From positions 11,761 through 75,760 of the forward strand of contig JACOYH010000004.1 of the NCBI GenBank assembly GCA_016181965.1: a stretch of 64,000 nt of DNA, given 5' to 3'. Positions 1 through 64,000 of the stretch are shown piece after piece (within the stretch, counting starts at the first letter, position 1; every line of letters starts with the position of its first letter). Source of the stretch: Candidatus Nealsonbacteria bacterium (GTDB lineage Bacteria > Patescibacteriota > Minisyncoccia > Minisyncoccales > MHMH01). The position numbers and the translations under genes were made by a program. The notes under the pieces were generated by a model. The model saw only the letters and a program-made list of their open reading frames with translations. It was not told the DNA's origin and did not search any database.

Positions 1-527
1 CGGAAAAAGCCACTGATACCGAAAAAATGAAAGAGATTTTGCAGAATTACAAAGTGGGAGACGTGGTGGATGGAGAAATCACCGGAGTTGTTGATTTTGG
101 CGCTTTTATGAGATTTTTATCTTCCGAATTAGAGGGCTTAATTCACATATCAGAATTGGATTGGCAGCTTATTGAAGACCCGTCGGAGGTTGTGAAAGTC
201 GGCCAAAAAGTTCAGGCAAAAATTATTGAGATTACTTCGGACGGCAGAATTTCTTTATCGCTCAAGGCGCTCAAGCAAGACCCCTGGGAAAATGTTGGAG
301 AACAATTCAAAAAAGGCGATATAATTGAGGGAAAGATTACCAAATTGAATCCCTTTGGCGCTTTTGTTGAAGTCGCCCCAAAAATTCAGGGGCTTGTGCA
401 TATTTCTGAATTCGGCACAAAAGCCAAGATGGAAGAACAGCTAAAGCCCGGCAACGCGTACAAATTCCAAATCACTCAAATAGACCCCAAAGAACATCGC
501 ATGACCCTCAAGCTCGCGATTGAGTAA
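1..527 (+). CDS. S1 RNA-binding domain protein, C-terminal part (frame open to window start; ribosomal protein S1-like)
   Basis: Two S1 repeats (GDVVDGEITGVVDFGAF..., GDIIEGKITKLNPFGAFVEV); no stop upstream of the first ATG in frame. Confidence 0.6.
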   Translation, partial: EKATDTEKMKEILQNYKVGDVVDGEITGVVDFGAFMRFLSSELEGLIHISELDWQLIEDPSEVVKVGQKVQAKIIEITSDGRISLSLKALKQDPWENVGEQFKKGDIIEGKITKLNPFGAFVEVAPKIQGLVHISEFGTKAKMEEQLKPGNAYKFQITQIDPKEHRMTLKLAIE

Positions 528-545
528 GCGAGTAAGTTTTTGCCC

Positions 546-600
546 TTGACAGGGTTTTTATTTTGTGATAAGGTGCTTTATTCAGCACACTTTAGGAGGT
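546..600 (+). promoter_or_regulatory. Sigma70-like promoter (TTGACA-17-TAAGGT) plus AGGAGG ribosome-binding site serving the GC-rich ORF 605-1210
   Basis: TTGACA at 546-551, a -10-like hexamer 17 nt downstream, AGGAGG 5 nt before the ATG. Confidence 0.4.
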
Positions 601-604
601 TGTC

Positions 605-1210
605 ATGGAGTATCTGCACTGTCCAACGTGCCCGGGCTCGCGGCGGAAGGCCCACGACCTCGTCTGCGGCGAATGCTATCGCCGCTGGACCGAGGAAGCG
701 GCGACCGCCCTAGCCGGAGGGAGCTACGTCTCACTCCTGGGCTGGGCGAGCGCGGCCGTTACCGACCTGCTTCCGGCGCTGGAGAGCCAGCGCCAGGAAG
801 CGCAAGCCGGGCTGAATCGCCTCAACGAGACGATTCACGCCGAGGTCGTCGCGGCCCTCCAAAAAGCCGCGAAGGGCGCCACAATCGATCGCACCGTATG
901 GGCGAAGGCCTACAGCGATCGCAAGCAGGCGCTCTGGGCGCAACGCAACGGCAACGCGCTATACGCGCGGGTCAAGACCCTCGAAGGCCGCATCGCCTTC
1001 GGCCGTCACATCCTCGCGGACGCCGCCGCTCACGCTGTCGCAAAGCAGACCGCAGACGAGGCCGCAACCGACGAGGTCGCAACCGCCGAAGCACCCGCGC
1101 CTACTCGCCCGCGCAAGGTCCGGGGCGGCCGCGCCAGCGAGCGCCACGCCGTCCGCGACCTGGTCAACGACGACCCGGCCGTGGACGACGAGGACGGAGA
1201 AGACGCGTAA
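605..1210 (+). CDS. Hypothetical GC-rich protein with N-terminal CxxC...CxxC zinc ribbon; compositionally foreign
   Basis: About 68 percent GC against a 45 percent background; 201 aa ORF; strong promoter/RBS upstream and hairpin terminator downstream. Confidence 0.55.
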   Translation: MEYLHCPTCPGSRRKAHDLVCGECYRRWTEEAATALAGGSYVSLLGWASAAVTDLLPALESQRQEAQAGLNRLNETIHAEVVAALQKAAKGATIDRTVWAKAYSDRKQALWAQRNGNALYARVKTLEGRIAFGRHILADAAAHAVAKQTADEAATDEVATAEAPAPTRPRKVRGGRASERHAVRDLVNDDPAVDDEDGEDA

Positions 1211-1225
1211 TCTTCTCCTCCGCAC

Positions 1226-1262
1226 AAAAGGCCCCGAAGTCACACGACTTTCGGGGCCTTTC
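1226..1262. terminator. GC-rich hairpin followed by T-run (rho-independent terminator, possibly bidirectional)
   Basis: ggccccgaagtc...gactttcggggcc stem flanked by A/T runs. Confidence 0.55.
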
Positions 1263-2035
1263 CATTGAGGGATTTCGTAAATCCCTCACTTCTTCACTCT
1301 ATAAACATTTTTTTAATATCGTGTGTATTTTTTTCGTAATATTTCAGCCAATTTATAAAAAAATCCTTGTATTCTTTTGGATCCTCAAAAAATCTATGCA
1401 TAAATTCATAATCTATTATAGATGGAAAATTTTTAATCCCCCACCAATCCATATGACCAGACCAACGATAATTTTCTAAAAATTTTAGGGCAGTTTTAAT
1501 TTCTGGATCCGTTAAACCTTTTTCTTTCCATTTATGCTTCCATAAATCCAGAGGATTAGAATGAATATAACAAATTAACTGGAGCGCCTGCGTGTCGTTT
1601 TCTACTAAAACCTTCTTATATCTTCCTTGAAATAATGCCCCGCTCCTCTCGTATTTAGTATTAAAAAAATTAGCTAAACCTACACCGATCTTTCTATGAA
1701 ACAAGGCGAGGCTCCCATCTTTTATCGGTGAGGAAAAAAAATGGTAATGATTTGGCATAAAACACCAAGCTCCCATACTAACTAAAATTTCTCTCATCTC
1801 TTTCTCTGCGCCCTCCGGCGATTTGAGGGATTTCGTAAATCCCTCAAATCGCCGATCGAGGTTAACGACAGAATTAATATTATTAAACTCATAAAGATCG
1901 TGTGCCCCCCGAAGGTAATCTAAATTATCCAAGAATATTTTTCTTTTTTCCACGCCTCTATTATAAGTATGATAAAACTCCATAGGGTTATAACAGTCTA
2001 CCAAAGATTGAGGGATTTCGTAAATCCCTCAGTTA
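1262..2035 (-). mobile_element. IS200/IS605- or RAYT-like element: Y1 HuH transposase gene flanked by identical palindromes
   Basis: GAGGGATTTCGTAAATCCCTC at 1267-1287 and 2010-2030, plus an extended 39-bp copy inside the gene at 1816-1854. Confidence 0.6.
1294..1983 (-). CDS. Y1 (HuH) tyrosine transposase, IS200-like / REP-associated (RAYT-like)
   Basis: N-terminal YHTYNRG, HuH motif MPNHYHF, C-terminal LFQGRY...ICYIHSNPL; ATG at 1983 preferred over the upstream TTG at 2004. Confidence 0.7.
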   Translation of the reverse strand: MEFYHTYNRGVEKRKIFLDNLDYLRGAHDLYEFNNINSVVNLDRRFEGFTKSLKSPEGAEKEMREILVSMGAWCFMPNHYHFFSSPIKDGSLALFHRKIGVGLANFFNTKYERSGALFQGRYKKVLVENDTQALQLICYIHSNPLDLWKHKWKEKGLTDPEIKTALKFLENYRWSGHMDWWGIKNFPSIIDYEFMHRFFEDPKEYKDFFINWLKYYEKNTHDIKKMFIE

Positions 2036-2085
2036 GAAGTTTGAATTAGAAAATGTTTTATGGTAAGATTAAATAAAATTTAATT

Positions 2086-3918
2086 ATGAAAAATCTTTTG
2101 AGAAATTTCGTTTTTGTTATTTTAATATTCCTTAGTATTTCGGCGATTTTTGCTTTGGTCTACCAGCCGTTCGAGGAAATAAAACAACTGCCCTTGACCC
2201 AGCTGGCTCAAGATGTGAATGAAGGCAGGATTCAAAAAATCGTCGTTGAGGGTAACAATGTAACAATCACCTACCTTGACGCCAGCAATGCTCAAACCAA
2301 GAAAGAAACGGAGACAGCCCTTTCGCAATCGCTGAACAATTACGGCGTGGACAAAGAAAAACTGCGCGCGGTGCAAATAGAAACAAAAGAAGACAGGGGC
2401 TTGGCTTTCTGGATGGGGCCGATATCTTTATTTCTTTTTCCTCTGTTAATTTTCGGGGTATTTTTTTGGCTCATTTTCAGGCAGGCAAGAGCCGGGGCCT
2501 CGCAGGCATTCACCTTTTCTAAAGCAGGAGCCCGACTTTTCGGCGCCGAAGGACACCCGAAGGAAAAAATCACCTTTAAGGATGTGGCTAACCTCGTTGA
2601 AGCCAAAGAAGAACTCAAAGAGATTGTTGATTTTTTAAAAAATCCAAAAAAATTTCTGGATATGGGCGCTCGTATTCCGAGAGGCGTTCTTTTAATGGGT
2701 CCCCCGGGAACCGGCAAAACCTTGCTTGCCAGAGCCGTGGCTGGCGAAGCCCATGTGCCATTTTTTCACATTTCCGGTTCCGAATTCGTAGAAATGTTCG
2801 TGGGCGTGGGAGCGGCTAGAGTAAGAGACCTATTTAGCACCGCCAAAAAAGCGGCCCCTTCCATACTTTTTATAGACGAGCTTGACGCTGTGGGCAGGCA
2901 CCGAGGCACGGGCATTGGCGGAGGCCACGACGAAAGGGAGCAAACATTAAACCAAATTCTAACGGAAATGGACGGTTTTGAGAGGGATACCAATGTTATA
3001 GTGTGCGCAGCAACCAACCGCCCCGATGTTTTAGACCCCGCGCTTTTGAGGCCCGGCCGCTTTGACCGAAGGGTAGTGATTGACCTGCCCGACGTTAACA
3101 GCCGAGAGGAGATTTTAAAAATTCATTCTATAGGCAAACCGCTCGCTCCCAATGCTCATCTCCGAGAAATCGCCGAACGCACTCCGGGATTTTCCGGGGC
3201 CGATTTAGCCAACCTGATGAACGAGGCCGCGATTTTGGCTGCCCGGCAAAACAAAAAACAAATATTCCAACACGAACTTTTAGAATCAATTGACAAGGTG
3301 CTTTTGGGGCCGGAAAGAAGAAGCCATATCTTGTCTCAAGATGAAAAGAAAATCGCCGCTTACCACGAGGCAGGCCATGCCTTGGTCGCCACTTCCCTGC
3401 CCGGGGCCGAACCAGTCAGAAAGGTATCTATCATCGCCAGAGGCAGAGCGGCCGGATACACCCTGAAACTTCCCGCTCAAGAAAGGCACCTTAAGAACCG
3501 CAGCGAATTTATGTCGGAACTCTCTTCGCTGCTGGGCGGTTTCTGCGCGGAAAAATTGGTTTTTGGCGATATCACTACCGGCGCCTCAAATGATTTAGAA
3601 AAGGCCTCGGCCTTAGCCAGAAAATTAGTCAAAGAATACGGCATGTCAGAAAAATTAGGGCCCATTGCCTTTGGCGAGAAAGAAGAGTTGGTTTTTTTGG
3701 GCAAGGAACTGGGCGAGCAGAGAAACTACTCCGAGCAAGTAGCGGCTAAGATTGACGAGGAAGTTGCGTCGTTTATCGGAGACGCTCAAAAGAGGGCTCA
3801 ACAAGTCCTAAAAAGCAAAAGAAAAATGTTGGACAAAATCGCAAAAGCCCTAACGGAAAAAGAAACCATCGAAAGAGAAGAATTTGAAAAACTAGTCGGG
3901 ATCAAGCGAACAGTTTAA
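2086..3918 (+). CDS. ftsH: ATP-dependent zinc metalloprotease FtsH
   Basis: N-terminal TM segments, Walker [12 protein letters not shown] box, HEAGHA zinc motif. Confidence 0.95.
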
Positions 3919-3968
3919 TCTTGAAATAAGGCGCTAAGGATGGTATAAACATTCTATTGCGCGTGCCC

Positions 3969-4042
3969 GGGCGTGTAGCTCAGCTGGTTAGAGCACGGCT
4001 CTTATAAAGCCGGGGTCGATGGTTCGAGTCCATCCACGCCCA
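3969..4042 (+). tRNA. tRNA with anticodon TAT (Ile-type, reads AUA)
   Basis: Cloverleaf gggcgtg...cacgccc acceptor, anticodon loop cttataa, T-loop ttcgagt. Confidence 0.75.
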
Positions 4043-4072
4043 CCCTTTCGGCACGGCTCAGGGCAAGCAAGG

Positions 4073-4143
4073 GCGGTTGGCGCAGTTGGTTAGCGCGCAA
4101 CATTGACATTGTTGAGGTCACAGGTTCGAATCCTGTACCGCCC
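4073..4143 (+). tRNA. tRNA-Val (GAC)
   Basis: Acceptor gggcggt/accgccc, anticodon loop ttgacat, T-loop ttcgaat. Confidence 0.8.
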
Positions 4144-4145
4144 AC

Positions 4146-4763
4146 ATGGAAATTATTTACGAAGACGAGAACGTCAGGGCGCTGAATAAACCGGCTGGGG
4201 TCGATGTTGAAAGCGTAAATAGAAGAGTTCACCGGTTAGACAAGGACACTTCAGGGGTCTTTTTGACCGCTAAAAATGAAGAGACGCTTGACTTTCTTCA
4301 GAAACAGTTTAAAGATAGAAAGGCGGAAAAAACATATCTCGCGCTGATAACTGGAAACATTAAAAACAAACAGGGCAAAATCGAGACCCTCTTGGGCCGC
4401 TCCCCCGGCGACAGGCGCAAACAGAGAATATTTCTGGCACACGAGCCGGCAGCCATAGGGAAAAGGGAAGCAGTTACAGAATATAATGTTTTGGAAAGTT
4501 TTTCCGGCTACGATTTAGTTGAGGTTAGGCCCAAAACCGGACGCAAGCACCAAATAAGGGCGCACATGGCTTATTTGGGACATCCCATCGCTGGCGACAA
4601 ATTATACGGCTTCAAGGGGCAAGCCCTACCCGAGGGACTCGCGAGGCAATTCCTTCATGCCAGCGCCCTGAAAATAACATTGCCCAACGGACAAATAAAA
4701 GAATTTAAATCAGAGTTACCTAACGATTTAAAAGTATGTCTACAAAAACTGAAAACTTCATAA
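4146..4763 (+). CDS. RluA-family pseudouridine synthase (short form)
   Basis: [10 protein letters not shown] catalytic motif, NKPAG motif. Confidence 0.75.
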
Positions 4764-5137
4764 AGACGCAATTAAAGACCATTCTCCCCGATATCAGACC
4801 GGGAGATACTGTTCGCGTGCACCAAAAAATAAAAGAAAAAGACAAGGAAAGGATTCAGGTTTTCGAGGGCTTGGTTATTGCCAGAAGGCACGGCAAGGAA
4901 GCCGGCGCGACAATCACGGTCAGAAAGGTCGTTTCCGGCGTAGGAGTTGAGAAAATCATTCCCGTCCACTCGCCCGTGATTGATAAAATTGAAACAGTAA
5001 AGCGCGGCAAAGTCAGAAGAGCCAAGCTTTATTACATCAGAGAAGCCAAGGGAAGAAAGGCGCGCTTGAAAAAACAGGACTTTGCCGAGGCATTGCCAGT
5101 GGAACAACCGGCCGAAGAACCAAAAGTTGAAGAATAA
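4736..5137 (+). CDS. rplS: 50S ribosomal protein L19
   Basis: [31 protein letters not shown] signature; Lys-rich C-terminal tail. Confidence 0.9.
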
Positions 5138-5140
5138 AAT

Positions 5141-5222
5141 GCGCGGGTGGTGAAATTGGCAAACACGCCACTTTGAGGTGGTGGTGCCGTAAGGCTTGGA
5201 GGTTCGAGTCCTCTCCCGCGCA
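5141..5222 (+). tRNA. tRNA-Leu (GAG), type II with long variable arm
   Basis: Acceptor gcgcggg/cccgcgc, anticodon loop ttgaggt, variable hairpin gccgtaaggc. Confidence 0.75.
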
Positions 5223-5230
5223 CCTTATTT

Positions 5231-5668
5231 ATGCTTAACATAAGAAAAATTCGGCCGGCCGATTTGGCAAGCGTTATGGAAATTAACGACAGGGCATTTG
5301 CGAGCCAGCGGCCAGAAACATATTTCCAGCGTCTTCTGCGAAAATACCCCGAGGATTTTTATGTGGCGGAAAAAGATAACGAGGTCGTAGGTTATGTTTT
5401 AGGCCATATCAAAGCCGAAGGCCTTGGCTGGATCAAAATAATAGCCGTGAGACACAGCCATCAGGGTCAGGGCGTTGGCGGCGCAATGATGGAATTTATT
5501 ACTGACAAGCTGAAAGCAGCCGGAGCCCAAAGTATCGGCCTTCACGCCAGAACGGGCAACCAAAAGGGCGCGTCTTTCTATCAGGATATTGGTTTTCAAA
5601 TTATTGAAACACTGCCGCAGTACTATTCCAACGGAGAATCCGCTTATAGGCTGGAAAAGAAAATATAA
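5231..5668 (+). CDS. GNAT family N-acetyltransferase (RimI-like)
   Basis: Acetyl-CoA binding motif HQGQGVGGAMM. Confidence 0.8.
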   Translation: MLNIRKIRPADLASVMEINDRAFASQRPETYFQRLLRKYPEDFYVAEKDNEVVGYVLGHIKAEGLGWIKIIAVRHSHQGQGVGGAMMEFITDKLKAAGAQSIGLHARTGNQKGASFYQDIGFQIIETLPQYYSNGESAYRLEKKI

Positions 5669-5670
5669 CG

Positions 5671-5743
5671 CGGGCAATTAGCTCAGCGGCAGAGCGCGTC
5701 GCTTACATCGACGAGGCCACAGGTTCAAATCCTGTATTGCCCA
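5671..5743 (+). tRNA. tRNA-Val (TAC)
   Basis: Acceptor gggcaat/attgccc, anticodon loop cttacat. Confidence 0.8.
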
Positions 5744-5796
5744 CCCGTCTAACCAATTGAAAAACTCATTAGTTTATATTAGAGTATAGAATAGTT

Positions 5797-5868
5797 GCCG
5801 CGGTAGCTCAGTGGTAGAGCACATCGCTGAAAACGATGGGGTCGCCAGTTCGATCCTGGCCCGCGGCA
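5797..5868 (+). tRNA. tRNA-Phe (GAA)
   Basis: Acceptor gccgcgg/ccgcggc, anticodon loop ctgaaaa. Confidence 0.85.
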
Positions 5869-5885
5869 CATCCAGTTTTGGCTAG

Positions 5886-5928
5886 TTTGGCGGGGCCTGC
5901 CCGCCGAAGCCAGCTATAGCTGGCGAAG
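5886..5928 (+). ncRNA. Structured leader immediately 5' of tRNA-Gly (two hairpins); related element at 31195-31259
   Basis: gcgggg-cct-gcccgcc hairpin, then gccagc-tata-gctggc hairpin, then gaaggcggg running into the tRNA. Confidence 0.4.
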
Positions 5929-5999
5929 GCGGGTGTAGCACAATGGTAGTGCATCTGGTTGCCAATCAGATTACGTGGGTTCGATTCCCATCACCCGCT
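5929..5999 (+). tRNA. tRNA-Gly (GCC)
   Basis: Acceptor gcgggtg/cacccgc, anticodon loop ttgccaa. Confidence 0.8.
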
Positions 6000-6060
6000 C
6001 TATTGACACGCAGGCCTTGATGGTATAGGATGTTAGCAACCCCGAGAGGGGTTTTTAATT

Positions 6061-6537
6061 ATGCCTAAATTACCAAAAGCGAGCGCGGTGCTCGCCTTAA
6101 GCGCGGTATTTATCCTTAATTTTAATGTTTTTACTCCGAAAGCCGACCATGCCCTTAGCCCAGAAGAGGCGGTTTCGGGCATCATAACAATAGAGGGCAC
6201 CAGTCTATCGCCCCACTCCCCGCTTCCTGAACCTAAGATTAGGAAAACGGTCAAAGTAATTGTGACCGCCTACTCTTCCACCATCTGGGAAACCGACGAC
6301 GATCCTTTTACTACTGCCGCCGGAACTTATGTCAGGGACGGCATCGTGGCCAATAATCTGCTACCATTCGGCACGAGGATAAGGATCCCCGATGTTTATG
6401 GCGATAAAATATTTGTGGTAGAAGACCGCATGAACAGAAAAAAGGGCAACTATCATTTTGACGTCTGGTTCCCCAGTTATTGGGAGGCCAAAAACTTCGG
6501 CGCCAAAAACACCTATATAGAAATTTTGGAGAGCTAA
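6061..6537 (+). CDS. Secreted 3D-domain protein (MltA/YuiC-like cell-wall binding domain)
   Basis: Signal peptide; VTAYSS...DDDPFTTAAG...GTRIRIPD...VEDR...HFDVW pattern of a 3D domain. Confidence 0.65.
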   Translation: MPKLPKASAVLALSAVFILNFNVFTPKADHALSPEEAVSGIITIEGTSLSPHSPLPEPKIRKTVKVIVTAYSSTIWETDDDPFTTAAGTYVRDGIVANNLLPFGTRIRIPDVYGDKIFVVEDRMNRKKGNYHFDVWFPSYWEAKNFGAKNTYIEILES

Positions 6538-6541
6538 ATAC

Positions 6542-6628
6542 TGGTGCCCGGGGCGGGACTCGAACCCGCAAGTCATTGCTGACAAGAGATTTTAAGTCTC
6601 TCGTGTATACCAATTCCACCACCCGGGC
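6542..6628 (-). tRNA. tRNA-Leu (TAA), type II, CCA encoded
   Basis: Reverse complement folds: acceptor gcccggg/cccgggc, anticodon loop cttaaaa, long variable arm. Confidence 0.8.
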
Positions 6629-6640
6629 ATGATTTCTATG

Positions 6641-6712
6641 AGGCCTGGGTGGGAATTGAACCCACGTATAGCAGTTTTGCAAACTGCTGCCTTACCACTT
6701 GGCTACCAGGCC
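6641..6712 (-). tRNA. tRNA-Cys (GCA)
   Basis: Acceptor ggcctgg/ccaggcc, anticodon loop ttgcaaa. Confidence 0.8.
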
Positions 6713-6728
6713 ATTGATAGCGCTCTTA

Positions 6729-7691
6729 TTATACCAGTTTTATCACTTTTTTCAATACACTCTCCAGATCGCCTTCCAATTTGAAACCAGCCGCGTAGGG
6801 ATGCCCTCCCCCGCCTAATTCCTTGGCTATTTTCACGACGCTCATTCCACCGCTTGGTTCCGCCCTCAAACTGCCCTTAACCTTGCCTTTTTCATACTCA
6901 ATCAAAAAGAGTCCAAAATTTTTGGGCGAAGCAGACGAAATCATATTGGCAATACCTTCGAAGTCAACAAGGCGCACGCCCAACCGTATAAAATCATGCG
7001 CGCTTAGCCATGAGTAGGCCATGCTCGTCAACTGGTCCAGTTCAACTCTTGAGAGAACCTCGCCCCATGCCTTAGAAATTCTAAGCGACTTATCCGAGGC
7101 CAAAACCTGACGGACTATTTTATTTAGAGAAACACCCGTAAGCAACAGCTCCGAGACAATATTCAGTGTTTGAGCCGAGGTGGAAACATGTTTAAAACCG
7201 CCGCTGTCTGCAATAATGCCCGTCAGCAGGCAGGTGGCTATTTCAGTATCAATAGGGATTTTCTTGTGTGCCAGCCAGTGGTAAATAATTTCTGTAGTGG
7301 AAGAAAAATGCGGCTCAATGACTTTAACATCTCCCCTTTGGTCGCTTTCTATATGATGATCGATGGTTACGATTTTGCAGGAATCTGCCAGGTCCGGGAG
7401 GCGCAACCTCTTGAAATCGCCATAATCAAGACAAATTATAAGGTCGGGTTGCAAAGAGTCGATTTCGTTTTGAATTTCAAAAAAGCCCGGCAAATAGCTA
7501 ATGCCTCTCGATGGAGAATCTGGCAAATACGGAATGCTTTTTTTATTCTGCCGCTTGAAAATATTATGCAGGGTCAACACGGAAGAGACGGCATCCGGGT
7601 CGGGATTCTCGTGAGAAGCAACGCAGATCGTTTTGGCGTTGGCCAGCAAGGCGTCAATTTGTTGGAATTTTTCAATTAGACCTTTAGTCAT
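6729..7691 (-). CDS. nrnA: DHH/DHHA1 phosphoesterase (NrnA-like oligoribonuclease / pAp phosphatase)
   Basis: HENPDPDAVSS and IDHH motifs, GGGH near the C-terminus. Confidence 0.75.
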   Translation of the reverse strand: MTKGLIEKFQQIDALLANAKTICVASHENPDPDAVSSVLTLHNIFKRQNKKSIPYLPDSPSRGISYLPGFFEIQNEIDSLQPDLIICLDYGDFKRLRLPDLADSCKIVTIDHHIESDQRGDVKVIEPHFSSTTEIIYHWLAHKKIPIDTEIATCLLTGIIADSGGFKHVSTSAQTLNIVSELLLTGVSLNKIVRQVLASDKSLRISKAWGEVLSRVELDQLTSMAYSWLSAHDFIRLGVRLVDFEGIANMISSASPKNFGLFLIEYEKGKVKGSLRAEPSGGMSVVKIAKELGGGGHPYAAGFKLEGDLESVLKKVIKLV

Positions 7692-8028
7692 TTTTATCCT
7701 TCATCTCGTCTAATAGCTCTTCAACGCGAGCCGCCTCTACTGTTGCCTGTTCTTCAATAAAAATTATTTTTGGCATTGGGCGCATATTAATTTTTTTGTT
7801 GAGCTTCTGCTGTAGGTTATACAATGCCGTTCTTAATATCGCCAAAACCTCGCCCCCTTTTATCTCCGGCATGGTTGAAATATAGACCCTTGTTTGGATT
7901 AAATTAGAAGATGTCTCCACCCTGGTAATGGTCACTAAAACGCCTTCGGGAAACTCGACTTCCCTGTGTAAAATCTTTCCCAATTCTTTCCGTATTAATT
8001 GGTTGACTCTCGGAATTCTCTCGGCCAT
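7684..8028 (-). CDS. rbfA: Ribosome-binding factor A
   Basis: RVNQLIRKELGKIL...ITRVETSSNLIQTRVYIS signature; directly downstream of infB. Confidence 0.85.
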   Translation of the reverse strand: MAERIPRVNQLIRKELGKILHREVEFPEGVLVTITRVETSSNLIQTRVYISTMPEIKGGEVLAILRTALYNLQQKLNKKINMRPMPKIIFIEEQATVEAARVEELLDEMKDKND

Positions 8029-8030
8029 AA

Positions 8031-9539
8031 CTACAGAGTGCCCTTTCTTTTTTCTTCAGTGAAGAAGTGGAGGATATCGCCGTCTTCGGCTTTTATATCC
8101 CCTTCAAACAAGACGCCGCATTCGTCTCCTCTTAAGGCCCTTTCGGCGTCCTTTTTATTTTTCTGGACGTTAATAATCCTGCCTCTGCCCATAAACTCTT
8201 CCCCGCGAAAGACATCGACTTGCACGCCTTTGCGCACCTCGCCGCTGACAATCTTGCCGCCAATTATTTGGCGGTTTTTCTCGCTCAAAAAAATGGCTAT
8301 GGCTTTCATTCTGCCGACTTCGGTGCGCACTTTTTCCGGCTCTAATACCTTTTCCATCATCTGCCTGACCTCCTGAATTAATTCATATATTATTTCAAAC
8401 GCCTTAATGGCAATTTCTTCTCTTTCTGCAAAGACGAGGGCGGTTGGCGCTGTTTTCACCCTAAAGCCGATAATTTTCGCTTTGCCGGATTTTGCCAGCT
8501 TCACGTCGGTTTCACTGATATCTCCTACATCGCTTTTGAGCAATCTCAAAATTACTTTTTCTTGGGGCAGTTCCTTGAGTCCCTCCGCTATGGCTTCTGC
8601 CGAGCCCCGCACATCTGTTTTGAGAATGATATTCAACGCCTTTTTGCCTTCTTCTATAACAAAAACCTCTCCCGCTTCTTCTTTTCTTTCCTTCTGGGCA
8701 ACATATTTTTGAGCGCTTTCCATGTCTTCATAAACCTCAAAGGTCTCCCCCACCTGCGGCACTGCCCCCAACCCCATAACAACCACCGGCATAGAAGGCG
8801 TGGCTTTTTCTACGCCGTCGCCTTGAAAATTTTCAAGCATTTTGAGCTTGCCAAAAACAGAACGGGTGGCGATAATATCGCCTACCCTCAAAACCCCCTC
8901 TCTCAATAAAAGAGTGGCAGTGGGACCCCTTTTGCTATCCAAGTACGACTCAATAACCACGCCCTCGCCGGGCCCCTCTTGATCTCCTTGAAAATTTTGT
9001 ATTTCTGCAACTAAGATTATTAACTCCAGGAGGTCTTCAATGCCTTTGCCTGTTTTAGCCGACACCCCTACCGCTGGCACACTGCCTCCTAATGATTCAA
9101 CTGAAATTTCCAGTTGAGCGAGATCTCTTTTAACTTTTTCTGGATTGGCCTCGGGCTTGTCGATTTTATTTATAGCGACAATTAGAGGCAGTCCGGCCTT
9201 TTTAATATGCAAAATGGCCTCTTTGGTCTGCGGCTTGACGCTTTCTTCAGCCGCCACCACCAAAATAGCAATATCAGCCACTTTCGCGCCGCGAGAGCGC
9301 ATGGCTGAAAATGCTTCGTGGCCCGGCGTATCAATAAAAGTTATGCTTTTTCCTTTATGCTCAACTTCGTAGGCGCCGATGTGCTGGGTAATGCCTCCCG
9401 ACTCCTTGGCCGTGATTTTCAAATCCTTAATTGCTTCTAAAAGAGATGACTTTCCGTGATCAACGTGCCCTAAAATAACAACAACCGGCGGTCGCGGCTG
9501 AAGATTCTTTTGATTTTGTTGTTCAAGATTATTTGCCAT
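8031..9539 (-). CDS. infB: Translation initiation factor IF-2 (short form)
   Basis: G-domain VVVILGHVDHGKSSLLEA, DTPGHEAF, NKIDK; C-terminal beta-barrel domains. Confidence 0.95.
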   Translation of the reverse strand: MANNLEQQNQKNLQPRPPVVVILGHVDHGKSSLLEAIKDLKITAKESGGITQHIGAYEVEHKGKSITFIDTPGHEAFSAMRSRGAKVADIAILVVAAEESVKPQTKEAILHIKKAGLPLIVAINKIDKPEANPEKVKRDLAQLEISVESLGGSVPAVGVSAKTGKGIEDLLELIILVAEIQNFQGDQEGPGEGVVIESYLDSKRGPTATLLLREGVLRVGDIIATRSVFGKLKMLENFQGDGVEKATPSMPVVVMGLGAVPQVGETFEVYEDMESAQKYVAQKERKEEAGEVFVIEEGKKALNIILKTDVRGSAEAIAEGLKELPQEKVILRLLKSDVGDISETDVKLAKSGKAKIIGFRVKTAPTALVFAEREEIAIKAFEIIYELIQEVRQMMEKVLEPEKVRTEVGRMKAIAIFLSEKNRQIIGGKIVSGEVRKGVQVDVFRGEEFMGRGRIINVQKNKKDAERALRGDECGVLFEGDIKAEDGDILHFFTEEKRKGTL

Positions 9540-9870
9540 TGTTTGTTTTTAAGGCCTCGTCTATTGCTTTTCTCTCTTCCGTTGAAAGTTGATATTGCGA
9601 CTTTCCTTGATTGACTGGTTTTGCGTAGACCCGGTTGGCTTCTCTGCCGTAATGCGAGGTAATAACAAAACCATCATTATTTTCATTCAACACAGCAATA
9701 CAAAAACTCTGGTCCCCCCCAATCTCGCCAAAAGGATTAAAGCGCACCAAGCCCACCTTTTGCAAACTGCCCTTATTCTTTCTCATTTCCCCCTCCAGCG
9801 CCTCAAGCCGCTTGATTATGTCCTTGGGATAGTCCCCTTCTTTTCGATTGCTTTTTGAGAAAAACATCAT
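9529..9870 (-). CDS. Hypothetical protein upstream of, and overlapping, infB
   Basis: ORF only; 11-nt overlap with the infB start suggests co-transcription. Confidence 0.4.
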   Translation of the reverse strand: MMFFSKSNRKEGDYPKDIIKRLEALEGEMRKNKGSLQKVGLVRFNPFGEIGGDQSFCIAVLNENNDGFVITSHYGREANRVYAKPVNQGKSQYQLSTEERKAIDEALKTNNGK

Positions 9871-9940
9871 TGCTCAAAATTATACGCCATTCACAGTAAT
9901 TTTACAAGAAATTTTCGCTCTGATATTTGGGATGTCCAAA

Positions 9941-9961
9941 TACACGGGTGTCACCCGTGTA
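9941..9961. repeat. Palindrome TACACGGGTGTCACCCGTGTA (terminator-like); near-identical copy at 31374-31394
   Basis: Perfect 10-bp arms with a 1-nt loop; recurs elsewhere in the window. Confidence 0.6.
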
Positions 9962-9974
9962 TCAGATTATTACT

Positions 9975-10211
9975 TCAGTACGTCGTATCGCTTCTCCTCT
10001 CGAGTGATAGAATAAAGATATTGTTTTTTATATCCGTTCGATAAATAATCCTTATTTTGCCCTTGCGGATTCTAAAGACATCGTCCCGGCCTTTTAATTT
10101 TTTAATGTTAAGATTCTCTATCCGCCGATTTTTTAATTTAGTTAGAATTTCTTTAATCTTTTTTCGTTCTTTTCCGGTCAGTTTTCCCAAAGCTTTTTGA
10201 ACTTTATCCAT
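9975..10211 (-). CDS. RelE/ParE-family toxin
   Basis: C-terminal FRIRKGKIRIIYRTD...IFILSLERRSD pattern typical of RelE/ParE; downstream of an antitoxin gene. Confidence 0.65.
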   Translation of the reverse strand: MDKVQKALGKLTGKERKKIKEILTKLKNRRIENLNIKKLKGRDDVFRIRKGKIRIIYRTDIKNNIFILSLERRSDTTY

Positions 10212-10215
10212 ATCC

Positions 10216-10446
10216 CTAAAGACGGGCGAGGAGTTGATCTATATTAATTCCACCCTTCTTTATTTTGGTAAAATCAATGACCTGCTCCCATAGTTCGTCT
10301 GCTTCCGCCGGAGAAGATATTTTAAATACCGGTCTCGACTTCCTAACCACCACAAAAGATTTCCCCCTTTCTACGGCTTTAATGTAAGTATCCGTATTCT
10401 CTCTTAATTCTTTAAGGCCAACGATGGTTTGGTTATAGTTTTTCAT
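10216..10446 (-). CDS. Phd/YefM-family antitoxin
   Basis: Small acidic protein; N-terminal IVGLKELRENTDTYIKAVERGKSFVV pattern; 4-nt gap to the toxin gene; TTGACA-N17-TAAAAT promoter upstream. Confidence 0.65.
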   Translation of the reverse strand: MKNYNQTIVGLKELRENTDTYIKAVERGKSFVVVRKSRPVFKISSPAEADELWEQVIDFTKIKKGGINIDQLLARL

Positions 10447-10600
10447 AATAATAAAGTTAATCTTAAGTTCAACTTAATTTTAACTCTTCTGAAAGTGTTG
10501 TCAAGCGGTTCAACTGGCGGGCCACTCGGGTCGCCACTATCTCTCGGTCATTCCTCCTTCGCTAAAGCTACGGACGGGTAAAGCGGGTTGTGCCGATAAG

Positions 10601-10852
10601 TTAATTTAGATAATTTTTTAAAAGCTTTTTGATGCTTCTGAAGCCCCAGCCGGACTTCAAGTATAATTCTCTGTTTTTTGCGTCTCTTTGATTAAGAAAA
10701 GATTCATAAAATATAAGTTTATACGGACGGAATGGTTTTGTCGCAAGACTTCTGCCGTCGTTGTGCTCTTTAAATCTCTTCTTTAGATCGTTTGTATAAC
10801 CGATATACAGCGATCTGTTTTTCAAGCTTTGAAGAATATAAACGTAAAACAT
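10601..10852 (-). CDS. GIY-YIG nuclease-family protein (UPF0213-like)
   Basis: YVYILQS...LYIGYTNDLKKRFKEHN motif. Confidence 0.8.
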   Translation of the reverse strand: MFYVYILQSLKNRSLYIGYTNDLKKRFKEHNDGRSLATKPFRPYKLIFYESFLNQRDAKNRELYLKSGWGFRSIKKLLKNYLN

Positions 10853-10935
10853 ATTGAAGGCGAAACGTACAAATTTCTACTGAAATTTTACGTTTCAGCA
10901 GCGTTTAAATTTTTCTTAAAAAATTTATTACGCTG

Positions 10936-11022
10936 CGGTGGGGGTGGGATTCGAACCCACGATACCCTTGCGGGTATAGCAGTTTTCGAAACTGCCCGAT
11001 TCAACCACTCTCGCACCCCACC
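10936..11022 (-). tRNA. tRNA-Ser (CGA), type II, G73 discriminator
   Basis: Acceptor ggtgggg/ccccacc, 3-bp D-stem, anticodon loop ttcgaaa, long variable hairpin. Confidence 0.75.
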
Positions 11023-11144
11023 TAATCAGTTTTTAATTATAAACAAAATGTCCGGAGTTGTAAACGCGCGCATTCTTGTAAAATCAATATATTTATGTAA
11101 ACATAGCGAAACGAGAAGTATTCTTTAATAAATGAGGACGAATA

Positions 11145-11618
11145 ATGCAGACATGGTTTTACTTGGCAGCCGCTGGCGCTGTTTCTGCCGTATTCTTTAT
11201 ATTCCTTTCTGGTATGTCTCAAAAAAGAAGTTTAGGCGTTATTGCGATGTTTATCTTTACTTTGCTGGCTTCAGCCGCCGTGGGTTATGGGCTCTACGGC
11301 GCCCATCTCGAAGCAAAGGAAAACTTAGGCAAACCTATTATAGAATTTCAAGAAGGCGAGTATGAGATATTTTGGATAGCTGAAAATACCCAAGATAATA
11401 AAGTTTATTTGATTGCTGAAAAAATAGAAAATCCGCCAAAACAAGGCATTCGCTTCTACCGCATAGATCCCTCCGATCCTTTTCTAAAAAAAATGAGGGA
11501 GGCCTTGGGGGGTGGTCAAGGGATGCGCCTCAAAATGGAAAAAAATGAAGAGGGCGAACTTGAGCCATCTATCCATCCCCAACCGCCGGAGCCCCTCCCG
11601 CCCAAATCAGAACAATAA
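11145..11618 (+). CDS. Hypothetical membrane protein with Pro-rich C-terminus
   Basis: Two N-terminal TM segments; ORF followed by a strong terminator. Confidence 0.45.
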   Translation: MQTWFYLAAAGAVSAVFFIFLSGMSQKRSLGVIAMFIFTLLASAAVGYGLYGAHLEAKENLGKPIIEFQEGEYEIFWIAENTQDNKVYLIAEKIENPPKQGIRFYRIDPSDPFLKKMREALGGGQGMRLKMEKNEEGELEPSIHPQPPEPLPPKSEQ

Positions 11619-11621
11619 TCA

Positions 11622-11655
11622 AAAACCCCTGTTAATAACTATTACAGGGGTTTTA
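11622..11655. terminator. Rho-independent terminator (bidirectional)
   Basis: aaaacccctgt...acaggggtttt hairpin flanked by A/T runs, between convergent genes. Confidence 0.7.
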
Positions 11656-12249
11656 TCTGAACTTTTTTTTGTTACGAACTGCAATAAAACTATTATTAGC
11701 GCTGCCGGGAACCAAGTTATGGGCATCATCTAGCCGGAAGTGCACCGCAGTCAATTCTTGGCCAACTGCATTCATGGCAATGGTTCCCTTAAAAACCATG
11801 GAAACGCCCGTTGGGGAATATAAGATTACGGTTACTCCTACGGGCACATCTCCTGTGCCGCTGTGGTAGGCGTAGAAATGAAGATTAATAATATACTCTC
11901 CTTCTGTTAAATCGCGGCCCAATGCGAATTCATAATTAAAGTTCTCGTAAGTACCGGCGCCAAGATCGTCGCGCAGATAGGAAAAAATTGAGCTCCCTTT
12001 GTGCGAATACCCTACCGGCTGGCCATCGGGCCCTTCAACCCAAAGGTCAATATCCTGAGAATAATCCGGTGGCCATTCAATCGTGACCATTAAGCCGCCT
12101 GGAACCGGGAGATCGGGCTTTGCGGGTTTTTCTTTTGATACGGGCAATAATGAAAGCAGTAAGACAAGCATGATAAAGAAAAAAGCGATGGAAAGCGGCG
12201 GATCAACAAAGCGAAAAGGAGAATCTTGGTTATTGCCCGCTATCTTCAT
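11653..12249 (-). CDS. Single-pass membrane protein coupled to the MotA/ExbB-like gene (possible divergent ExbD/TolR/MotB-like partner)
   Basis: N-terminal ...FVDPPLSIAFFFIMLVLLLSLL TM with an Asp at the TM boundary; beta-rich exo-domain without an OmpA-like motif; 20-nt overlap with the upstream gene. Confidence 0.4.
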   Translation of the reverse strand: MKIAGNNQDSPFRFVDPPLSIAFFFIMLVLLLSLLPVSKEKPAKPDLPVPGGLMVTIEWPPDYSQDIDLWVEGPDGQPVGYSHKGSSIFSYLRDDLGAGTYENFNYEFALGRDLTEGEYIINLHFYAYHSGTGDVPVGVTVILYSPTGVSMVFKGTIAMNAVGQELTAVHFRLDDAHNLVPGSANNSFIAVRNKKKFR

Positions 12250-12778
12250 TGTGCCGCTCCCATTTAGATAATAGATTCAAACAGGTGCTCTTGAATATCA
12301 AGTGCAAAAGTTCCAAAAAAACCGAGCCGACCAAGCCAATTATGGTGGTGAGAAAAGCAGTGCTCATGCCGCCGAGGGCTCCCTGAATATAGACCCTTAT
12401 AACCGCTATTTCTTCCTCTGACGAAAGCAGGGTGCCGAGAGAAATGGTGACCATCAAAATGCCCACTAATGTGCCCATGAAGCCCAGAGCAACAAGCGTC
12501 CGACTAAAAAAATAAGATCTTTCTTCTTTTCTTGCAACAATCATCTCGAAGTCAGCTGAGCGGTAACTGGAAATAAGTTTCGTGATCCAGATTATGTCGA
12601 TTAGGGAAAACGCCCAGCCAATCATGAATACCAAAATAATCAGGAAACTGATGTAAGTTTTATCAAGCTCTGGTATCTTTTGCCAGTAACCAGAAACTAA
12701 AGCGCCGGCCATTCCCACCAAGAAAAGGCCGGAGAAAAAAAGCCACAGAAAAAGATGGGAAAACTTACCGAGTCTCAT
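12230..12778 (-). CDS. MotA/TolQ/ExbB-family proton channel (minimal, 4 TM)
   Basis: ALGFMGTLVGI and ALGGMSTAFLTTIIGL motifs in TM3/TM4, matching the family pattern. Confidence 0.65.
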   Translation of the reverse strand: MRLGKFSHLFLWLFFSGLFLVGMAGALVSGYWQKIPELDKTYISFLIILVFMIGWAFSLIDIIWITKLISSYRSADFEMIVARKEERSYFFSRTLVALGFMGTLVGILMVTISLGTLLSSEEEIAVIRVYIQGALGGMSTAFLTTIIGLVGSVFLELLHLIFKSTCLNLLSKWERHNEDSGQ

Positions 12779-12807
12779 CTTGCGCCCTCCCTTTTGTTGT
12801 CAAAGAA

Positions 12808-13257
12808 CTATCCCTTCCCTATGGCCTCACAGCGATCTGCCATGGCGGCCAATTCTTCTTCCGACAGAACCTGCTGGGCCAACGGATACAGAATGTCGTT
12901 CTCTTTGGCGATATGCTCTCTAAGAAGAGAAATAATATTAGCGGCCGCTTCTATTTTGCCGGCGGCTAACTCCTTCACATATCCCCTCTTTGTCTCGTGC
13001 TCCATCAACATAACGCCGATAGGACCGCCTTGGTTGGGAATACCCTTTCTCTCCAAAGCAGGAAACAGCACTTCTTCCTCTTTGTGGTGATGCGGCTCGG
13101 CAAAGTTTGCGGTAAACTTCAAAAACTCCTTGGCGTAGCCAGCCGGGTCTGCTTCCAATTTGACCAATTCGGCCAGAATGATTTCGTGGTCAGCTTTTAA
13201 CTCCTCTATGCAATTATGATGGCGGCAACAATGCGACATATGAGAATATGTTACCAA
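12808..13257 (-). CDS. Hemerythrin HHE cation-binding domain protein
   Basis: H..E...HHHKEEEVLFP and MEHE...H motifs. Confidence 0.65.
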   Translation of the reverse strand: MVTYSHMSHCCRHHNCIEELKADHEIILAELVKLEADPAGYAKEFLKFTANFAEPHHHKEEEVLFPALERKGIPNQGGPIGVMLMEHETKRGYVKELAAGKIEAAANIISLLREHIAKENDILYPLAQQVLSEEELAAMADRCEAIGKG

Positions 13258-13302
13258 ACCGCCCGCTCGCTGGCAAGTCCGCTGAACGAGGTTTAATGGC
13301 TG

Positions 13303-13689
13303 TTAAAACTGTTTCTCTCCTTCTATGAGAATACACCGATTATTACTGCATTTCGGTTCCGAGTTTATGCAAGTCCAATCCATTGATATTACAGCAGGAC
13401 AAAATGTTTTAGGAAACCGAAGATTCCACTCATTGATATATTTTCCGTTAATTGCCGTGGCTGTGCCCCCAGCGCTACACCCGCAACCGTCGGCATTAAC
13501 CCAAACACAATCAGCGTCTGTGCCGCATGAATAGAAATCCGGAAGTTTTGGCTCTGGTTTTAGAGGATCGATAATCTGAATATCGCTTAAAGAACCATTT
13601 TTGAACAAAGAATATAAAAGCGCAACGGCAAGCGCGAGAAAAACCAGTCCGATTAACTTGATACGTTTAGATAAAAATATTTTCTTCAT
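13303..13689 (-). CDS. Small secreted Cys-rich protein
   Basis: Signal peptide/TM, more than 10 Cys in 128 aa. Confidence 0.45.
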   Translation of the reverse strand: MKKIFLSKRIKLIGLVFLALAVALLYSLFKNGSLSDIQIIDPLKPEPKLPDFYSCGTDADCVWVNADGCGCSAGGTATAINGKYINEWNLRFPKTFCPAVISMDWTCINSEPKCSNNRCILIEGEKQF

Positions 13690-13707
13690 ATTATTTTGAT
13701 TATTTTA

Positions 13708-16446
13708 TTATTTTACGCAATCTTTTACGCAGATGCCAATATCTGTTCTCCTGCCGCCACGAAGAGCAGTATCAGAGATGGGAAGGACTTCGCATCTTAA
13801 CCCGGGTTGGCATGAATCATTCTGGCAAAAGTCATTGATGCCTCCTTTGCTGCATACTCCAAAGATTCTATTTTGATATGTAACCTTTGGATTGCCAATA
13901 CATTTCAGGTCCTGTTGGCAATCACCATCTTCAGCGCACCAATATCCCTGCTTGCCTTCGCTACAAGAACCTTTTGTTTTTAACAAAGGGTCGGTTACTT
14001 TTAGCGCGCAAACAGTGCCCTCTCTGCAAGGGCCAAATTCGTCGTCGAGGCCGCAATAATTATCCTCTTGGTTCTTTATGTCAGCAGATCCCTTATACCC
14101 ACAAACGCCGTTTACTGAACAAAATAAACCAGGGTCACAGGTGTCTAGAGGTTTCCCTTGAAGTATACTTACAATATCACATTGCGCTCCAACTCCCCCA
14201 TCATTGCAAAGATAATTGACGCATTCCAAATCATTTTGACATCCTGAATCGGTCAGACAAAAATTACCCGATAAGCCCTCACCGCATCTTTTTGTTACAG
14301 AATTGCATATCAAACCGGACTGGCAATCGCTGTCAGAAGAACATTCATTGCCTGCTTCGCCGCAAGTGATTTTTTGGGCTTCGTCTTGAGTCTCTTTTTG
14401 AGGTTTATAAAGATAAACCGAAATCTCGCGGACGGCTTTATCCCCCGTTTTGGAAAAATTTGGCGTCAAACCAAAGGCATTAAAAATCGGTAAACTAATT
14501 TTAGCAAAAACCGTTAAGCGAATTTGATAATTTCCTTCCTTGAGATTGCTTGCGTTCCACATACCCAAATCCCCTTTGATCACTCTTTGTGAACTTTGGG
14601 CAATTGTTTGCCAGCCATTTTGTGGATCAGCGCCTTCGGCAAGGTATTCTACTTTATAATTTTCAAGTTCGGATGCGCTGGCAGTGCCTTTAATGGCAAT
14701 AGGGTCGGCAAGATCAACTCCTGCATTTATAACAGGATCTGAAATTTCAGCGATTGGCAGACAATCTTCACTAACATCTTCCAACAGCAGTGTTTTGTAA
14801 GCATTGATTCTGCCAAAACCGTATTTTTCGTCCCATCCCGGATCTCCTTTGTCATCGGCTCCTTGAATTATGGCGCAGCGGATTTTTTTATTATTCCAGG
14901 CAGGATGTAATGATTTAACCAACGCAGCCAGTCCGGCCACATGAGGAGCAGCCATAGATGTGCCAGCCATAAGAATATGATTATCGTCAACTTTATAGCT
15001 GACACCTAAAAAAACAAGAGTATTAAGATCCATTTGAGTTGAGCCTGTAGAAAGAAGGTTCATTGATATGGGGCCTCCTCCGGGCGCAGCTACTGTTATA
15101 GCGGAACCAAAGTTAGAATAACCAGTAAAATTATCATCGTTACCAACCGCGGAAACCACAATTGCATCAGAATTATTTGCGGGAGCTTGGTCAGTAATGC
15201 GGGCACCGCTATTTCCCGCTGCAGCGACGAAAACTACATTATCAGAGCTAACCAATTTACTTACTGTTGCGTTCATTACATGAGAACCAAAAGATATTTC
15301 CTGACTAAAGTTGATAATTTTTGCATTGTCACCTAATGCATGAAAAGCCAAATTTGCAACATCGAGCGCGGTAAATTCACTCCAAACACGTGATAAAAGA
15401 TCTAACACGAAGATCAGTGCGGGGTTGGGGCTTTCTCCAGATTCTGTGGGGATTTTAAATGGGTAAAGTTTGTCCGGCGGTATTTTGGGACAAGGATGTA
15501 AGGTAAGCGGCATAATTTTTACTTTTGGAGCAACTCCGATTATGCCAAAATCGTCATCGCGTGCTGCAATGATACCAGCTACATGAGTTCCGTGCGCATC
15601 ACAATCGCCCGTAAAACCGTGTTTTAGAGGACCTAGAGGGCCGCTCCATCCTTCTATTACATTTCCTTCCAAGTCCGGGCTTAAGTGATCAACGCCAGTA
15701 TCTATCACAGCAACCGTCACGCTTGGATCGCCTTTTGTAATTTCCCATGCTTTGGGCATACCAATTTGCTTTAAATTCCACAAATCATCATAATCCTGTC
15801 CCCAAGAACCTTTTGAAGAAAAGTAAGGATCGTTGGGGGTATAATCAGTGGCTTGCGCGTAATAGTTAGGTTCGGCAAATTGGATATTTGGGTCTTTTTG
15901 CAAGTCGGTCATTAATGCCAAAATATCGGTGTTTTCCGACATTTTGAGAAGATAGACATTTCCCAATACTTCGTTGTCGGCAAAGGGCCTCATCAAGCTG
16001 GTTGCCTGATAATTTGTGAAAATATCAAGCAAAGAAGAAGGATTTGTTTTATCTAAAATTTTAATCTCCGCTTCCGTCTGAACTGGCTTTCCATCTGCCG
16101 TTAACTTCCCTGTTTTTAATCCGAAGATTATTGTTCCTTTTTCAAAGTCCTCGCCGGCAACAGGTTTTTGACCGTAAGCATTCACTGTCTCTCTTGTTAT
16201 GGGAATATTAACAACATGAGGCTGAAATTTTTCTTTGTTTTTAATAAAAAAAATCGTTGTTAGAAACAACAAAGCGATTGTTATCGTAGCAAGTATTATC
16301 TTTTTCTTTCTGCCTATTCCGGAAATCTGCTGTTGACTTAGTGTTTTCGGCGCTTCAGGCGTTGATACATTAAAAATCTCACCGCACTTAATGCAGAACC
16401 TGGAGTGATCAGAATTCTGAGATTGGCATTTGGGGCAAAGCAACAT
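13708..16446 (-). CDS. Subtilisin-like serine protease (S8) with N-terminal zinc ribbon, TM anchor and C-terminal Cys-rich repeats
   Basis: CPKC...CIKCG ribbon; VAVIDTGVDH (Asp), HGTHVAGII (His), GTSMAAPHVAGLAAL (Ser); repeated DCQ.GL.C modules. Confidence 0.85.
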   Translation of the reverse strand: MLLCPKCQSQNSDHSRFCIKCGEIFNVSTPEAPKTLSQQQISGIGRKKKIILATITIALLFLTTIFFIKNKEKFQPHVVNIPITRETVNAYGQKPVAGEDFEKGTIIFGLKTGKLTADGKPVQTEAEIKILDKTNPSSLLDIFTNYQATSLMRPFADNEVLGNVYLLKMSENTDILALMTDLQKDPNIQFAEPNYYAQATDYTPNDPYFSSKGSWGQDYDDLWNLKQIGMPKAWEITKGDPSVTVAVIDTGVDHLSPDLEGNVIEGWSGPLGPLKHGFTGDCDAHGTHVAGIIAARDDDFGIIGVAPKVKIMPLTLHPCPKIPPDKLYPFKIPTESGESPNPALIFVLDLLSRVWSEFTALDVANLAFHALGDNAKIINFSQEISFGSHVMNATVSKLVSSDNVVFVAAAGNSGARITDQAPANNSDAIVVSAVGNDDNFTGYSNFGSAITVAAPGGGPISMNLLSTGSTQMDLNTLVFLGVSYKVDDNHILMAGTSMAAPHVAGLAALVKSLHPAWNNKKIRCAIIQGADDKGDPGWDEKYGFGRINAYKTLLLEDVSEDCLPIAEISDPVINAGVDLADPIAIKGTASASELENYKVEYLAEGADPQNGWQTIAQSSQRVIKGDLGMWNASNLKEGNYQIRLTVFAKISLPIFNAFGLTPNFSKTGDKAVREISVYLYKPQKETQDEAQKITCGEAGNECSSDSDCQSGLICNSVTKRCGEGLSGNFCLTDSGCQNDLECVNYLCNDGGVGAQCDIVSILQGKPLDTCDPGLFCSVNGVCGYKGSADIKNQEDNYCGLDDEFGPCREGTVCALKVTDPLLKTKGSCSEGKQGYWCAEDGDCQQDLKCIGNPKVTYQNRIFGVCSKGGINDFCQNDSCQPGLRCEVLPISDTALRGGRRTDIGICVKDCVK

Positions 16447-16453
16447 TTAAAAA

Positions 16454-16594
16454 TTAATCATTTTTATTCATGGCCAAAGGGATGATAACTAAAATGCTAA
16501 GATAGGATATAATGGCCATCCACATATTGGAGTTCTGGCCCTGCGGTGTGGATGCAGGCGCTTGCGGCGTTTGCGATGTTTGATTTGGTTCCAT
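16454..16594 (-). CDS. Unlisted 46-aa membrane ORF, N-terminal paralog fragment of the protein encoded at 17777-18127
   Basis: Own translation: MEPNQTSQTPQAPASTPQGQNSNMWMAIISYLSILVIIPLAMNKND; shares the QAP...TM...KND pattern with ORF 17777. Confidence 0.4.
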   Translation of the reverse strand: MEPNQTSQTPQAPASTPQGQNSNMWMAIISYLSILVIIPLAMNKND

Positions 16595-16621
16595 ATTTTT
16601 TAATTTAATTATAATTAGTTA

Positions 16622-17041
16622 TTATTTTGATTCGCAGAAAACAAACCTTCGCGCGGCATCCGTATGATATTCATATTTTTTTTGCTGATAAAGAAAAACC
16701 ACCTTCTGACCAGATTCTATAGCTTGTGTATAAAATTCTCCCTCTTTCGGACAACCCAAAGAACTATCACTCCACCACTGACCTGATAACTCTTCGACAA
16801 TAATCTGCGATGCGTCTACCTTGAGAGTTGCTGCCAAGTCTTGCCTGGCTGACGCTACCACCGCCGGAAGATCTTTAGTTGTAGTGTCGGAAGTTGGCGC
16901 AGGGCTTAACGTAGATTTTTTTGATTCCGTTATCAGGCCTTGCTGCCAACCAAAAATACCCAGGAAAAAAACCGCTGTGATAATAATAGCCATTATACTT
17001 GTTGATGTCGGGATATTTTTTTTGAGATATTTAAAATTCAT
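16622..17041 (-). CDS. Hypothetical membrane-anchored exported protein
   Basis: N-terminal TM, no recognisable motif. Confidence 0.4.
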   Translation of the reverse strand: MNFKYLKKNIPTSTSIMAIIITAVFFLGIFGWQQGLITESKKSTLSPAPTSDTTTKDLPAVVASARQDLAATLKVDASQIIVEELSGQWWSDSSLGCPKEGEFYTQAIESGQKVVFLYQQKKYEYHTDAARRFVFCESK

Positions 17042-17110
17042 ATTTTTATTTTAATCTAACTTATTATTTGAACATTACACTATAATATATCACAAACATT
17101 AATTATTGTT

Positions 17111-17620
17111 TTACTGAATTATTGCGTCTATCGCTATTTCGTCTTTTTTCGGGTCTAAAATAACCAACACGGTTGCTGTTCTTTTGTCTTTCTTATACTT
17201 GAATTGAGCACCTACTGCATGATCAACGAATTCGGTTTGGGCCCAGCCATTTTTAATCATTTCTGCTTTGTAAAAATCAATAACTTTAGACAACTGGTCA
17301 CTGCCCGAAACCAGCCAAATTGTTCTTATGCCGTCATTTTTACTCGACGAAGAAAAAACAACTTTAGCAGCGGGATATTGGGGAATATCGGATGGAAAAT
17401 CAGGCACAAGCTGAGCTCCCTGTCCGGCGCTTGCTTGCTGATCTTCGTCTTTAATGTTGACTGTATTAGTTACGGGATTGAACGTTCCTTTTGATCCAAA
17501 GATTTTAAAAAAAATGACTTGCGGCATCAGATACGAAACAGCCGCAGTGCCAACGATAAATATCACGACGATAATGACTATCAACTTTAATTTGGAGGAC
17601 CCCGTGTTTTGCATATCCAT
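17111..17620 (-). CDS. Hypothetical membrane-anchored exported protein
   Basis: N-terminal TM, no recognisable motif. Confidence 0.4.
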   Translation of the reverse strand: MDMQNTGSSKLKLIVIIVVIFIVGTAAVSYLMPQVIFFKIFGSKGTFNPVTNTVNIKDEDQQASAGQGAQLVPDFPSDIPQYPAAKVVFSSSSKNDGIRTIWLVSGSDQLSKVIDFYKAEMIKNGWAQTEFVDHAVGAQFKYKKDKRTATVLVILDPKKDEIAIDAIIQ

Positions 17621-17776
17621 GTTTTTAATTATTTATATTACTTATCTTATCTTTATTATAGAGCATACCGCGGAAAAGCGCCCGAATAGTTTTGCACACC
17701 TGCGTAAGCCATAACCTAATCTTGTGCCCAAGAATGTGGTATAATAAGTTTATTATAATAACTAACTTAAAAACAT

Positions 17777-18127
17777 ATGGAGACAAATCAAATTCCAACC
17801 CAGCCGCAAGCGCCAACTCCGCCGCCTACGGGCAGTTCAAGCCACAACAGAATAGCGATATTGGCTTATCTGGGCATTCTTATTTTAGTGCCCTTTCTAA
17901 CCGAAGCCAAAAACGACCCTTTTGTTAAGTTTCATATTAAGCAGGGTTTGGTTCTTATAATTTTTGAGTTAGGCGCACTCTTCCTCGTGCAATTTCTATG
18001 GTTTATCGCGCCGGTAATTTGGCTGTTTAACTTGGCTATGACCGCTATTGGAATCGTCAATGCGGCTTCGGGCAAAATGAAAGAGTTGCCGGTGATCGGC
18101 GGCATAGCCCGAAATTTTAATTTCTAA
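17777..18127 (+). CDS. Small polytopic membrane protein (DUF4870-like pattern)
   Basis: Pro/Gln-rich N-terminus, then AILAYLGILILVPFL...KNDPFVKFHIKQGL pattern. Confidence 0.45.
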   Translation: METNQIPTQPQAPTPPPTGSSSHNRIAILAYLGILILVPFLTEAKNDPFVKFHIKQGLVLIIFELGALFLVQFLWFIAPVIWLFNLAMTAIGIVNAASGKMKELPVIGGIARNFNF

Positions 18128-18128
18128 A

Positions 18129-19883
18129 TTAGGCGAAGCCGCCGGCTTGAATTTCCCAAAGCCGCTGGTATCTCCCTTTCTTTGCCTTGAGCAGTTCTCT
18201 GTGCTTGCCCTGCTCAACGATTTTGCCGTTTTCAATAACCACGATGCGATCCATTTGCATAATGGTTGAAAGCCGGTGCGCAATAACTAAGGTAGTGCGA
18301 TTCTTCATCAGCTTGGCAAGAGCATCTTGAATAAACATCTCGCTTTCGCTATCCAACGACGAAGTTGCTTCGTCCAATAAAAGAATGGGGGCGTCTTTTA
18401 AGAGAGAACGGGCTATGGCTACCCGCTGACGCTCGCCGCCGGAAAGCTTAATACCTCTCTCGCCAACAAGGGTATCATAACCCTGCGGCAAGGCCGAAAT
18501 AAACTCATGGGCGTGGGCGAGTTTCGCCGCCTCAATGACTTCTTTGTCCGAGGCCTCGGGCCGCGCGTAGCGGATATTTTCCATTAGCGAGCGGTGGAAT
18601 AAAATCGGGTCTTGAGGCACATAGGCAATTTGCCTTCTTAAATCATCTTGCTGAATGTTGGTTATCTTCTGGCCGTCAATCAAAATCTCGCCCCTCTGCA
18701 CATCCGCGAAACGCAAAAGCAATTTTGTGACAGTGGACTTGCCCGCTCCCGAGGGACCAACCAAGCCGACCCTCTCCCCCGCCTCAATACGCAACGAAAA
18801 ATCATGGAAGACCTTGGCTCCCTTGCCATAAGTGAATGATACTTCATTGATTTCTATCGCGCCCTTGCTGATGCGGCATTCTTCCGGACATTCGGGATCG
18901 CTCACGCTAATCGGCTTTTCAAAAATATCAACCATCTCTTTTGCTTCGGCTAAAGCGGTCATAACTCGCGTAAGATTTCGGCCGATATTCCAAACGACTT
19001 CAAAGGCCGTGAAAATATATATTTGCATTAAAATAATCGTACCAGCCGAAATCGCCCCCTGCAGCCAGAGATACACAGCGGCGAAAATACCGCCAAATTC
19101 AAAGAAAGCGATAAAATACCCCTGAAAAGCGCCCTGCAAATTCCCGAAATACCACGCATTACGGCGGTTCTTTTCTTCCTTATGCGTAACATGAGCAAAA
19201 TAAGAAATTTCCTTTCTCTGCGAAGCAAACATTTTTATATTCAAAATATTGGTTATGGCGTCGGCCAAAACACCCGTGGTCTTAGAATTTGCCTCTGCCG
19301 TTAATAGGTCCTTTTTAAATTTTTTCTTTACAAATAAAGCCGTAAGGCCGATGTAAAGTATCAACCAAATGAGTAAGATTGCTCCGAGTATTTTGGAAAA
19401 ATAAGTCAGCACCGCGAAAGCAAAAACAAGCCGCAGGCCGTTCATCCAACCGGCGAAAACAATCTGGTCGTGAATTGTCTCAAAAGCGTTGACATGCCTT
19501 CTAACTTTAGCGACAAGGCCGCCGGTGAATACGTTGGAAAAAAATTCATACGAATGGCGCACAATTCTGCTAAAAGCGTCATCGGCGATGCCTTTCAGCA
19601 TACGGCTTTGCGCGTAAGACATGGCAAGGTCGGCCAAACGATAGAAAAAATTGTAAAACAGCAAAACAGCGCCAAGCATAAGCAAAGTATTAATCAATAC
19701 GCTTGACGCTTCGGCCGGGACCCCTGTCGTTGTCACGACGTCAATAATCCGCTTATACAAAAGCGGAGCTATGATGCTCGACCCAGCCACCGCAATGCCG
19801 TAAGAAACAAACACGAGCAAGTTGCTCTTTTTGTATTTCTTCAGATGCGGCCAGTAATATTTGAATATGAGCTTGAGGTTCAT
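18129..19883 (-). CDS. ABC transporter, fused permease/ATPase (MsbA-like exporter)
   Basis: Walker A GPSGAGKST, signature LSGGERQRVAIARSL, Walker B ILLLDEATSSLD. Confidence 0.9.
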   Translation of the reverse strand: MNLKLIFKYYWPHLKKYKKSNLLVFVSYGIAVAGSSIIAPLLYKRIIDVVTTTGVPAEASSVLINTLLMLGAVLLFYNFFYRLADLAMSYAQSRMLKGIADDAFSRIVRHSYEFFSNVFTGGLVAKVRRHVNAFETIHDQIVFAGWMNGLRLVFAFAVLTYFSKILGAILLIWLILYIGLTALFVKKKFKKDLLTAEANSKTTGVLADAITNILNIKMFASQRKEISYFAHVTHKEEKNRRNAWYFGNLQGAFQGYFIAFFEFGGIFAAVYLWLQGAISAGTIILMQIYIFTAFEVVWNIGRNLTRVMTALAEAKEMVDIFEKPISVSDPECPEECRISKGAIEINEVSFTYGKGAKVFHDFSLRIEAGERVGLVGPSGAGKSTVTKLLLRFADVQRGEILIDGQKITNIQQDDLRRQIAYVPQDPILFHRSLMENIRYARPEASDKEVIEAAKLAHAHEFISALPQGYDTLVGERGIKLSGGERQRVAIARSLLKDAPILLLDEATSSLDSESEMFIQDALAKLMKNRTTLVIAHRLSTIMQMDRIVVIENGKIVEQGKHRELLKAKKGRYQRLWEIQAGGFA

Positions 19884-19890
19884 AAAACTT

Positions 19891-19966
19891 TGGTGGACCC
19901 AGAGGGACTCGAACCCTCGACCTCCTGCATGCCATGCAGGCGCGCTACCAACTGCGCCATGGGCCC
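19891..19966 (-). tRNA. tRNA-Ala (GGC), CCA encoded
   Basis: Acceptor gggccca/tgggtcc with G3-U70, anticodon loop atggcat. Confidence 0.8.
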
Positions 19967-19977
19967 ATAATATGGAG

Positions 19978-20049
19978 TGCCCCCACCAGGAGTCGAACCT
20001 GGATTTAAGGTTTAGGAAACCTCCGTCCTATCCATTGAACGACAGGGGC
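19978..20049 (-). tRNA. tRNA-Arg (CCT)
   Basis: Acceptor gcccctg/tgggggc, anticodon loop ttcctaa. Confidence 0.75.
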
Positions 20050-20101
20050 GGACTATAGGGATATTAACAAAAATTTTACCTCAGGGCAAGGTCGTGCTAA
20101 A

Positions 20102-21190
20102 ATGTTAAAATATAACTATAATATAATTCCTATGGAAAAATATATGAAAAATTCACCAATCCCGGGCGTGGTCAAAAAGGTTTTGCCCAGCGTTGTCAGC
20201 GTAATTGTTTCAAAGCTTCTGCCTGTTTTTGAAACGCCTTACGGCCTGATGCCACAACAAGAAGAAAACCCTTTCGGCGCCCCCCTGCCCTTTCCTTTCA
20301 TGGTGCCCAAGGGGAAGAAAAAGATTCAGATCGGCGGCGGTTCTGGGTTCATCGTGGAATCTTCGGGGATTATCATCACCAATCGCCATGTCGTGGCTGA
20401 TTCTCTGGCGGAATATACGGTAGTGCTCAATGAAGAAAAAAAATATTCCGCAGAGGTAGTAGCTCGCGACCCGATCAATGATGTGGCCATATTGAAAATA
20501 AAAGAAAAAAATCTGCCTGCGCTCGCGCTCGGCGATTCTTCCAAGTTGGAGTTGGGGCAAACAGCCATTGCTATAGGCAACGCTCTGGGAAACTTTTTGA
20601 ACACTGTTTCGGTGGGAGTCGTATCGGGACTTTCCCGAGAAATCAGCGCCGGCGATGTCATCACGAAAAGAATGACGAAACTGCGGGGACTGATTCAAAC
20701 CGATGCCGCCATAAATCCGGGAAATTCCGGAGGCCCTTTAATTGATATTGAGGGAAGAGTTATCGGCATCAACACGGCCATGGTTTTTATGGCTGAAAAT
20801 ATCGGCTTTGCTCTGCCCATCAACAATGCAAAAAAGGACCTGCAAGATCTAAAAAAATTCGGCAGAATCAGGCACCCATTCCTGGGCTTGAGATATGTTA
20901 TATTAGACAAGGAACTTCAAGAAAAATTCAAGCTGTCGGTTGATCGAGGAGCGTTGGTGATTTCCGAACCGGCGCCGGGCGGCCAAGCCGTAGTGCCCGG
21001 CGGCGCTGCCGATAGGGCGGGCATTAAAGAAGGCGACGTAATACTAGAAATAGCAAATCAGCAAATTTCCACAAAAAATCCTTTAGAAGAAATTCTGCAA
21101 AAACAAAAAATCGGCGACTCGGTGAGCTGTAAAGTAATAAGAAAAGGCCAAGAACTAACGCTCAAAGCAATCCTTACCGAAAGAAAATAA
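20102..21190 (+). CDS. htrA: HtrA/DegP-family serine protease with PDZ domain
   Basis: GSGFIV...ITNRHVV, TDAAINPGNSGGPL, C-terminal PDZ. Confidence 0.9.
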   Translation: MLKYNYNIIPMEKYMKNSPIPGVVKKVLPSVVSVIVSKLLPVFETPYGLMPQQEENPFGAPLPFPFMVPKGKKKIQIGGGSGFIVESSGIIITNRHVVADSLAEYTVVLNEEKKYSAEVVARDPINDVAILKIKEKNLPALALGDSSKLELGQTAIAIGNALGNFLNTVSVGVVSGLSREISAGDVITKRMTKLRGLIQTDAAINPGNSGGPLIDIEGRVIGINTAMVFMAENIGFALPINNAKKDLQDLKKFGRIRHPFLGLRYVILDKELQEKFKLSVDRGALVISEPAPGGQAVVPGGAADRAGIKEGDVILEIANQQISTKNPLEEILQKQKIGDSVSCKVIRKGQELTLKAILTERK

Positions 21191-21192
21191 AT

Positions 21193-21265
21193 GGGTGGCT
21201 AAGCGGACTCGAACCGCCTCTGAGAGTTCCACAAACTCTAGTGCTGCCATTACACCATAGCCACC
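21193..21265 (-). tRNA. tRNA-His (GTG)
   Basis: Acceptor ggtggct/agccacc, anticodon loop ttgtgga. Confidence 0.8.
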
Positions 21266-21280
21266 ATATATCTTAGCGGG

Positions 21281-21352
21281 TGTCCCCGCGAGGAATCGAA
21301 CCTCGATCTAGACCTTAGAAGGGTCCTATTCTATCCGTTGAACTACGGGGAC
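21281..21352 (-). tRNA. tRNA-Arg (TCT)
   Basis: Acceptor gtccccg/cggggac, anticodon loop cttctaa. Confidence 0.75.
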
Positions 21353-21396
21353 TTTACATTCTGATTATACTCAAATTTGCAAGAATATCAAGATTA

Positions 21397-21693
21397 TTAA
21401 AAAGGATCGGGGTATTCACTTTCTAAGGCCGCATTGAATTGGGATTGTCTTTGTTCCCACCTCGCCATCAAGTCGGAGAAACGGCCCCCTTGAAACCTAA
21501 TAACCTCCTTCTTTATTTGTGGCTCGGCTTTTGGCGCCTGCACAGCGTACTGATAAAAAATTATAATTCCAACAATCGCCATCGCTAAGGTAGAAACAAG
21601 CATCGATAGAAACAACCGCTCCCCCGCCAACCATGGCAGTTTCTGAAAAAAGGCGCCGTATCTTTTAATTTGTTCGCTTTTGATTGGCGTCAT
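21397..21693 (-). CDS. Small membrane protein at the distal end of the pilMNO operon
   Basis: Single TM; position in operon. Confidence 0.35.
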   Translation of the reverse strand: MTPIKSEQIKRYGAFFQKLPWLAGERLFLSMLVSTLAMAIVGIIIFYQYAVQAPKAEPQIKKEVIRFQGGRFSDLMARWEQRQSQFNAALESEYPDPF

Positions 21694-22217
21694 TTTGAAT
21701 AAACTTTTATGTTTAGGGTTGCACTAACTTTATCTTCGTTTTTTTCCATTCTACTGATGCTCAAATTCAAGGGCTGCAACAGGTAATCGCCGTATTCGAG
21801 CGCCTCTAAAAATCGCGCAACATCTGAAAAATCACCCTCCAGCAGCAGCCGAAAGTTCATTGACTCCCAGGGATCTCCTTCTATTTTCTGCGGGGAGACC
21901 GGAGTGATTTCGATGGAGATGCCCGCTAAACCAGCTTCTTTCTCAAGGAATTCTATAAAGCCGATGGGTTCCCTCGAATTAACAAAAAGATTATCTATGC
22001 GCTCCAAGCTGTCCCGATACGTTTCCCTATTGGCTGCAAATACCTCGAGATTCTCCTTCTTGGCTTCCAGTTCAGCCAGCCGATTCTTTTGCGAAATAAA
22101 ACTATCTGCTGTTTCTCTGATTTGAGAGAACAACGGCCACAGCCAAAATACAACTACAATTACAAGCACTAACGCCAACAGCCCCGCGGCTATTTTGGTT
22201 TTATTCTCAATGCTCAT
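21690..22217 (-). CDS. pilO: Type IV pilus assembly protein PilO-like
   Basis: Single N-terminal TM plus coiled coil; follows pilN. Confidence 0.55.
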   Translation of the reverse strand: MSIENKTKIAAGLLALVLVIVVVFWLWPLFSQIRETADSFISQKNRLAELEAKKENLEVFAANRETYRDSLERIDNLFVNSREPIGFIEFLEKEAGLAGISIEITPVSPQKIEGDPWESMNFRLLLEGDFSDVARFLEALEYGDYLLQPLNLSISRMEKNEDKVSATLNIKVYSK

Positions 22218-22761
22218 TGATATTAAAGGTTACCGAAAAATTGATATCTGCCGGCTTCACCCAGTTCGACGGAGGAAAATCAATATCTCTGAAACCGGAC
22301 TCGTCTCCCAAATTTTTTTTCAGAACAAAAAGCGCTTCTCGGACGGGCGCATAGCCGGTTAAAGAACTTTTTAGCGTCTGCTCTCCATCCTCGTTTTGGA
22401 TGTTAAAATAAAGAGTATTTAACCGCGCTTGATTAGGCATGGCGGCAGCCACGAGCGACAGGGCGCCGCTAAAACTTATTTGGTTTTGATAAAAAAATTC
22501 AAGGCGGTTAATTTCTGCATTAATAGCCCCTATCTCATCTGTTAAATCCTGCGCTTGCGAACCCGCGAACCTTTCTTCCTCCAGTCGTACCAAAATTTCC
22601 CGGGCATCAACCATGCCCGAAACATAAAACTTTATTGAAAGCAAAATTAAGAAAAGGGCAACGAAAGCAAACAACGCTATAACTCCCCAAATAACAACCA
22701 ATCGCAACCCATTCTCTGCTTCCAATATTCTTTTTTCTGCGGGTGGCAGCAGATTAATCAT
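22207..22761 (-). CDS. pilN: Type IV pilus assembly protein PilN-like
   Basis: MINLLPP N-terminus, single TM, position after pilM. Confidence 0.65.
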   Translation of the reverse strand: MINLLPPAEKRILEAENGLRLVVIWGVIALFAFVALFLILLSIKFYVSGMVDAREILVRLEEERFAGSQAQDLTDEIGAINAEINRLEFFYQNQISFSGALSLVAAAMPNQARLNTLYFNIQNEDGEQTLKSSLTGYAPVREALFVLKKNLGDESGFRDIDFPPSNWVKPADINFSVTFNINEH

Positions 22762-23824
22762 ATTTTAAGCCCTGCAGGGCAAGCCCCAGGGCGGTAGTGT
22801 ACCGTAATGATTCGCTATATGGCAGTTCAGGCACTTCTTTAATTGGACTAGGCATGATATTGATCCATGGATTGCCGAGTTCCACGGGCAGTTTTAATCT
22901 CGCTGATAAAAATTCGCTTAGGCCCTTTAAGTTGGCGCCTCCGCCAGAGAGAATTATTTTTTCTATTTCTTTGCCCGTAGACGGAAGATGCTCATGGGCG
23001 GCATAACCCTGATAATACTCTAAATGCTTTTCGATTGTCGCGGCTAATTCAGTCAAAATCGGTTTTAAGATTTCTTGGCCATCAAGCCCTTCTTGAATTT
23101 TTAGTTTTTCGGCCTGTTGAAAGCTAATTTTCAATGCTTCGGCGATGGTCTCGGTGAGCTTGCGACAGGCAAAAGCAATGGACGAAGTGAATCTTAACGA
23201 ATGTCCGGCGAAAATGCTTAGTCGCGTATTGCTCGCCCCCATATCAATTAATAGAACGGACTTCGTAGTCGCGCCTCCCGCAATCAGCGCCCGTGATATA
23301 GCTTGCGACTCCATTTCCAAAACCAACGGTTTCAGCCCCGAGCGCTTCAGGACTGTCACGTAAGGGTCAACGGTTTTTTGAGGCAAAGCGGTGATTAAAG
23401 CATCGAGATGGTCCAAATGGTTTACAATTGGAGTTACAATCTGGGAATCGAGATAGACATTATCAATGGGCAGGGGTACATAATTTTCGGCTTCGAAGCG
23501 GATGGCCTTTTTAAGTTCGTCTTCTTTCATCTTGGGCATTTGAATGACCTGTAAAAAGGCCCGTTCCTCCGGCAAAGAAGCGACCACATATTTTGTGTTT
23601 AATCTTTTCCCTTGAACCTCTTTGCAGGCCTCTCTCAAAATTTCTGTCAGCGCCTCGCCGTCTTTAATTTCTCCCTCCTCTATTATTCCGGGTTTTATTG
23701 TTTTTTCGCCAAAAGAAGCAAGGGCCATAAGACCGCCCCTCTTTTCGAGCTTAATAATTTTCAAAGAAAAATCAGAGATGTCCAATCCAAAGGCCTGCGG
23801 TTTTAGATTTAAGTAGTCCAGCAT
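22754..23824 (-). CDS. pilM: Type IV pilus assembly protein PilM (actin-like ATPase fold)
   Basis: GLDISDFSLKII and LLIDMGASNTRLSIF phosphate-binding motifs; internal Met start chosen to avoid overlap. Confidence 0.8.
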   Translation of the reverse strand: MLDYLNLKPQAFGLDISDFSLKIIKLEKRGGLMALASFGEKTIKPGIIEEGEIKDGEALTEILREACKEVQGKRLNTKYVVASLPEERAFLQVIQMPKMKEDELKKAIRFEAENYVPLPIDNVYLDSQIVTPIVNHLDHLDALITALPQKTVDPYVTVLKRSGLKPLVLEMESQAISRALIAGGATTKSVLLIDMGASNTRLSIFAGHSLRFTSSIAFACRKLTETIAEALKISFQQAEKLKIQEGLDGQEILKPILTELAATIEKHLEYYQGYAAHEHLPSTGKEIEKIILSGGGANLKGLSEFLSARLKLPVELGNPWINIMPSPIKEVPELPYSESLRYTTALGLALQGLKYD

Positions 23825-23825
23825 T

Positions 23826-25268
23826 TTAATAACTTTCTTCCCAATGCTCAATGGTAACAATCTGAGAGTAGGGCAAGCCCTCGCCGCCCGGCGGCTGACT
23901 GCCTCCCCATACCCCTTCTCGAATTATATCATTATCTAGATAAAGATTCAGGGGGGCCCAGGCGCTAGTAAGAGAAAACTTTCTAGCAATAATACCCCCC
24001 GTAATGTTGAAAGCGAGGGGCAAGCTATTCATTCTGATTTCGTCTTCGGCATAAATCAGCCCCGTGATATTTGTTTCCTGAAATGAAGAATAGGGACCGA
24101 AATTTATCTTGCCCTGGCTGATCAAGCCCGAGGGAAAACCGACCCCGGGATCATTAATAGTAATATGATTGAATCCGAAATCGTCGCCCCACTTTGATTT
24201 CTCGCCAATATTAACCGTTCTTTCAGCGATTAGCGCCCCGTTAATTTCAAGCGCCCTGCCGCCCGCCAGGTCAATTTTACCCTCAACGTAATAGGTTGAG
24301 ACAACGCTTCCGTTCGTCATATGCTCGAGGATTAGCTTCCCGTTCTGGCCCACTTGCCAGAGAAGGTCCTCAAATTCGTTTTCTGAAAAAATGCACTGAT
24401 TGCTCGTCAATACCGGATTATCCAAAAAATCCTTGCCTAAGATACTGCACTGGCCTTGATCTTGGGCGGCCTGCGCCTTGTTTTTATAAGAAGCAGGGTC
24501 ATTGGAATTAAAATCAATGGCTGTTATTTCAACTGGAACATGGGCGCAACCGTTATTGGTGCACTCGCTAAATTCCTGGGAATCAAGACAGCCGCACGTG
24601 GAAGTGGTATTGCAGATGTTTTGAGAGCACTCGGCCTCCGAGTCCAAACTGCTTGAATCAGAGACAAGCAAATTCCCTACGGTCAAGACCTTTCCATCCA
24701 CATTCACGTTGCTCCAAAGCTGAATTTTCAGAGCATTGTTGACAAACATGTTGCCCGAATTAACGTTCAGATTGCTGGCCTGAATTGTGCTCTCGCCGCT
24801 GGGCGCTCCGGCAAAAACAGGGCTGTCTACGGTTAAAGATCCCAGGGCCTTCAAAACGCCAACCCTGATTACCCTTTGAGCGGTTTTTCCGGGGCCAAGA
24901 GCAATCGTAGAGGTGGCAATAATTTCTCCTTCAGCGCAACGGTTATTCTGAATAGATACCTCGGTGGCAGAGTCGGCCTCGTAACTCCGGCTAAAAGAAG
25001 CGCCCCAACTATCACAACCCGGGCTTTCTTCAAAAGAATTCTTCCAGATAGGATCATTTTTAAGTTTCCAGATGGCCTCATTGATTCCCGCTTCGCTTAA
25101 ATAATAGGTTTTAGTGGCGACTTCCTGGCTTCTGGCGATTCTTGATTCGGTTAGAGTAAAAGTAAGAAAATAACTGCCGAGCAGCAAAATAACAGCCAGC
25201 GCCAAAGTCGCAATAATCACGATAACCCCTGCCTGCGCAGGCAGGCCTTTATTTTCAACAACTAACAT
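23826..25268 (-). CDS. PilX-like N-terminal domain protein (large pilus-associated / tip protein)
   Basis: N-terminal ...AQAGVIVIIATLALAVILLLGSYF hydrophobic segment typical of PilX-like proteins; large Thr/Ser/Asn-rich ectodomain. Confidence 0.45.
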   Translation of the reverse strand: MLVVENKGLPAQAGVIVIIATLALAVILLLGSYFLTFTLTESRIARSQEVATKTYYLSEAGINEAIWKLKNDPIWKNSFEESPGCDSWGASFSRSYEADSATEVSIQNNRCAEGEIIATSTIALGPGKTAQRVIRVGVLKALGSLTVDSPVFAGAPSGESTIQASNLNVNSGNMFVNNALKIQLWSNVNVDGKVLTVGNLLVSDSSSLDSEAECSQNICNTTSTCGCLDSQEFSECTNNGCAHVPVEITAIDFNSNDPASYKNKAQAAQDQGQCSILGKDFLDNPVLTSNQCIFSENEFEDLLWQVGQNGKLILEHMTNGSVVSTYYVEGKIDLAGGRALEINGALIAERTVNIGEKSKWGDDFGFNHITINDPGVGFPSGLISQGKINFGPYSSFQETNITGLIYAEDEIRMNSLPLAFNITGGIIARKFSLTSAWAPLNLYLDNDIIREGVWGGSQPPGGEGLPYSQIVTIEHWEESY

Positions 25269-25269
25269 A

Positions 25270-25848
25270 TTAAAAATTTCGGCCGAACACCGATGTTTTT
25301 AAGTGGATATTTTGTTCGCCTTTTTCGAGTAATAGTCCGAGATAAACCACGCCATTGCTCCAAAAATTCAATTGGCTGACAAATTCTCCGACCACTTGGG
25401 ATGGTTCCAGAGATTTGTTCTCTAGTATTTGGCCGGGCGGGGGCAAGGCATCATAAGAAACCAAGGTCTGTTCAGGATCGTTAGAAAAATAAAAGCCGAT
25501 GACTTCTCGTTTAATTTGGGACGCGCTCTCGTCGCGCAAGTAGCGAATATAATGATAAGGAACCGATAGGTGCCCGTCTTCAAACATCAGCGTGCTTGTG
25601 GCCTGGGACTCGGCCAAGGGAAGCTCGGTGACAATTTCCCTTGCCTGCCTTATCTCTCGCGTCAGCCGCTCCAGCAAGACCCTGCCGTTTTGGGTAATTT
25701 CAGCTCCGGCTTCCCCTCCCCTATAAACCCTTTGGCTGAAATTAAAAGCCAAAAGAATGGCGCCGAGCACCAAAAAAACCACAGATATTGCCATCAGGGT
25801 TTCGGGAAGCGTAAAAGCATTTTTGTTTTTTATAATTTGCGGCATCAT
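25270..25848 (-). CDS. Type IV minor pilin (prepilin-type N-terminus, FTLPE variant)
   Basis: KNAFTLPETLMAISVVFLVLGAIL class III signal-like N-terminus. Confidence 0.6.
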   Translation of the reverse strand: MMPQIIKNKNAFTLPETLMAISVVFLVLGAILLAFNFSQRVYRGGEAGAEITQNGRVLLERLTREIRQAREIVTELPLAESQATSTLMFEDGHLSVPYHYIRYLRDESASQIKREVIGFYFSNDPEQTLVSYDALPPPGQILENKSLEPSQVVGEFVSQLNFWSNGVVYLGLLLEKGEQNIHLKTSVFGRNF

Positions 25849-26277
25849 TTATCTTCTACTCACTATACTGCTTAAATTTATTTTCTCTTCGCCGCCGAAA
25901 GACGAACGCCAAGAGACATCAACATTAACCTTTTTCATTGGATAGGGGTCGTTGACTAAGTCGTAATCGCATGCGGCTGTCGAAAGGTCGGAGGCGTCAA
26001 GGCAAACAACGCTGGTAAGACGTTTGTAACCCTGAAACTCGGAAATTGTTCCGTAGTCCTCGGTGATTTCAGAGACCGACAAATCAGCATATGCCCGGGA
26101 AATTTGATTCTCTATTTTCTCCTGGGCAAGATAAACAGCCGCGGTCGTCTTTTGACTAAAGCCGGCTATTTGTATGCCCAGCGGAAACATATTCAAAATC
26201 GCCACAATGCCAACGGCCAAAATCGCCGTGGTAATAATAATCTCTATTAACGTGAAGCCGGCTTGCTCTTTTTTCAT
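25849..26277 (-). CDS. Type IV pilin (prepilin N-terminal cleavage/methylation motif)
   Basis: QAGFTLIEIIITTAILAVGI. Confidence 0.75.
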   Translation of the reverse strand: MKKEQAGFTLIEIIITTAILAVGIVAILNMFPLGIQIAGFSQKTTAAVYLAQEKIENQISRAYADLSVSEITEDYGTISEFQGYKRLTSVVCLDASDLSTAACDYDLVNDPYPMKKVNVDVSWRSSFGGEEKINLSSIVSRR

Positions 26278-26711
26278 TTGATGACTTTTACAAAGCCAGA
26301 AGGCCTGATATCTACGCCGCTAGTTGCGTTGCGGCTGTTAATAAAGGCAACGGTTCCCGATTCTTGGGCAGCCCCATAGGGGTTGAAAATTACCTGATTG
26401 CCGCTCAAGCCGGAAATTTGCTGAATATCAACTTCCGATGGCAGCGATTTTGTTTCTAGCACTTCTTCGCTCTCTCCGAATTTAATAATTTCGTATTTAT
26501 TGTCCGCTATGTTGAATCTGATGCCGTGATTAATCTGCTCATCAACCGACAATTGCCCGGCATAGCGCAGGTCGGTGACAAGGTCTCTCACTGTTCCCGA
26601 AAGCTGCAAAGACGGCTGATAGGCCCTGAAGGCCGGAATGCCTATTAAAAAAATGAGCGATATAATTCCTATAACAACTAATAATTCGATAAGAGTGAAA
26701 CTATTTCTCAT
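26274..26711 (-). CDS. Type IV pilin / pseudopilin
   Basis: NSFTLIELLVVIGIISLIF. Confidence 0.75.
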   Translation of the reverse strand: MRNSFTLIELLVVIGIISLIFLIGIPAFRAYQPSLQLSGTVRDLVTDLRYAGQLSVDEQINHGIRFNIADNKYEIIKFGESEEVLETKSLPSEVDIQQISGLSGNQVIFNPYGAAQESGTVAFINSRNATSGVDIRPSGFVKVIK

Positions 26712-27928
26712 TTGATGCCGCTTAGCATGCTATACATTGGTTGAATCATTGAAATGGCGAAAAAACCGACCGCTCCGCCGATAAAAAGCATTAAAATGGG
26801 TTCAATGATAGACGCCATATTCTTCGTGGCGGTCGTCACTTCTTCCTCAAAAAAGGCGCCTAATTTTTCCAAAATAGCCGATGTCTCTCCGGTTTCCTCT
26901 CCCACCTTGAGCATCTGGATAACGGTTGGCGGAAAAAGATTGCGGTGTGGAGCAAGGGACTCGGAAAGCTTGCTGCCTTTTTTCACCTCTTCTATCGCGC
27001 GCGTCAGCGCCTGCTTGTAATGAAAATTACCCACGCCTCCGGCGATAATCTCTAAAGACCTAATCAAAGAAACGCCCGCCGACAGCAAAGAGGCAAGGGT
27101 CCTGACTGTGTAAGCCGAATTGGTCTTTTTTACAATCGAGGCAACAATCGGGGTCTTGATGGCAACCTCCCCCAACGCCCTTTTGCCGGCTTTGGTCTGA
27201 AGAGCCAACCTAAACAAGAAGAAAAAAACGATTGCCAGCAGAATAGCTAAATACCATTGATTAGCAAGGAAATTTCCGGCGCCGATAACAAGCCGCGTTG
27301 TCAAGGGTAATTCTATTTCCAATTCTTCAAATGTTTCGGCTAATTTCGGAACAACGACAACCAGCATCATCACTCCAATACCCATCATTGCCAGAATAAT
27401 CACAGCGGGATACATTAAGGCGCTTTGGATTTTAGACCTTAATTCGTATTCCCTTTCCATCTGCCGGTTCAGCACGCCGAGATTTTCTTCCAAAGTGCCC
27501 GCTTCTTCCCCCACTTTCACCATACTGCGAAACAATTCTGAAAACACACCCGAATGTTTTTCCAGCGCCTCTGCAAAACTCCTGCCCTTGATTACTTCTT
27601 CGGCCACTTCCTGCAAGACCTTCTTTAATTTTTTGTTGGTGGACTGCTCGACAATGGTCTTGAGCGCCTTTGGCAGTGAAACTCCGGCGCTAATCATAAC
27701 CTGAAGATTCCTCGTCATCATCATCTTTTCTTGAAAAGAAATGCTTCCGGTGAGGGGTATACTTATCTCCAGCTTGCCTTTTGCGGGTTTTTCCCGCAGT
27801 TCGGCCGAAATCAAAACATAATCCTCTTGGCGAAGCGTTTTAGCCAGTTCGCTTTCATTTCTCGCTTCCCTATTGCCCGAATATGGTTCACCTCGTTGCG
27901 ATTTGGCAGTGAAAAAATATTTGGGCAT
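26708..27928 (-). CDS. pilC: Type IV pilus platform protein PilC/GspF
   Basis: Duplicated GspF domains, three TM segments, conserved MLKVGEETG motif. Confidence 0.9.
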   Translation of the reverse strand: MPKYFFTAKSQRGEPYSGNREARNESELAKTLRQEDYVLISAELREKPAKGKLEISIPLTGSISFQEKMMMTRNLQVMISAGVSLPKALKTIVEQSTNKKLKKVLQEVAEEVIKGRSFAEALEKHSGVFSELFRSMVKVGEEAGTLEENLGVLNRQMEREYELRSKIQSALMYPAVIILAMMGIGVMMLVVVVPKLAETFEELEIELPLTTRLVIGAGNFLANQWYLAILLAIVFFFLFRLALQTKAGKRALGEVAIKTPIVASIVKKTNSAYTVRTLASLLSAGVSLIRSLEIIAGGVGNFHYKQALTRAIEEVKKGSKLSESLAPHRNLFPPTVIQMLKVGEETGETSAILEKLGAFFEEEVTTATKNMASIIEPILMLFIGGAVGFFAISMIQPMYSMLSGIK

Positions 27929-27934
27929 ATTGTC

Positions 27935-29692
27935 CTATTCTACAATGGCGCTCAAGACCTCTTCGATTGAGGTCATGCCTTGGGCGGCCTTAATAAATCC
28001 GTCTTCCACCATAGTGACCATGCCCCCTGCCTCGGCCTGCGCTTGAATCTGACTTGAGGTAGCCCGCTTGACTATCAGTTCTTTTATTGTTTCGGTAACC
28101 GGCAAAACCTCGTATATGCCTATTCTACCCTTATAGCCCTCTAAGCATTCCTTACTGGGCTTTGGCTTGTAAAACGCAATATCTTTGAAGGTCTGTTTTG
28201 CTTTGATTATTTTTTCTTTTTTTAATATCTCTAAAATTTTCTGCAGATCGCAATATTTTGAGATATTCTTGATATCTGCTTCGCTTAAAAAATATTTTTC
28301 TTTATTATTGCAAAGCCGTCTCACGAGCCGCTGGGCTAAAATAACATTTAAAGTTGAGGATATCAGAAACGGCTCGGCCTGCATATCAATTAGCCGCGGG
28401 ATGGCGCCAGCCGCATTGGTGGTATGCAAGGTAGAAAGCACCAAATGTCCTGTTAGAGCGGCGTTAATGGCAAGCCCCGCGGTTTCGTTGTCTCTGATTT
28501 CTCCAACCATAATAATGTCGGGGTCTTGCCTGACCAGCGATCGCAGACCATTGGCAAAAGTTAGCCCTATTTTTGGCAGAACCTGCGTCTGATTAATTCT
28601 TGGCATCCTGTATTCAATTGGATCTTCGATGGTGGATATATTCACGCCGGGCTCGTTGAGAATTTCCATCATAGAATACAAAGATGTGGTCTTACCAGAA
28701 CCGGTGGGGCCGGTCACCAATACCATGCCAACCGGCTTTTTAAGATTGTCCTGAATTGCTTCCAAGGCGCTTCCCCGCAGTCCAAGCTCTTCAAGCGTAA
28801 AGGCCTTGGCTGTTTCAGACAAAAGGCGCATAACTATTTTCTCGCCGTCGAAAACAGGCAGTATAGAAACACGAGTAGAATACTTATATTCATCGGTTTC
28901 TATTTTAAACCTCCCATCCTGCGGTAGGCGATGCTCGTCGAGTTTTAAGTTCGATAGCACTTTAATTCTAGCCACTATGCCAGAGCTCACTTGCTTTGGC
29001 AAAGTCATGGCGTCGTGCAAGACACCATCAATTCTGTATCTCACTACAACCTCTCTTTCTGTGGGCTCAATATGGATATCAGAAGCGCGTCCTAAAATAG
29101 CGTGCTTTATCAGAGTATCCACGATTTTTATGACTGGCAGCTCTTGCGCCTGTTTTGCCAACTTCTCCTTCTCTTCGCCCTCTTCGGCAAACGCTTCCGC
29201 CTTAATTGATTTTATGCCTTTTGCCTCTTTCTGTATGATTTCACCAAATTCGGCTTCTAATGTTTTTTGATATTGCTTAAGGGCCTGCTTCATGCCTGCG
29301 GGAGACGTGAGTCGCGGCTGAATCTTTAAATTGGCTTTTTTTCTAATAAAATCAATGGTCCTTAAATCGTCGGGGTCAAGCATGGCCACTTGAAGATTCT
29401 CGCCTTCCTTTCTATAGGCCACTATGTTGTGGCTCTTGGCGATTGGCTCGGGAATTATTTTGAGGATATCGGGCGGGATTATTTCCTTTTCCAAATTAAC
29501 AAAGGGTATGCCTAAAATATAGGCCTCCGTTTTAATCAGGTCTTCGTGCCGGATGAAACCGTCGGCAACCAAAACATCTCCTACCCTCTGGTTGGCTTTT
29601 TGGGCTTTTTTAAGGGCTCCTTCGAATTCCTTTTCGGAAACCAATTTGGCATCCAGCAGGAAGGCCTTTAATTGTTGGGGTTCTACCCTCAT
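27935..29692 (-). CDS. pilB: Type IV pilus assembly ATPase PilB/GspE
   Basis: Walker A VLVTGPTGSGKTTSL, Asp and His boxes, N-terminal GSPII domain. Confidence 0.9.
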   Translation of the reverse strand: MRVEPQQLKAFLLDAKLVSEKEFEGALKKAQKANQRVGDVLVADGFIRHEDLIKTEAYILGIPFVNLEKEIIPPDILKIIPEPIAKSHNIVAYRKEGENLQVAMLDPDDLRTIDFIRKKANLKIQPRLTSPAGMKQALKQYQKTLEAEFGEIIQKEAKGIKSIKAEAFAEEGEEKEKLAKQAQELPVIKIVDTLIKHAILGRASDIHIEPTEREVVVRYRIDGVLHDAMTLPKQVSSGIVARIKVLSNLKLDEHRLPQDGRFKIETDEYKYSTRVSILPVFDGEKIVMRLLSETAKAFTLEELGLRGSALEAIQDNLKKPVGMVLVTGPTGSGKTTSLYSMMEILNEPGVNISTIEDPIEYRMPRINQTQVLPKIGLTFANGLRSLVRQDPDIIMVGEIRDNETAGLAINAALTGHLVLSTLHTTNAAGAIPRLIDMQAEPFLISSTLNVILAQRLVRRLCNNKEKYFLSEADIKNISKYCDLQKILEILKKEKIIKAKQTFKDIAFYKPKPSKECLEGYKGRIGIYEVLPVTETIKELIVKRATSSQIQAQAEAGGMVTMVEDGFIKAAQGMTSIEEVLSAIVE

Positions 29693-29697
29693 GTAAT

Positions 29698-30066
29698 TTA
29701 CTCGTTAAGAGCGTCTTTTACTTTTTTGACCACGTCTTCCAGGTCGTAGCTTGCTTTAACAAGATAAGTGGTGGCGCCTAATTCCAATGCCTTTTCAACG
29801 TCGCTGGTTGATTCAAGGTTAGTCAAGACAATAATAGGGATATCTTTAGTCGCCGGATCTTCTTTTAGGGCCTTCAAAACCTCAAAGCCGTGGAGCTTTG
29901 GGAGAATCAAGTCCAAAAGTATCAAGTCGGGCTTTGCGCTTTTAGCCGTCCTAAGCCCTTCTTCGCCATCAAGCGCGCTTAACATTTGGTAGCCCTCTTG
30001 GGTCAGCACTTCGGAAAAGGTCTTTTGAAGGGCCGATTCGTCTTCGATGAATAATATCTTTTTCAT
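29698..30066 (-). CDS. Single-domain response regulator (CheY-like receiver)
   Basis: MKKILFIEDE...DLILLDLILPKLHGFEVL receiver motifs; Met at 30066 chosen because the longer ORF overlaps the kinase gene. Confidence 0.8.
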   Translation of the reverse strand: MKKILFIEDESALQKTFSEVLTQEGYQMLSALDGEEGLRTAKSAKPDLILLDLILPKLHGFEVLKALKEDPATKDIPIIVLTNLESTSDVEKALELGATTYLVKASYDLEDVVKKVKDALNE

Positions 30067-30094
30067 AATCTTTATATGTTTATATGTTAGAATG

Positions 30095-31066
30095 TTATTT
30101 TCGACCATTTGCCTCGCCCTTTTCTGCGGGAAGCGTAAACCAAAAAGTTGTCCCCTCTCCCTCTCTCGAGTTGAACCAAATCCGTCCTCCGGATTTTTCA
30201 ATAATGGACTTCACGATATACAAACCAAGTCCAGAGCCCTGCGTTTGATGCTTTAAAACATTCGCCGACCTGAAAAATTTCTGAAAAATGTGCTTCTGGT
30301 CATTTGTAGGAATTCCAACGCCGCTATCTTTAATCATGAAAAGCAGTCCCCCCCTGCGCTGTTCGATTTTTATTTTAACTTGGCCCCGCGCTTTTGTATA
30401 TCTAACCGCATTATCTAAAAGATTTTCTATGGCTGATTTGGTCTGCGACAGGTCGGCGAACACCGGCTTGAGATTGGGCTGCGCTTCAAAGATAATTTCA
30501 ACATTTGACGCCTGCGCGAATGGCTTAATTTTATTAATTATCTGCTCGGCAACATCAACCAGAGAAAAAGTTGTCTTCTCCAGGGGCAGTTTCCCCTGCT
30601 CTATGCGGGAGACCATCAGTAAGTCGGAAACCAACTCGCCCATCCGGATAATATTTTCTTCAATAATTTGCAGATATTCTCCCTGCTTTCTCGGTATTTC
30701 TCCCAGCCGGCCAGACGATAAAAGCTCGGTTGACCATTTTAAATTGGAGAGAGGCGAACGCAATTGATGCGATACGATACTAATAAACTCTGATTTCATT
30801 CTGTTGGCTTCGGCAATTCTTTCCAAGCTGCGGATAATCGAAAAACTGATGGTAAAGAGCAAAACCGTTAGAAACATTACTATCAGGGCAACGGTATTTG
30901 GGTCAACGAAATAGCGAGTGCCCAAGTTATAAGTTACCAGAGCGGTAACGCCGATTGCGCCGCCCATAATTAAAAAAAGGAACTGCGGGCAGTTGCGCAA
31001 TGGCAAGCCGTATTTTTTGCACTGGGCCGGAAAGTTCAGTTGGTCTATAATTTCCTGAAAAGGCAT
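30095..31066 (-). CDS. Sensor histidine kinase (2 TM, HisKA + HATPase_c)
   Basis: H-box SHQLRSPL, N/G boxes DSGVGIP...GSGLGLYIVK. Confidence 0.85.
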   Translation of the reverse strand: MPFQEIIDQLNFPAQCKKYGLPLRNCPQFLFLIMGGAIGVTALVTYNLGTRYFVDPNTVALIVMFLTVLLFTISFSIIRSLERIAEANRMKSEFISIVSHQLRSPLSNLKWSTELLSSGRLGEIPRKQGEYLQIIEENIIRMGELVSDLLMVSRIEQGKLPLEKTTFSLVDVAEQIINKIKPFAQASNVEIIFEAQPNLKPVFADLSQTKSAIENLLDNAVRYTKARGQVKIKIEQRRGGLLFMIKDSGVGIPTNDQKHIFQKFFRSANVLKHQTQGSGLGLYIVKSIIEKSGGRIWFNSREGEGTTFWFTLPAEKGEANGRK

Positions 31067-31123
31067 TAGGATAATTGTATCATAAGTTGAAAAATAAACA
31101 AAAATATGCTAAAATCCTCCTAA

Positions 31124-31194
31124 CGGAGTATAGTGTAACGGCAGCACGAGTCCTTTGGGAGGATTTAGTCTCGGTTCGAATCCGAGTACTCCGA
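31124..31194 (+). tRNA. tRNA-Pro (TGG)
   Basis: Acceptor cggagta/tactccg, anticodon loop tttggga. Confidence 0.8.
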
Positions 31195-31259
31195 CAATCT
31201 CGCCTTCGCGAACTATTTATTGCGGGCTTGCCCGCCGTAGCTCGCTTCGGCGAGCGAAG
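31195..31259 (+). ncRNA. Structured spacer/leader 5' of tRNA-Gly, homologous to 5886-5928
   Basis: gcggg-ctt-gcccgcc hairpin, gctcgc-ttcg-gcgagc hairpin with compensatory changes relative to the first copy, then gaaggcggg. Confidence 0.4.
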
Positions 31260-31330
31260 GCGGGCGTCGTATAACGGCATTACCTCAGCTTTCCAAGCTG
31301 ATGACAGGGGTTCGACTCCCCTTGCCCGCT
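31260..31330 (+). tRNA. tRNA-Gly (TCC)
   Basis: Acceptor gcgggcg/tgcccgc, anticodon loop tttccaa. Confidence 0.8.
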
Positions 31331-31370
31331 CATACTCAATCTATTACTAACACAACGGTGCACGCTAAAA

Positions 31371-31398
31371 AAATACACGGGTGACACCCGTGTATTTT
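31371..31398. terminator. Palindrome AAATACACGGGTGACACCCGTGTATTTT (bidirectional terminator; same family as 9941)
   Basis: 10-bp stem flanked by A-run and T-run. Confidence 0.6.
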
Positions 31399-31633
31399 AA
31401 TGTTTAACTGCGAGTAAAGTTTCTAATTCTTTTACTCTGGCTTCAAGGTCTTCAAATTCTTTTCGATAGACCACGCCGTCAAGTTTTTTGTCTATATGAT
31501 CTAATTTCTGAAATGTCTGCTTATGCTGCTCGGTATTTTCATTAAAATCTTTTTGGATTGCCTCAAAATACGGACTCATCGCTTCGGTGACCGCTTCTTG
31601 AAGTTGTTGAATGTCGTTTTTATCTAACGCCAT
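31397..31633 (-). CDS. Hypothetical coiled-coil protein
   Basis: ORF only; flanked by palindromic elements. Confidence 0.35.
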   Translation of the reverse strand: MALDKNDIQQLQEAVTEAMSPYFEAIQKDFNENTEQHKQTFQKLDHIDKKLDGVVYRKEFEDLEARVKELETLLAVKH

Positions 31634-31698
31634 ATGTTTCTAAGCCCATTATATCGCACGGCGAAAATCCCTGTCAAATATTTGTTCGGCAGCGAGTT

Positions 31699-31746
31699 GG
31701 TTGAAGCCAGGCTCTAACCGAGCTCGGTTAGAGCCTGGCTTCAACC
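31699..31746. repeat. REP-like 48-bp palindrome GGTTGAAGCCAGGCTCTAACCGA...TCGGTTAGAGCCTGGCTTCAACC
   Basis: Perfect inverted repeat; family members at 43835-43892, 48645-48678 and 50591-50624. Confidence 0.7.
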
Positions 31747-31755
31747 AAACAAAGT

Positions 31756-31782
31756 AATACACCGGTTCAACCGGTGTATTTT
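31756..31782. terminator. Hairpin TACACCGGTTCAACCGGTGTA plus T-run downstream of rny
   Basis: 8-bp stem, T-run follows. Confidence 0.55.
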
Positions 31783-31798
31783 ACGGTGACATTGGTTA

Positions 31799-33328
31799 TT
31801 ACTTTGCGTACTCCACTACTCTGTTTTCTCTGATGAGAGTGACTTTGATCTCGCCCGGGTAGCGCAGTTCTTCCTGGATTCTTTTAGCTATTTCTTTGGC
31901 CATTTTGTGCGAGCCCAAATCGTCCACTTGATGAGGATTGACGAAAACCCTGATTTCCCTGCCGGCTTGAATGGCGTAGGCCTTATCCACGCCGCCAAAA
32001 GAAGTGGCTATTGCCTCGAGTTCTCCGAGTCGCTTTAAGTAATTATCCAAACTATCTTTTCTAGCTCCGGGCCGGGCGCCGGAAATCTGGTCGGCTGCCT
32101 GCACTATTGTGGCTTCAACGCTAACTGCCGGATAGTCCTCGTGATGGGATTTCATCGCGTCAATCACTTCTTTCTCCACGCCAAACTTCTCTAAAATCTT
32201 TATGCCGATATCTACATGCGAGCCCTCTACCTGATGGTCAACCGCTTTGCCAATATCGTGCAGAAGTCCGGCTTTTTTGGCTATTCTCACGCTAACCCCC
32301 AACTCCGCGGCCAAAGCACCGGCCAAATGGCTGACCTCTATGGAATGCAGTAAAACATTTTGGCCATAGCTCGTTCTAAAGCGTAGGCGCCCCAGCAGCT
32401 GAACAAGCTTTTGATCCAGCCCCACCACGCCAGTATCGTAGACGGCCGTATCGCCAGCTTCTTTGACTTGCGCGACGATTGCCTCTTGGGTTTGCTCAAC
32501 TATTTCCTCAATTTTAGCCGGCTGTATTCTGCCATCGTGAATTAATTTTTCCAAAGCGAGTTTGGCAATCTGCCGCCTGACAGGGTCAAAGCCCGAGATG
32601 ATCACCGCCTCCGGCGCCTCATCCACCACAAGCTCTACTCCGGTTAATTTTTCCAGAGTTCTGATATTTCTACCCTCTTTGCCTATAATTCTTCCCTTAA
32701 TCTCTTCGTTGGGAAGGGCAACAGTGCTGGTTGTGATTTCTTGCGACTGGGAAAGGGCGCATTTTTGAATAGCTAAGGCAATCATTTCTTTGGCTCTTCT
32801 TTGCACTTTTTCCGCTCCATCTTGTTCCAATTTACGCATCCTCTCGGCTAGGTCCATCTCAGATTCCCTTTCGCAGGTTGATAGCAGCTCTGCCCTGGCT
32901 TCTTCTTTTTTGAGATTAGAAATCCTTTCCAAGGCCGCAACCGCCTCTGTTTGCAAGCCCTCGAGATGCTCCTTGACGCCTTTTAGTTTTTCAACTTTTC
33001 CTTGAAAATCCTGCTCCTTTTTATCGTACTCAATGAGCTTCTGGTTAAGAATATCCTCCCGCCTTAAAACCAGCTGCTCGGTTTGAGCAACTCTTTTACG
33101 GAGATGATTTTCTTCCTCTTTGGCTGCGTCTAAAATCGCAGCGGCTTTCTCTTTCGTCTGGGCGAAGATTGCTTCACACTCTTTCTGCGCCTGAAGGGCC
33201 TTCTCCTGAAGCTTTTGATCGACTGTTCCCAGTTGCTTCTTGGCAATTGACTGGCGAGCGTAGTAACCCAAAACCGATCCTATCGATAAGGCAACTACAC
33301 CCGTCAGCAGTAGGATATATAAATTCAT
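31799..33328 (-). CDS. rny: Ribonuclease Y
   Basis: N-terminal TM, coiled coil, KH domain, HD domain LLHDIGKAVDH. Confidence 0.9.
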   Translation of the reverse strand: MNLYILLLTGVVALSIGSVLGYYARQSIAKKQLGTVDQKLQEKALQAQKECEAIFAQTKEKAAAILDAAKEEENHLRKRVAQTEQLVLRREDILNQKLIEYDKKEQDFQGKVEKLKGVKEHLEGLQTEAVAALERISNLKKEEARAELLSTCERESEMDLAERMRKLEQDGAEKVQRRAKEMIALAIQKCALSQSQEITTSTVALPNEEIKGRIIGKEGRNIRTLEKLTGVELVVDEAPEAVIISGFDPVRRQIAKLALEKLIHDGRIQPAKIEEIVEQTQEAIVAQVKEAGDTAVYDTGVVGLDQKLVQLLGRLRFRTSYGQNVLLHSIEVSHLAGALAAELGVSVRIAKKAGLLHDIGKAVDHQVEGSHVDIGIKILEKFGVEKEVIDAMKSHHEDYPAVSVEATIVQAADQISGARPGARKDSLDNYLKRLGELEAIATSFGGVDKAYAIQAGREIRVFVNPHQVDDLGSHKMAKEIAKRIQEELRYPGEIKVTLIRENRVVEYAK

Positions 33329-33352
33329 AAATGTGATAAATTTGGTATTTCA

Positions 33353-34648
33353 TTATCTTAAAGTAAGGGTAGCAAATTTTTGCCAGCTTGTCAAAAAGGA
33401 AAAGAAACTTTTAAGAGCTCCGTCAACAATTGCTAAAATCAGATTAAGCCATGTAGACGGAGGGGCTTCTTCATATTCGGGCAGAGGAAGGTGAACTGTT
33501 ACGGTTTTAGTGGAGGTCTGGCAGGAATAACCGTCGGAATCGGTAATTCTTAAGCGCATTTGATTGTCGGTGGTATCAAAAATTATATGAGGATAGCGCG
33601 ACGCAGTTCCTGTTTCGTCAACAAAAACGGCCTCGCCTTGGGTAATAGTCCAAAGATAGCTGGAAACAGAAGTGCCGCCATACAGAACACTGGCATCTGG
33701 GTTAAAAATCACAACCTCTCCTTGGCTGGGCTCTGCCGGCGCCCAATTAAAATCGGGCCAAGGATAAGCGTGAAAGGGCGTCTTAAACTGATCGGAGTTT
33801 GTCCAGTCCGACCAATTGCCGTCGCTATCTTTCACCTTGACTCTCCAAAAATAGGTTGTGTTCCATGATAATTCTGAAATCCAGTCGGAATTATCGTCTT
33901 GCGAGAGGTCTAAAGCGTAAGAAGTTGATCCGGTATTAACCACATGATTAAATTTTGGCGCTTGGAAAGCGCTATTGCTGTCAACTTCGATTTCATAGGC
34001 CGCTTGCGGGTCGCCATCGGAGTCGGAATAAGTCCAACTGAAGACCGGAATGCTCCTGCCTTGAATTGAGCAATGATTCCACGTTTCCTCCACTATACCG
34101 GCTGAAGGCGGCCGATTAAACGACAAAGCGGTTGTAACCTTGTAATTTAATCCGCTAAAATTAATCCAGCCCACAATCTCATCAGACCAGCCATAGCCGG
34201 AGAAATCACCGTTGCTGGTATTAACAGAAACGCCGTAGCTGGTGTCATTAAGCTTGACCCAGCCGTCCCAATCAGCGCCGTAAGATAATGCCCGCGCCCA
34301 GCCGGTTACTTCTCCCGTATCTAAATTGGCCTTGGCGATGTAATTCAATCCGCCGTCCTGGTACGGCTGCGCGGGCGGAGCGCCTGTTTCTGACCTATTA
34401 AAACTGACCCAGCCGATGTTTTCCGACCAAGCATGACCGGAGAACTCGCCGGATTCGTCATTAATATCAACGCCGTAGTCGCTACTGCCGCAACTGCCGG
34501 TGTTAGTGCAGTTAAAACTGACCCAGCCGATGTTTTCAGACCAAGCGAAACCAGAAACATTTTCGCCAGTCCCGGCTAAAACATCGTCCGCAAGGGCAAC
34601 GCCTGTAAAAAATAATATTGGTATGAAAAATAAGAAAATTTTTCTCAT
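33353..34648 (-). CDS. Secreted repeat protein with four G(F/H)[12 protein letters not shown]-type repeats, Fn3-like region and C-terminal anchor
   Basis: Signal peptide; repeats [43 protein letters not shown]; underlying near-identical 35-bp DNA repeats around 34410-34560. Confidence 0.55.
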
Positions 34649-35229
34649 TCTTTAGACTGTAAAACCTTATCAATCAAGCCATACTCTTTGGCTTCATCGG
34701 CTGTTAAATAAAAATCGCGGTCGGTATCTTTTTCTACCTTCTTTAACGGCTGGCCCGTGTGCTGGGCTAAAATGTTATTTAGCTTCTCTTTAATTTTTAT
34801 AATTTGTTTGGCGGTAATTTCAATTTCCGTAGCTTGGCCGGTTACGCCGCCCGCCACCTGATGCAGTAAGATTTGGCCGTTGGGCAAGGCAAATCTTTTC
34901 CCCTTGGCTCCCGCCGCCAGCAAAGTTGCTCCCATTGAGGCCGCCAAACCAACGCAAACCGTTGAAACATCGGGCTTCACATATTGCATTGTATCATAAA
35001 TTGCCATGCCGGCCGTTACCGAGCCGCCGGGGGTATTAAGATAGAGCTGAATATCTTTTTGAGGATCTTTGGAGGCCAAGAAAAGCATTTGAGCTATTAC
35101 CGAGTTTGCCACCACGTCGTTGATCGGCCCGGCCAGGAAAATAATTCTTTCTTTAAGCAAGCGCGAATAAATATCGTAGGCGCGCTCTCCGTATTGGCTT
35201 TTTTCTATTACCGTGGGTATAAGATTCAT
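34645..35229 (-). CDS. clpP: ATP-dependent Clp protease proteolytic subunit
   Basis: [34 protein letters not shown] with catalytic Ser/His/Asp context. Confidence 0.9.
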
Positions 35230-35244
35230 CTTTATATTTTTATT

Positions 35245-37227
35245 CTACACCAAAAAGGCAACAATCAAAAGGGCAACTATGTTAAGAACTTTTATCATTG
35301 GATTTATGGCCGGTCCTGCGGTGTCTTTGTATGGGTCGCCAACCGTATCGCCAGTGACCGCGGCTTCGTGGGCAGGGCTGCCCTTGCCCCCGAGATTTCC
35401 TTCTTCTATGTATTTTTTAGCGTTGTCCCAAGCGGCTCCTCCCGAAGTCATTGATATGGCGACAAAAAATCCAGTAACAATACTGCCGATCAGGAGACCG
35501 CCCAAGGCCTCCGGTCCCAGCAAAAAGCCGACAAGCAAGGGCAGAGCTACCGGCAAAAGAGCCGGCATTATCATTTCCTTAAGAGCGGCCTTGGTAACAA
35601 TATCAACACAAGTGCCGTAGTCGGGTTTTTGTTTGCCTTCCATTAGTCCGGCAATCTCCCTAAACTGCCTCCGCGCCTCTTCAACCACCTTTCCCGCGGC
35701 TTTGCCAACAGCAGTCATAGCCATGGAAGAAAAAAGATAAGGCAGCAATCCCCCGATAAACAATCCAACGACAACGCGATAGTCGTCTAAAAGAAAAGTT
35801 ACTCTGGCTCCCAAGTCCTGAATTTCCTGCACATAGGCGGCAAAAAGAACCAATGCCGCCAAAGCGGCCGAAGCGATGGCGTAGGCCTTGGTGACCGCTT
35901 TAGTTGTATTACCCACGGCGTCTAGGGCGTCAGTAACCTGACGGACCTCGCCCTCCAAACCGGACATTTCAGCTATACCCGAAGCATTGTCGGTTATTGG
36001 CCCGTAAGAATCCAAAGCAACAATAATGCCAGCCACAGACAACATAGAGACCACGGTTACGGCCAAACCCTCCATGCCGCCAGCCCAAAAACTCACCAAA
36101 ATGCCCAACGCAATCACTCCAACCGGCAGCGCGGTCGCCTGCATGCCAATAGCCAGGCCCCTAATAATATTAGTGGCATGGCCTGTCTGCGATGACTGCG
36201 CAATAGCCTTAACCGGGCCGTATTGTTTAGACGTGTAGTATTCGGTAATGACAAACATTCCGCCAGCTACCAACAGTCCCATCAGCGAAGGCAGGTACAA
36301 CTGCCAGAAAGAAAAATTAAGCGAAGGAGCGGAATTCTTAATAATCCAAATAAAGCCCAAGGCCGACAACACGCACGCTCCGGCCAGCCCTTTGTAAAGC
36401 GCGGCCATGACATTGCGATTTTTGCCCAGTTTTACAAAAAAACTGGCGATAATCGACGCGAGAATACCGGCCGAGCCCAAAAAGAGCGGCAGAGTAAGAG
36501 CAGCCACTTTGCCCGGAAAAAGCAGGCCGCCCAAAATCATGCCAGCCACCAGCGTCACTACATATGTTTCAAAAATATCAGCTGCCATGCCTGCGCAGTC
36601 GCCAACATTGTCGCCAACTTGGTCGGCAATAACGGCTGGGTTGCGCGGGTCGTCTTCGGGAATACCTTTTTCTATTTTGCCTACCAAATCAGCTCCCACA
36701 TCGGCGGCCTTTGTGTAGATGCCGCCGCCAAGCCGGGCAAAAACAGAAATTAAAGAAGCGCCAAAACCCAAAGCTACCAAGGATTTGAGGTCTTGCGTTA
36801 GTATGTAAAAACTGGAAACAGCCAGTAAACCCAAGCCAACTACCAAAAAACCCGTTACCGCTCCCCCCTGGAAAGCCAATCCCAGCGCCGGCCCCATGCC
36901 GGATTTAGCTGCCTCTGCCACTCTAACGTTGGTTTTGGTAGAAATAATCATGCCCACAAAGCCAGCTAAACCCGAGAAAAAAGCGCCAATCAAAAAGCCG
37001 AGACCCGTCTTAAACCCAAGCAGGAGCCAAAGAAGAAAAAACAAAAAAACCGCCACAATGGCCACGGTTTTGTATTGCCTCTTCAAATAGGCGAGCGCTC
37101 CTTCTTTAATAAATCCGGAAATAGCAACCATTTTGCCGGTCCCCTCTTTTGAGGCCTGAATGCGCCTTATCAAAAAGAGCGCAAAGACCAAAACGAATAT
37201 AGAGACAACTACAGGGAGATAAGTCAT
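35245..37227 (-). CDS. hppA: Membrane-bound H+/Na+-translocating pyrophosphatase
   Basis: About 16 TM segments; [17 protein letters not shown] and [17 protein letters not shown] motifs. Confidence 0.9.
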
Positions 37228-37279
37228 AATAATTTAATTATATTTTTTATTAGTTGTGATAAGCCCGGCTTATCACATA

Positions 37280-38509
37280 TCAAACAGATTTTTTCTTCGC
37301 TCTCTTTGGTTTTGGTTTTTCTTCTGTTTCTTCTTCGCTTTCCTCTGGCTCGGCGGCGGCCTTAACTTCGCCCGACTCGGGAGATCTTACGTCTATTTTC
37401 CAGCCGGTTAGTTTTGCCGCTAAGCGAACATTCTGACCGTCTTTGCCTATAGCTAAAGAAAGCTGGTCTTCCGGCACAATTGCCATGGCCTTATTCCTAA
37501 TCTGTATTTTCACTTCCAAAACCTTGGCCGGCGAAAGAGCGTTGGCAAGATATTCTTCCGGCTTTTCTTTCCACTCAATGATATCAATTTTCTCTCCGCC
37601 GAGTTCGTTAATAACGGCCGAAACCCTGGTACCCCTCTGGCCCACCATACTGCCAATTGGGTCTACGCCTTCAACGGTTGAGGCCACTGCTATTTTAGAA
37701 CGCGAGCCGGCTTCTCTGGCCACCGATTTAATAACCACCGAGCCCGATGAGACCTCGGGCACTTCCAATTCGAAAAGCTTTGAAATGATTTTGGGGTAAG
37801 CGCGGGACAAGAATACGGCTGGCCCTCTCGGGGTTTCTTCAACTTTTAGGAGATACACTTTGAGGCGCTGGCCGGGCCTGTAAAATTCTCCCGGCACTTG
37901 CTCTTCGCGCGGCAAAAGACCCAATGTCTTACCAATATCCATAAACACCATTCTGCCCTCTATTCTCTGGACAATGCCGGAAATAATTTCGCCTTCTTTT
38001 GTTTTAAATTCGTTGAAAATAAATTCTCTTTCTGCTTCGCGAATTCTCTGTAAAATCACCTGTTTGGCTGTTTGGGCGGCAATGCGGCCGTAGTCCTCGC
38101 GCGAATCTAAGAGCGTTTCAAGGTCGTCGCCGGCTTTTATTTTTGGCTCAATCTTCCTGGCTTCGTCCAGCAAAATATGCCTGTCGGAGTTGAAGCGGAT
38201 CCGCCCAGATTCATCTGGGCGAGACTCGCCACCTTCGGTGGCGGTTTTTTCCCTTTCTTCTTTCATTTTTTCCAATTCTTCTTCTGAATAAATCATATCT
38301 GGCGTAACCACCTGCTTGACCTGCCAAAACTTAACAGAGCCGGTTTCCGGTTTCAGTTTAGCTTTTATGATTTGGCCTTTTTTGCCGTAGTCCTTTTTAT
38401 AGGCGGCGGCTATGGCCATTTCAATGGTCTCTAAGACCTTTTCCTTGGGTATGCCCTTTTCTTCGGCAATTTGCGTAATGGCCGAAGCAAATGATTTTAA
38501 ATCCATCAT
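37280..38509 (-). CDS. nusA: Transcription termination/antitermination factor NusA
   Basis: N-terminal domain, S1, two KH domains; MMDLK start preferred (TTGACA-17-TATACT promoter upstream); the annotated longer ORF would cover that promoter. Confidence 0.85.
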   Translation of the reverse strand: MMDLKSFASAITQIAEEKGIPKEKVLETIEMAIAAAYKKDYGKKGQIIKAKLKPETGSVKFWQVKQVVTPDMIYSEEELEKMKEEREKTATEGGESRPDESGRIRFNSDRHILLDEARKIEPKIKAGDDLETLLDSREDYGRIAAQTAKQVILQRIREAEREFIFNEFKTKEGEIISGIVQRIEGRMVFMDIGKTLGLLPREEQVPGEFYRPGQRLKVYLLKVEETPRGPAVFLSRAYPKIISKLFELEVPEVSSGSVVIKSVAREAGSRSKIAVASTVEGVDPIGSMVGQRGTRVSAVINELGGEKIDIIEWKEKPEEYLANALSPAKVLEVKIQIRNKAMAIVPEDQLSLAIGKDGQNVRLAAKLTGWKIDVRSPESGEVKAAAEPEESEEETEEKPKPKRAKKKSV

Positions 38510-38602
38510 ATTTTGTTTTTTTAAAAATAAAGCCCGTTTTCCAACGGACAATTTTTCATAGCAACCAATATCTGCTTGCAGTATATAAAAACCATCAACT
38601 CC

Positions 38603-38645
38603 TGTCAAGCGCAAAGTTAAAGGGCGGCCTTAATTGGTCGCCCTT
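38603..38645. repeat. 43-bp module: terminator hairpin of the upstream gene plus TTGACA -35 of the downstream promoter; second copy at 39253-39295
   Basis: TGTCAAGCGCAAAGTTAAAGGGCGGCCTTAATTGGTCGCCCTT; copies differ at 1 nt. Confidence 0.6.
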
Positions 38646-38654
38646 CTTATTATT

Positions 38655-39191
38655 TTAGCGCAAAAGCTCAATGCTTACCGTAACAACGCCGGTGGCAAGC
38701 GAAGCAATTTCAGAGAATGCCGCCGCCGACAAATCAAGCGCATGCGCAAAAGCGCCCGTGTCATTAATTGTGACTACCACGGATTTTCCGTTGACCGCAT
38801 TAGTTATCCTAGCCACGGTGTCGCAGGGCAAGGAATTACTCGCTGCGGTTAACAAACCGGAGTCATAAATTTTACCGCACGCTGTGCGCTTCCCTTCAAA
38901 GCCGGGTCCGTACCAAGTAGAGCTACCGACTTGCGCAAAGCGCCATTGGTTCGCATTGTTTTCGGGAATAAGCAGCTTTTGACCTGCTTTAATAAGGTTT
39001 GGGTTGGCAATTTGGCCTTGATTGGCATACCATATTTGCTGCCAGTTTGACCAATCGCCCCAAATCTTACTGCTTATTCCTAAAAGCGTATCCCCCGGCT
39101 GGACAGTGTAATATTCAGCTCCCATAGCTGTGGCGGGAAATGCGAAGGCGGCGAGAATTAAGGCAGTCAGTACTGCAATAATTTTCGACAT
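38655..39191 (-). CDS. Secreted LysM + RlpA-like double-psi beta-barrel protein
   Basis: Signal peptide; LysM YTVQPGDTLLGIS...IKAGQKLLIP; DPBB WYGPGFEGKRTACG...VVVTINDTG. Confidence 0.75.
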   Translation of the reverse strand: MSKIIAVLTALILAAFAFPATAMGAEYYTVQPGDTLLGISSKIWGDWSNWQQIWYANQGQIANPNLIKAGQKLLIPENNANQWRFAQVGSSTWYGPGFEGKRTACGKIYDSGLLTAASNSLPCDTVARITNAVNGKSVVVTINDTGAFAHALDLSAAAFSEIASLATGVVTVSIELLR

Positions 39192-39252
39192 TCTGTTCCT
39201 CCTTGCTCTCTTTATTTTGTGCTGTTCGCTTTATAGACGAAATTTTTATTTA

Positions 39253-39295
39253 TGTCAAGCGCAAAGTTAAAGGGCGGCCTTGATTGGTCGCCCTT
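39253..39295. repeat. Second copy of the 43-bp terminator/-35 module
   Basis: Forms the terminator for ORF 39304-39552 and the -35 for the rlpA-like promoter (TTGACA-17-TATAAA, AAGGAGG RBS). Confidence 0.6.
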
Positions 39296-39303
39296 GTGTT
39301 TTA

Positions 39304-39552
39304 TTAGCCGCCAGTTATGCGAGGAACAATTACGATCGTTTGCTCAACGCTCGGGTCGAATTTCTCGACACGCTCCGACAATTGGTCGGGCTCTGTCGCA
39401 AAGACCGTCGCGCCCCGAGCCGTCTCTTCTCGAAAAATCCTCTCTGCCTCGCGAACCGCCATCTCTGTTTCGGGGTCGCCAGACCCGACTTTCTCTGGCT
39501 CCCAAGCTACCACCTTGTCGCCACGCGACGACATAAGACGCAACCGTGCCAT
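39304..39552 (-). CDS. GC-rich small protein ending in Gly-Gly (possible ThiS/MoaD/ubiquitin-like beta-grasp)
   Basis: About 60 percent GC; AAAGGAGAGG RBS before the MARLRL start; C-terminus ...TIVIVPRITGG followed directly by a stop. Confidence 0.45.
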   Translation of the reverse strand: MARLRLMSSRGDKVVAWEPEKVGSGDPETEMAVREAERIFREETARGATVFATEPDQLSERVEKFDPSVEQTIVIVPRITGG

Positions 39553-39606
39553 TTCCTCTCCTTTTCTTTGGGAATATTGTATTTTTTTATTACATAATTC
39601 ACAGAA

Positions 39607-39642
39607 CTTGTCAATACGAATGTTAGACATTCAATGTCTAAC
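39607..39642 (-). promoter_or_regulatory. Promoter -35 (TTGACA) overlapping a 21-bp perfect palindrome GTTAGACATTCAATGTCTAAC (operator-like) upstream of the GC-rich ORF
   Basis: Minus-strand TTGACA-N17-TAATAA, AGGAGAGG RBS; palindrome immediately 5' of the -35. Confidence 0.4.
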
Positions 39643-39666
39643 CCGCTAACGAAGTTGGCGCGCCGC

Positions 39667-40065
39667 CTAAAGACTTTGAAATCTTCTTAATCCAAAAGTT
39701 GCTTGTATCGCGCGGATACTTACCCAAATCATAATAACTGCAAGAATTAAATTTTGTCCCCCGGCACCACCACCGAAGTTATTCATCCCCGTGACAATCA
39801 ATCCACCGATTGAAAGCAAGAGTAAAATAATCGCCACGACTCTACTGTTAAACTTTCGAAGCAAAAAAGCGCAAATTGCAAAAATTGCGCCATCGATAAT
39901 GGCCTCTGGCCGCATAATGAAATATCCCAAAACAATTTGGAGAGCCGCCAAAAAATAAAATCCGTTTGAAGCGTCTTTGATAACTTTTATTGCCTCATCT
40001 CTTGTCTGAATTTTTCCAAACCAAGTATTTTTCTTTTTTGGCGGCACAGGAATTGGATTTCCCAT
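39667..40065 (-). CDS. Hypothetical polytopic membrane protein
   Basis: 3-4 TM segments, no motif. Confidence 0.4.
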   Translation of the reverse strand: MGNPIPVPPKKKNTWFGKIQTRDEAIKVIKDASNGFYFLAALQIVLGYFIMRPEAIIDGAIFAICAFLLRKFNSRVVAIILLLLSIGGLIVTGMNNFGGGAGGQNLILAVIMIWVSIRAIQATFGLRRFQSL

Positions 40066-40087
40066 AATTTTATCTCTCTAAATTAGA

Positions 40088-40837
40088 TTATTTACAATCT
40101 GTTTTTGTAAAAGATACAAAATACTTTTGCGCAGAATTTTCAACGGAATACGAGTATTCCATATTTATATCCTGATTGAGAAGATTTTTTGTGTCCTCAT
40201 TCTGACAAATACCTGAACCCACACTATTTTTCAACAAATCGTTTGTTATTTTACTTGTATCAACGCCAGAAAGAACATAATGGTAACGAATAGCACCGGA
40301 CTCTGCTGTTACATCAACTAGAGTTGTCACTTGATCAATTTGGTAAGGCAAAGATATTTGGGTTTTTACTGCCTGCGCGGTCTGCTTTATAAGTTCTGTT
40401 TTATTAGTAATAGAGTTCTGACCCGTAGCACCCATATATGCACCGATAGAAGCGTTAATAATCGTCGCCAATAATCCAATAGAACATAAAACAATTCCAG
40501 TTATTGCCACGCCGCGCTTTAGAGATTTTAAACCCTTAATGCTAAAAATAAGACCGATAATTGTAATTGGTGCGCCAATAATGGGAATAAACCAAGCAAT
40601 CAATCCGATAATACCCAATACTAATCCTGTTGTTGCTTTTCCGTTTTTTTTCGCGTCGCCAGTATTAAAACTTTCATTTCCCTGCATAGTAATATCTTGA
40701 CCAGTTGCTTGAGAAAAAGCCTCTTTGACATCTTGCTGTTGCCAACCTTGAGAAATTAAATTGCTACTAATAATTTCTCGTGATACGCCTTGTTGTAATT
40801 GTTGCGTGATATAATCAAGTATTTGTTGATTGAACAT
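40088..40837 (-). CDS. Hypothetical membrane protein (Gln-rich N-terminus, 2-3 TM, exo-domain)
   Basis: ORF plus TM pattern. Confidence 0.4.
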   Translation of the reverse strand: MFNQQILDYITQQLQQGVSREIISSNLISQGWQQQDVKEAFSQATGQDITMQGNESFNTGDAKKNGKATTGLVLGIIGLIAWFIPIIGAPITIIGLIFSIKGLKSLKRGVAITGIVLCSIGLLATIINASIGAYMGATGQNSITNKTELIKQTAQAVKTQISLPYQIDQVTTLVDVTAESGAIRYHYVLSGVDTSKITNDLLKNSVGSGICQNEDTKNLLNQDINMEYSYSVENSAQKYFVSFTKTDCK

Positions 40838-40980
40838 ATTTTTTTATTAAAAATTTATAAATTTCACGACCTTACTCATAGTTTACCCCGACCCCGATAC
40901 TTTTTGCAACGACAATCATTTTATCAAATCCTCAATCGAAACATCCAACGCTTTGGCAATTTTTGCCATAGTTTGATCGT

Positions 40981-41052
40981 GGTGGACTCGATGGGAATCG
41001 AACCCATATTTCCGCAATGCGAATGCGGCGTATTGCCACTATACTACGAGCC
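40981..41052 (-). tRNA. tRNA-Ala (CGC), CCA encoded
   Basis: Acceptor gggctcg/cgagtcc (G3-U70), anticodon loop ttcgcat. Confidence 0.8.
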
Positions 41053-41355
41053 CAAAATATTTTTTATTCTCTCAACTTCGGCTTCTACAAGCGCACCGTC
41101 GTATTCCCCGGCATGCGCCGTAGCGCTTTTATATACCGGCTTTTTCTGATCTAAATGCAAATTAATTACGGTTTCTTGTGTAACCGTATCATATCGCGCG
41201 TAAATATGAAATCGGGGATAGCCCGAACGGGAAGCGCCTCCAGCCGGTCTTAAAAAAGCCATCTCGCCGGTTTGCGGATCTTGTTTCTCCAGAAAATACC
41301 CGCAATTTCTCATTAAGTTTTGCGTGTTCCCCGGAAAAAAAATCTTAAATTTCAT
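41044..41355 (-). CDS. Hypothetical protein (start abuts tRNA-Pro)
   Basis: ORF; the longer annotated N-terminus overlaps the tRNA, so the MKFKIFF start is used. Confidence 0.35.
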   Translation of the reverse strand: MKFKIFFPGNTQNLMRNCGYFLEKQDPQTGEMAFLRPAGGASRSGYPRFHIYARYDTVTQETVINLHLDQKKPVYKSATAHAGEYDGALVEAEVERIKNILGS

Positions 41356-41426
41356 TCGGAGAGCCGGGAATTGAACCCGGACCGCACGCACCCGAAGCGT
41401 GCATACTGCCGTTATACGACTCTCCG
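41355..41426 (-). tRNA. tRNA-Pro (CGG)
   Basis: Acceptor cggagag/ctctccg, anticodon loop ttcgggt. Confidence 0.8.
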
Positions 41427-41442
41427 TTGTTCTGCGTGAAAA

Positions 41443-42906
41443 TTAACTCACCCAATATTTTTGCTTTGTCATCTCGTCTCTTTTCATTTCCAACCTTTCC
41501 CGGTCTTTCTTGGCTCTTTCACTCAAAGCGCTCAACTCCTCTTCAGAAAGTTTGCCCAATTTTTTCATTTCTCTAAGTAAAAACTCTTTTTTGTTTGCCT
41601 TGGGGTCTTCCAGCACCTTTCCTAACAAAATGTCAAGTATTTGTCCAATTTTAGGGGATGGCACAATTCTTAATTGTGACATTACGTCGTGGCCTGTCAC
41701 ATTTAATTGTGACATTGAGATAGGGTTTTGTGACACTTTATCAATAATGTATTTCAAATGTCTCAATTTGTACGGTTCGGCCTTGGGCACACCCGAGCCG
41801 ATTCTGTCGGCCATTCTCACCTGCAAAAGTTCTTCCATGTTTTCCGGGCCCACTTGTCGAACCAACCGCCTCACCGACGATTCCGTAACCTCACCCACAT
41901 TATAGTAAAACAAATGATATCTGACTAATTTAGCTATTCTTTCAATGTCTTTCTTTGGAAACTTAAGCCGGTCAAGTATGGTCGTAGCCATTTTTGCCCC
42001 TACGGTTTCGTGATTATAAAAAGTGGCGCTTGGTCCATCGCCCCGCTTAACTTTTGGCTTAGCTATATCGTGGAGTAGGGCAGCCACCCTAACATATATA
42101 CTAAAGCCCTGTTTGGCTGCATATTCCAATGACTTCACCGAGTGCTCGTAACAGCTATAAATATGGTGCTTGTTTTGAGCAACATTATAACCCTCTATCA
42201 ATTCGGGCAAAATGTATGCCAAAAGCCCCAGTTCCCTTAAAAATTCAATGCCCTCGGCCGCCCTTTCTGACATCATAATTTTGAGCAGTTCATCTCGTAT
42301 TCTCTCCTTGGAAATGGCCTGCAACCAAGCGGCGTTTTCCTTAATAGCAAATGCGGTTTTTGCTTCGATTCGCCAGTCATTGCCAAGAACAGCGGCAAAT
42401 CTGACCGCCCTCAACATCCTCAAAGCATCTTCGTTGAATCTTTCCTTTGGGTCGCCAACTGTTTTAATGACTTTGGCCTTCAAGTCCTGCTGACCGCCAA
42501 AAGGATCAATTCGGTTGACACCTGGTGTCAACCAGCCCAAGGCCATGGCGTTTATTGTGAAATCCCTACGAGACAGATCCTCTTGAAGCGTTTTAGCGTA
42601 TTTAACCTCATCGGGATGCCTTTTGTCAGAATATTTGGCCTCGGAACGAAAAGCGGTAACTTCTATTTCATTCAATCTTTTGCTTTTACTGCCTGTTTGC
42701 ACTGTCACGGTCAAAAATTGATTCTCGTAAAAACTTTTCTCAAAGAGCCGCTGGATTTCTTCTGGCTTGGCATTAGTGGTTATATCCCAATCCATGGGCT
42801 CCACGCCTCGCAAAAGATCCCTGACGCAACCACCGACAATATATGCCTCAAAACCGGCCTTTTTGAGGGCCTGCAAAACTAATTTTACTTCTTTTGGAAT
42901 AGCCAT
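41443..42906 (-). CDS. cca: CCA-adding enzyme (tRNA nucleotidyltransferase with HD domain)
   Basis: Pol-beta head GGCVRDLLRGVEPMDWDITT, ...RRDFTINA, HD motif LHDIAKP; MAIPKE start chosen because the longer ORF overlaps the tRNA. Confidence 0.85.
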   Translation of the reverse strand: MAIPKEVKLVLQALKKAGFEAYIVGGCVRDLLRGVEPMDWDITTNAKPEEIQRLFEKSFYENQFLTVTVQTGSKSKRLNEIEVTAFRSEAKYSDKRHPDEVKYAKTLQEDLSRRDFTINAMALGWLTPGVNRIDPFGGQQDLKAKVIKTVGDPKERFNEDALRMLRAVRFAAVLGNDWRIEAKTAFAIKENAAWLQAISKERIRDELLKIMMSERAAEGIEFLRELGLLAYILPELIEGYNVAQNKHHIYSCYEHSVKSLEYAAKQGFSIYVRVAALLHDIAKPKVKRGDGPSATFYNHETVGAKMATTILDRLKFPKKDIERIAKLVRYHLFYYNVGEVTESSVRRLVRQVGPENMEELLQVRMADRIGSGVPKAEPYKLRHLKYIIDKVSQNPISMSQLNVTGHDVMSQLRIVPSPKIGQILDILLGKVLEDPKANKKEFLLREMKKLGKLSEEELSALSERAKKDRERLEMKRDEMTKQKYWVS

Positions 42907-42965
42907 TATATGAATTATAGTCCGTAGTTTGATTTTTTTCAATTTTTGTGATAAAATAACACTGC

Positions 42966-43040
42966 GCTCCCGTAGTGAAATGGATATCACACGACGCTTC
43001 GGACGTCGGAGTCCGGGTTCGAATCCTGGCGGGAGCACCA
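42966..43040 (+). tRNA. tRNA-Arg (TCG), CCA encoded
   Basis: Acceptor gctcccg/cgggagc, anticodon loop cttcgga. Confidence 0.7.
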
Positions 43041-43126
43041 CAGGGCCATAGTCATAACGCTTGTTTTTTTCTCTGTTTATCTGTATATCAAAATTAGCTC
43101 ACCAAAATTCAATAAAGGAGATAATC

Positions 43127-43777
43127 GTGACAGCGGAAATCAACGAAAAAATCGCATGGATAACGCTTGCGAAAGTTGGGGCGATTATTCGAAATGGCCA
43201 CTTTATTTACACTTCCGGCCAACACGGTTCAGTTTACGTAGACAAAGACGCGCTTTACCCTCATGTATGCGAAACATCGGACTTGTGCCGACTAATTGCC
43301 AAACAATTTATGTTTGACGGCATTGAAGCCGTAGTTGCTCCTGAAAAGGGAGGCATCATTCTCTCTCAATGGGTGGCATTCCACCTGTGCGAACTGACCG
43401 GACGCGAGGCGCTTGCTTTTTACGCTGAAAAAACAAATGATGGCGGATTTGAAATAAAGCGCGGCGGAGCTAAAACGAAACTACGGGGAAAAAGCGTCTT
43501 GGTCGTGGAGGATGTGCTGACCACTGGCGGCTCGGCTGAAAAAACCATCAAAGAGGTTCGCAATCTTGGTGGCAATGTCATGGGCCTTGGCGTTCTTTGC
43601 AACAGGGGAGAGGTAGGACCGAGAAATGTTGGCGATCCCCCAAGGATTTTCGCTCTTGTCAACGTAAAACTTGACGCATGGGATGAAGAAAATTGCCCGC
43701 TTTGCGGCCGCGGAATGCCCATTAACACAGATGTCGGCAAGGGCAGGGAATACGTGGCGAGCAAAAATCTGCAATAA
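43127..43777 (+). CDS. Type I phosphoribosyltransferase (orotate PRTase-like)
   Basis: PRPP-binding VLVVEDVLTTGGS; GTG start after an AAGGAGA RBS. Confidence 0.65.
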   Translation: MTAEINEKIAWITLAKVGAIIRNGHFIYTSGQHGSVYVDKDALYPHVCETSDLCRLIAKQFMFDGIEAVVAPEKGGIILSQWVAFHLCELTGREALAFYAEKTNDGGFEIKRGGAKTKLRGKSVLVVEDVLTTGGSAEKTIKEVRNLGGNVMGLGVLCNRGEVGPRNVGDPPRIFALVNVKLDAWDEENCPLCGRGMPINTDVGKGREYVASKNLQ

Positions 43778-43789
43778 GGTAATAATAGT

Positions 43790-43816
43790 GGAATAGGGCT
43801 ACCCTATTCCACTATT
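43790..43816 (+). terminator. Rho-independent terminator
   Basis: gtggaatagggctaccctattccac hairpin then T-run. Confidence 0.7.
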
Positions 43817-43834
43817 TATTTTTTGGTTGAAACC

Positions 43835-43892
43835 GGTTGTTTGGTTGAAGCCAGGCTCTAACCGAACAGAGCCTGGCTTCAACCAAACAACC
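43835..43892. repeat. REP-like palindrome (25-bp arms) of the GAAGCCAGGCT family
   Basis: GGTTGTTTGGTTGAAGCCAGGCTCT...AGAGCCTGGCTTCAACCAAACAACC. Confidence 0.7.
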
Positions 43893-43939
43893 AAACCGAA
43901 GTAGTTTTATTTTTTTCCTTTTTGTTGTATAATAAACCC

Positions 43940-44341
43940 ATGAAAAGGGGACTGGTTTTATTAATAGTCATCTTGCCGCTTTTATTTGTTAATTTTAGTC
44001 CGGCTCAAGCGGCGGGCTTGGTGCCTTGCGGGGGATCGGGAGAGCCCGCTTGCAATGTCTGCCATTTCTTCCAACTTATCAACAATCTAATTTACGGGTT
44101 TTTATTCAGAATAGTGCCGGTCATAGCCGCGCTGATGTTTGTTGTCGGCGGCGTAATGCTTCTTTTTGCCGGAGCCAAGCCCGACCTGCTCAACAAGGCG
44201 AAAAGCGTCATCACCGCCACAGTTATTGGCCTGCTTCTTATTTTTGGCGCATGGCTTATTGTCAATACTATCTTGCAAAAACTCGGCATTATTGCTATGC
44301 CTTCAATATTGCAGTGGTACAATGTCGGCTGCACGATATGA
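43940..44341 (+). CDS. T4SS pilin-like protein (VirB2/TrbC-like topology), isolated paralog
   Basis: Signal peptide ...SPAQA, CGG...C.VCH motif, two hydrophobic helices; homologous to the C-terminus of ORF 52581-54440 and to ORF 58859-59239. Confidence 0.5.
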   Translation: MKRGLVLLIVILPLLFVNFSPAQAAGLVPCGGSGEPACNVCHFFQLINNLIYGFLFRIVPVIAALMFVVGGVMLLFAGAKPDLLNKAKSVITATVIGLLLIFGAWLIVNTILQKLGIIAMPSILQWYNVGCTI

Positions 44342-44346
44342 GCATA

Positions 44347-44413
44347 TGCCTCGCTAGCTCAATTGGCAGACCTGCCTGCGGCAGGCAGGGCAGTTACGCT
44401 TCATTAAACATAC
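44347..44413 (+). other. tRNA 5'-fragment-like sequence followed by a perfect 19-bp hairpin, immediately upstream of tRNA-Lys
   Basis: gcctcgctagctcaattggcaga resembles a tRNA acceptor/D-arm with no matching 3' half; CCTGCCTGC-G-GCAGGCAGG palindrome. Confidence 0.4.
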
Positions 44414-44486
44414 GCCCCCATAACTCAATCGGCAGAGTAGCTGGCTCTTAACCAGTTTGTTCTAGGTTCGAATCCTAGTGGGGGCA
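44414..44486 (+). tRNA. tRNA-Lys (CTT)
   Basis: Acceptor gccccca/tgggggc, anticodon loop ctcttaa. Confidence 0.8.
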
Positions 44487-44527
44487 CTTGCTTCTTTTCT
44501 TACATAGGTTAGAATAAAAATAAAACA

Positions 44528-44791
44528 ATGTTGACACCAGAAGAAAAAACCAAAGTTATTACCGATTATAAGCTTCACGGAGCCGACACCGGCTCCCCCG
44601 AAGTGCAAATAGCCCTGCTGACCGAAGAAATCGACCGGCTGCTTTTGCACCTCAAAAAACATAAAAAAGACGTGCATTCCCGAAGGGGCCTTTTAAAGAT
44701 GGTTGCCAAGAGAAAGAAGCTGCTCAATTATCTGAAAAAGGAGGATTCCAAGCGATACAACAGCATCGTTAAAAAAACCGGCCTTAAATAA
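44528..44791 (+). CDS. rpsO: 30S ribosomal protein S15
   Basis: ...[30 protein letters not shown] signature. Confidence 0.9.
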
Positions 44792-44802
44792 ATAACAAAA
44801 AT

Positions 44803-45309
44803 ATGACGTTAGCAAAACATAAAGACCAAAGAGTGGCTGTTTTGATTGATGTTCAAAATATGTATCACTCGGCCAAAAATATCTATCACTCAAAGGTCAA
44901 TTTTGCCAATATACTGGAAACGGCAATCAGCGACCGCAAACTCATCAGGGCTTTCGCTTATGTGGTTAAAACAAAAACTGGCGAAGAAAAGCCCTTTTTT
45001 GATGCCTTGACCAACCTCGGCATAGAAACGCGCGTCAGAGAGCTGCAAGAGTTTTACGGGGGCATGAAAAAAGCCGACTGGGATGTCGGCATTTCCATAG
45101 ACGCCGTGAAAACGGCCCCGGGCGTGGATGCGATTGTTTTGGTCTCGGGAGACGGCGACTTTATTCAGCTCGTGGAATATCTTAAAAATCAAGGCAAAAG
45201 AGCCGAGGTAATGGCTTTTGGAAAATCAACGTCTTCGCGATTAAAAGAAATCGCTGACGAATTTATTGACTTAGGCGCTACTCCGCAAAAATATCTATTG
45301 AAAAAATAA
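44803..45309 (+). CDS. NYN-domain (LabA-like) protein
   Basis: VAVLIDVQNMYHSAK...VLVSGDGDF motifs. Confidence 0.7.
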   Translation: MTLAKHKDQRVAVLIDVQNMYHSAKNIYHSKVNFANILETAISDRKLIRAFAYVVKTKTGEEKPFFDALTNLGIETRVRELQEFYGGMKKADWDVGISIDAVKTAPGVDAIVLVSGDGDFIQLVEYLKNQGKRAEVMAFGKSTSSRLKEIADEFIDLGATPQKYLLKK

Positions 45310-45312
45310 TAT

Positions 45313-47415
45313 ATGACGGGCGCGCATAAAACAGAAATAGGCGGCAAGGACCTTATCGTAGAGTTAAATACGCTTGCTAAAAGAGCCAACGGCAGTTGCT
45401 TGGTCAGATACGGAGATACGGTGGTTTTGGCCACAGCCGTCATGTCCAACTACGAAAGAGAGGGTATTGACTTTTTCCCCTTAACCGTGGAATACGAAGA
45501 AAAATTCTACGCGGCAGGCAAAATTTTGGGCTCAAGATTTATCCGCCGCGAAACCAAACCCTCTGACGAGGCCATCTTGACTGCCCGCTCAATCGACCGG
45601 GCCATAAGGCCGAGATTTCCAAAGCATCTGCGGCGCGAAATACAAGTCGTGGTCACTTGCCTTTCTTGGGACGGCGAAAACGACCCCGACACCATTGGAT
45701 TATTGGCCGCTTCCCTGGCTCTTTCAACTTCGGATATTCCTTGGATGGGTCCGATTTCAGCGGTCAGGGTAGGCAGGGATGGCAACGCTCTCGTGTTAAA
45801 TCCAACATACCTGCAAAGAGCCAAAAGCGACATAGACCTTTTCATAACCGGCATGGAATCGCCGGGGGACTTCCTTATTAATATGATTGAATTAGAAGGA
45901 GATGAAGTTGACGAAAATGCTATCGTCGAGGCCTATCGGTTTGCCAAGACACAACTGCAGTCCCTGATAACTTTTCAAAAAGAAATTGTTGGAAAATCGG
46001 GCGCAATAAAATTCGGCTTAGCCGCTCCCGCTCAAGACCCAGCATTAGACAATGAAATGAGGGAATTTTTGGGCAATAAGCTGGAAGAGTTGCTTTACGA
46101 CCAAAAGGCCAACAGCCGCAGAATGGAGTCAATTAATGATTTAAAAAGAGAGCTTATTTATTTTGTTGAAGGAAAATACCCGGGCATGGGAAAAGAAAAA
46201 TACGCGGACTCTTTTTTTGAAAAAGAACTCGATCTGACCATACACGAAAACATCATTAAAAAAGAAAGAAGACCCGACGGCAGAAAGCTCGATGAAATCA
46301 GGAAACTTGAGATTGAGGTCGGCGTTTTGCCCCGTACCCACGGTTCGGGTATTTTTACCCGCGGAGAAACCAAGGCGCTTTCTATTCTCACATTAGGCGC
46401 TCCCACTGACGTGCGGCTTATGGAAGGCATGGAAATCCGAGGCAAGAAAAGATTTATGCACCACTACAATTTTCCTCCCTACAGTTCGGGCGAAGTAAAG
46501 CCAATGCGAGGGCCGGGCAGAAGAGAAATAGGCCACGGCATGCTGGCAGAAAGAGCTATTTTCCCCCTTATCCCCAATATAGAAAATTTTCCTTATACTA
46601 TTAGAGCGGTTACTGAAGTCGTTGCTTCAAACGGCTCCACTTCTATGGCATCGGTATCAGCGGCCTGCTTGGCAATGATGGACGCGGGCGTGCCCATTAA
46701 AGCGCCGGCCGCTGGCATTGCCGTGGGCTTAATGAGCAATGACAAAGGGGAATACAAGCTGGTCGCCGATATTCAAGGTCCCGAAGACCACCACGGCGAC
46801 ATGGATTTTAAAGTGGCGGGCACCCGCAAAGGAGTGACAGCTATTCAGATGGACGTGAAAGTTGAGGGCATTAGTGGTATAATATTAGAAGAGGCCCTGC
46901 AGCTTGCAAAAAAATCCCGGGAAAAGATTTTGAAAGAAATTGAAAATGTCTTGCCAAGGCATCGGGAAAACCTATCGCCTTGGGCTCCCAGAATATACAC
47001 CCTGCAAATTAAACCGGATAAGATTCGCGAGGTCATCGGCCCGGGCGGAAAAATTATTAATGAAATAATCGAAAAGTGCGAGGTTTCCATTGACATTGAA
47101 GACGACGGGAAAATATTTGTTACCGCAGAGAAAGAAGAGGCAGCTAAAAAAGCCGTGGAATGGATTAATAATATAACAAGGGAGGTTGAGGTGGGGGAGA
47201 CGTTTCAAGGCAAGGTTAAGCGAATATTAGCTTTCGGGGCTTTTGTGGAAATACTGCCGGGGCAGGAAGGACTAGTGCACATATCGCAATTGGCTCCTTA
47301 TCGCGTAGAAAAAGTGGAAGATATCGTAAAAATCGGGGACATAGTGCCGGTTAAAGTGATCTCAATAGACGAACAGGGCAGAATAAATTTATCTATTAAA
47401 GAGACAAAAAAATAA
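45313..47415 (+). CDS. pnp: Polynucleotide phosphorylase
   Basis: Two RNase PH domains, KH and S1 domains. Confidence 0.95.
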   Translation: MTGAHKTEIGGKDLIVELNTLAKRANGSCLVRYGDTVVLATAVMSNYEREGIDFFPLTVEYEEKFYAAGKILGSRFIRRETKPSDEAILTARSIDRAIRPRFPKHLRREIQVVVTCLSWDGENDPDTIGLLAASLALSTSDIPWMGPISAVRVGRDGNALVLNPTYLQRAKSDIDLFITGMESPGDFLINMIELEGDEVDENAIVEAYRFAKTQLQSLITFQKEIVGKSGAIKFGLAAPAQDPALDNEMREFLGNKLEELLYDQKANSRRMESINDLKRELIYFVEGKYPGMGKEKYADSFFEKELDLTIHENIIKKERRPDGRKLDEIRKLEIEVGVLPRTHGSGIFTRGETKALSILTLGAPTDVRLMEGMEIRGKKRFMHHYNFPPYSSGEVKPMRGPGRREIGHGMLAERAIFPLIPNIENFPYTIRAVTEVVASNGSTSMASVSAACLAMMDAGVPIKAPAAGIAVGLMSNDKGEYKLVADIQGPEDHHGDMDFKVAGTRKGVTAIQMDVKVEGISGIILEEALQLAKKSREKILKEIENVLPRHRENLSPWAPRIYTLQIKPDKIREVIGPGGKIINEIIEKCEVSIDIEDDGKIFVTAEKEEAAKKAVEWINNITREVEVGETFQGKVKRILAFGAFVEILPGQEGLVHISQLAPYRVEKVEDIVKIGDIVPVKVISIDEQGRINLSIKETKK

Positions 47416-47429
47416 TCTAAATAATCTAA

Positions 47430-48632
47430 ATGCCCGAACCCGAGCAACAACCAAAAGACGAAAAACTTGAGTATTTAAAAAGAGATGAGATTAGAACTAT
47501 GGGCAAAGACGTTGGCGCCCTAAGGGAAGCAGAAGCGCAACGAGAAAGACAAAGGGTGGCAAAAATGCGCGTCGGGGAGGAAAGGAAACAGGAAAGCGCA
47601 AGGCAGGAGACCGCCGCTCAAGCTACTCAAGAGCGAAGCGAGGCCGCCAAAGCAGCCAGGCAAAAAGAAGAAGAGGTGGCAACGTTAAAAGAAGAATGGA
47701 CGGCCAGAGAAGAAGCGGCAAAAACAGAGGCCATAGAGAGGGCGCGGCAAAGAGAAGCGCGACTGGGCAAAGAAATGGAGAAAGTTCAAGGCCCGGAAGA
47801 ACAGGCCCGAAAGAGTTTTCTTGAAAGGGTAGAGGCAAAAGTAGAGGGTTTACCCGCCGAAGAGACAGCGCCCGAAAGGCCAAGAATTCCAGCCCCCGAA
47901 ATGCCTAAACCCACAACGCCTGCGCCGCCAAGACCACCAAAAATTCCGTCGCCTCCAGCTTTCGCAACTTTGCCTGTTGCCACAAAACCGACAGCCGCAG
48001 GACTACCTTGGACAAAAATTGCCATTTCTTTATCGGCTCTAGCGGTTTTAGGGGCTGTGGGAACTTTTTGGTACTGGTACTTTGTTGTCAAACCAGCGCC
48101 CGTTCAACCTCCTCCACCTCCATCAACCGAACAGCCAGAACAGCCGGTCAAGGAAGAGCCAATTATTTCAGCTCCGCAAATAACAGAAGCGCTGGTCGAG
48201 GCGGGCTATCGCGTACCAACGAGCCCCCGCACTATCACCACATTAATAATCCACAGTATTTATAATATTTTAGAGGGCGATTCATACAGCGTGAACGGGA
48301 TACTAGAAGAATACCGGCAATTAAACGTAGCCCACCACTACTTAATTGCCCGCGATGGCGCGGTTTACAGAGCGGTGGCAGAAGAGAATATCGCTTATCA
48401 CGCTGGCCCCAGTCGCAACGCCTCTTCAATAGGCATTGGTATTATTAATACAGGAACCGACACGCCTACTCAAGCCCAATATCAAGCGTTAGCGGGCTTA
48501 GTTAAACAACTTAAGGAAAAATACGCTATCTCCGACGAAAGTATTTTTCGGCGTCAGGACGTAATAGCCGACAGCCCCAACAACCCTGCCAATTTTGACT
48601 GGAATTATTTTAATTCGCTCATCGCTCCCTAA
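47430..48632 (+). CDS. Membrane-anchored N-acetylmuramoyl-L-alanine amidase (Amidase_2/PGRP domain) with charged coiled-coil N-terminus and Pro-rich linker
   Basis: Amidase_2 motifs HHYLIARDGAVY...IAYHAG...NFDW; central TM. Confidence 0.65.
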   Translation: MPEPEQQPKDEKLEYLKRDEIRTMGKDVGALREAEAQRERQRVAKMRVGEERKQESARQETAAQATQERSEAAKAARQKEEEVATLKEEWTAREEAAKTEAIERARQREARLGKEMEKVQGPEEQARKSFLERVEAKVEGLPAEETAPERPRIPAPEMPKPTTPAPPRPPKIPSPPAFATLPVATKPTAAGLPWTKIAISLSALAVLGAVGTFWYWYFVVKPAPVQPPPPPSTEQPEQPVKEEPIISAPQITEALVEAGYRVPTSPRTITTLIIHSIYNILEGDSYSVNGILEEYRQLNVAHHYLIARDGAVYRAVAEENIAYHAGPSRNASSIGIGIINTGTDTPTQAQYQALAGLVKQLKEKYAISDESIFRRQDVIADSPNNPANFDWNYFNSLIAP

Positions 48633-48644
48633 GGGCGGCCGTAA

Positions 48645-48709
48645 GAAGCCAGGCTTCCCGCGGGAAGCCTGGCTTCTCGGTCCCGGGTCCCGCGGGAAGC
48701 CGGGCTTCT
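48645..48709. repeat. REP-like palindrome AGAAGCCAGGCTTCCCGCGGGAAGCCTGGCTTCT plus adjacent half-copy
   Basis: Identical to the element at 50591-50624. Confidence 0.7.
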
Positions 48710-48761
48710 AACGCCTCATCTTAGATATTTATTGATTGTGGATTAGTTGTGGAAAACTCTG

Positions 48762-48945
48762 CTTGACAGGGTTTTTTGTTATGAGATAATACGGATAGTT
48801 CTTTCAGCTAGTACTCCGGCAAACGCCGAGCGCTGGCTCAGTAAGTAACCTAAGGCCATGGGCCTTTTGTTCAAAAGAGGGCGAAGCTCCAAAATCCGCT
48901 TAGGCGCATCGCGAGCTTGCTAGCCCTTTTTTTGTTTGCTAAAAT
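48762..48945 (+). ncRNA. Candidate structured RNA / leader: promoter (CTTGACAGGGTTTTT...TAATAC), about 140-nt GC-rich structured region, terminator-like hairpin with T7 run, upstream of the DksA/TraR-like gene
   Basis: No ORF; closing pairing gctagtact...gcttgctagccc followed by ttttttt; promoter shares 15 nt with the 545-559 promoter. Confidence 0.35.
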
Positions 48946-48960
48946 GAAACAATCAACTAT

Positions 48961-49332
48961 ATGAATCCAAAACAAATACAAGAGTTTAAGGAAAAATTAG
49001 AAAAAGAAAAAAACGCAGTTGAAGAACAATTGCAAACAATCGCCGAAAAAGATTCTCACCTCAAAGACGACTGGGACAGCAAATACCCCAGAATGAACAG
49101 TGAATTCGGGGGCTCGGCATTAGAAATCGGAGCTGACGAGGTTGAGGCATACGGCAATCGCCTGCCGGTTGAATATGCGTTAGAGTTAAAATTGAAAGAT
49201 ATTAATATAGCCCTGTCTAAAATAGCCACAGGCGGATATGGCAAATGCGAAAATTGCAAAAAAGATATAGATGATAACCGTCTTGAGGTTTATCCCGAAG
49301 CGCGTCTCTGTATGAACTGCCGCAAAAAGTAA
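48961..49332 (+). CDS. DksA/TraR-family C4 zinc-finger protein
   Basis: Coiled coil plus CENC...CMNC zinc finger at the C-terminus. Confidence 0.7.
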   Translation: MNPKQIQEFKEKLEKEKNAVEEQLQTIAEKDSHLKDDWDSKYPRMNSEFGGSALEIGADEVEAYGNRLPVEYALELKLKDINIALSKIATGGYGKCENCKKDIDDNRLEVYPEARLCMNCRKK

Positions 49333-49420
49333 CGCTAGAAAAGCTTATCTGCCATGTTGCTCGCGAAGTAGACCGCGACTCCCATCACTAACAGCCAAAT
49401 AAAAACAAACTCCGACATTT

Positions 49421-50521
49421 TTAGTATATATAGCCCTTAATTAACGGGTCGCCCATGCGCAGGGTTCGGTAGTTTGTCTTACCCCAGCCGATATAATTCA
49501 TTTCAGAGAAGATTATCTTATCTCCCTTGACCTGCTCAACATAGCCGACATGGCCGTAGATCTTGTCGCCCTCCAGTGATATGACTGCTCCCGCTTGGGG
49601 AATACAAAACCTGCCTACGCAAGTGGCATAACCATCCGCGGCCGCATTGGCTATCCAGTCGGTTGCGTTGCCCCACGATGGAATAGCTCTTTTTTGAGCA
49701 ACCCACCAGGTGCACTGCCCGTAAGGAAAATCGTGCGATTTACCGTAGAAATTATTAGTGGAAAGCCCCGAAGTAGCGCTTACTCCGGGCAAACTGACCG
49801 TGGAATACGAGGGCATTTGCCCACCCGGTATTATCAATATCTCTCCTTCGAAGATGTCGCCGTCTTCCTTTATATCGTTAAAAACGAGCAGGTCGGCAAC
49901 GTCTGCTTTATATTTTTTAGCCAAAGCGTCAGCTGTATCTCCCGCCTGCACTTGGTGCATAATGCCGGAAGCAGGTAAAATAAGCAGTTTTTGCCCGGGC
50001 TGAATAATGCCGCTGCCTATATTATTGGCCCAAATAACCGTATCAATAGAAACGCCGAAGTTCTGGGCAATGCCCCACAAACTGTCTCCATTTTTTACGG
50101 TGTATTCAACGATTTCTCTTCTCGTAACCTTATAGTCGGCTCCATCGCCTAAGGCCCCGAGCACTTGAGGGGTTACGGCCATTGGCGGCGATATGGCGGC
50201 CAAGCTATTACTTTCTATTATAGTCAGTTCTGGCGATTCTTTTATTTTTTCAAAGGGCACAAGAAAAGTCCCTTGCGTTTCAACAGGGGCTTGAGCTGAA
50301 AAAGCGTAATTGACTTGAGCGGTTGATGGGGCGGTAGTAGCTATCACAGCGAACAAAGCCACGGCAAGGAATCCCAAATAAAACAAAGGGTCGCGCTTGG
50401 ACCCCTTTAAGTACTCTTTAACCGCATTTAAGCCCTGTTCTAGAAAATAAATTTTGCTTGACCCTGTCAACTTTCTTAGTCCGCTAAGCATCCGCTGGGC
50501 CAAAACAGACAAACTTTCCAT
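49421..50521 (-). CDS. Membrane-anchored peptidoglycan hydrolase: two LysM domains plus CHAP domain
   Basis: LysM YTVKNGDSLWGIA... and HQVQAGDTADALA...; CHAP Cys (YGQCTWWV) and His (IYGHVGYV). Confidence 0.8.
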   Translation of the reverse strand: MESLSVLAQRMLSGLRKLTGSSKIYFLEQGLNAVKEYLKGSKRDPLFYLGFLAVALFAVIATTAPSTAQVNYAFSAQAPVETQGTFLVPFEKIKESPELTIIESNSLAAISPPMAVTPQVLGALGDGADYKVTRREIVEYTVKNGDSLWGIAQNFGVSIDTVIWANNIGSGIIQPGQKLLILPASGIMHQVQAGDTADALAKKYKADVADLLVFNDIKEDGDIFEGEILIIPGGQMPSYSTVSLPGVSATSGLSTNNFYGKSHDFPYGQCTWWVAQKRAIPSWGNATDWIANAAADGYATCVGRFCIPQAGAVISLEGDKIYGHVGYVEQVKGDKIIFSEMNYIGWGKTNYRTLRMGDPLIKGYIY

Positions 50522-50590
50522 ATATCAGGTATGCCTTAAGGATATCATCGGGCAGACACATGGTCAAGCCACTTTTCCACAGCGGGAACT

Positions 50591-50624
50591 AGAAGCCAGG
50601 CTTCCCGCGGGAAGCCTGGCTTCT
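50591..50624. repeat. REP-like palindrome AGAAGCCAGGCTTCCCGCGGGAAGCCTGGCTTCT
   Basis: Perfect 34-bp palindrome; copy of 48645-48678. Confidence 0.7.
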
Positions 50625-50663
50625 TTTACCCCGGTCGTTCACTGTTCGTGGTACAATTGATGA

Positions 50664-51512
50664 ATGGATCTGACTTCAAAAAAGACCATCAAAGAACTAC
50701 TCGCAAGGCAAGGCGCTATGCCATCCAAGCGCTTGGGCCAAAATTTTTTAATTGATAAAGGCGCTGTCAGACAAATAATTGAAGCAGCCGATGTCGACAG
50801 CCAAGATACGGTTTTAGAGATTGGCCCGGGGCTTGGCGTGATTACTCAAGAACTTGCGAAAAAAGTAAAACAAGTTATTGCCGTGGAAAAAGACAAAAAG
50901 ATGGTTGATTTGCTGAAAGAAACATTAAAAGATTATAAGAATATTGAAATAATCACTGGCGATATTAGGGAATCGGATTTTCTAAAAAGGAAATCGGATT
51001 TCCTAAAATATAAAGTCGTCGGCAATCTCCCGTTTTACCTTACGGCTCCGGTTATCCGCCAATTCCTCGAGCTGGTTGACACCAGGTGTCAACCAGCTCA
51101 AATGACGTTGGTGGTCCAGAAAGAGGTAGGGCAGAGAATATGCCAAAAGCCGCCGCGGATGAACCTATTGGCCGTCTCGGTGCAAATTTACGCAGAACCG
51201 CAGATCATTGCTTATATTCCAAAAACATCTTTCTGGCCCCAACCAAAAGTGGACGCGGCCATTGTCAGCATCATCCCAACCTCAAGCCAAAACTTGCGGA
51301 CGACGGGCGTCCGCGAGTTCTTCAAAATAGTGAAAGCGGGGTTTTCCCAACCGAGGAAACAGCTGGTAAATAATTTTTCAGGACAGCTTAAAATAGATAA
51401 GAATAAAATCAGCGCCTGGCTACATCAAAACGACATTAATCCAAAACGCCGAGCCGAAACACTTACGATAGGCGACTGGATTAACTTGGCTAAAAGTTTT
51501 AGAATAGGATAA
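50664..51512 (+). CDS. rsmA: 16S rRNA (adenine1518/1519-N6)-dimethyltransferase
   Basis: LGQNFLID, SAM-binding VLEIGPGLG, N(L/I)PY motif. Confidence 0.9.
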   Translation: MDLTSKKTIKELLARQGAMPSKRLGQNFLIDKGAVRQIIEAADVDSQDTVLEIGPGLGVITQELAKKVKQVIAVEKDKKMVDLLKETLKDYKNIEIITGDIRESDFLKRKSDFLKYKVVGNLPFYLTAPVIRQFLELVDTRCQPAQMTLVVQKEVGQRICQKPPRMNLLAVSVQIYAEPQIIAYIPKTSFWPQPKVDAAIVSIIPTSSQNLRTTGVREFFKIVKAGFSQPRKQLVNNFSGQLKIDKNKISAWLHQNDINPKRRAETLTIGDWINLAKSFRIG

Positions 51513-52576
51513 TGAAAGGGTTTTTTCTTAACATCCTGCCGATATTGTTGATCTTTGGCGGTCTTTTATTAATGAGCTCTATCTTTGCGGAAGACCCCGG
51601 ACCCATTACTTGCGGCGAAGTGCCACCCGACCCGGGCGAGGACTACACCAATACATGGAACGAATACCGTTGCGAAAGCAACGCTTGCGGAGGAGACGCC
51701 CTAACCAGATCCGCTTCCCAGCATTTCTTTACGTATTATCAAAGAATATATGATGTTAATGGCTGTCAGATCGGCTGGGGAGGAGTAGAGAGCACATCAG
51801 GCGACAACCCGCCCATTGAATACGGTTCGCCATCTGTTTATCAACAGGCCAACCAGTATCAAAAATGCGCAGGAAGCACCGGTTGGCAAAGAACCGCTGT
51901 TTCCGTGCAGTGCCAAGGAGAGTGCTACCCAGCTCCCACCCCAAAGCCGTTAAACGCCATTCCCAAGGCGCCGTATAACGTCCCGGATGGGAGCGCCTAT
52001 AAACTGCCTATTAATTTTTCTTGGGAGGATCTTAACAGAGTTATAGCTCCCTCGTGCCAAGTAGCTAAATATCAATTTCAAATCCCGGGCGCTGGCGCGA
52101 TAGTCCCACCGCCGCCAATTATCCCTCCGCCGCCTCCTCCCGGGCCCCCGCCTCCGCCTCCACCTCCACCTTCACCGCCGCCTCCTACTGGCTGGTGTTC
52201 GGTACCCACATTGCGAACCTATTTCGGAACTAACGTTTCAAACGCATCGCGCATCTGCAACACCGAAAGCGGTGGCAATCCTAACGTTATCGCCTCCGAT
52301 GGACTTGGTGGTTATGACGTCGGACTCTTCCAAATTAATACTACCGCCCATCCAGGACTTACTGTAGATTATTTAAAAGTTCCGGAAAACAACATCAGAG
52401 AGGCCGTAAATATCAGCAACGGAGGGACTAATTGGGGCGCTTGGTCGGTGGCGTATACTTATACGTGTCTTTGGAACACATACATTCCTTTATTGGGAAT
52501 AATTCCGGGGTGCGTTCCGTGGCATCAATCGCAAGAGCCGGCGCCCGGGATTTATAATTGCCAGTGCAGGCCCTAA
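51512..52576 (+). CDS. Secreted Cys-rich protein with poly-Pro linker and C-terminal SLT-like lytic transglycosylase domain (VirB1-like)
   Basis: Signal peptide; PPPPIIPPPPPPGPPPPPPPPPSPPPP; catalytic-region pattern ESGGNPNVIASDGLGGYDVGLFQIN. Confidence 0.55.
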   Translation: MKGFFLNILPILLIFGGLLLMSSIFAEDPGPITCGEVPPDPGEDYTNTWNEYRCESNACGGDALTRSASQHFFTYYQRIYDVNGCQIGWGGVESTSGDNPPIEYGSPSVYQQANQYQKCAGSTGWQRTAVSVQCQGECYPAPTPKPLNAIPKAPYNVPDGSAYKLPINFSWEDLNRVIAPSCQVAKYQFQIPGAGAIVPPPPIIPPPPPPGPPPPPPPPPSPPPPTGWCSVPTLRTYFGTNVSNASRICNTESGGNPNVIASDGLGGYDVGLFQINTTAHPGLTVDYLKVPENNIREAVNISNGGTNWGAWSVAYTYTCLWNTYIPLLGIIPGCVPWHQSQEPAPGIYNCQCRP

Positions 52577-52580
52577 AATT

Positions 52581-54440
52581 ATGCGCTTTACCTATTACCC
52601 GATTTTAATATCTCTCACGATTGTTGGAACTTTTTTATCAATGGGGGCATCGGCCCAAAGCATTGTTGATTTGCCGGGCGACCAGCTGCAGCTCCAGACG
52701 ACGTCAACCCCCCAATACCTCTTTCGTTGCGCTCTCTCAACCGACAGGTCTTACCAGTGGCAAGTCCGCGCCTGCGCCGGCGACACCTGCAGCAGTTGGG
52801 CAACCGGTCAGCAATTCACGACTAGTCATGCTCCGGAGGTTGCCTCGCCTTATGATGCCGATTGGCAAAGTAAAGAAAAGATGAAAAACGCTGCTGCCGT
52901 CTTGGACTGGTGCCCTGCGGAAGGCGCGGTTTCTTATTTGCTCGAACTTTATCAAAAAACAGGCGCTGCTTTTAATAAAGTGGTTTTGCCGGAACGATTC
53001 ATAGCGCCCAACACCATATACGACGACGATCGCGGCTGGCAGGAAATAAAAAAAGCCACATCTTACGGCTGGCAAGTTACCGCCTGCCCGGGTATCAATA
53101 CGCCAAAAGAAGGGTGCGGGCCTTTTAGTCAGTTCTGGGAATTTGATACTGGAGTAAAGCTTAGGTTACCAACGAACCTTATTCCGCCAGACGGCTCGGT
53201 TGTCAACCTTTCCACTTCGCTTTCGTGGCTGGGCGACAGGTACGCGGCCGGCTATTTATTGCATATTCAAGGCACAGTTATTAATCAGGAAATTCCAGTA
53301 GTGAGATCTACGGATTTTCCTTTGAATAAAATATGGAAGGATTGGCTCGCCCTTGACGCTCCTTATAACTGGCGGGTCGCTTCTTGCGAGGGGAGCGCCA
53401 CAAGCACAACCGGGCTGGTTTGCGAAGAAGAGACAACCGGTCAGGTGCAATGGAGCGCGGTAAACTCTTTGCGCACGACCGGAGCTCCGCCAACGAATGT
53501 AAGGTTTGAGCCAACTAACGCGCAAGGCCAGATTGCTATTCCCCTAACTATTTCATGGGACGACATGCCCGGCGCCGCTTCTTACAGGATTGAAGTGCGC
53601 GGTGTAAAATACGCAGTCCTGCGCGAGCCCAAGTTAACGCTATATTTTGAACCGCCATTTTTACAGCAAGGCCAATCGTATATAGCCCTCATAAGAACCT
53701 GCGCCGATGAGGACGGACTGGTTTGCGGATTATCGACCGGCGCGTCGTTTACCGTGGCGCCTCTTGAGCCGCCCGCCATTACGGCAGAGAATTTATTTAT
53801 CCCATCTTTTGGAGTCAAAACAAACGAGGTCTTTGGCGCCAGCGCTTACCAATATCAACTGCGCTATGAATCAGCCAATCCGGAAGAAACAGACGCGTGC
53901 AAGGCCTCTGTGGGTTCGGTTACGGAAACAACAATTGTCGGCGGCGACGGACCCATCTCTGTGCGATGCGCCGGCCAATATTCTTTGCAAGGACGCGGCT
54001 GTATTGAAAATACCTGCGCGGAGCCGCTGGGCTGGGGCCAGTGGAGCGGCCCGCTCTCTCTGACAATTCAAGAACAACGAGGAGCAACCGGCCTTATCCC
54101 TTGCGGCAGGGGAGCAAATAATCCCTCCACGCCTTGGGATGAACGCGAAAGTTGCGGCGTCAAACACATCTTTTTATTAATTAAAATTATTCTTGATTTC
54201 CTGATGTTCCGGCTTGCCCCTCTTGCCTTAGCCGCGCTCGCCTTGTATAGCGGAGTCATTTTTTACTTTGCTTTGCCTATGGGCGTTACCACGCCGGTTG
54301 TAAAAGTTAAATCGCTCTGGAGGGCGGCAGGCATCGGCTTGCTGATAATATTTTTTGCTTGGCTTATAATCAACACTTTCTTGGGCTTTGTCGGTTTCAA
54401 TATCGGAGTGTTCGGCAACTGGTACGAAATTGGCTCTTGA
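52581..54440 (+). CDS. Large exported protein: about five repeated roughly 95-aa Y.W.V..C modules fused to a C-terminal T4SS pilin-like domain
   Basis: Signal peptide; repeats YQWQVRACAGDTC, YGWQVTACPG, YNWRVASCEG, YRIEVRG...IRTCADEDGLVCG, YQYQLRY; C-terminus LIPCGRG...C...two hydrophobic helices, homologous to ORF 43940. Confidence 0.5.
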   Translation: MRFTYYPILISLTIVGTFLSMGASAQSIVDLPGDQLQLQTTSTPQYLFRCALSTDRSYQWQVRACAGDTCSSWATGQQFTTSHAPEVASPYDADWQSKEKMKNAAAVLDWCPAEGAVSYLLELYQKTGAAFNKVVLPERFIAPNTIYDDDRGWQEIKKATSYGWQVTACPGINTPKEGCGPFSQFWEFDTGVKLRLPTNLIPPDGSVVNLSTSLSWLGDRYAAGYLLHIQGTVINQEIPVVRSTDFPLNKIWKDWLALDAPYNWRVASCEGSATSTTGLVCEEETTGQVQWSAVNSLRTTGAPPTNVRFEPTNAQGQIAIPLTISWDDMPGAASYRIEVRGVKYAVLREPKLTLYFEPPFLQQGQSYIALIRTCADEDGLVCGLSTGASFTVAPLEPPAITAENLFIPSFGVKTNEVFGASAYQYQLRYESANPEETDACKASVGSVTETTIVGGDGPISVRCAGQYSLQGRGCIENTCAEPLGWGQWSGPLSLTIQEQRGATGLIPCGRGANNPSTPWDERESCGVKHIFLLIKIILDFLMFRLAPLALAALALYSGVIFYFALPMGVTTPVVKVKSLWRAAGIGLLIIFFAWLIINTFLGFVGFNIGVFGNWYEIGS

Positions 54441-54493
54441 CAAGACAAAGTAAAAACGCTATACATCGTTAACCAAAAGCACGGGAGGGAGAG

Positions 54494-55117
54494 ATGCTTA
54501 AAAACTTAATATGGCCAGTAGGGGCCTTATTGCTGGTGGCGGGTATATTCGTTTACGCACTATCGTCAAACAAGGTGCCTCCGCCAAATCCAGCTGTAGC
54601 CGATGAGGTATTGCCGACAGCGACAGCAACAGCGACGGCAACGCCCGAAACAAAAACTAACTCTATTATCCCGATGGTGACCGTAACGCCGGTTCCGGCA
54701 AAAACCCGCGAGTATGTTTACAACGCAGTTGAATACTTAATTGCAAGTAGGTCACGTAGCTTTATCTGGCTTAAAATAATGCTTAAGGAGCGCGGATACA
54801 ATATACAGGACGAAGAAATTCAAAAATTTCGGGAACAGCACGGCGTAGACCCCGGCGACTCTATAGTAATAAGAGGAAAAATAGTCGGCAGATCAGATAT
54901 GGCAAACTACGCAGGAGTAAGAATTGAATCGCCGGAACATCTTCTATCCTGCATGGGTAGCCGCAGTAGTACTGTTGTCGGCGTCCTTCCCCAGTGGGCG
55001 TCTGACGCCTTACAATCGGTCAAGGCGGGCAAAGAGGTAGTCCTCACCTTGCGAGGCACGGCAACCAGTGAAAGTTACAAGATAACAGATTGCCAACCCG
55101 TGATCGATGGGAAATAA
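54494..55117 (+). CDS. Bitopic membrane protein in the T4SS-like cluster (VirB8-like topology; speculative)
   Basis: N-terminal TM followed by a roughly 180-aa exo-domain. Confidence 0.3.
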   Translation: MLKNLIWPVGALLLVAGIFVYALSSNKVPPPNPAVADEVLPTATATATATPETKTNSIIPMVTVTPVPAKTREYVYNAVEYLIASRSRSFIWLKIMLKERGYNIQDEEIQKFREQHGVDPGDSIVIRGKIVGRSDMANYAGVRIESPEHLLSCMGSRSSTVVGVLPQWASDALQSVKAGKEVVLTLRGTATSESYKITDCQPVIDGK

Positions 55118-55168
55118 CGCTTAAAGGCCCGGTTTTCAACAGCCGGGTCTTTTAATGTTGTTTTTATT

Positions 55169-57673
55169 TTGTGTTATAATAACCTAATGAATGAAGAATC
55201 GCGCCAGATAAAACAAAAACGCTATTGCAATAAAATGCCTCATTTATTTTTGTTGGCATTTTTTGTTTTTATTTTCATTGCTTGGCCGGTTTTTACTTTT
55301 GCAGCTCCGTGGGATTTTATCACGGGACCGTTCACGGCAGTTACCGATACCTTAAACGCCCTTAAAAATATAATTATAAATTTAGGTATAATAATATTGC
55401 TCCTTTTCACGGGTGTTCCCATACTTTTTGCCATGGCCGCCGCAATCGCCTACGGGGCAATGTTTTTACTTGCCGCGCTGGGCAGCGCAGTGTTCTTTCT
55501 TGTTGACCACATTATTGAGCAAACCCTTAGCGTCCCCGTAGTGCCCGGTCGGGGCATAACTATTATCACTGACGGATGGGCTTTATCGCGCGATATTGCC
55601 AGTATGTTCTTTATTGTTATTCTCGCCTTTATCGGTCTTGCCACGATTTTGGGCATGCAAACATATCAAGTTAAAAAATTATTGCCCGCTCTTTTATTAA
55701 TGGCGGTTCTTTTAAATTTCAGCGCTCTGCCGGTTGGTTTTATAGTGGATATGTCAAATCTGATGTCTATCGGCTTTATAAGGGCAATGAATATTGGTTT
55801 TGCTAATAATTTAGTAACAGACGCGCTTAATCAAACATTAAATGATTTAAAAACTAATATATTGGCTATCGGAAATAATATTACCAGCCAGAATGCCATA
55901 GAGTTTTTCTTTGGTACATTCCTCGAGCCGGTGCTCACAGCCGCAGCAAAAGCAGTTTTCTATTTCGCTTTCATATTAGCGCTTCTGGCGATTAGTTTTC
56001 TTTTTATTATTAGAATCGGCATACTTTGGATGTTATCAATCCTGGCGCCGCTTGCTTTTGCTTCTTATGTTTTACCGGCTACAAGAAAGTTCTGGAGCCA
56101 ATGGTGGCAAAATCTTCTACAATGGTCATTAATGGCTCTTCCTATGTCGTTCTTTCTCTATTTAGCATTTAAAATCAACAGTATACCAAGCGAGTTGAAT
56201 TTCTCTGGCGGCGGGTGGTTCGGTACCATTTTAGCCGGCTTTATTCAGCCGCTCTTGATTCTGCTTTTCCTTTTTGTTGGATTTGTTACCAGTATGACTT
56301 TCGTGCCCGGGGTGGCGCGGGGCATGGTAATGAAAGGGGGCAAGTTTATGACCGGCACGGTAGCTGTAGGCGCCGGCGCGCTTGCCGCTAAAAGATTGGC
56401 GCCGCTGGCTCAAAAATGGGGCGCGGGACTAAAAGGGCCGCAAAAAACGGAGGCCGAAATAGCAAAAATGGGCCGCGTAGAAAAATTCGGCTGGGGCGTT
56501 CGCCAGAGATATGGCGCCCCATTAGAAATGGCTGGTCGGGAAGCCGCCAGCAGAATCGAAAGAAAAGAAACCGCTGACGTGGAAAAACAAAAAGAACAGT
56601 TCAAGAAAATGGGCGCGGGAGAAATTCTCAACCGTTTTAAGACGAGCGTCAAACCTTCTTCGCGAGCCGCGGCCTTATGGGCATTATCAGAAAGAGACCC
56701 CGCTAAATTTGCTGAATACATAAAAGGCAACCAAATCAAAGGAGCAGATGTGACCAAAGCCGGGGCGCTTCTTGGCAAAAGAGGGCATTTGATGTTTGGC
56801 GCCAATAATTATACAGACGCCTTAGCCGCGGCTATGTACCCAACAGAATGGCAAGCCGCGCAGGCTTTAATCAAGCAAGGCAAGACAAGAAGAGGTAACG
56901 CAAAGCTTAAAGAAATTGCACGAAGATTTGCCGGCGCGGTTAAAGATCCAACCCAAATGTCGGCAAGCGCGTTTAAGAGCTCGGCTTTTATGGGAGCCGC
57001 GGTTGATACGTGGAGCGGCGATAAAATCGGCCGGGCGGCCACGCATTTTGGCAGAGAAGTGGCGGACGCATTTCAAAAGGAGATTGATAAAAAAGGCAAG
57101 GATATTTTCAAAGATAATGGCCGCTTGGCTCTTTGGCTTACCGGCGGAGCCGCCACCAACGCCGGACTTCATTTACCACCGGAAATTAAAGACATGACCC
57201 AAAAAGAGGTTAAAAATGAAATGATCAAGGCCAGAATAAGCTCGGAAAAAAGAATGGATAAGCAAACTGCTCTTTTACAGCAAATCTTCAAAAACAATCC
57301 TCAACTGCTTATGAGGGACTACCACCGCCCCGGAACCACCGAGGAAATGAAAAAGGCCATTGCCGGCGCTATCCAAAACCTTGGCCGCACCCTCCCCACC
57401 AAAGAAGAGGTGAACTCCCGGATTGGCAAAACAGAACAAACCATCATCAAAAGAACGCAGGATGAAGTAAGAGCTATTCAAGACCGCAACCGCCACGAAG
57501 AGACATATCAGAAAGCAGGCGGTCTGCCGACTGGACCAGCATTTCAGACGTGGCAAGCGGGGCAACGAGATGTCGCCGAAAGATTAGACAAGATTCGTGG
57601 CGATATTAAGAAAGCCGAACAAAGCCAAGCCGGCTCTTTGGCAAGATTATGGGAAAAGAGAAAGGGCAGCTAA
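55169..57673 (+). CDS. Polytopic membrane protein with long C-terminal hydrophilic domain (VirB6/TrbL-like)
   Basis: More than 8 TM segments over about 400 aa, then a roughly 430-aa Lys/Ala-rich soluble domain; cluster context. Confidence 0.5.
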   Translation: MCYNNLMNEESRQIKQKRYCNKMPHLFLLAFFVFIFIAWPVFTFAAPWDFITGPFTAVTDTLNALKNIIINLGIIILLLFTGVPILFAMAAAIAYGAMFLLAALGSAVFFLVDHIIEQTLSVPVVPGRGITIITDGWALSRDIASMFFIVILAFIGLATILGMQTYQVKKLLPALLLMAVLLNFSALPVGFIVDMSNLMSIGFIRAMNIGFANNLVTDALNQTLNDLKTNILAIGNNITSQNAIEFFFGTFLEPVLTAAAKAVFYFAFILALLAISFLFIIRIGILWMLSILAPLAFASYVLPATRKFWSQWWQNLLQWSLMALPMSFFLYLAFKINSIPSELNFSGGGWFGTILAGFIQPLLILLFLFVGFVTSMTFVPGVARGMVMKGGKFMTGTVAVGAGALAAKRLAPLAQKWGAGLKGPQKTEAEIAKMGRVEKFGWGVRQRYGAPLEMAGREAASRIERKETADVEKQKEQFKKMGAGEILNRFKTSVKPSSRAAALWALSERDPAKFAEYIKGNQIKGADVTKAGALLGKRGHLMFGANNYTDALAAAMYPTEWQAAQALIKQGKTRRGNAKLKEIARRFAGAVKDPTQMSASAFKSSAFMGAAVDTWSGDKIGRAATHFGREVADAFQKEIDKKGKDIFKDNGRLALWLTGGAATNAGLHLPPEIKDMTQKEVKNEMIKARISSEKRMDKQTALLQQIFKNNPQLLMRDYHRPGTTEEMKKAIAGAIQNLGRTLPTKEEVNSRIGKTEQTIIKRTQDEVRAIQDRNRHEETYQKAGGLPTGPAFQTWQAGQRDVAERLDKIRGDIKKAEQSQAGSLARLWEKRKGS

Positions 57674-57704
57674 TATTTCAGCTGCCCCCTAGGGGAGAAT
57701 GTGC

Positions 57705-57998
57705 TTAAACGATCGCCGAGACCCCATCTACGGTCTCAATGGCCTGCTCCCGATTAACATCTTCGGCTTGTAGCGCAGCGGCGACGCGATGTCGCGCCTC
57801 CGACGCAGAAGTGCATGTCTCGATGATCTTTATATATCGAGTGGCTCTCTTCTCAGACGCCCTGATATACTGATCACCGGATGCGGCCTCTTGCGCCAGC
57901 TTCCTTGCTTCCTTTTCGAGCTGACGCAATTCTTTCTCGCGCGCTTCATCTCTCGCCTTCAACGAGTTCGGATCGACCTTCCTAAAGAGCCCAAACAT
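57705..57998 (-). CDS. GC-rich small coiled-coil protein, antisense orientation inside the T4SS-like cluster
   Basis: About 60 percent GC; perfect TTGACA-N16-TATAAT promoter and AAGGAGG RBS in 58000-58064 (minus strand). Confidence 0.5.
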   Translation of the reverse strand: MFGLFRKVDPNSLKARDEAREKELRQLEKEARKLAQEAASGDQYIRASEKRATRYIKIIETCTSASEARHRVAAALQAEDVNREQAIETVDGVSAIV

Positions 57999-58064
57999 CC
58001 TATTCCTCCTTGATATTATTTACTACCTATATTATACACAATTTAATTAATTTGTCAATCCCTT

Positions 58065-58469
58065 ATGCCTATAAATATTACCCCGGAACAATATAAAGAA
58101 CTATTCAATAAACTGCCTAAAGAAACACAGGATTTAGCGCTTTCCGAAAAAACGGCTATGAGCGTGTTTGACTCCTGCATAGCTAACGATGTGGATGTTG
58201 ATAAAATTTCGGAAGTTGGCAGATATGCCGACTATGTTCTGGTCGGCGCGATAAAGGAAGACGATTTGGCTGATGCTTTGGAAAGAGAGGTTGGCTTGGA
58301 AAAAGAATCAGCCAAAAAAATAGCCGAGGATATTGCGGCAGATGTTTTCAGTAAAATAGGGGAGAAGCCAACTGCGGCGGCTGTGTCTATGCCAAGCGAA
58401 GACGAAATTGACGAAGAGATGGAAGAAAAACCTCGCCGCAAAGACACCTACCGCGAGACCGTCGAGTAA
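58065..58469 (+). CDS. Hypothetical acidic protein (T4SS-like cluster)
   Basis: ORF only. Confidence 0.4.
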   Translation: MPINITPEQYKELFNKLPKETQDLALSEKTAMSVFDSCIANDVDVDKISEVGRYADYVLVGAIKEDDLADALEREVGLEKESAKKIAEDIAADVFSKIGEKPTAAAVSMPSEDEIDEEMEEKPRRKDTYRETVE

Positions 58470-58475
58470 AAAGTT

Positions 58476-58844
58476 ATGTCTGACACAGCCACGCCAAACG
58501 CATTTTCGCCCGACTTTCTGCTTTTTGCCTTTCCGCTGGCCGCTTTTTTAGATGTTTTCGGTTTTATTTCCATATTCATCAGTTTTGGCATTTTGGGGTT
58601 TATTGTCAGTTTACTTCTGGGCATTCCGCTTGTTATTTGGATGGTGACAAAAGAAAACGACATAGCGGCCGCAAAAGAGCGTGTCAGGGAGTTGCGGAAA
58701 CCCGGGGCTGGCGCCACAAAAGCGGAAGGAAAGGTGGCGAAAAAAGTGTTGGGCAAGGGCCTGCGCAAACTTATTTTAGGAAGCGTTTTGGTCTTTTTCC
58801 CTTATTGGACTTGGTCGGCATTGTCCGTATTAAGAAAGGGATGA
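58476..58844 (+). CDS. Small membrane protein (T4SS-like cluster)
   Basis: 2-3 TM segments. Confidence 0.4.
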   Translation: MSDTATPNAFSPDFLLFAFPLAAFLDVFGFISIFISFGILGFIVSLLLGIPLVIWMVTKENDIAAAKERVRELRKPGAGATKAEGKVAKKVLGKGLRKLILGSVLVFFPYWTWSALSVLRKG

Positions 58845-58858
58845 TATAATAATTCAAT

Positions 58859-59239
58859 ATGAAAACAAAACAAATATTTTTCTTTATATTGATACTCGCG
58901 CTTGTGGCGCCTCAAACTGTTTTCGGGATTGCTTTGAACTTACAATATCCTGTCCCCCCCGGAGCGCCAAACATCAACGATGGCAACCAGCAAACGTTCG
59001 GAGACTTTGCTCTCTATATATACAACTTTATCGTCTGGATCTCCGGTCTCGCCGCCTTTGTGATGATTATCTGGAATGGCTTTTTGTGGCTCACCTCGGC
59101 CGGCAACCCGGGGCAAATCAGGCAAGCCACCGAGGGGTTGAGAAACGCCGCCCTGGGTTTGCTTGTTGTTTTGGCGTCATTTATTATTCTCCAAACAATC
59201 AATCCGCAGTTTATCGCGCCAAGATTGCCCACTTTTTAG
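58859..59239 (+). CDS. T4SS pilin-like protein (VirB2/TrbC-like)
   Basis: Signal peptide, two hydrophobic helices separated by a SAGNPGQ turn; similar to ORF 43940. Confidence 0.5.
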   Translation: MKTKQIFFFILILALVAPQTVFGIALNLQYPVPPGAPNINDGNQQTFGDFALYIYNFIVWISGLAAFVMIIWNGFLWLTSAGNPGQIRQATEGLRNAALGLLVVLASFIILQTINPQFIAPRLPTF

Positions 59240-59251
59240 GCAAGACATTTT

Positions 59252-59659
59252 ATGGATCAGTTTACCGTTCCACAATTCATCGAGCACAAGGCAAAAATTG
59301 TCGGGCCGCTGACTTTCCAGCAGTTTATTTTTGTCGGCATTGCCGTGGCCATTTCTTTTTTTCTTTATTTCGCCGTTCCTTTAATGTTTTTTGTGGCCGG
59401 CTCACTGGTTCTTGTGGGGACAGCGCTGGGCTTGGCCTTTGGCAGCGCCGGGGGCAGGTCGTTGCCTTTAGTGCTGAAAAATTTTTCCGCCTTTTTTTTC
59501 GCCCCAAAGCTCTATCTTTGGAAAAAGAAAGTCGGGCCGCCGCCAAAATTAATAAAAGAAGCCGCGCCCGTGCCAACCGCAGTTAGGGAAACGCCCGTGC
59601 CGACTATCGTGGGTAAAAGCCATCTTAAGAATTTATCAACCCGCATAGAAACAAAATAA
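59252..59659 (+). CDS. VirB3-like small membrane protein (2 TM) immediately upstream of virB4
   Basis: Topology and position; 2-nt gap to the next ORF. Confidence 0.4.
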   Translation: MDQFTVPQFIEHKAKIVGPLTFQQFIFVGIAVAISFFLYFAVPLMFFVAGSLVLVGTALGLAFGSAGGRSLPLVLKNFSAFFFAPKLYLWKKKVGPPPKLIKEAAPVPTAVRETPVPTIVGKSHLKNLSTRIETK

Positions 59660-59660
59660 A

Positions 59661-60290
59661 ATGCCAAGCACGCAGGACTTTTTAGAAATAGATCAAATCA
59701 GAGAGGGGATAGTTATTCTTAAAAACAAGGCGCTAAGAGGAGTAATGATGGTCTCCTCTATTAATTTTGCCTTGAAATCAGAGGAGGAGCAGTCGGCTAT
59801 TATTGCGCAGTTCCAGGGCTTTTTGAATTCTCTGGATTTTTCCGTGCAAATTGTCGTCCAGTCAAGGCGCCTTAATATCACCGGCTATTTGGATAAATTA
59901 GAGCAATTGGCAAACAGGCAAACCAACGAGCTATTAAAAGTCCAGGTACAGGGATACCATAAATTTATAAGCGAATTAGTGTCAGCTGGCACTATTATGT
60001 CTAAAACGTTTTTTGTAGTTGTTCCCTTTACTCTCTTTGAGTCGGGAGCTACAGCCGCCCAATTAATAAAAGGAAAGGGCACTCCCATTTTGACCGAGGA
60101 ACGTTTTCAAATGATAAAAAGCCAATTATGGCAAAGAATGGAGTTTGTCGCAATCGGCTTAAGAAGGTGCAGCTTACAGGCAGTACCGCTGACCACTCCG
60201 GAGCTAATCGAACTATTTTGGTCGTTGCACCATCCAAAACAAGCCGAAGTCGGCTATTACCCGGAAGTCCCTCCGGAATTGTCAAAATAA
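59661..60290 (+). CDS. virB4: VirB4-family ATPase, N-terminal domain (ORF 1 of a split gene)
   Basis: EGIVILKNKALRGVMMVSSINFALKSEEEQ pattern typical of Gram-positive-type VirB4 (TrsE/PrgJ/Orf16) N-termini. Confidence 0.55.
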   Translation: MPSTQDFLEIDQIREGIVILKNKALRGVMMVSSINFALKSEEEQSAIIAQFQGFLNSLDFSVQIVVQSRRLNITGYLDKLEQLANRQTNELLKVQVQGYHKFISELVSAGTIMSKTFFVVVPFTLFESGATAAQLIKGKGTPILTEERFQMIKSQLWQRMEFVAIGLRRCSLQAVPLTTPELIELFWSLHHPKQAEVGYYPEVPPELSK

Positions 60291-60291
60291 T

Positions 60292-62094
60292 ATGCAGCTG
60301 CCTTTTTTCAAAAAACAAAAAAAGAGAGAGCCGATTCCTGAAAAGCTCTTTGAATCCGAGCCGATTAGGGCCGTAGATATTGTGGCGCCGTCTTCCATTG
60401 AAGTTAAAACAGCTCATCTTAGGCTGGGGGAACGCATTGTGCAGTCGTTTTTCATTTTCTCCTATCCGAGGTATCTAAGCACCGCTTGGCTTTCTCCGGT
60501 GATTAATTTAGATATCCCGATGGATATGTCTCTTTTTATTCATCCCGTTGACGCCGGAATGATTTTGGGGCAATTGCGCAGGCGGGTCACCGAAGTCCAG
60601 GCCGAATTAATGGAACGAGAAGAGAAAGGGCTCGTCAGAGACCCTGCTCTGGAAATAGCTTTTCGCGACATTGAAGAATTAAGAGACCGCCTGCAAACCG
60701 CCCAGGAAAGAATGTTTAGATTCGGCTTGTATTTGTCGGTTTACGCCGGCACGGAAAAAGAGCTTAGCGAAATTGAAACAACCCTTCGCTCGATGCTGGA
60801 GTCCAAACTTATCTATATAAAGCCGGCTCTTTACCAGCAGAAAGAGGGCTTTGTTTCGACTTCTCCGTATTGCCTCGACCAATTAGAAGTCCACGCCTCA
60901 ATGAACACCGCCCCGTTATCCAGCATTTTCCCTTTTGTCTCGTTTGACTTGAGCTCTAACGAAGGCATTCTTTACGGCGTCAACCAGCACAATAATTCTC
61001 TGGTGCTTTTCGACAGGTTCTCTTTGGAAAACGCCAATATGACTGTCTTTGGCACGGCTGGTTCGGGTAAATCATACGCCTTAAAGCTGGAAATATTGCG
61101 CTATTTAATGCTGGGGGTTGATATTATTGTCCTCGACCCGGAAAACGAATATCGGGCCTTGGCTGAAGCGGCCGGAGGATCTTTTTTTAGCATGTCTTTG
61201 AGCAGTCCCCATCACATCAATCCTTTTAGTTTGCCCATACCAAGGGAAGACGAAAACCCCGCGGATGTTTTGAGGTCAAATATTATTAATCTGGTGGGGT
61301 TGATGAGAATTATGCTGGGCGGATTAAATCCCGAAGAAGACGCTATTATGGACAGGGCCCTTACAGAAACCTATGCGGCCAAAGACATTACCCCCGAGTC
61401 CGACTTTTCAACAGCGGAGCCGCCTATAATGTCCGACCTTGAACAGGTTTTAAACACAATGGAGGGCGCGGAATCGCTTGTCAGGCGGGTCCAAAAATTT
61501 ACCAAGGGCACTTACGCGAGCTTCTTCAACCAGCCCTCTAATGTGAATATGGAAAATAATTTAGTGGTATTCGGCATCAGAGATATGGAAGACGGTTTAA
61601 GGCCAATGGCAATGTATATTATTACAAGATTTATTTGGAATAAAGTGAGATCGGTGCTCAAAAAAAGGATTTTTGTGGTGGACGAGGCCTGGTGGCTCAC
61701 CCAAACAGAAGACGGCGCCTCCTTTTTATACGGCATTGTCAAACGCGGCAGAAAATACTGGCTGGGCGTTACTACTATTACTCAAGACATCAACGACTTT
61801 ATGAAATCCGACTACGGCAAGCCGATTATCACTAATTCCGCCCTGCGGCTTTTGATGAAACAAAGCACAGCCACCGTTGACACCGTTAAAAAAACGTTCA
61901 ATTTGAGCGACTGGGAAAAAGAGCTGCTTATCGGCGCCTCGGTGGGGGAGGGAATCTTTTTCGCCGGAGAAAAACACGTGGCCGTCAGGGTTATGGCTTC
62001 TTACTCCGAAGATCAATTTGTTACCACAGCCCCCGAAGAGGTGGTAAAAATACGAGAAGCCAAAAAGCGGATTAAGGCAGAAAAAGGCGCCTAA
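60292..62094 (+). CDS. virB4: VirB4-family ATPase, central and C-terminal ATPase domain (ORF 2 of a split gene)
   Basis: FSYPRYLSTAWL motif, Walker A GTAGSGKSYALK, Walker B VVDEAWWL. Confidence 0.7.
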   Translation: MQLPFFKKQKKREPIPEKLFESEPIRAVDIVAPSSIEVKTAHLRLGERIVQSFFIFSYPRYLSTAWLSPVINLDIPMDMSLFIHPVDAGMILGQLRRRVTEVQAELMEREEKGLVRDPALEIAFRDIEELRDRLQTAQERMFRFGLYLSVYAGTEKELSEIETTLRSMLESKLIYIKPALYQQKEGFVSTSPYCLDQLEVHASMNTAPLSSIFPFVSFDLSSNEGILYGVNQHNNSLVLFDRFSLENANMTVFGTAGSGKSYALKLEILRYLMLGVDIIVLDPENEYRALAEAAGGSFFSMSLSSPHHINPFSLPIPREDENPADVLRSNIINLVGLMRIMLGGLNPEEDAIMDRALTETYAAKDITPESDFSTAEPPIMSDLEQVLNTMEGAESLVRRVQKFTKGTYASFFNQPSNVNMENNLVVFGIRDMEDGLRPMAMYIITRFIWNKVRSVLKKRIFVVDEAWWLTQTEDGASFLYGIVKRGRKYWLGVTTITQDINDFMKSDYGKPIITNSALRLLMKQSTATVDTVKKTFNLSDWEKELLIGASVGEGIFFAGEKHVAVRVMASYSEDQFVTTAPEEVVKIREAKKRIKAEKGA

Positions 62095-62098
62095 ATCA

Positions 62099-62560
62099 TT
62101 AGGCCTGTCTGATAATAATGCGTCTTTGGGCGCCCTCGCCCAAACTTTCGCCGATAATATCGCTTCTTTCTGCCAGCGCCATATGAACTATTCTCCTTTC
62201 GTATGCCGACATGGGCATGAGTTCTTTTTCTTTTTTAGTTAGGACAACATCGTCGGCAGCCAATCGAGCCATCTCCTTCAGATATTCGGCTTTTTTTTGT
62301 TTGTAGTCGTTGATGTCCATATCAACGAAAAACGTCTCTTGAGCTCCCAGTTGTTTTCTTATCATTAATTTAATTAGATTTTGCACTTCAAATAGCGTCT
62401 GCCCGCGTTCCCCGATTAAAAGCTGGGCATCTTCGGTCTTAACTTTAACCGGTATTATTGAATCGCTTAAGTCCTTAACTTCAACTTCAACCGGCAACCC
62501 GGTTTTCTTAAAGAATGCATCTATTATTTCTTTAATTTTGGGCAAATCAGCTGCGTTCAT
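62099..62560 (-). CDS. jag: Jag/SpoIIIJ-associated protein (KH + R3H RNA-binding)
   Basis: R3H-like ERRIVHMAL motif; downstream of yidC. Confidence 0.75.
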   Translation of the reverse strand: MNAADLPKIKEIIDAFFKKTGLPVEVEVKDLSDSIIPVKVKTEDAQLLIGERGQTLFEVQNLIKLMIRKQLGAQETFFVDMDINDYKQKKAEYLKEMARLAADDVVLTKKEKELMPMSAYERRIVHMALAERSDIIGESLGEGAQRRIIIRQA

Positions 62561-63269
62561 TTTTTTTTAGAATAATATATTGCTGGCCGATTGTAAAGAC
62601 AGTTGTCGTTAGCCAGTAAAGAGCGATAGCGGCAGGCATGCGCCAAAGGATAAATATGGTAAAAATAGGGAAGAGATAAAGCATCTGCTTCTGCATTATG
62701 CTCGAAAAATCCGAAGAAGGCCTGCCAGCCGAAGCTTTAGCGGAGGCGGGGGTTAGCATTTTAGTTTGGAAGAATTGGGCGACTCCGGTAACGACAGCCA
62801 ATATCACAGAGGCCTCGGCTAAATCAATTAGCCCCAAGAAAGACGTATTGACTTGACCGGGATTTGGAATAAAACTGTATAAAAAAGAGAACTGCTCCGG
62901 CCCAAAGCCATTCCAAAAAAGACGAAAAAGCGCAATTAAAATAGGCAACTGCACCAGAAGAGGCAAGAGACCGGAGAGCGGGTTAACCTTTTCCTGTTTG
63001 TACAGCTCCATAAGAGCCATGCTTTGCTTGTGCTTGTCATCTTTATGTTTATTCTGGACCTCCTTAATCTTTGGCTGGAGCTCTTGAAGAGCTTTCTGCG
63101 ACCTTATGCCCTTTGAAGCCAACGGATAAAGAAACAACTTTATAAGAATGGTGAATAAAATTACCGCCACTCCAAAGTCGCGCCCGGGTATGTATAAATA
63201 CAGCAAAACCAAAGCATTAAAGAGCGGCTGGTATAAGATTGTGTTGAAAGCGCTGATAAAAAAATTCAT
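62547..63269 (-). CDS. yidC: Membrane protein insertase YidC/Oxa1 (short form)
   Basis: 5 TM core; position rnpA-yidC-jag. Confidence 0.85.
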   Translation of the reverse strand: MNFFISAFNTILYQPLFNALVLLYLYIPGRDFGVAVILFTILIKLFLYPLASKGIRSQKALQELQPKIKEVQNKHKDDKHKQSMALMELYKQEKVNPLSGLLPLLVQLPILIALFRLFWNGFGPEQFSFLYSFIPNPGQVNTSFLGLIDLAEASVILAVVTGVAQFFQTKMLTPASAKASAGRPSSDFSSIMQKQMLYLFPIFTIFILWRMPAAIALYWLTTTVFTIGQQYIILKKNERS

Positions 63270-63598
63270 AATTTTATTAACCCCGAAGTCATTAATAATT
63301 TTTTAATTGCCGCTTCTGTCGCTTGATAGTCCTTGCTGCCGGCCCCGGCAAGAGCGGTAATAACCACATCAAACCCCGGCGAAACGGCGGACAGACGAGC
63401 CCTAATAATTTCTCTCACCCTTCTTTTGATTCTGTTCCTTTGGCTTGCCTTCTTCGAGACCTTCAAACCGGCCACAAACGCAAATCGACTCACTTTTAGG
63501 TTATTACTAGCCGCTTTCAGGAGAAAGCTGTCCTCTTTAAAACCTCGCCCTACCTTAAAAACCCTCTCAATGTCTTTTGTTTTCTTAAGAGAGGTCAT
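63266..63598 (-). CDS. rnpA: Ribonuclease P protein component
   Basis: RNRIKRRVREI RNR motif. Confidence 0.85.
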   Translation of the reverse strand: MTSLKKTKDIERVFKVGRGFKEDSFLLKAASNNLKVSRFAFVAGLKVSKKASQRNRIKRRVREIIRARLSAVSPGFDVVITALAGAGSKDYQATEAAIKKLLMTSGLIKL

Positions 63599-63729
63599 AC
63601 CGTCAGGCGGGCCCTCTGTTTGCTTCTGCGTTTGGCTAAAACCTTCCTGCCTCCCTTTTTCCCTTGACGGGATAAAAAGCCATGCGTCCTCTTTCTTTTT
63701 CTTTTTTTGGGATTCCAGGTAACGCTCAT
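63595..63729 (-). CDS. rpmH: 50S ribosomal protein L34 (unlisted short ORF)
   Basis: Own translation MSVTWNPKKRKRKRTHGFLSRQGKKGGRKVLAKRRSKQRARLTV; ATGA overlap with the rnpA start. Confidence 0.85.
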   Translation of the reverse strand: MSVTWNPKKRKRKRTHGFLSRQGKKGGRKVLAKRRSKQRARLTV

Positions 63730-63886
63730 TGTTGTTATTTTTAATAATATTACAATATTATCCTAACATAAAAAAAGAACCGCGCCAAACACTTCTTCAC
63801 AACTTTTCCCCAGCTTATCAACATACCTGGCTCGTCTTCCGTTCATTTTTGTTTTTTTTGGCCTATGGTATAATGACGCCAGATAT
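63730..63886. other. oriC: Probable chromosomal replication origin region (rpmH / dnaA intergenic)
   Basis: AT-rich unwinding-like stretch 63731-63775, DnaA-box-like TTATCAACA (63814-63822) and TTATCCTAA, extended -10 TGGTATAAT at 63866-63874. Confidence 0.5.
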
Positions 63887-64000
63887 ATGAGCAAGGATGA
63901 ACTATGGCAAGCCCTGCTTGCCCAAATACAGTTTAATATATCCAAGGCCAATTTTGCCACTTGGTTCAAAAACACCGGGATCCTCCAAAAAAAAGGTCCT
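63887..64000 (+). CDS. dnaA: Chromosomal replication initiator DnaA, N-terminus (runs off the window)
   Basis: MSKDELWQALLAQIQFNISKANFATWFKNT, the canonical DnaA domain I start. Confidence 0.8.
   Translation, partial: MSKDELWQALLAQIQFNISKANFATWFKNTGILQKKGP

Follow-up and report, generated by a model that had tools for sequence, protein, structure and literature searches.

In the 64,000-nt stretch of Candidatus Nealsonbacteria DNA analyzed here (the window), the chromosomal type IV secretion system (T4SS) cluster begins with a gene for a 619-aa protein in which a VirB2-like pilin module is fused to an N-terminal array of FN3-like modules. We propose, with a probability of about 0.55, that this protein is a surface-displayed stalk of the Patescibacteria T4SS: the VirB2-like pilin module would anchor it, the mature N-terminus would be extended by a fixed FN3-like stalk, and a cell-wall hydrolase would be associated with the structure. 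As judged by sequence comparison, the gene (52581..54440, + strand, ATG start) is the 3′ part of a split unit that spans two genes, the 5′ part of which (51512..52576) carries a predicted peptidoglycan hydrolase domain.

The product of 52581..54440 is identical to the NCBI entry 'hypothetical protein HYT21_02000 [Candidatus Nealsonbacteria bacterium]'. Its order of elements is signal peptide, half-module M1, FN3-like modules M2-M5 and pilin module, so that the multi-domain ectodomain fused to a pilin domain proposed in the initial annotation is borne out, and lies inside a T4SS cluster. The putative Sec signal peptide (52581..52658, + strand, aa 1-26, MRFTYYPILISLTIVGTFLSMGASAQ) was recognized by sequence features only: MR, a 19-residue hydrophobic stretch, and then ASAQ|S. 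The motif check revealed no lipobox, type IV prepilin motif or LPXTG-like sorting motif in the protein. A type IV pilin was rejected, because the G|F(T/S)L(I/L)E class III motif is absent and the hydrophobic helices are C-terminal, and a sortase pilin or a lipoprotein was rejected for want of an LPXTG-type signal or a lipobox, respectively. The 619-aa protein gave no Pfam or NCBIfam match, and nothing usable was obtained with the C-terminal 119 aa alone. Cysteines are highly conserved, with 14 of the 16 present in the protein kept in at least 12 of 13 homologs.

The C-terminal region (54072..54437, + strand, aa 498-619) comprises a variable linker and a module of the VirB2-like/T4SS_pilin family, with a GLIPCGR...C..H element, two helices and a basic loop. 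Conservation within the protein is highest in the pilin module (49-55% identity among homologs), with P507, C508, G509, C525, H529, G586 and W614 as the conserved positions. In the AlphaFold2 model of the full-length protein, and again in a domain-only model, helix 1 spans aa 527-567 and helix 2 aa 571-603 (41 and 33 residues). The loop contains three K/R (K575, K577 and R581) and no D/E. The predicted fold is hence the hairpin of VirB2-like pilins, i.e., two long hydrophobic helices with a short basic loop.

The initial annotation considered this region homologous to two stand-alone pilin-like proteins of the window, and this clearly holds for one of them. Within the window, the fused pilin module is most closely related to a short paralogous pilin (43940..44341, + strand; also called from 43922), in which the signal peptide is directly followed by AGLVPCGG. 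BLASTP gave 37% identity over 120 columns (E 4e-16), with GLxPCG, the second Cys and the following His shared, and hhalign of a profile of 14 C-terminal domains against this ORF gave a probability of 99% (E 2e-18). The short pilin itself matches PF18895 (T4SS_pilin) above the cut-off (E 1.1e-7) and TrbC/VirB2 PF04956 with 26.8 bits vs a cut-off of 27.9 (E 6e-6). With the second protein, the product of a short T4SS_pilin gene that lies in the cluster directly upstream of the PrgI/VirB3-like gene (58859..59239, + strand; PF18895 E 2e-11; NCBIfam Mbov_0395 pilin-like E 1.4e-6, below its cut-off), similarity was only marginal: BLASTP E 0.012 over 19 aa, hmmsearch E 0.0096, and an hhalign probability of 31% (E 5e-4), in register across both helices. 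The link to this ORF is via common PF18895 membership. PF18895 was matched by 13 of the 14 family C-terminal domains (best E 2.2e-6; homolog P0021 scored 27.8 bits vs a cut-off of 26.6), vs at most two of 14 for other membrane families, and the window copy's own C-terminal domain had no PF18895 match at E < 0.1. We conclude that the C-terminus is, by sequence, a genuine VirB2-like/T4SS_pilin-family module, assigned via its orthologs and ORF 43940..44341.

When the pilin-module model was compared with the PDB by Foldseek all matches had E >3, which is expected for a plain helical hairpin. Sequence searches of the PDB, run with the pilin-domain profile and with each of the two short pilins, gave chance-level matches only. 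A tblastn search with the short pilin against plasmids gave no match. It could be argued that the C-terminal likeness is generic transmembrane hydrophobicity, and that the protein is an unrelated membrane-anchored surface protein encoded beside T4SS genes, given the missing direct Pfam match of the window copy, the marginal similarity to 58859..59239 and the lack of a structural match to solved pilins. However, the alignment shows conservation at non-hydrophobic positions (GLxPCG, the second Cys, the His and the C-terminal G..W). The hhalign score to the short pilin 43940..44341, the bias of the family domains towards PF18895 over other membrane families, and the conserved synteny with T4SS genes all argue in the same direction, and we regard generic hydrophobicity as very improbable.

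The ectodomain had been described as about five modules of ~95 aa with a Y.W.V..C core, preceded by a signal peptide. The repeats are real, but the first of them is only the C-terminal half of a module. The motif [YF].[WALK].[VIAG]..C occurs at aa 58, 162, 262, 367 and 467, with a period of ~100-105 aa. The second half of FN3 module 1 (52659..52838, + strand, aa 27-86, core YQWQVRAC) aligns only with the C-terminal 26-32 columns of the other modules, and its AlphaFold2 confidence is low to moderate (pLDDT block means 41-79). It is followed on the same strand by FN3-like modules 2 (52839..53150, aa 87-190, core YGWQVTAC), 3 (53151..53480, aa 191-300, core YNWRVASC), 4 (53481..53768, aa 301-396, core YIALIRTC) and 5 (53769..54071, aa 397-497, core YSLQGRGC). 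Module 4 is the best conserved of them (46% mean pairwise identity). In module-vs-module profile-profile alignments all pairs were related (probability 91-98%, E 8e-7 to 2e-13), and no module resembled the pilin domain. The AlphaFold2 model that the initial annotation had called for predicts a β-sandwich array, with pLDDT >90 in modules 3-5, and the solved structures nearest to the array are FN3 arrays (gp130 and fibronectin; Foldseek E ~1e-13). Pfam fn3 or Ig_Rha78A_N matches occur in relatives. The modelled modules are thus tandem β-sandwiches of ~100 aa with FN3 topology, as in an FN3-type array.

This layout is not a peculiarity of the window. The fusion had been called unusual, but it is not rare: it belongs to a large family of orthologs, in which the five-module layout is nearly fixed. 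An exhaustive search of representative proteins (50%-identity representatives) with a pilin-domain profile detected 174 representatives at E <= 1e-30 and 896 at E <= 1e-10. Among the 148 new representatives listed, 122 had at least 400 aa, and the pilin domain was always at the extreme C-terminus. Five modules were the commonest number (89 of 143 complete proteins), the modules are orthologous one-to-one across the family, and relatives may carry up to ~1,500 aa of FN3-like domains before the pilin module. Genuine short forms also exist, with a signal peptide and the pilin only (P0041, P0102 and P0135) or with one module (P0039, P0119 and P0152). A further 'one-module' form of 202 aa (P0017) was discarded: it shares 4 nt with the gene in front of it (476 aa), and is probably a frameshifted full-length gene. 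An assembly or gene-calling artefact was rejected, since the layout recurs in >120 independent 50%-identity representatives. The exhaustive representative search was needed to collect the family: when only the C-terminal domain was used in a word-indexed homolog search, two proteins were retrieved, and a genome scan with a 5-sequence full-length alignment seven loci only.

In the known VirB2/TrbC/TraA pilins (PF04956, PF18895), as in the protein described here, a hairpin of two hydrophobic helices with a short basic loop is preceded by an N-terminal signal peptide, and VirB3-like and VirB4 genes lie beside the pilin gene. In contrast to these pilins, whose mature form has 70-120 aa and follows the signal peptide directly, the window protein has ~470-480 aa of FN3-like sequence in between. 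It also adds a Cys-x16-Cys-x3-His element before helix 1, its host is a monoderm, and it has no match to solved pilin structures.

How the array reaches this position bears on the initial annotation, which presumed internal processing. No conserved cleavage site before the pilin domain is visible in the alignment of the family; ahead of GLIPCG, the linker differs between homologs in both sequence and length, and it lacks a hydrophobic stretch of the signal-peptidase type. In the short paralogs the signal peptide ends 1-12 residues ahead of GLVPCG. From the lack of processing signs and the abutting signal peptide of the short paralogs it can be deduced that the FN3 array is an insertion that separates the signal peptide from the mature pilin. 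If the precursor were instead cut just before GLIPCG, the products would be a short pilin of the ordinary type and an FN3 protein secreted in free form. Such a cut would indeed yield a canonical pilin, as mature short paralogs begin 1-12 residues before GLVPCG, and RP4 TrbC and Agrobacterium VirB2 do undergo extra processing. We consider it unlikely: the residues ahead of GL[IV]PCG are variable and form no conserved motif, the linker offers signal peptidase I no hydrophobic stretch, no peptidase gene was recognized within the cluster, and the family-wide retention of five modules in cis with the pilin would be needless for a product that is discarded or released.

The single-gene description given initially stands for 52581..54440 itself, but it missed the 5′ part of the unit. 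The stop codon of the upstream gene (51512..52576, + strand, 354 aa) is located 4 nt before the ATG of the fusion gene. Aa 1-192 of its product align colinearly with aa 3-205 of P0004, an unsplit homolog (E 5e-18), and this upstream region and aa 27-200 of the fusion protein are contiguous in one protein in 36 representatives. The upstream product consists of a signal peptide, a Cys-rich region, the first half of FN3 module 1 (strands A-B-C), a proline-rich linker (52100..52192, + strand, aa 197-227, visible in the translation) and an SLT_3 lysozyme-like domain of the lytic-transglycosylase type (52235..52447, + strand, aa 242-312; PF18896 E 2e-12, 47.8 bits vs a cut-off of 27). The related SLT family PF01464 scored 20.5 bits vs a cut-off of 21.3. 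The product is a predicted hydrolase and, like VirB1, has an SLT/lysozyme-like domain encoded in a T4SS cluster.

In relatives, the place occupied by SLT_3 holds Peptidase_M23, as in locus L012; a relative with M23 there is 68% identical. In unsplit relatives M23 is in-frame within module 1. A similar Pro-rich linker lies ahead of the M23 domain of P0031 and of that encoded by the L012 upstream gene. The Pfam domains found in the long relatives were M23 (5 of 62), Peptidase_C39_2 (two proteins) and PKD (four proteins). SLT_3 was found in none of the 164 collected proteins.

The fusion gene is single-copy and syntenic. It sits between ksgA and the VirB6-like/VirB3-like/VirB4 cluster near the replication origin, and has this position in all related contigs that extend far enough to show it. 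The gene order in relatives of 31-63% identity is ksgA, the fusion gene, a gene of ~200-290 aa, a large VirB6-like gene, small membrane proteins and the short pilin, followed by PrgI, a TraC-like gene, VirB4 and khpB/yidC/rnpA/dnaA. A gene of 176-297 aa follows the fusion gene in every related locus; in the window this neighbor (54494..55117, + strand, 207 aa) has an N-terminal hydrophobic segment and no significant Pfam match. The next gene (55169..57673, + strand) codes for a large protein of 834 aa without a Pfam match, in the slot that a 590-aa TrbL_3 (VirB6-like) gene occupies in the contig of P0016 and genes of 854-906 aa occupy in L001, L003 and L004; it is a VirB6-like candidate by position only. 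Further downstream are the genes for a PrgI-family (VirB3-like) protein (59252..59659, + strand, PF12666 E 4.5e-6) and a VirB4-like ATPase (60292..62094, + strand; P-loop_TraG E 3e-25, AAA_10 E 5e-14). Both lie 5-6 kb from the fusion gene, in the same order as in the relatives, and the fusion gene is thus part of a T4SS cluster with VirB4. Further wall hydrolases are encoded beside the cluster.

We propose the following model. The protein would be exported by Sec and its N-terminal signal peptide removed, as its sequence suggests. The FN3 modules, whose fold is predicted and whose conserved Cys pairs suggest disulfide bonds, would fold outside the membrane. The hydrophobicity of the C-terminal hairpin and its +3, acid-free loop are consistent with a location in the membrane with both ends out and the basic loop in, as in VirB2/TraA propilins. 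Synteny and homology to the short pilins suggest that the VirB4/VirB6-like machine would handle the pilin module along with 43940..44341 and 58859..59239, and that the subunit would be present at low copy number, at the distal end or the base of a pilus-like or stalk structure, with about five FN3 domains projecting from the cell. The distal end would be the site where a peptidoglycan hydrolase is placed, in-frame as M23 in some relatives and here as SLT_3 on the translationally adjacent upstream gene, whose product may dock by completing FN3 module 1 with its complementary half. The structure would thereby contact and locally digest a cell wall. The gene split, the identity of the domains and the cassette swap are observed; the physical association and the wall that is attacked are our suggestion. 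A tip or adhesin role for the protein is likewise inferred.

Several observations speak against the stalk/pilin reading. The window protein itself lacks a Pfam/NCBIfam match and is assigned to the pilins indirectly. No solved VirB2/TraA structure was matched by the sequence of the pilin module or of the short pilins, or, for the pilin-module model, by Foldseek (all E >3). In the literature searched, no pilus has so far been observed for the Patescibacteria T4SS. The near-fixed set of five modules, orthologous one-to-one, resembles a structural ruler more than a variable adhesin, and the hydrolase could act on the bacterium's own wall, as VirB1 does.

The same features could fit a non-polymerising, membrane-anchored scaffold that spans the envelope. 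The hairpin would then be an anchor or would dock to the VirB6-like platform, the five-FN3 stalk would span the cell's own wall and S-layer in place of the missing VirB8/VirB10-type parts, and the hydrolase would open the cell's own peptidoglycan for assembly, in a VirB1-like manner. A module number fixed in most relatives, with one-to-one orthology, and a single-copy, syntenic gene speak for such a part; VirB8 homologs are rare in Patescibacteria, VirB1 homologs that carry M23 or LysM domains have been described there, and other wall hydrolases are encoded beside the cluster. Yet one transmembrane helix would suffice as an anchor, and the pilin module, which is better conserved than the rest of the protein, is close to a stand-alone pilin; this fits co-assembly better than a plain anchor. 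The scaffold is a possible reading, to which we give clearly less credit than to the FN3-extended pilin stalk.

The proposed stalk resembles VirB5-type tip proteins and PrgB adhesins in being a surface or tip T4SS element that would contact the target cell. Unlike them, it has no Pfam match at all, and thus none to the VirB5- or PrgB-type adhesin families, a different fold, and an anchor provided by the pilin module, LPXTG being absent. Its hydrolase partner is similar to the VirB1/PrgK/TraG(pIP501) hydrolases in that the SLT-type domain of the upstream protein, and the M23/C39-like domains in relatives, are encoded in a T4SS cluster; unlike these free or membrane-anchored enzymes, the hydrolase either interrupts an FN3 module of the pilin fusion or is split out of it. 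Modular type IV pilins, such as Streptococcus sanguinis PilB/PilC, and tip-located minor pilins combine a pilin module, by which they can enter the filament, with a functional or adhesive module. The design principle of a pilin module plus a functional module is shared, but there is no relationship in pilin fold or assembly machine, type IV pilins carry the extra module at the C-terminus and the window protein carries it at the N-terminus, and the prepilin-peptidase motif is absent from the window protein.

The T4SS of Patescibacteria is conserved across the phylum and essential in the one cultured species tested, lacks a coupling protein and a relaxase, and has no known function. Reports on it describe short VirB2-like pilins and tandem arrays (Wang et al. 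2023, PMC10633639; Quinonero-Coronel et al. 2025, PMC12102498), and the literature speaks of a 'potential' pilus only. Adhesins were reported as not detected (PMC10633639; PMC12102498), and no adhesin or host-contact component has been identified for this T4SS in the literature searched. The protein described here comes from the same phylum, pilin family and chromosomal, origin-proximal T4SS near ksgA/rnpA/dnaA as the pilins of those two reports, in which the FN3 fusion, the fixed five-module layout and the hydrolase cassette are not mentioned. We did not find an FN3-stalk pilin fusion described in the literature searched on the Patescibacteria T4SS, where the pilins described are short VirB2-like ones only. 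The pilin search used there required an i-Evalue < 0.001 and a profile coverage > 50% (PMC10633639; PMC12102498), and the window protein would escape these limits, because it has no PF18895 match at E < 0.1. Profile-based censuses of VirB2-like pilins thus miss the FN3-fused class.

The fusion design is widespread, and it may be a means by which these Patescibacteria (CPR), with their ultra-small genomes or cells, reach or breach the host cell wall. A conserved single-copy T4SS gene that combines a pilin module with a fixed five-domain stalk, with repeated gain of a hydrolase at the distal module, is a concrete candidate for host contact, and it extends the modular-pilin idea from type IV pili to T4SS pilins. 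It is tempting to go further, although we hold this view as doubtful: the FN3-extended pilin and its swappable wall-hydrolase cassette (SLT_3 here, M23/C39-like in relatives) could be the missing device for host contact and wall penetration of the essential Patescibacteria T4SS, the pilin doubling as tip in place of VirB5 and adhesins, and split forms recruiting the hydrolase in trans via half an FN3 domain. If true, this would be the first modular T4SS pilin, and would provide a concrete mechanism for epibionts to breach the host cell wall.

The ORF at 52581..54440 (+) encodes a 619-aa protein that is identical to an NCBI 'hypothetical protein' from a Candidatus Nealsonbacteria metagenome-assembled genome. 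No part of it was recognised in Pfam and NCBIfam scans. Its C-terminal ~120 aa share 37% identity (E 4e-16) with the short ORF 43922/43940..44341, and the non-hydrophobic landmarks of the alignment are a GLxPCG motif, a second Cys, a His and a C-terminal W. When a profile of 14 orthologous C-terminal domains was compared with this short ORF using hhalign, a probability of 99% was obtained (E 2e-18). The short ORF matches PF18895 (T4SS_pilin) above the Pfam cut-off (E 1.1e-7), and scores narrowly below the TrbC/VirB2 cut-off in a match that covers the whole TrbC/VirB2 profile (26.8 versus 27.9 bits). Scanned alone, 13 of the 14 orthologous domains match PF18895 (best E 2.2e-6), the only exception being the window copy. 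Generic hydrophobicity alone thus does not account for the similarity, since these 13 domains match PF18895, and Cys, Gly and His landmarks are conserved. The initial annotation had related the domain to two short pilins: the homology to 43940..44341 holds, whereas direct comparison with 58859..59239 was marginal, although the latter clearly belongs to PF18895 (E 2e-11). We conclude that i) the C-terminal module is homologous to T4SS_pilin-family proteins, and ii) the fusion protein belongs to this family by that module. It departs from the 'small protein' feature of the family because its mature N-terminus bears a large, conserved, modular extension.

This extension had been described as about five ~95-aa repeats with a shared core. 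The Y.W.V..C-type core is indeed found at aa 58, 162, 262, 367 and 467, and all five module sub-alignments are mutually related (hhalign 91-98%, E 8e-7 to 2e-13), while none of the five is related to the pilin domain by the same method. The first repeat, however, comprises just the latter half of a domain and was poorly modelled. In the AlphaFold2 model (13-sequence alignment, mean pLDDT 77.8), beta-sandwiches are arranged in tandem, with pLDDT >90 in modules 3-5, and two long helices come after them (aa 527-567 and 571-603). The closest PDB structures are fibronectin type III (FN3) arrays, namely the gp130 ectodomain and fibronectin (E ~1e-13), and relatives of the fusion protein match Pfam Ig_Rha78A_N and fn3. 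From this confident structure prediction, the ectodomain is an FN3-like array. Of the 16 Cys of the whole protein, 14 are kept in 12 or more of 13 homologs, a set compatible with a disulfide in each module and another before helix 1.

When the pilin-domain profile was run with HMMER against the full set of 1.84 billion representative proteins, 3,515 representatives were retrieved at E <= 1e-3, 896 at E <= 1e-10 and 174 at E <= 1e-30. Among the best matches listed, the pilin domain invariably ends the protein, and 122 of 148 new representatives reach 400 aa or more (median 790, maximum 1,668). By module HMM counts, 89 of 143 complete proteins carry five modules. Some genuine short forms consist of a signal peptide and the pilin only; others have one module in between. 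The architecture is conserved family-wide. P0017, a 202-aa homolog with one module and the pilin (L004 1429..2037), is probably not a true short form: its gene overlaps the preceding 476-aa gene (2..1432) by 4 nt, so that a full-length gene disrupted by a frameshift or by mis-assembly is more likely. All but one of the loci from species-representative genomes carry the label Nealsonbacteria, Parcubacteria, Patescibacteria or Saccharibacteria; the exception is a 4,967-bp contig (L006, CAZMTM010000065.1) with a typical fusion-pilin gene, which was assigned to an 'uncultured Gammaproteobacteria bacterium' MAG and is probably a mis-binned Patescibacteria contig.

The unit extends beyond 52581..54440. 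In longer homologs, module 1 is complete and is accompanied by a Cys-rich N-terminal region, which in the window lies on the upstream ORF 51512..52576. Over aa 1-192, this ORF is colinear with aa 3-205 of the homolog P0004 (E 5e-18), and in 36 representatives regions like the upstream ORF and like the target (aa 27-200) adjoin each other within the same polypeptide. They occupy aa 1-202 and 201-402, respectively, in P0054, and one ORF (835-855 aa) spans both at each of the loci L005 and L007. In the window, module 1 is interrupted between strands C and C' by a Pro-rich linker, a lysozyme-like SLT_3 domain and a stop codon; 4 nt further on, a new ATG starts the target with its own signal peptide. 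P0002 (68% identical to the target) has the same split (N-terminal region 41% identical, E 3e-47), with Peptidase_M23 (M23) instead of SLT_3 in the upstream gene (L012 570..1703); the contig of P0003 has the SLT_3 version (69% identical; L003 2..559). On that contig, the SLT_3 and fusion-pilin genes are separated by an additional gene (584..1066) without window counterpart, whose 160-aa product has a transmembrane segment at its N-terminus. In the unsplit P0097, P0031 and P0161, M23 lies in-frame at the position of the window SLT_3, in P0031 also after a Pro-rich linker. M23 was detected in 5, Peptidase_C39_2 in 2 and PKD in 4 of 62 long representatives scanned, and SLT_3 in none of the collected proteins. 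The gene is thus split and its hydrolase exchanged, in what looks like a muralytic cassette swap at a single insertion site inside an FN3 module. The distal stalk module is a recurrent insertion site for wall-degrading domains, and in the window lineage the inserted hydrolase is now a separate, tightly linked gene.

The N-terminus of the fusion protein resembles a Sec signal peptide, and lipobox, prepilin and LPXTG motifs are absent from the protein. The loop between the C-terminal helices is basic (K575, K577, R581, no acidic residue) and its flanks slightly acidic, so the hairpin would fit an N-out/C-out topology, as in VirB2/TraA propilins. In short family members, only 1-12 residues separate the signal peptide end from GLVPCG; hence the FN3 array is an insertion between signal peptide and mature pilin. 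The presumption of internal processing before the pilin domain found no support, because the linker before GLIPCG varies among homologs, with neither a conserved motif nor a hydrophobic stretch, and no peptidase was recognised among the T4SS cluster genes.

The fusion gene follows ksgA (50664) and the SLT_3 gene, and precedes genes for a 207-aa protein (54494), an 834-aa protein (55169), two small membrane proteins (58065 and 58476), the T4SS_pilin (58859), a PrgI/VirB3-like protein (59252), a 209-aa protein (59661; TraC-like in orthologous loci) and a VirB4-like ATPase (60292), with khpB, yidC and rnpA (62099-63598) on the minus strand. This synteny is conserved on contigs of homologs (31-63% identity), on one of which the large protein carries TrbL_3 (VirB6-like) and dnaA follows rnpA. 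The order agrees with the published Patescibacteria T4SS, which is origin-proximal, relaxase-less and near ksgA/rnpA/dnaA. That system is also described as non-conjugative, in agreement with which a scan of the ORFs surrounding the VirB4-like gene (44000..64000) recognised neither a VirD4-like coupling protein nor a relaxase. The 834-aa protein (55169..57673, +) has no Pfam match, and other relatives have unannotated proteins of 854-906 aa in its slot; it probably represents a highly diverged VirB6-like platform. The 207-aa protein (54494..55117, +) shows a hydrophobic segment in its N-terminal part as well as a Thr-Ala repeat (TATATATATP); such a gene follows the fusion gene in all loci examined, and its L001 ortholog matches tRNA_anti-like (OB-fold domain). 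Just upstream of the cluster lie two further wall hydrolase genes, one with Amidase_2 (47430..48632, +) and one with two LysM and CHAP (49421..50521, -), the latter position being occupied by LysM plus Peptidase_M23 in L001 and on the contig of the homolog P0016. The short pilin that most resembles the fused module, 43940..44341, is 8 kb from the cluster, directly upstream of rpsO (44528..44791, ribosomal protein S15); a weakly matching T4SS_pilin gene is likewise upstream of S15 on P0016's contig, so this location is seemingly conserved.

Short VirB2-like pilins and pilin arrays are already published for Patescibacteria T4SS, and NCBI names one homolog of the fusion protein 'pilin'. No mention of FN3-fused or hydrolase-bearing pilins was found in the literature, of which our coverage was incomplete, and one paper on Patescibacteria T4SS detected no adhesins. 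A tip or adhesin role had been considered possible for the fusion protein. Because the module number is fixed and the modules are orthologous one-to-one, the stalk is better read as a structural component of set length than as a variable adhesin. The main rival, a non-polymerising, envelope-spanning scaffold, therefore stays a serious one. As a fused pilin, the protein would be handled by the VirB4/VirB6-like machine, and its FN3 stalk may be displayed on a pilus-like structure or at the envelope. The hydrolase protein could associate with the half-module of the fusion protein, and may act on a host wall rather than on the bacterium's own.
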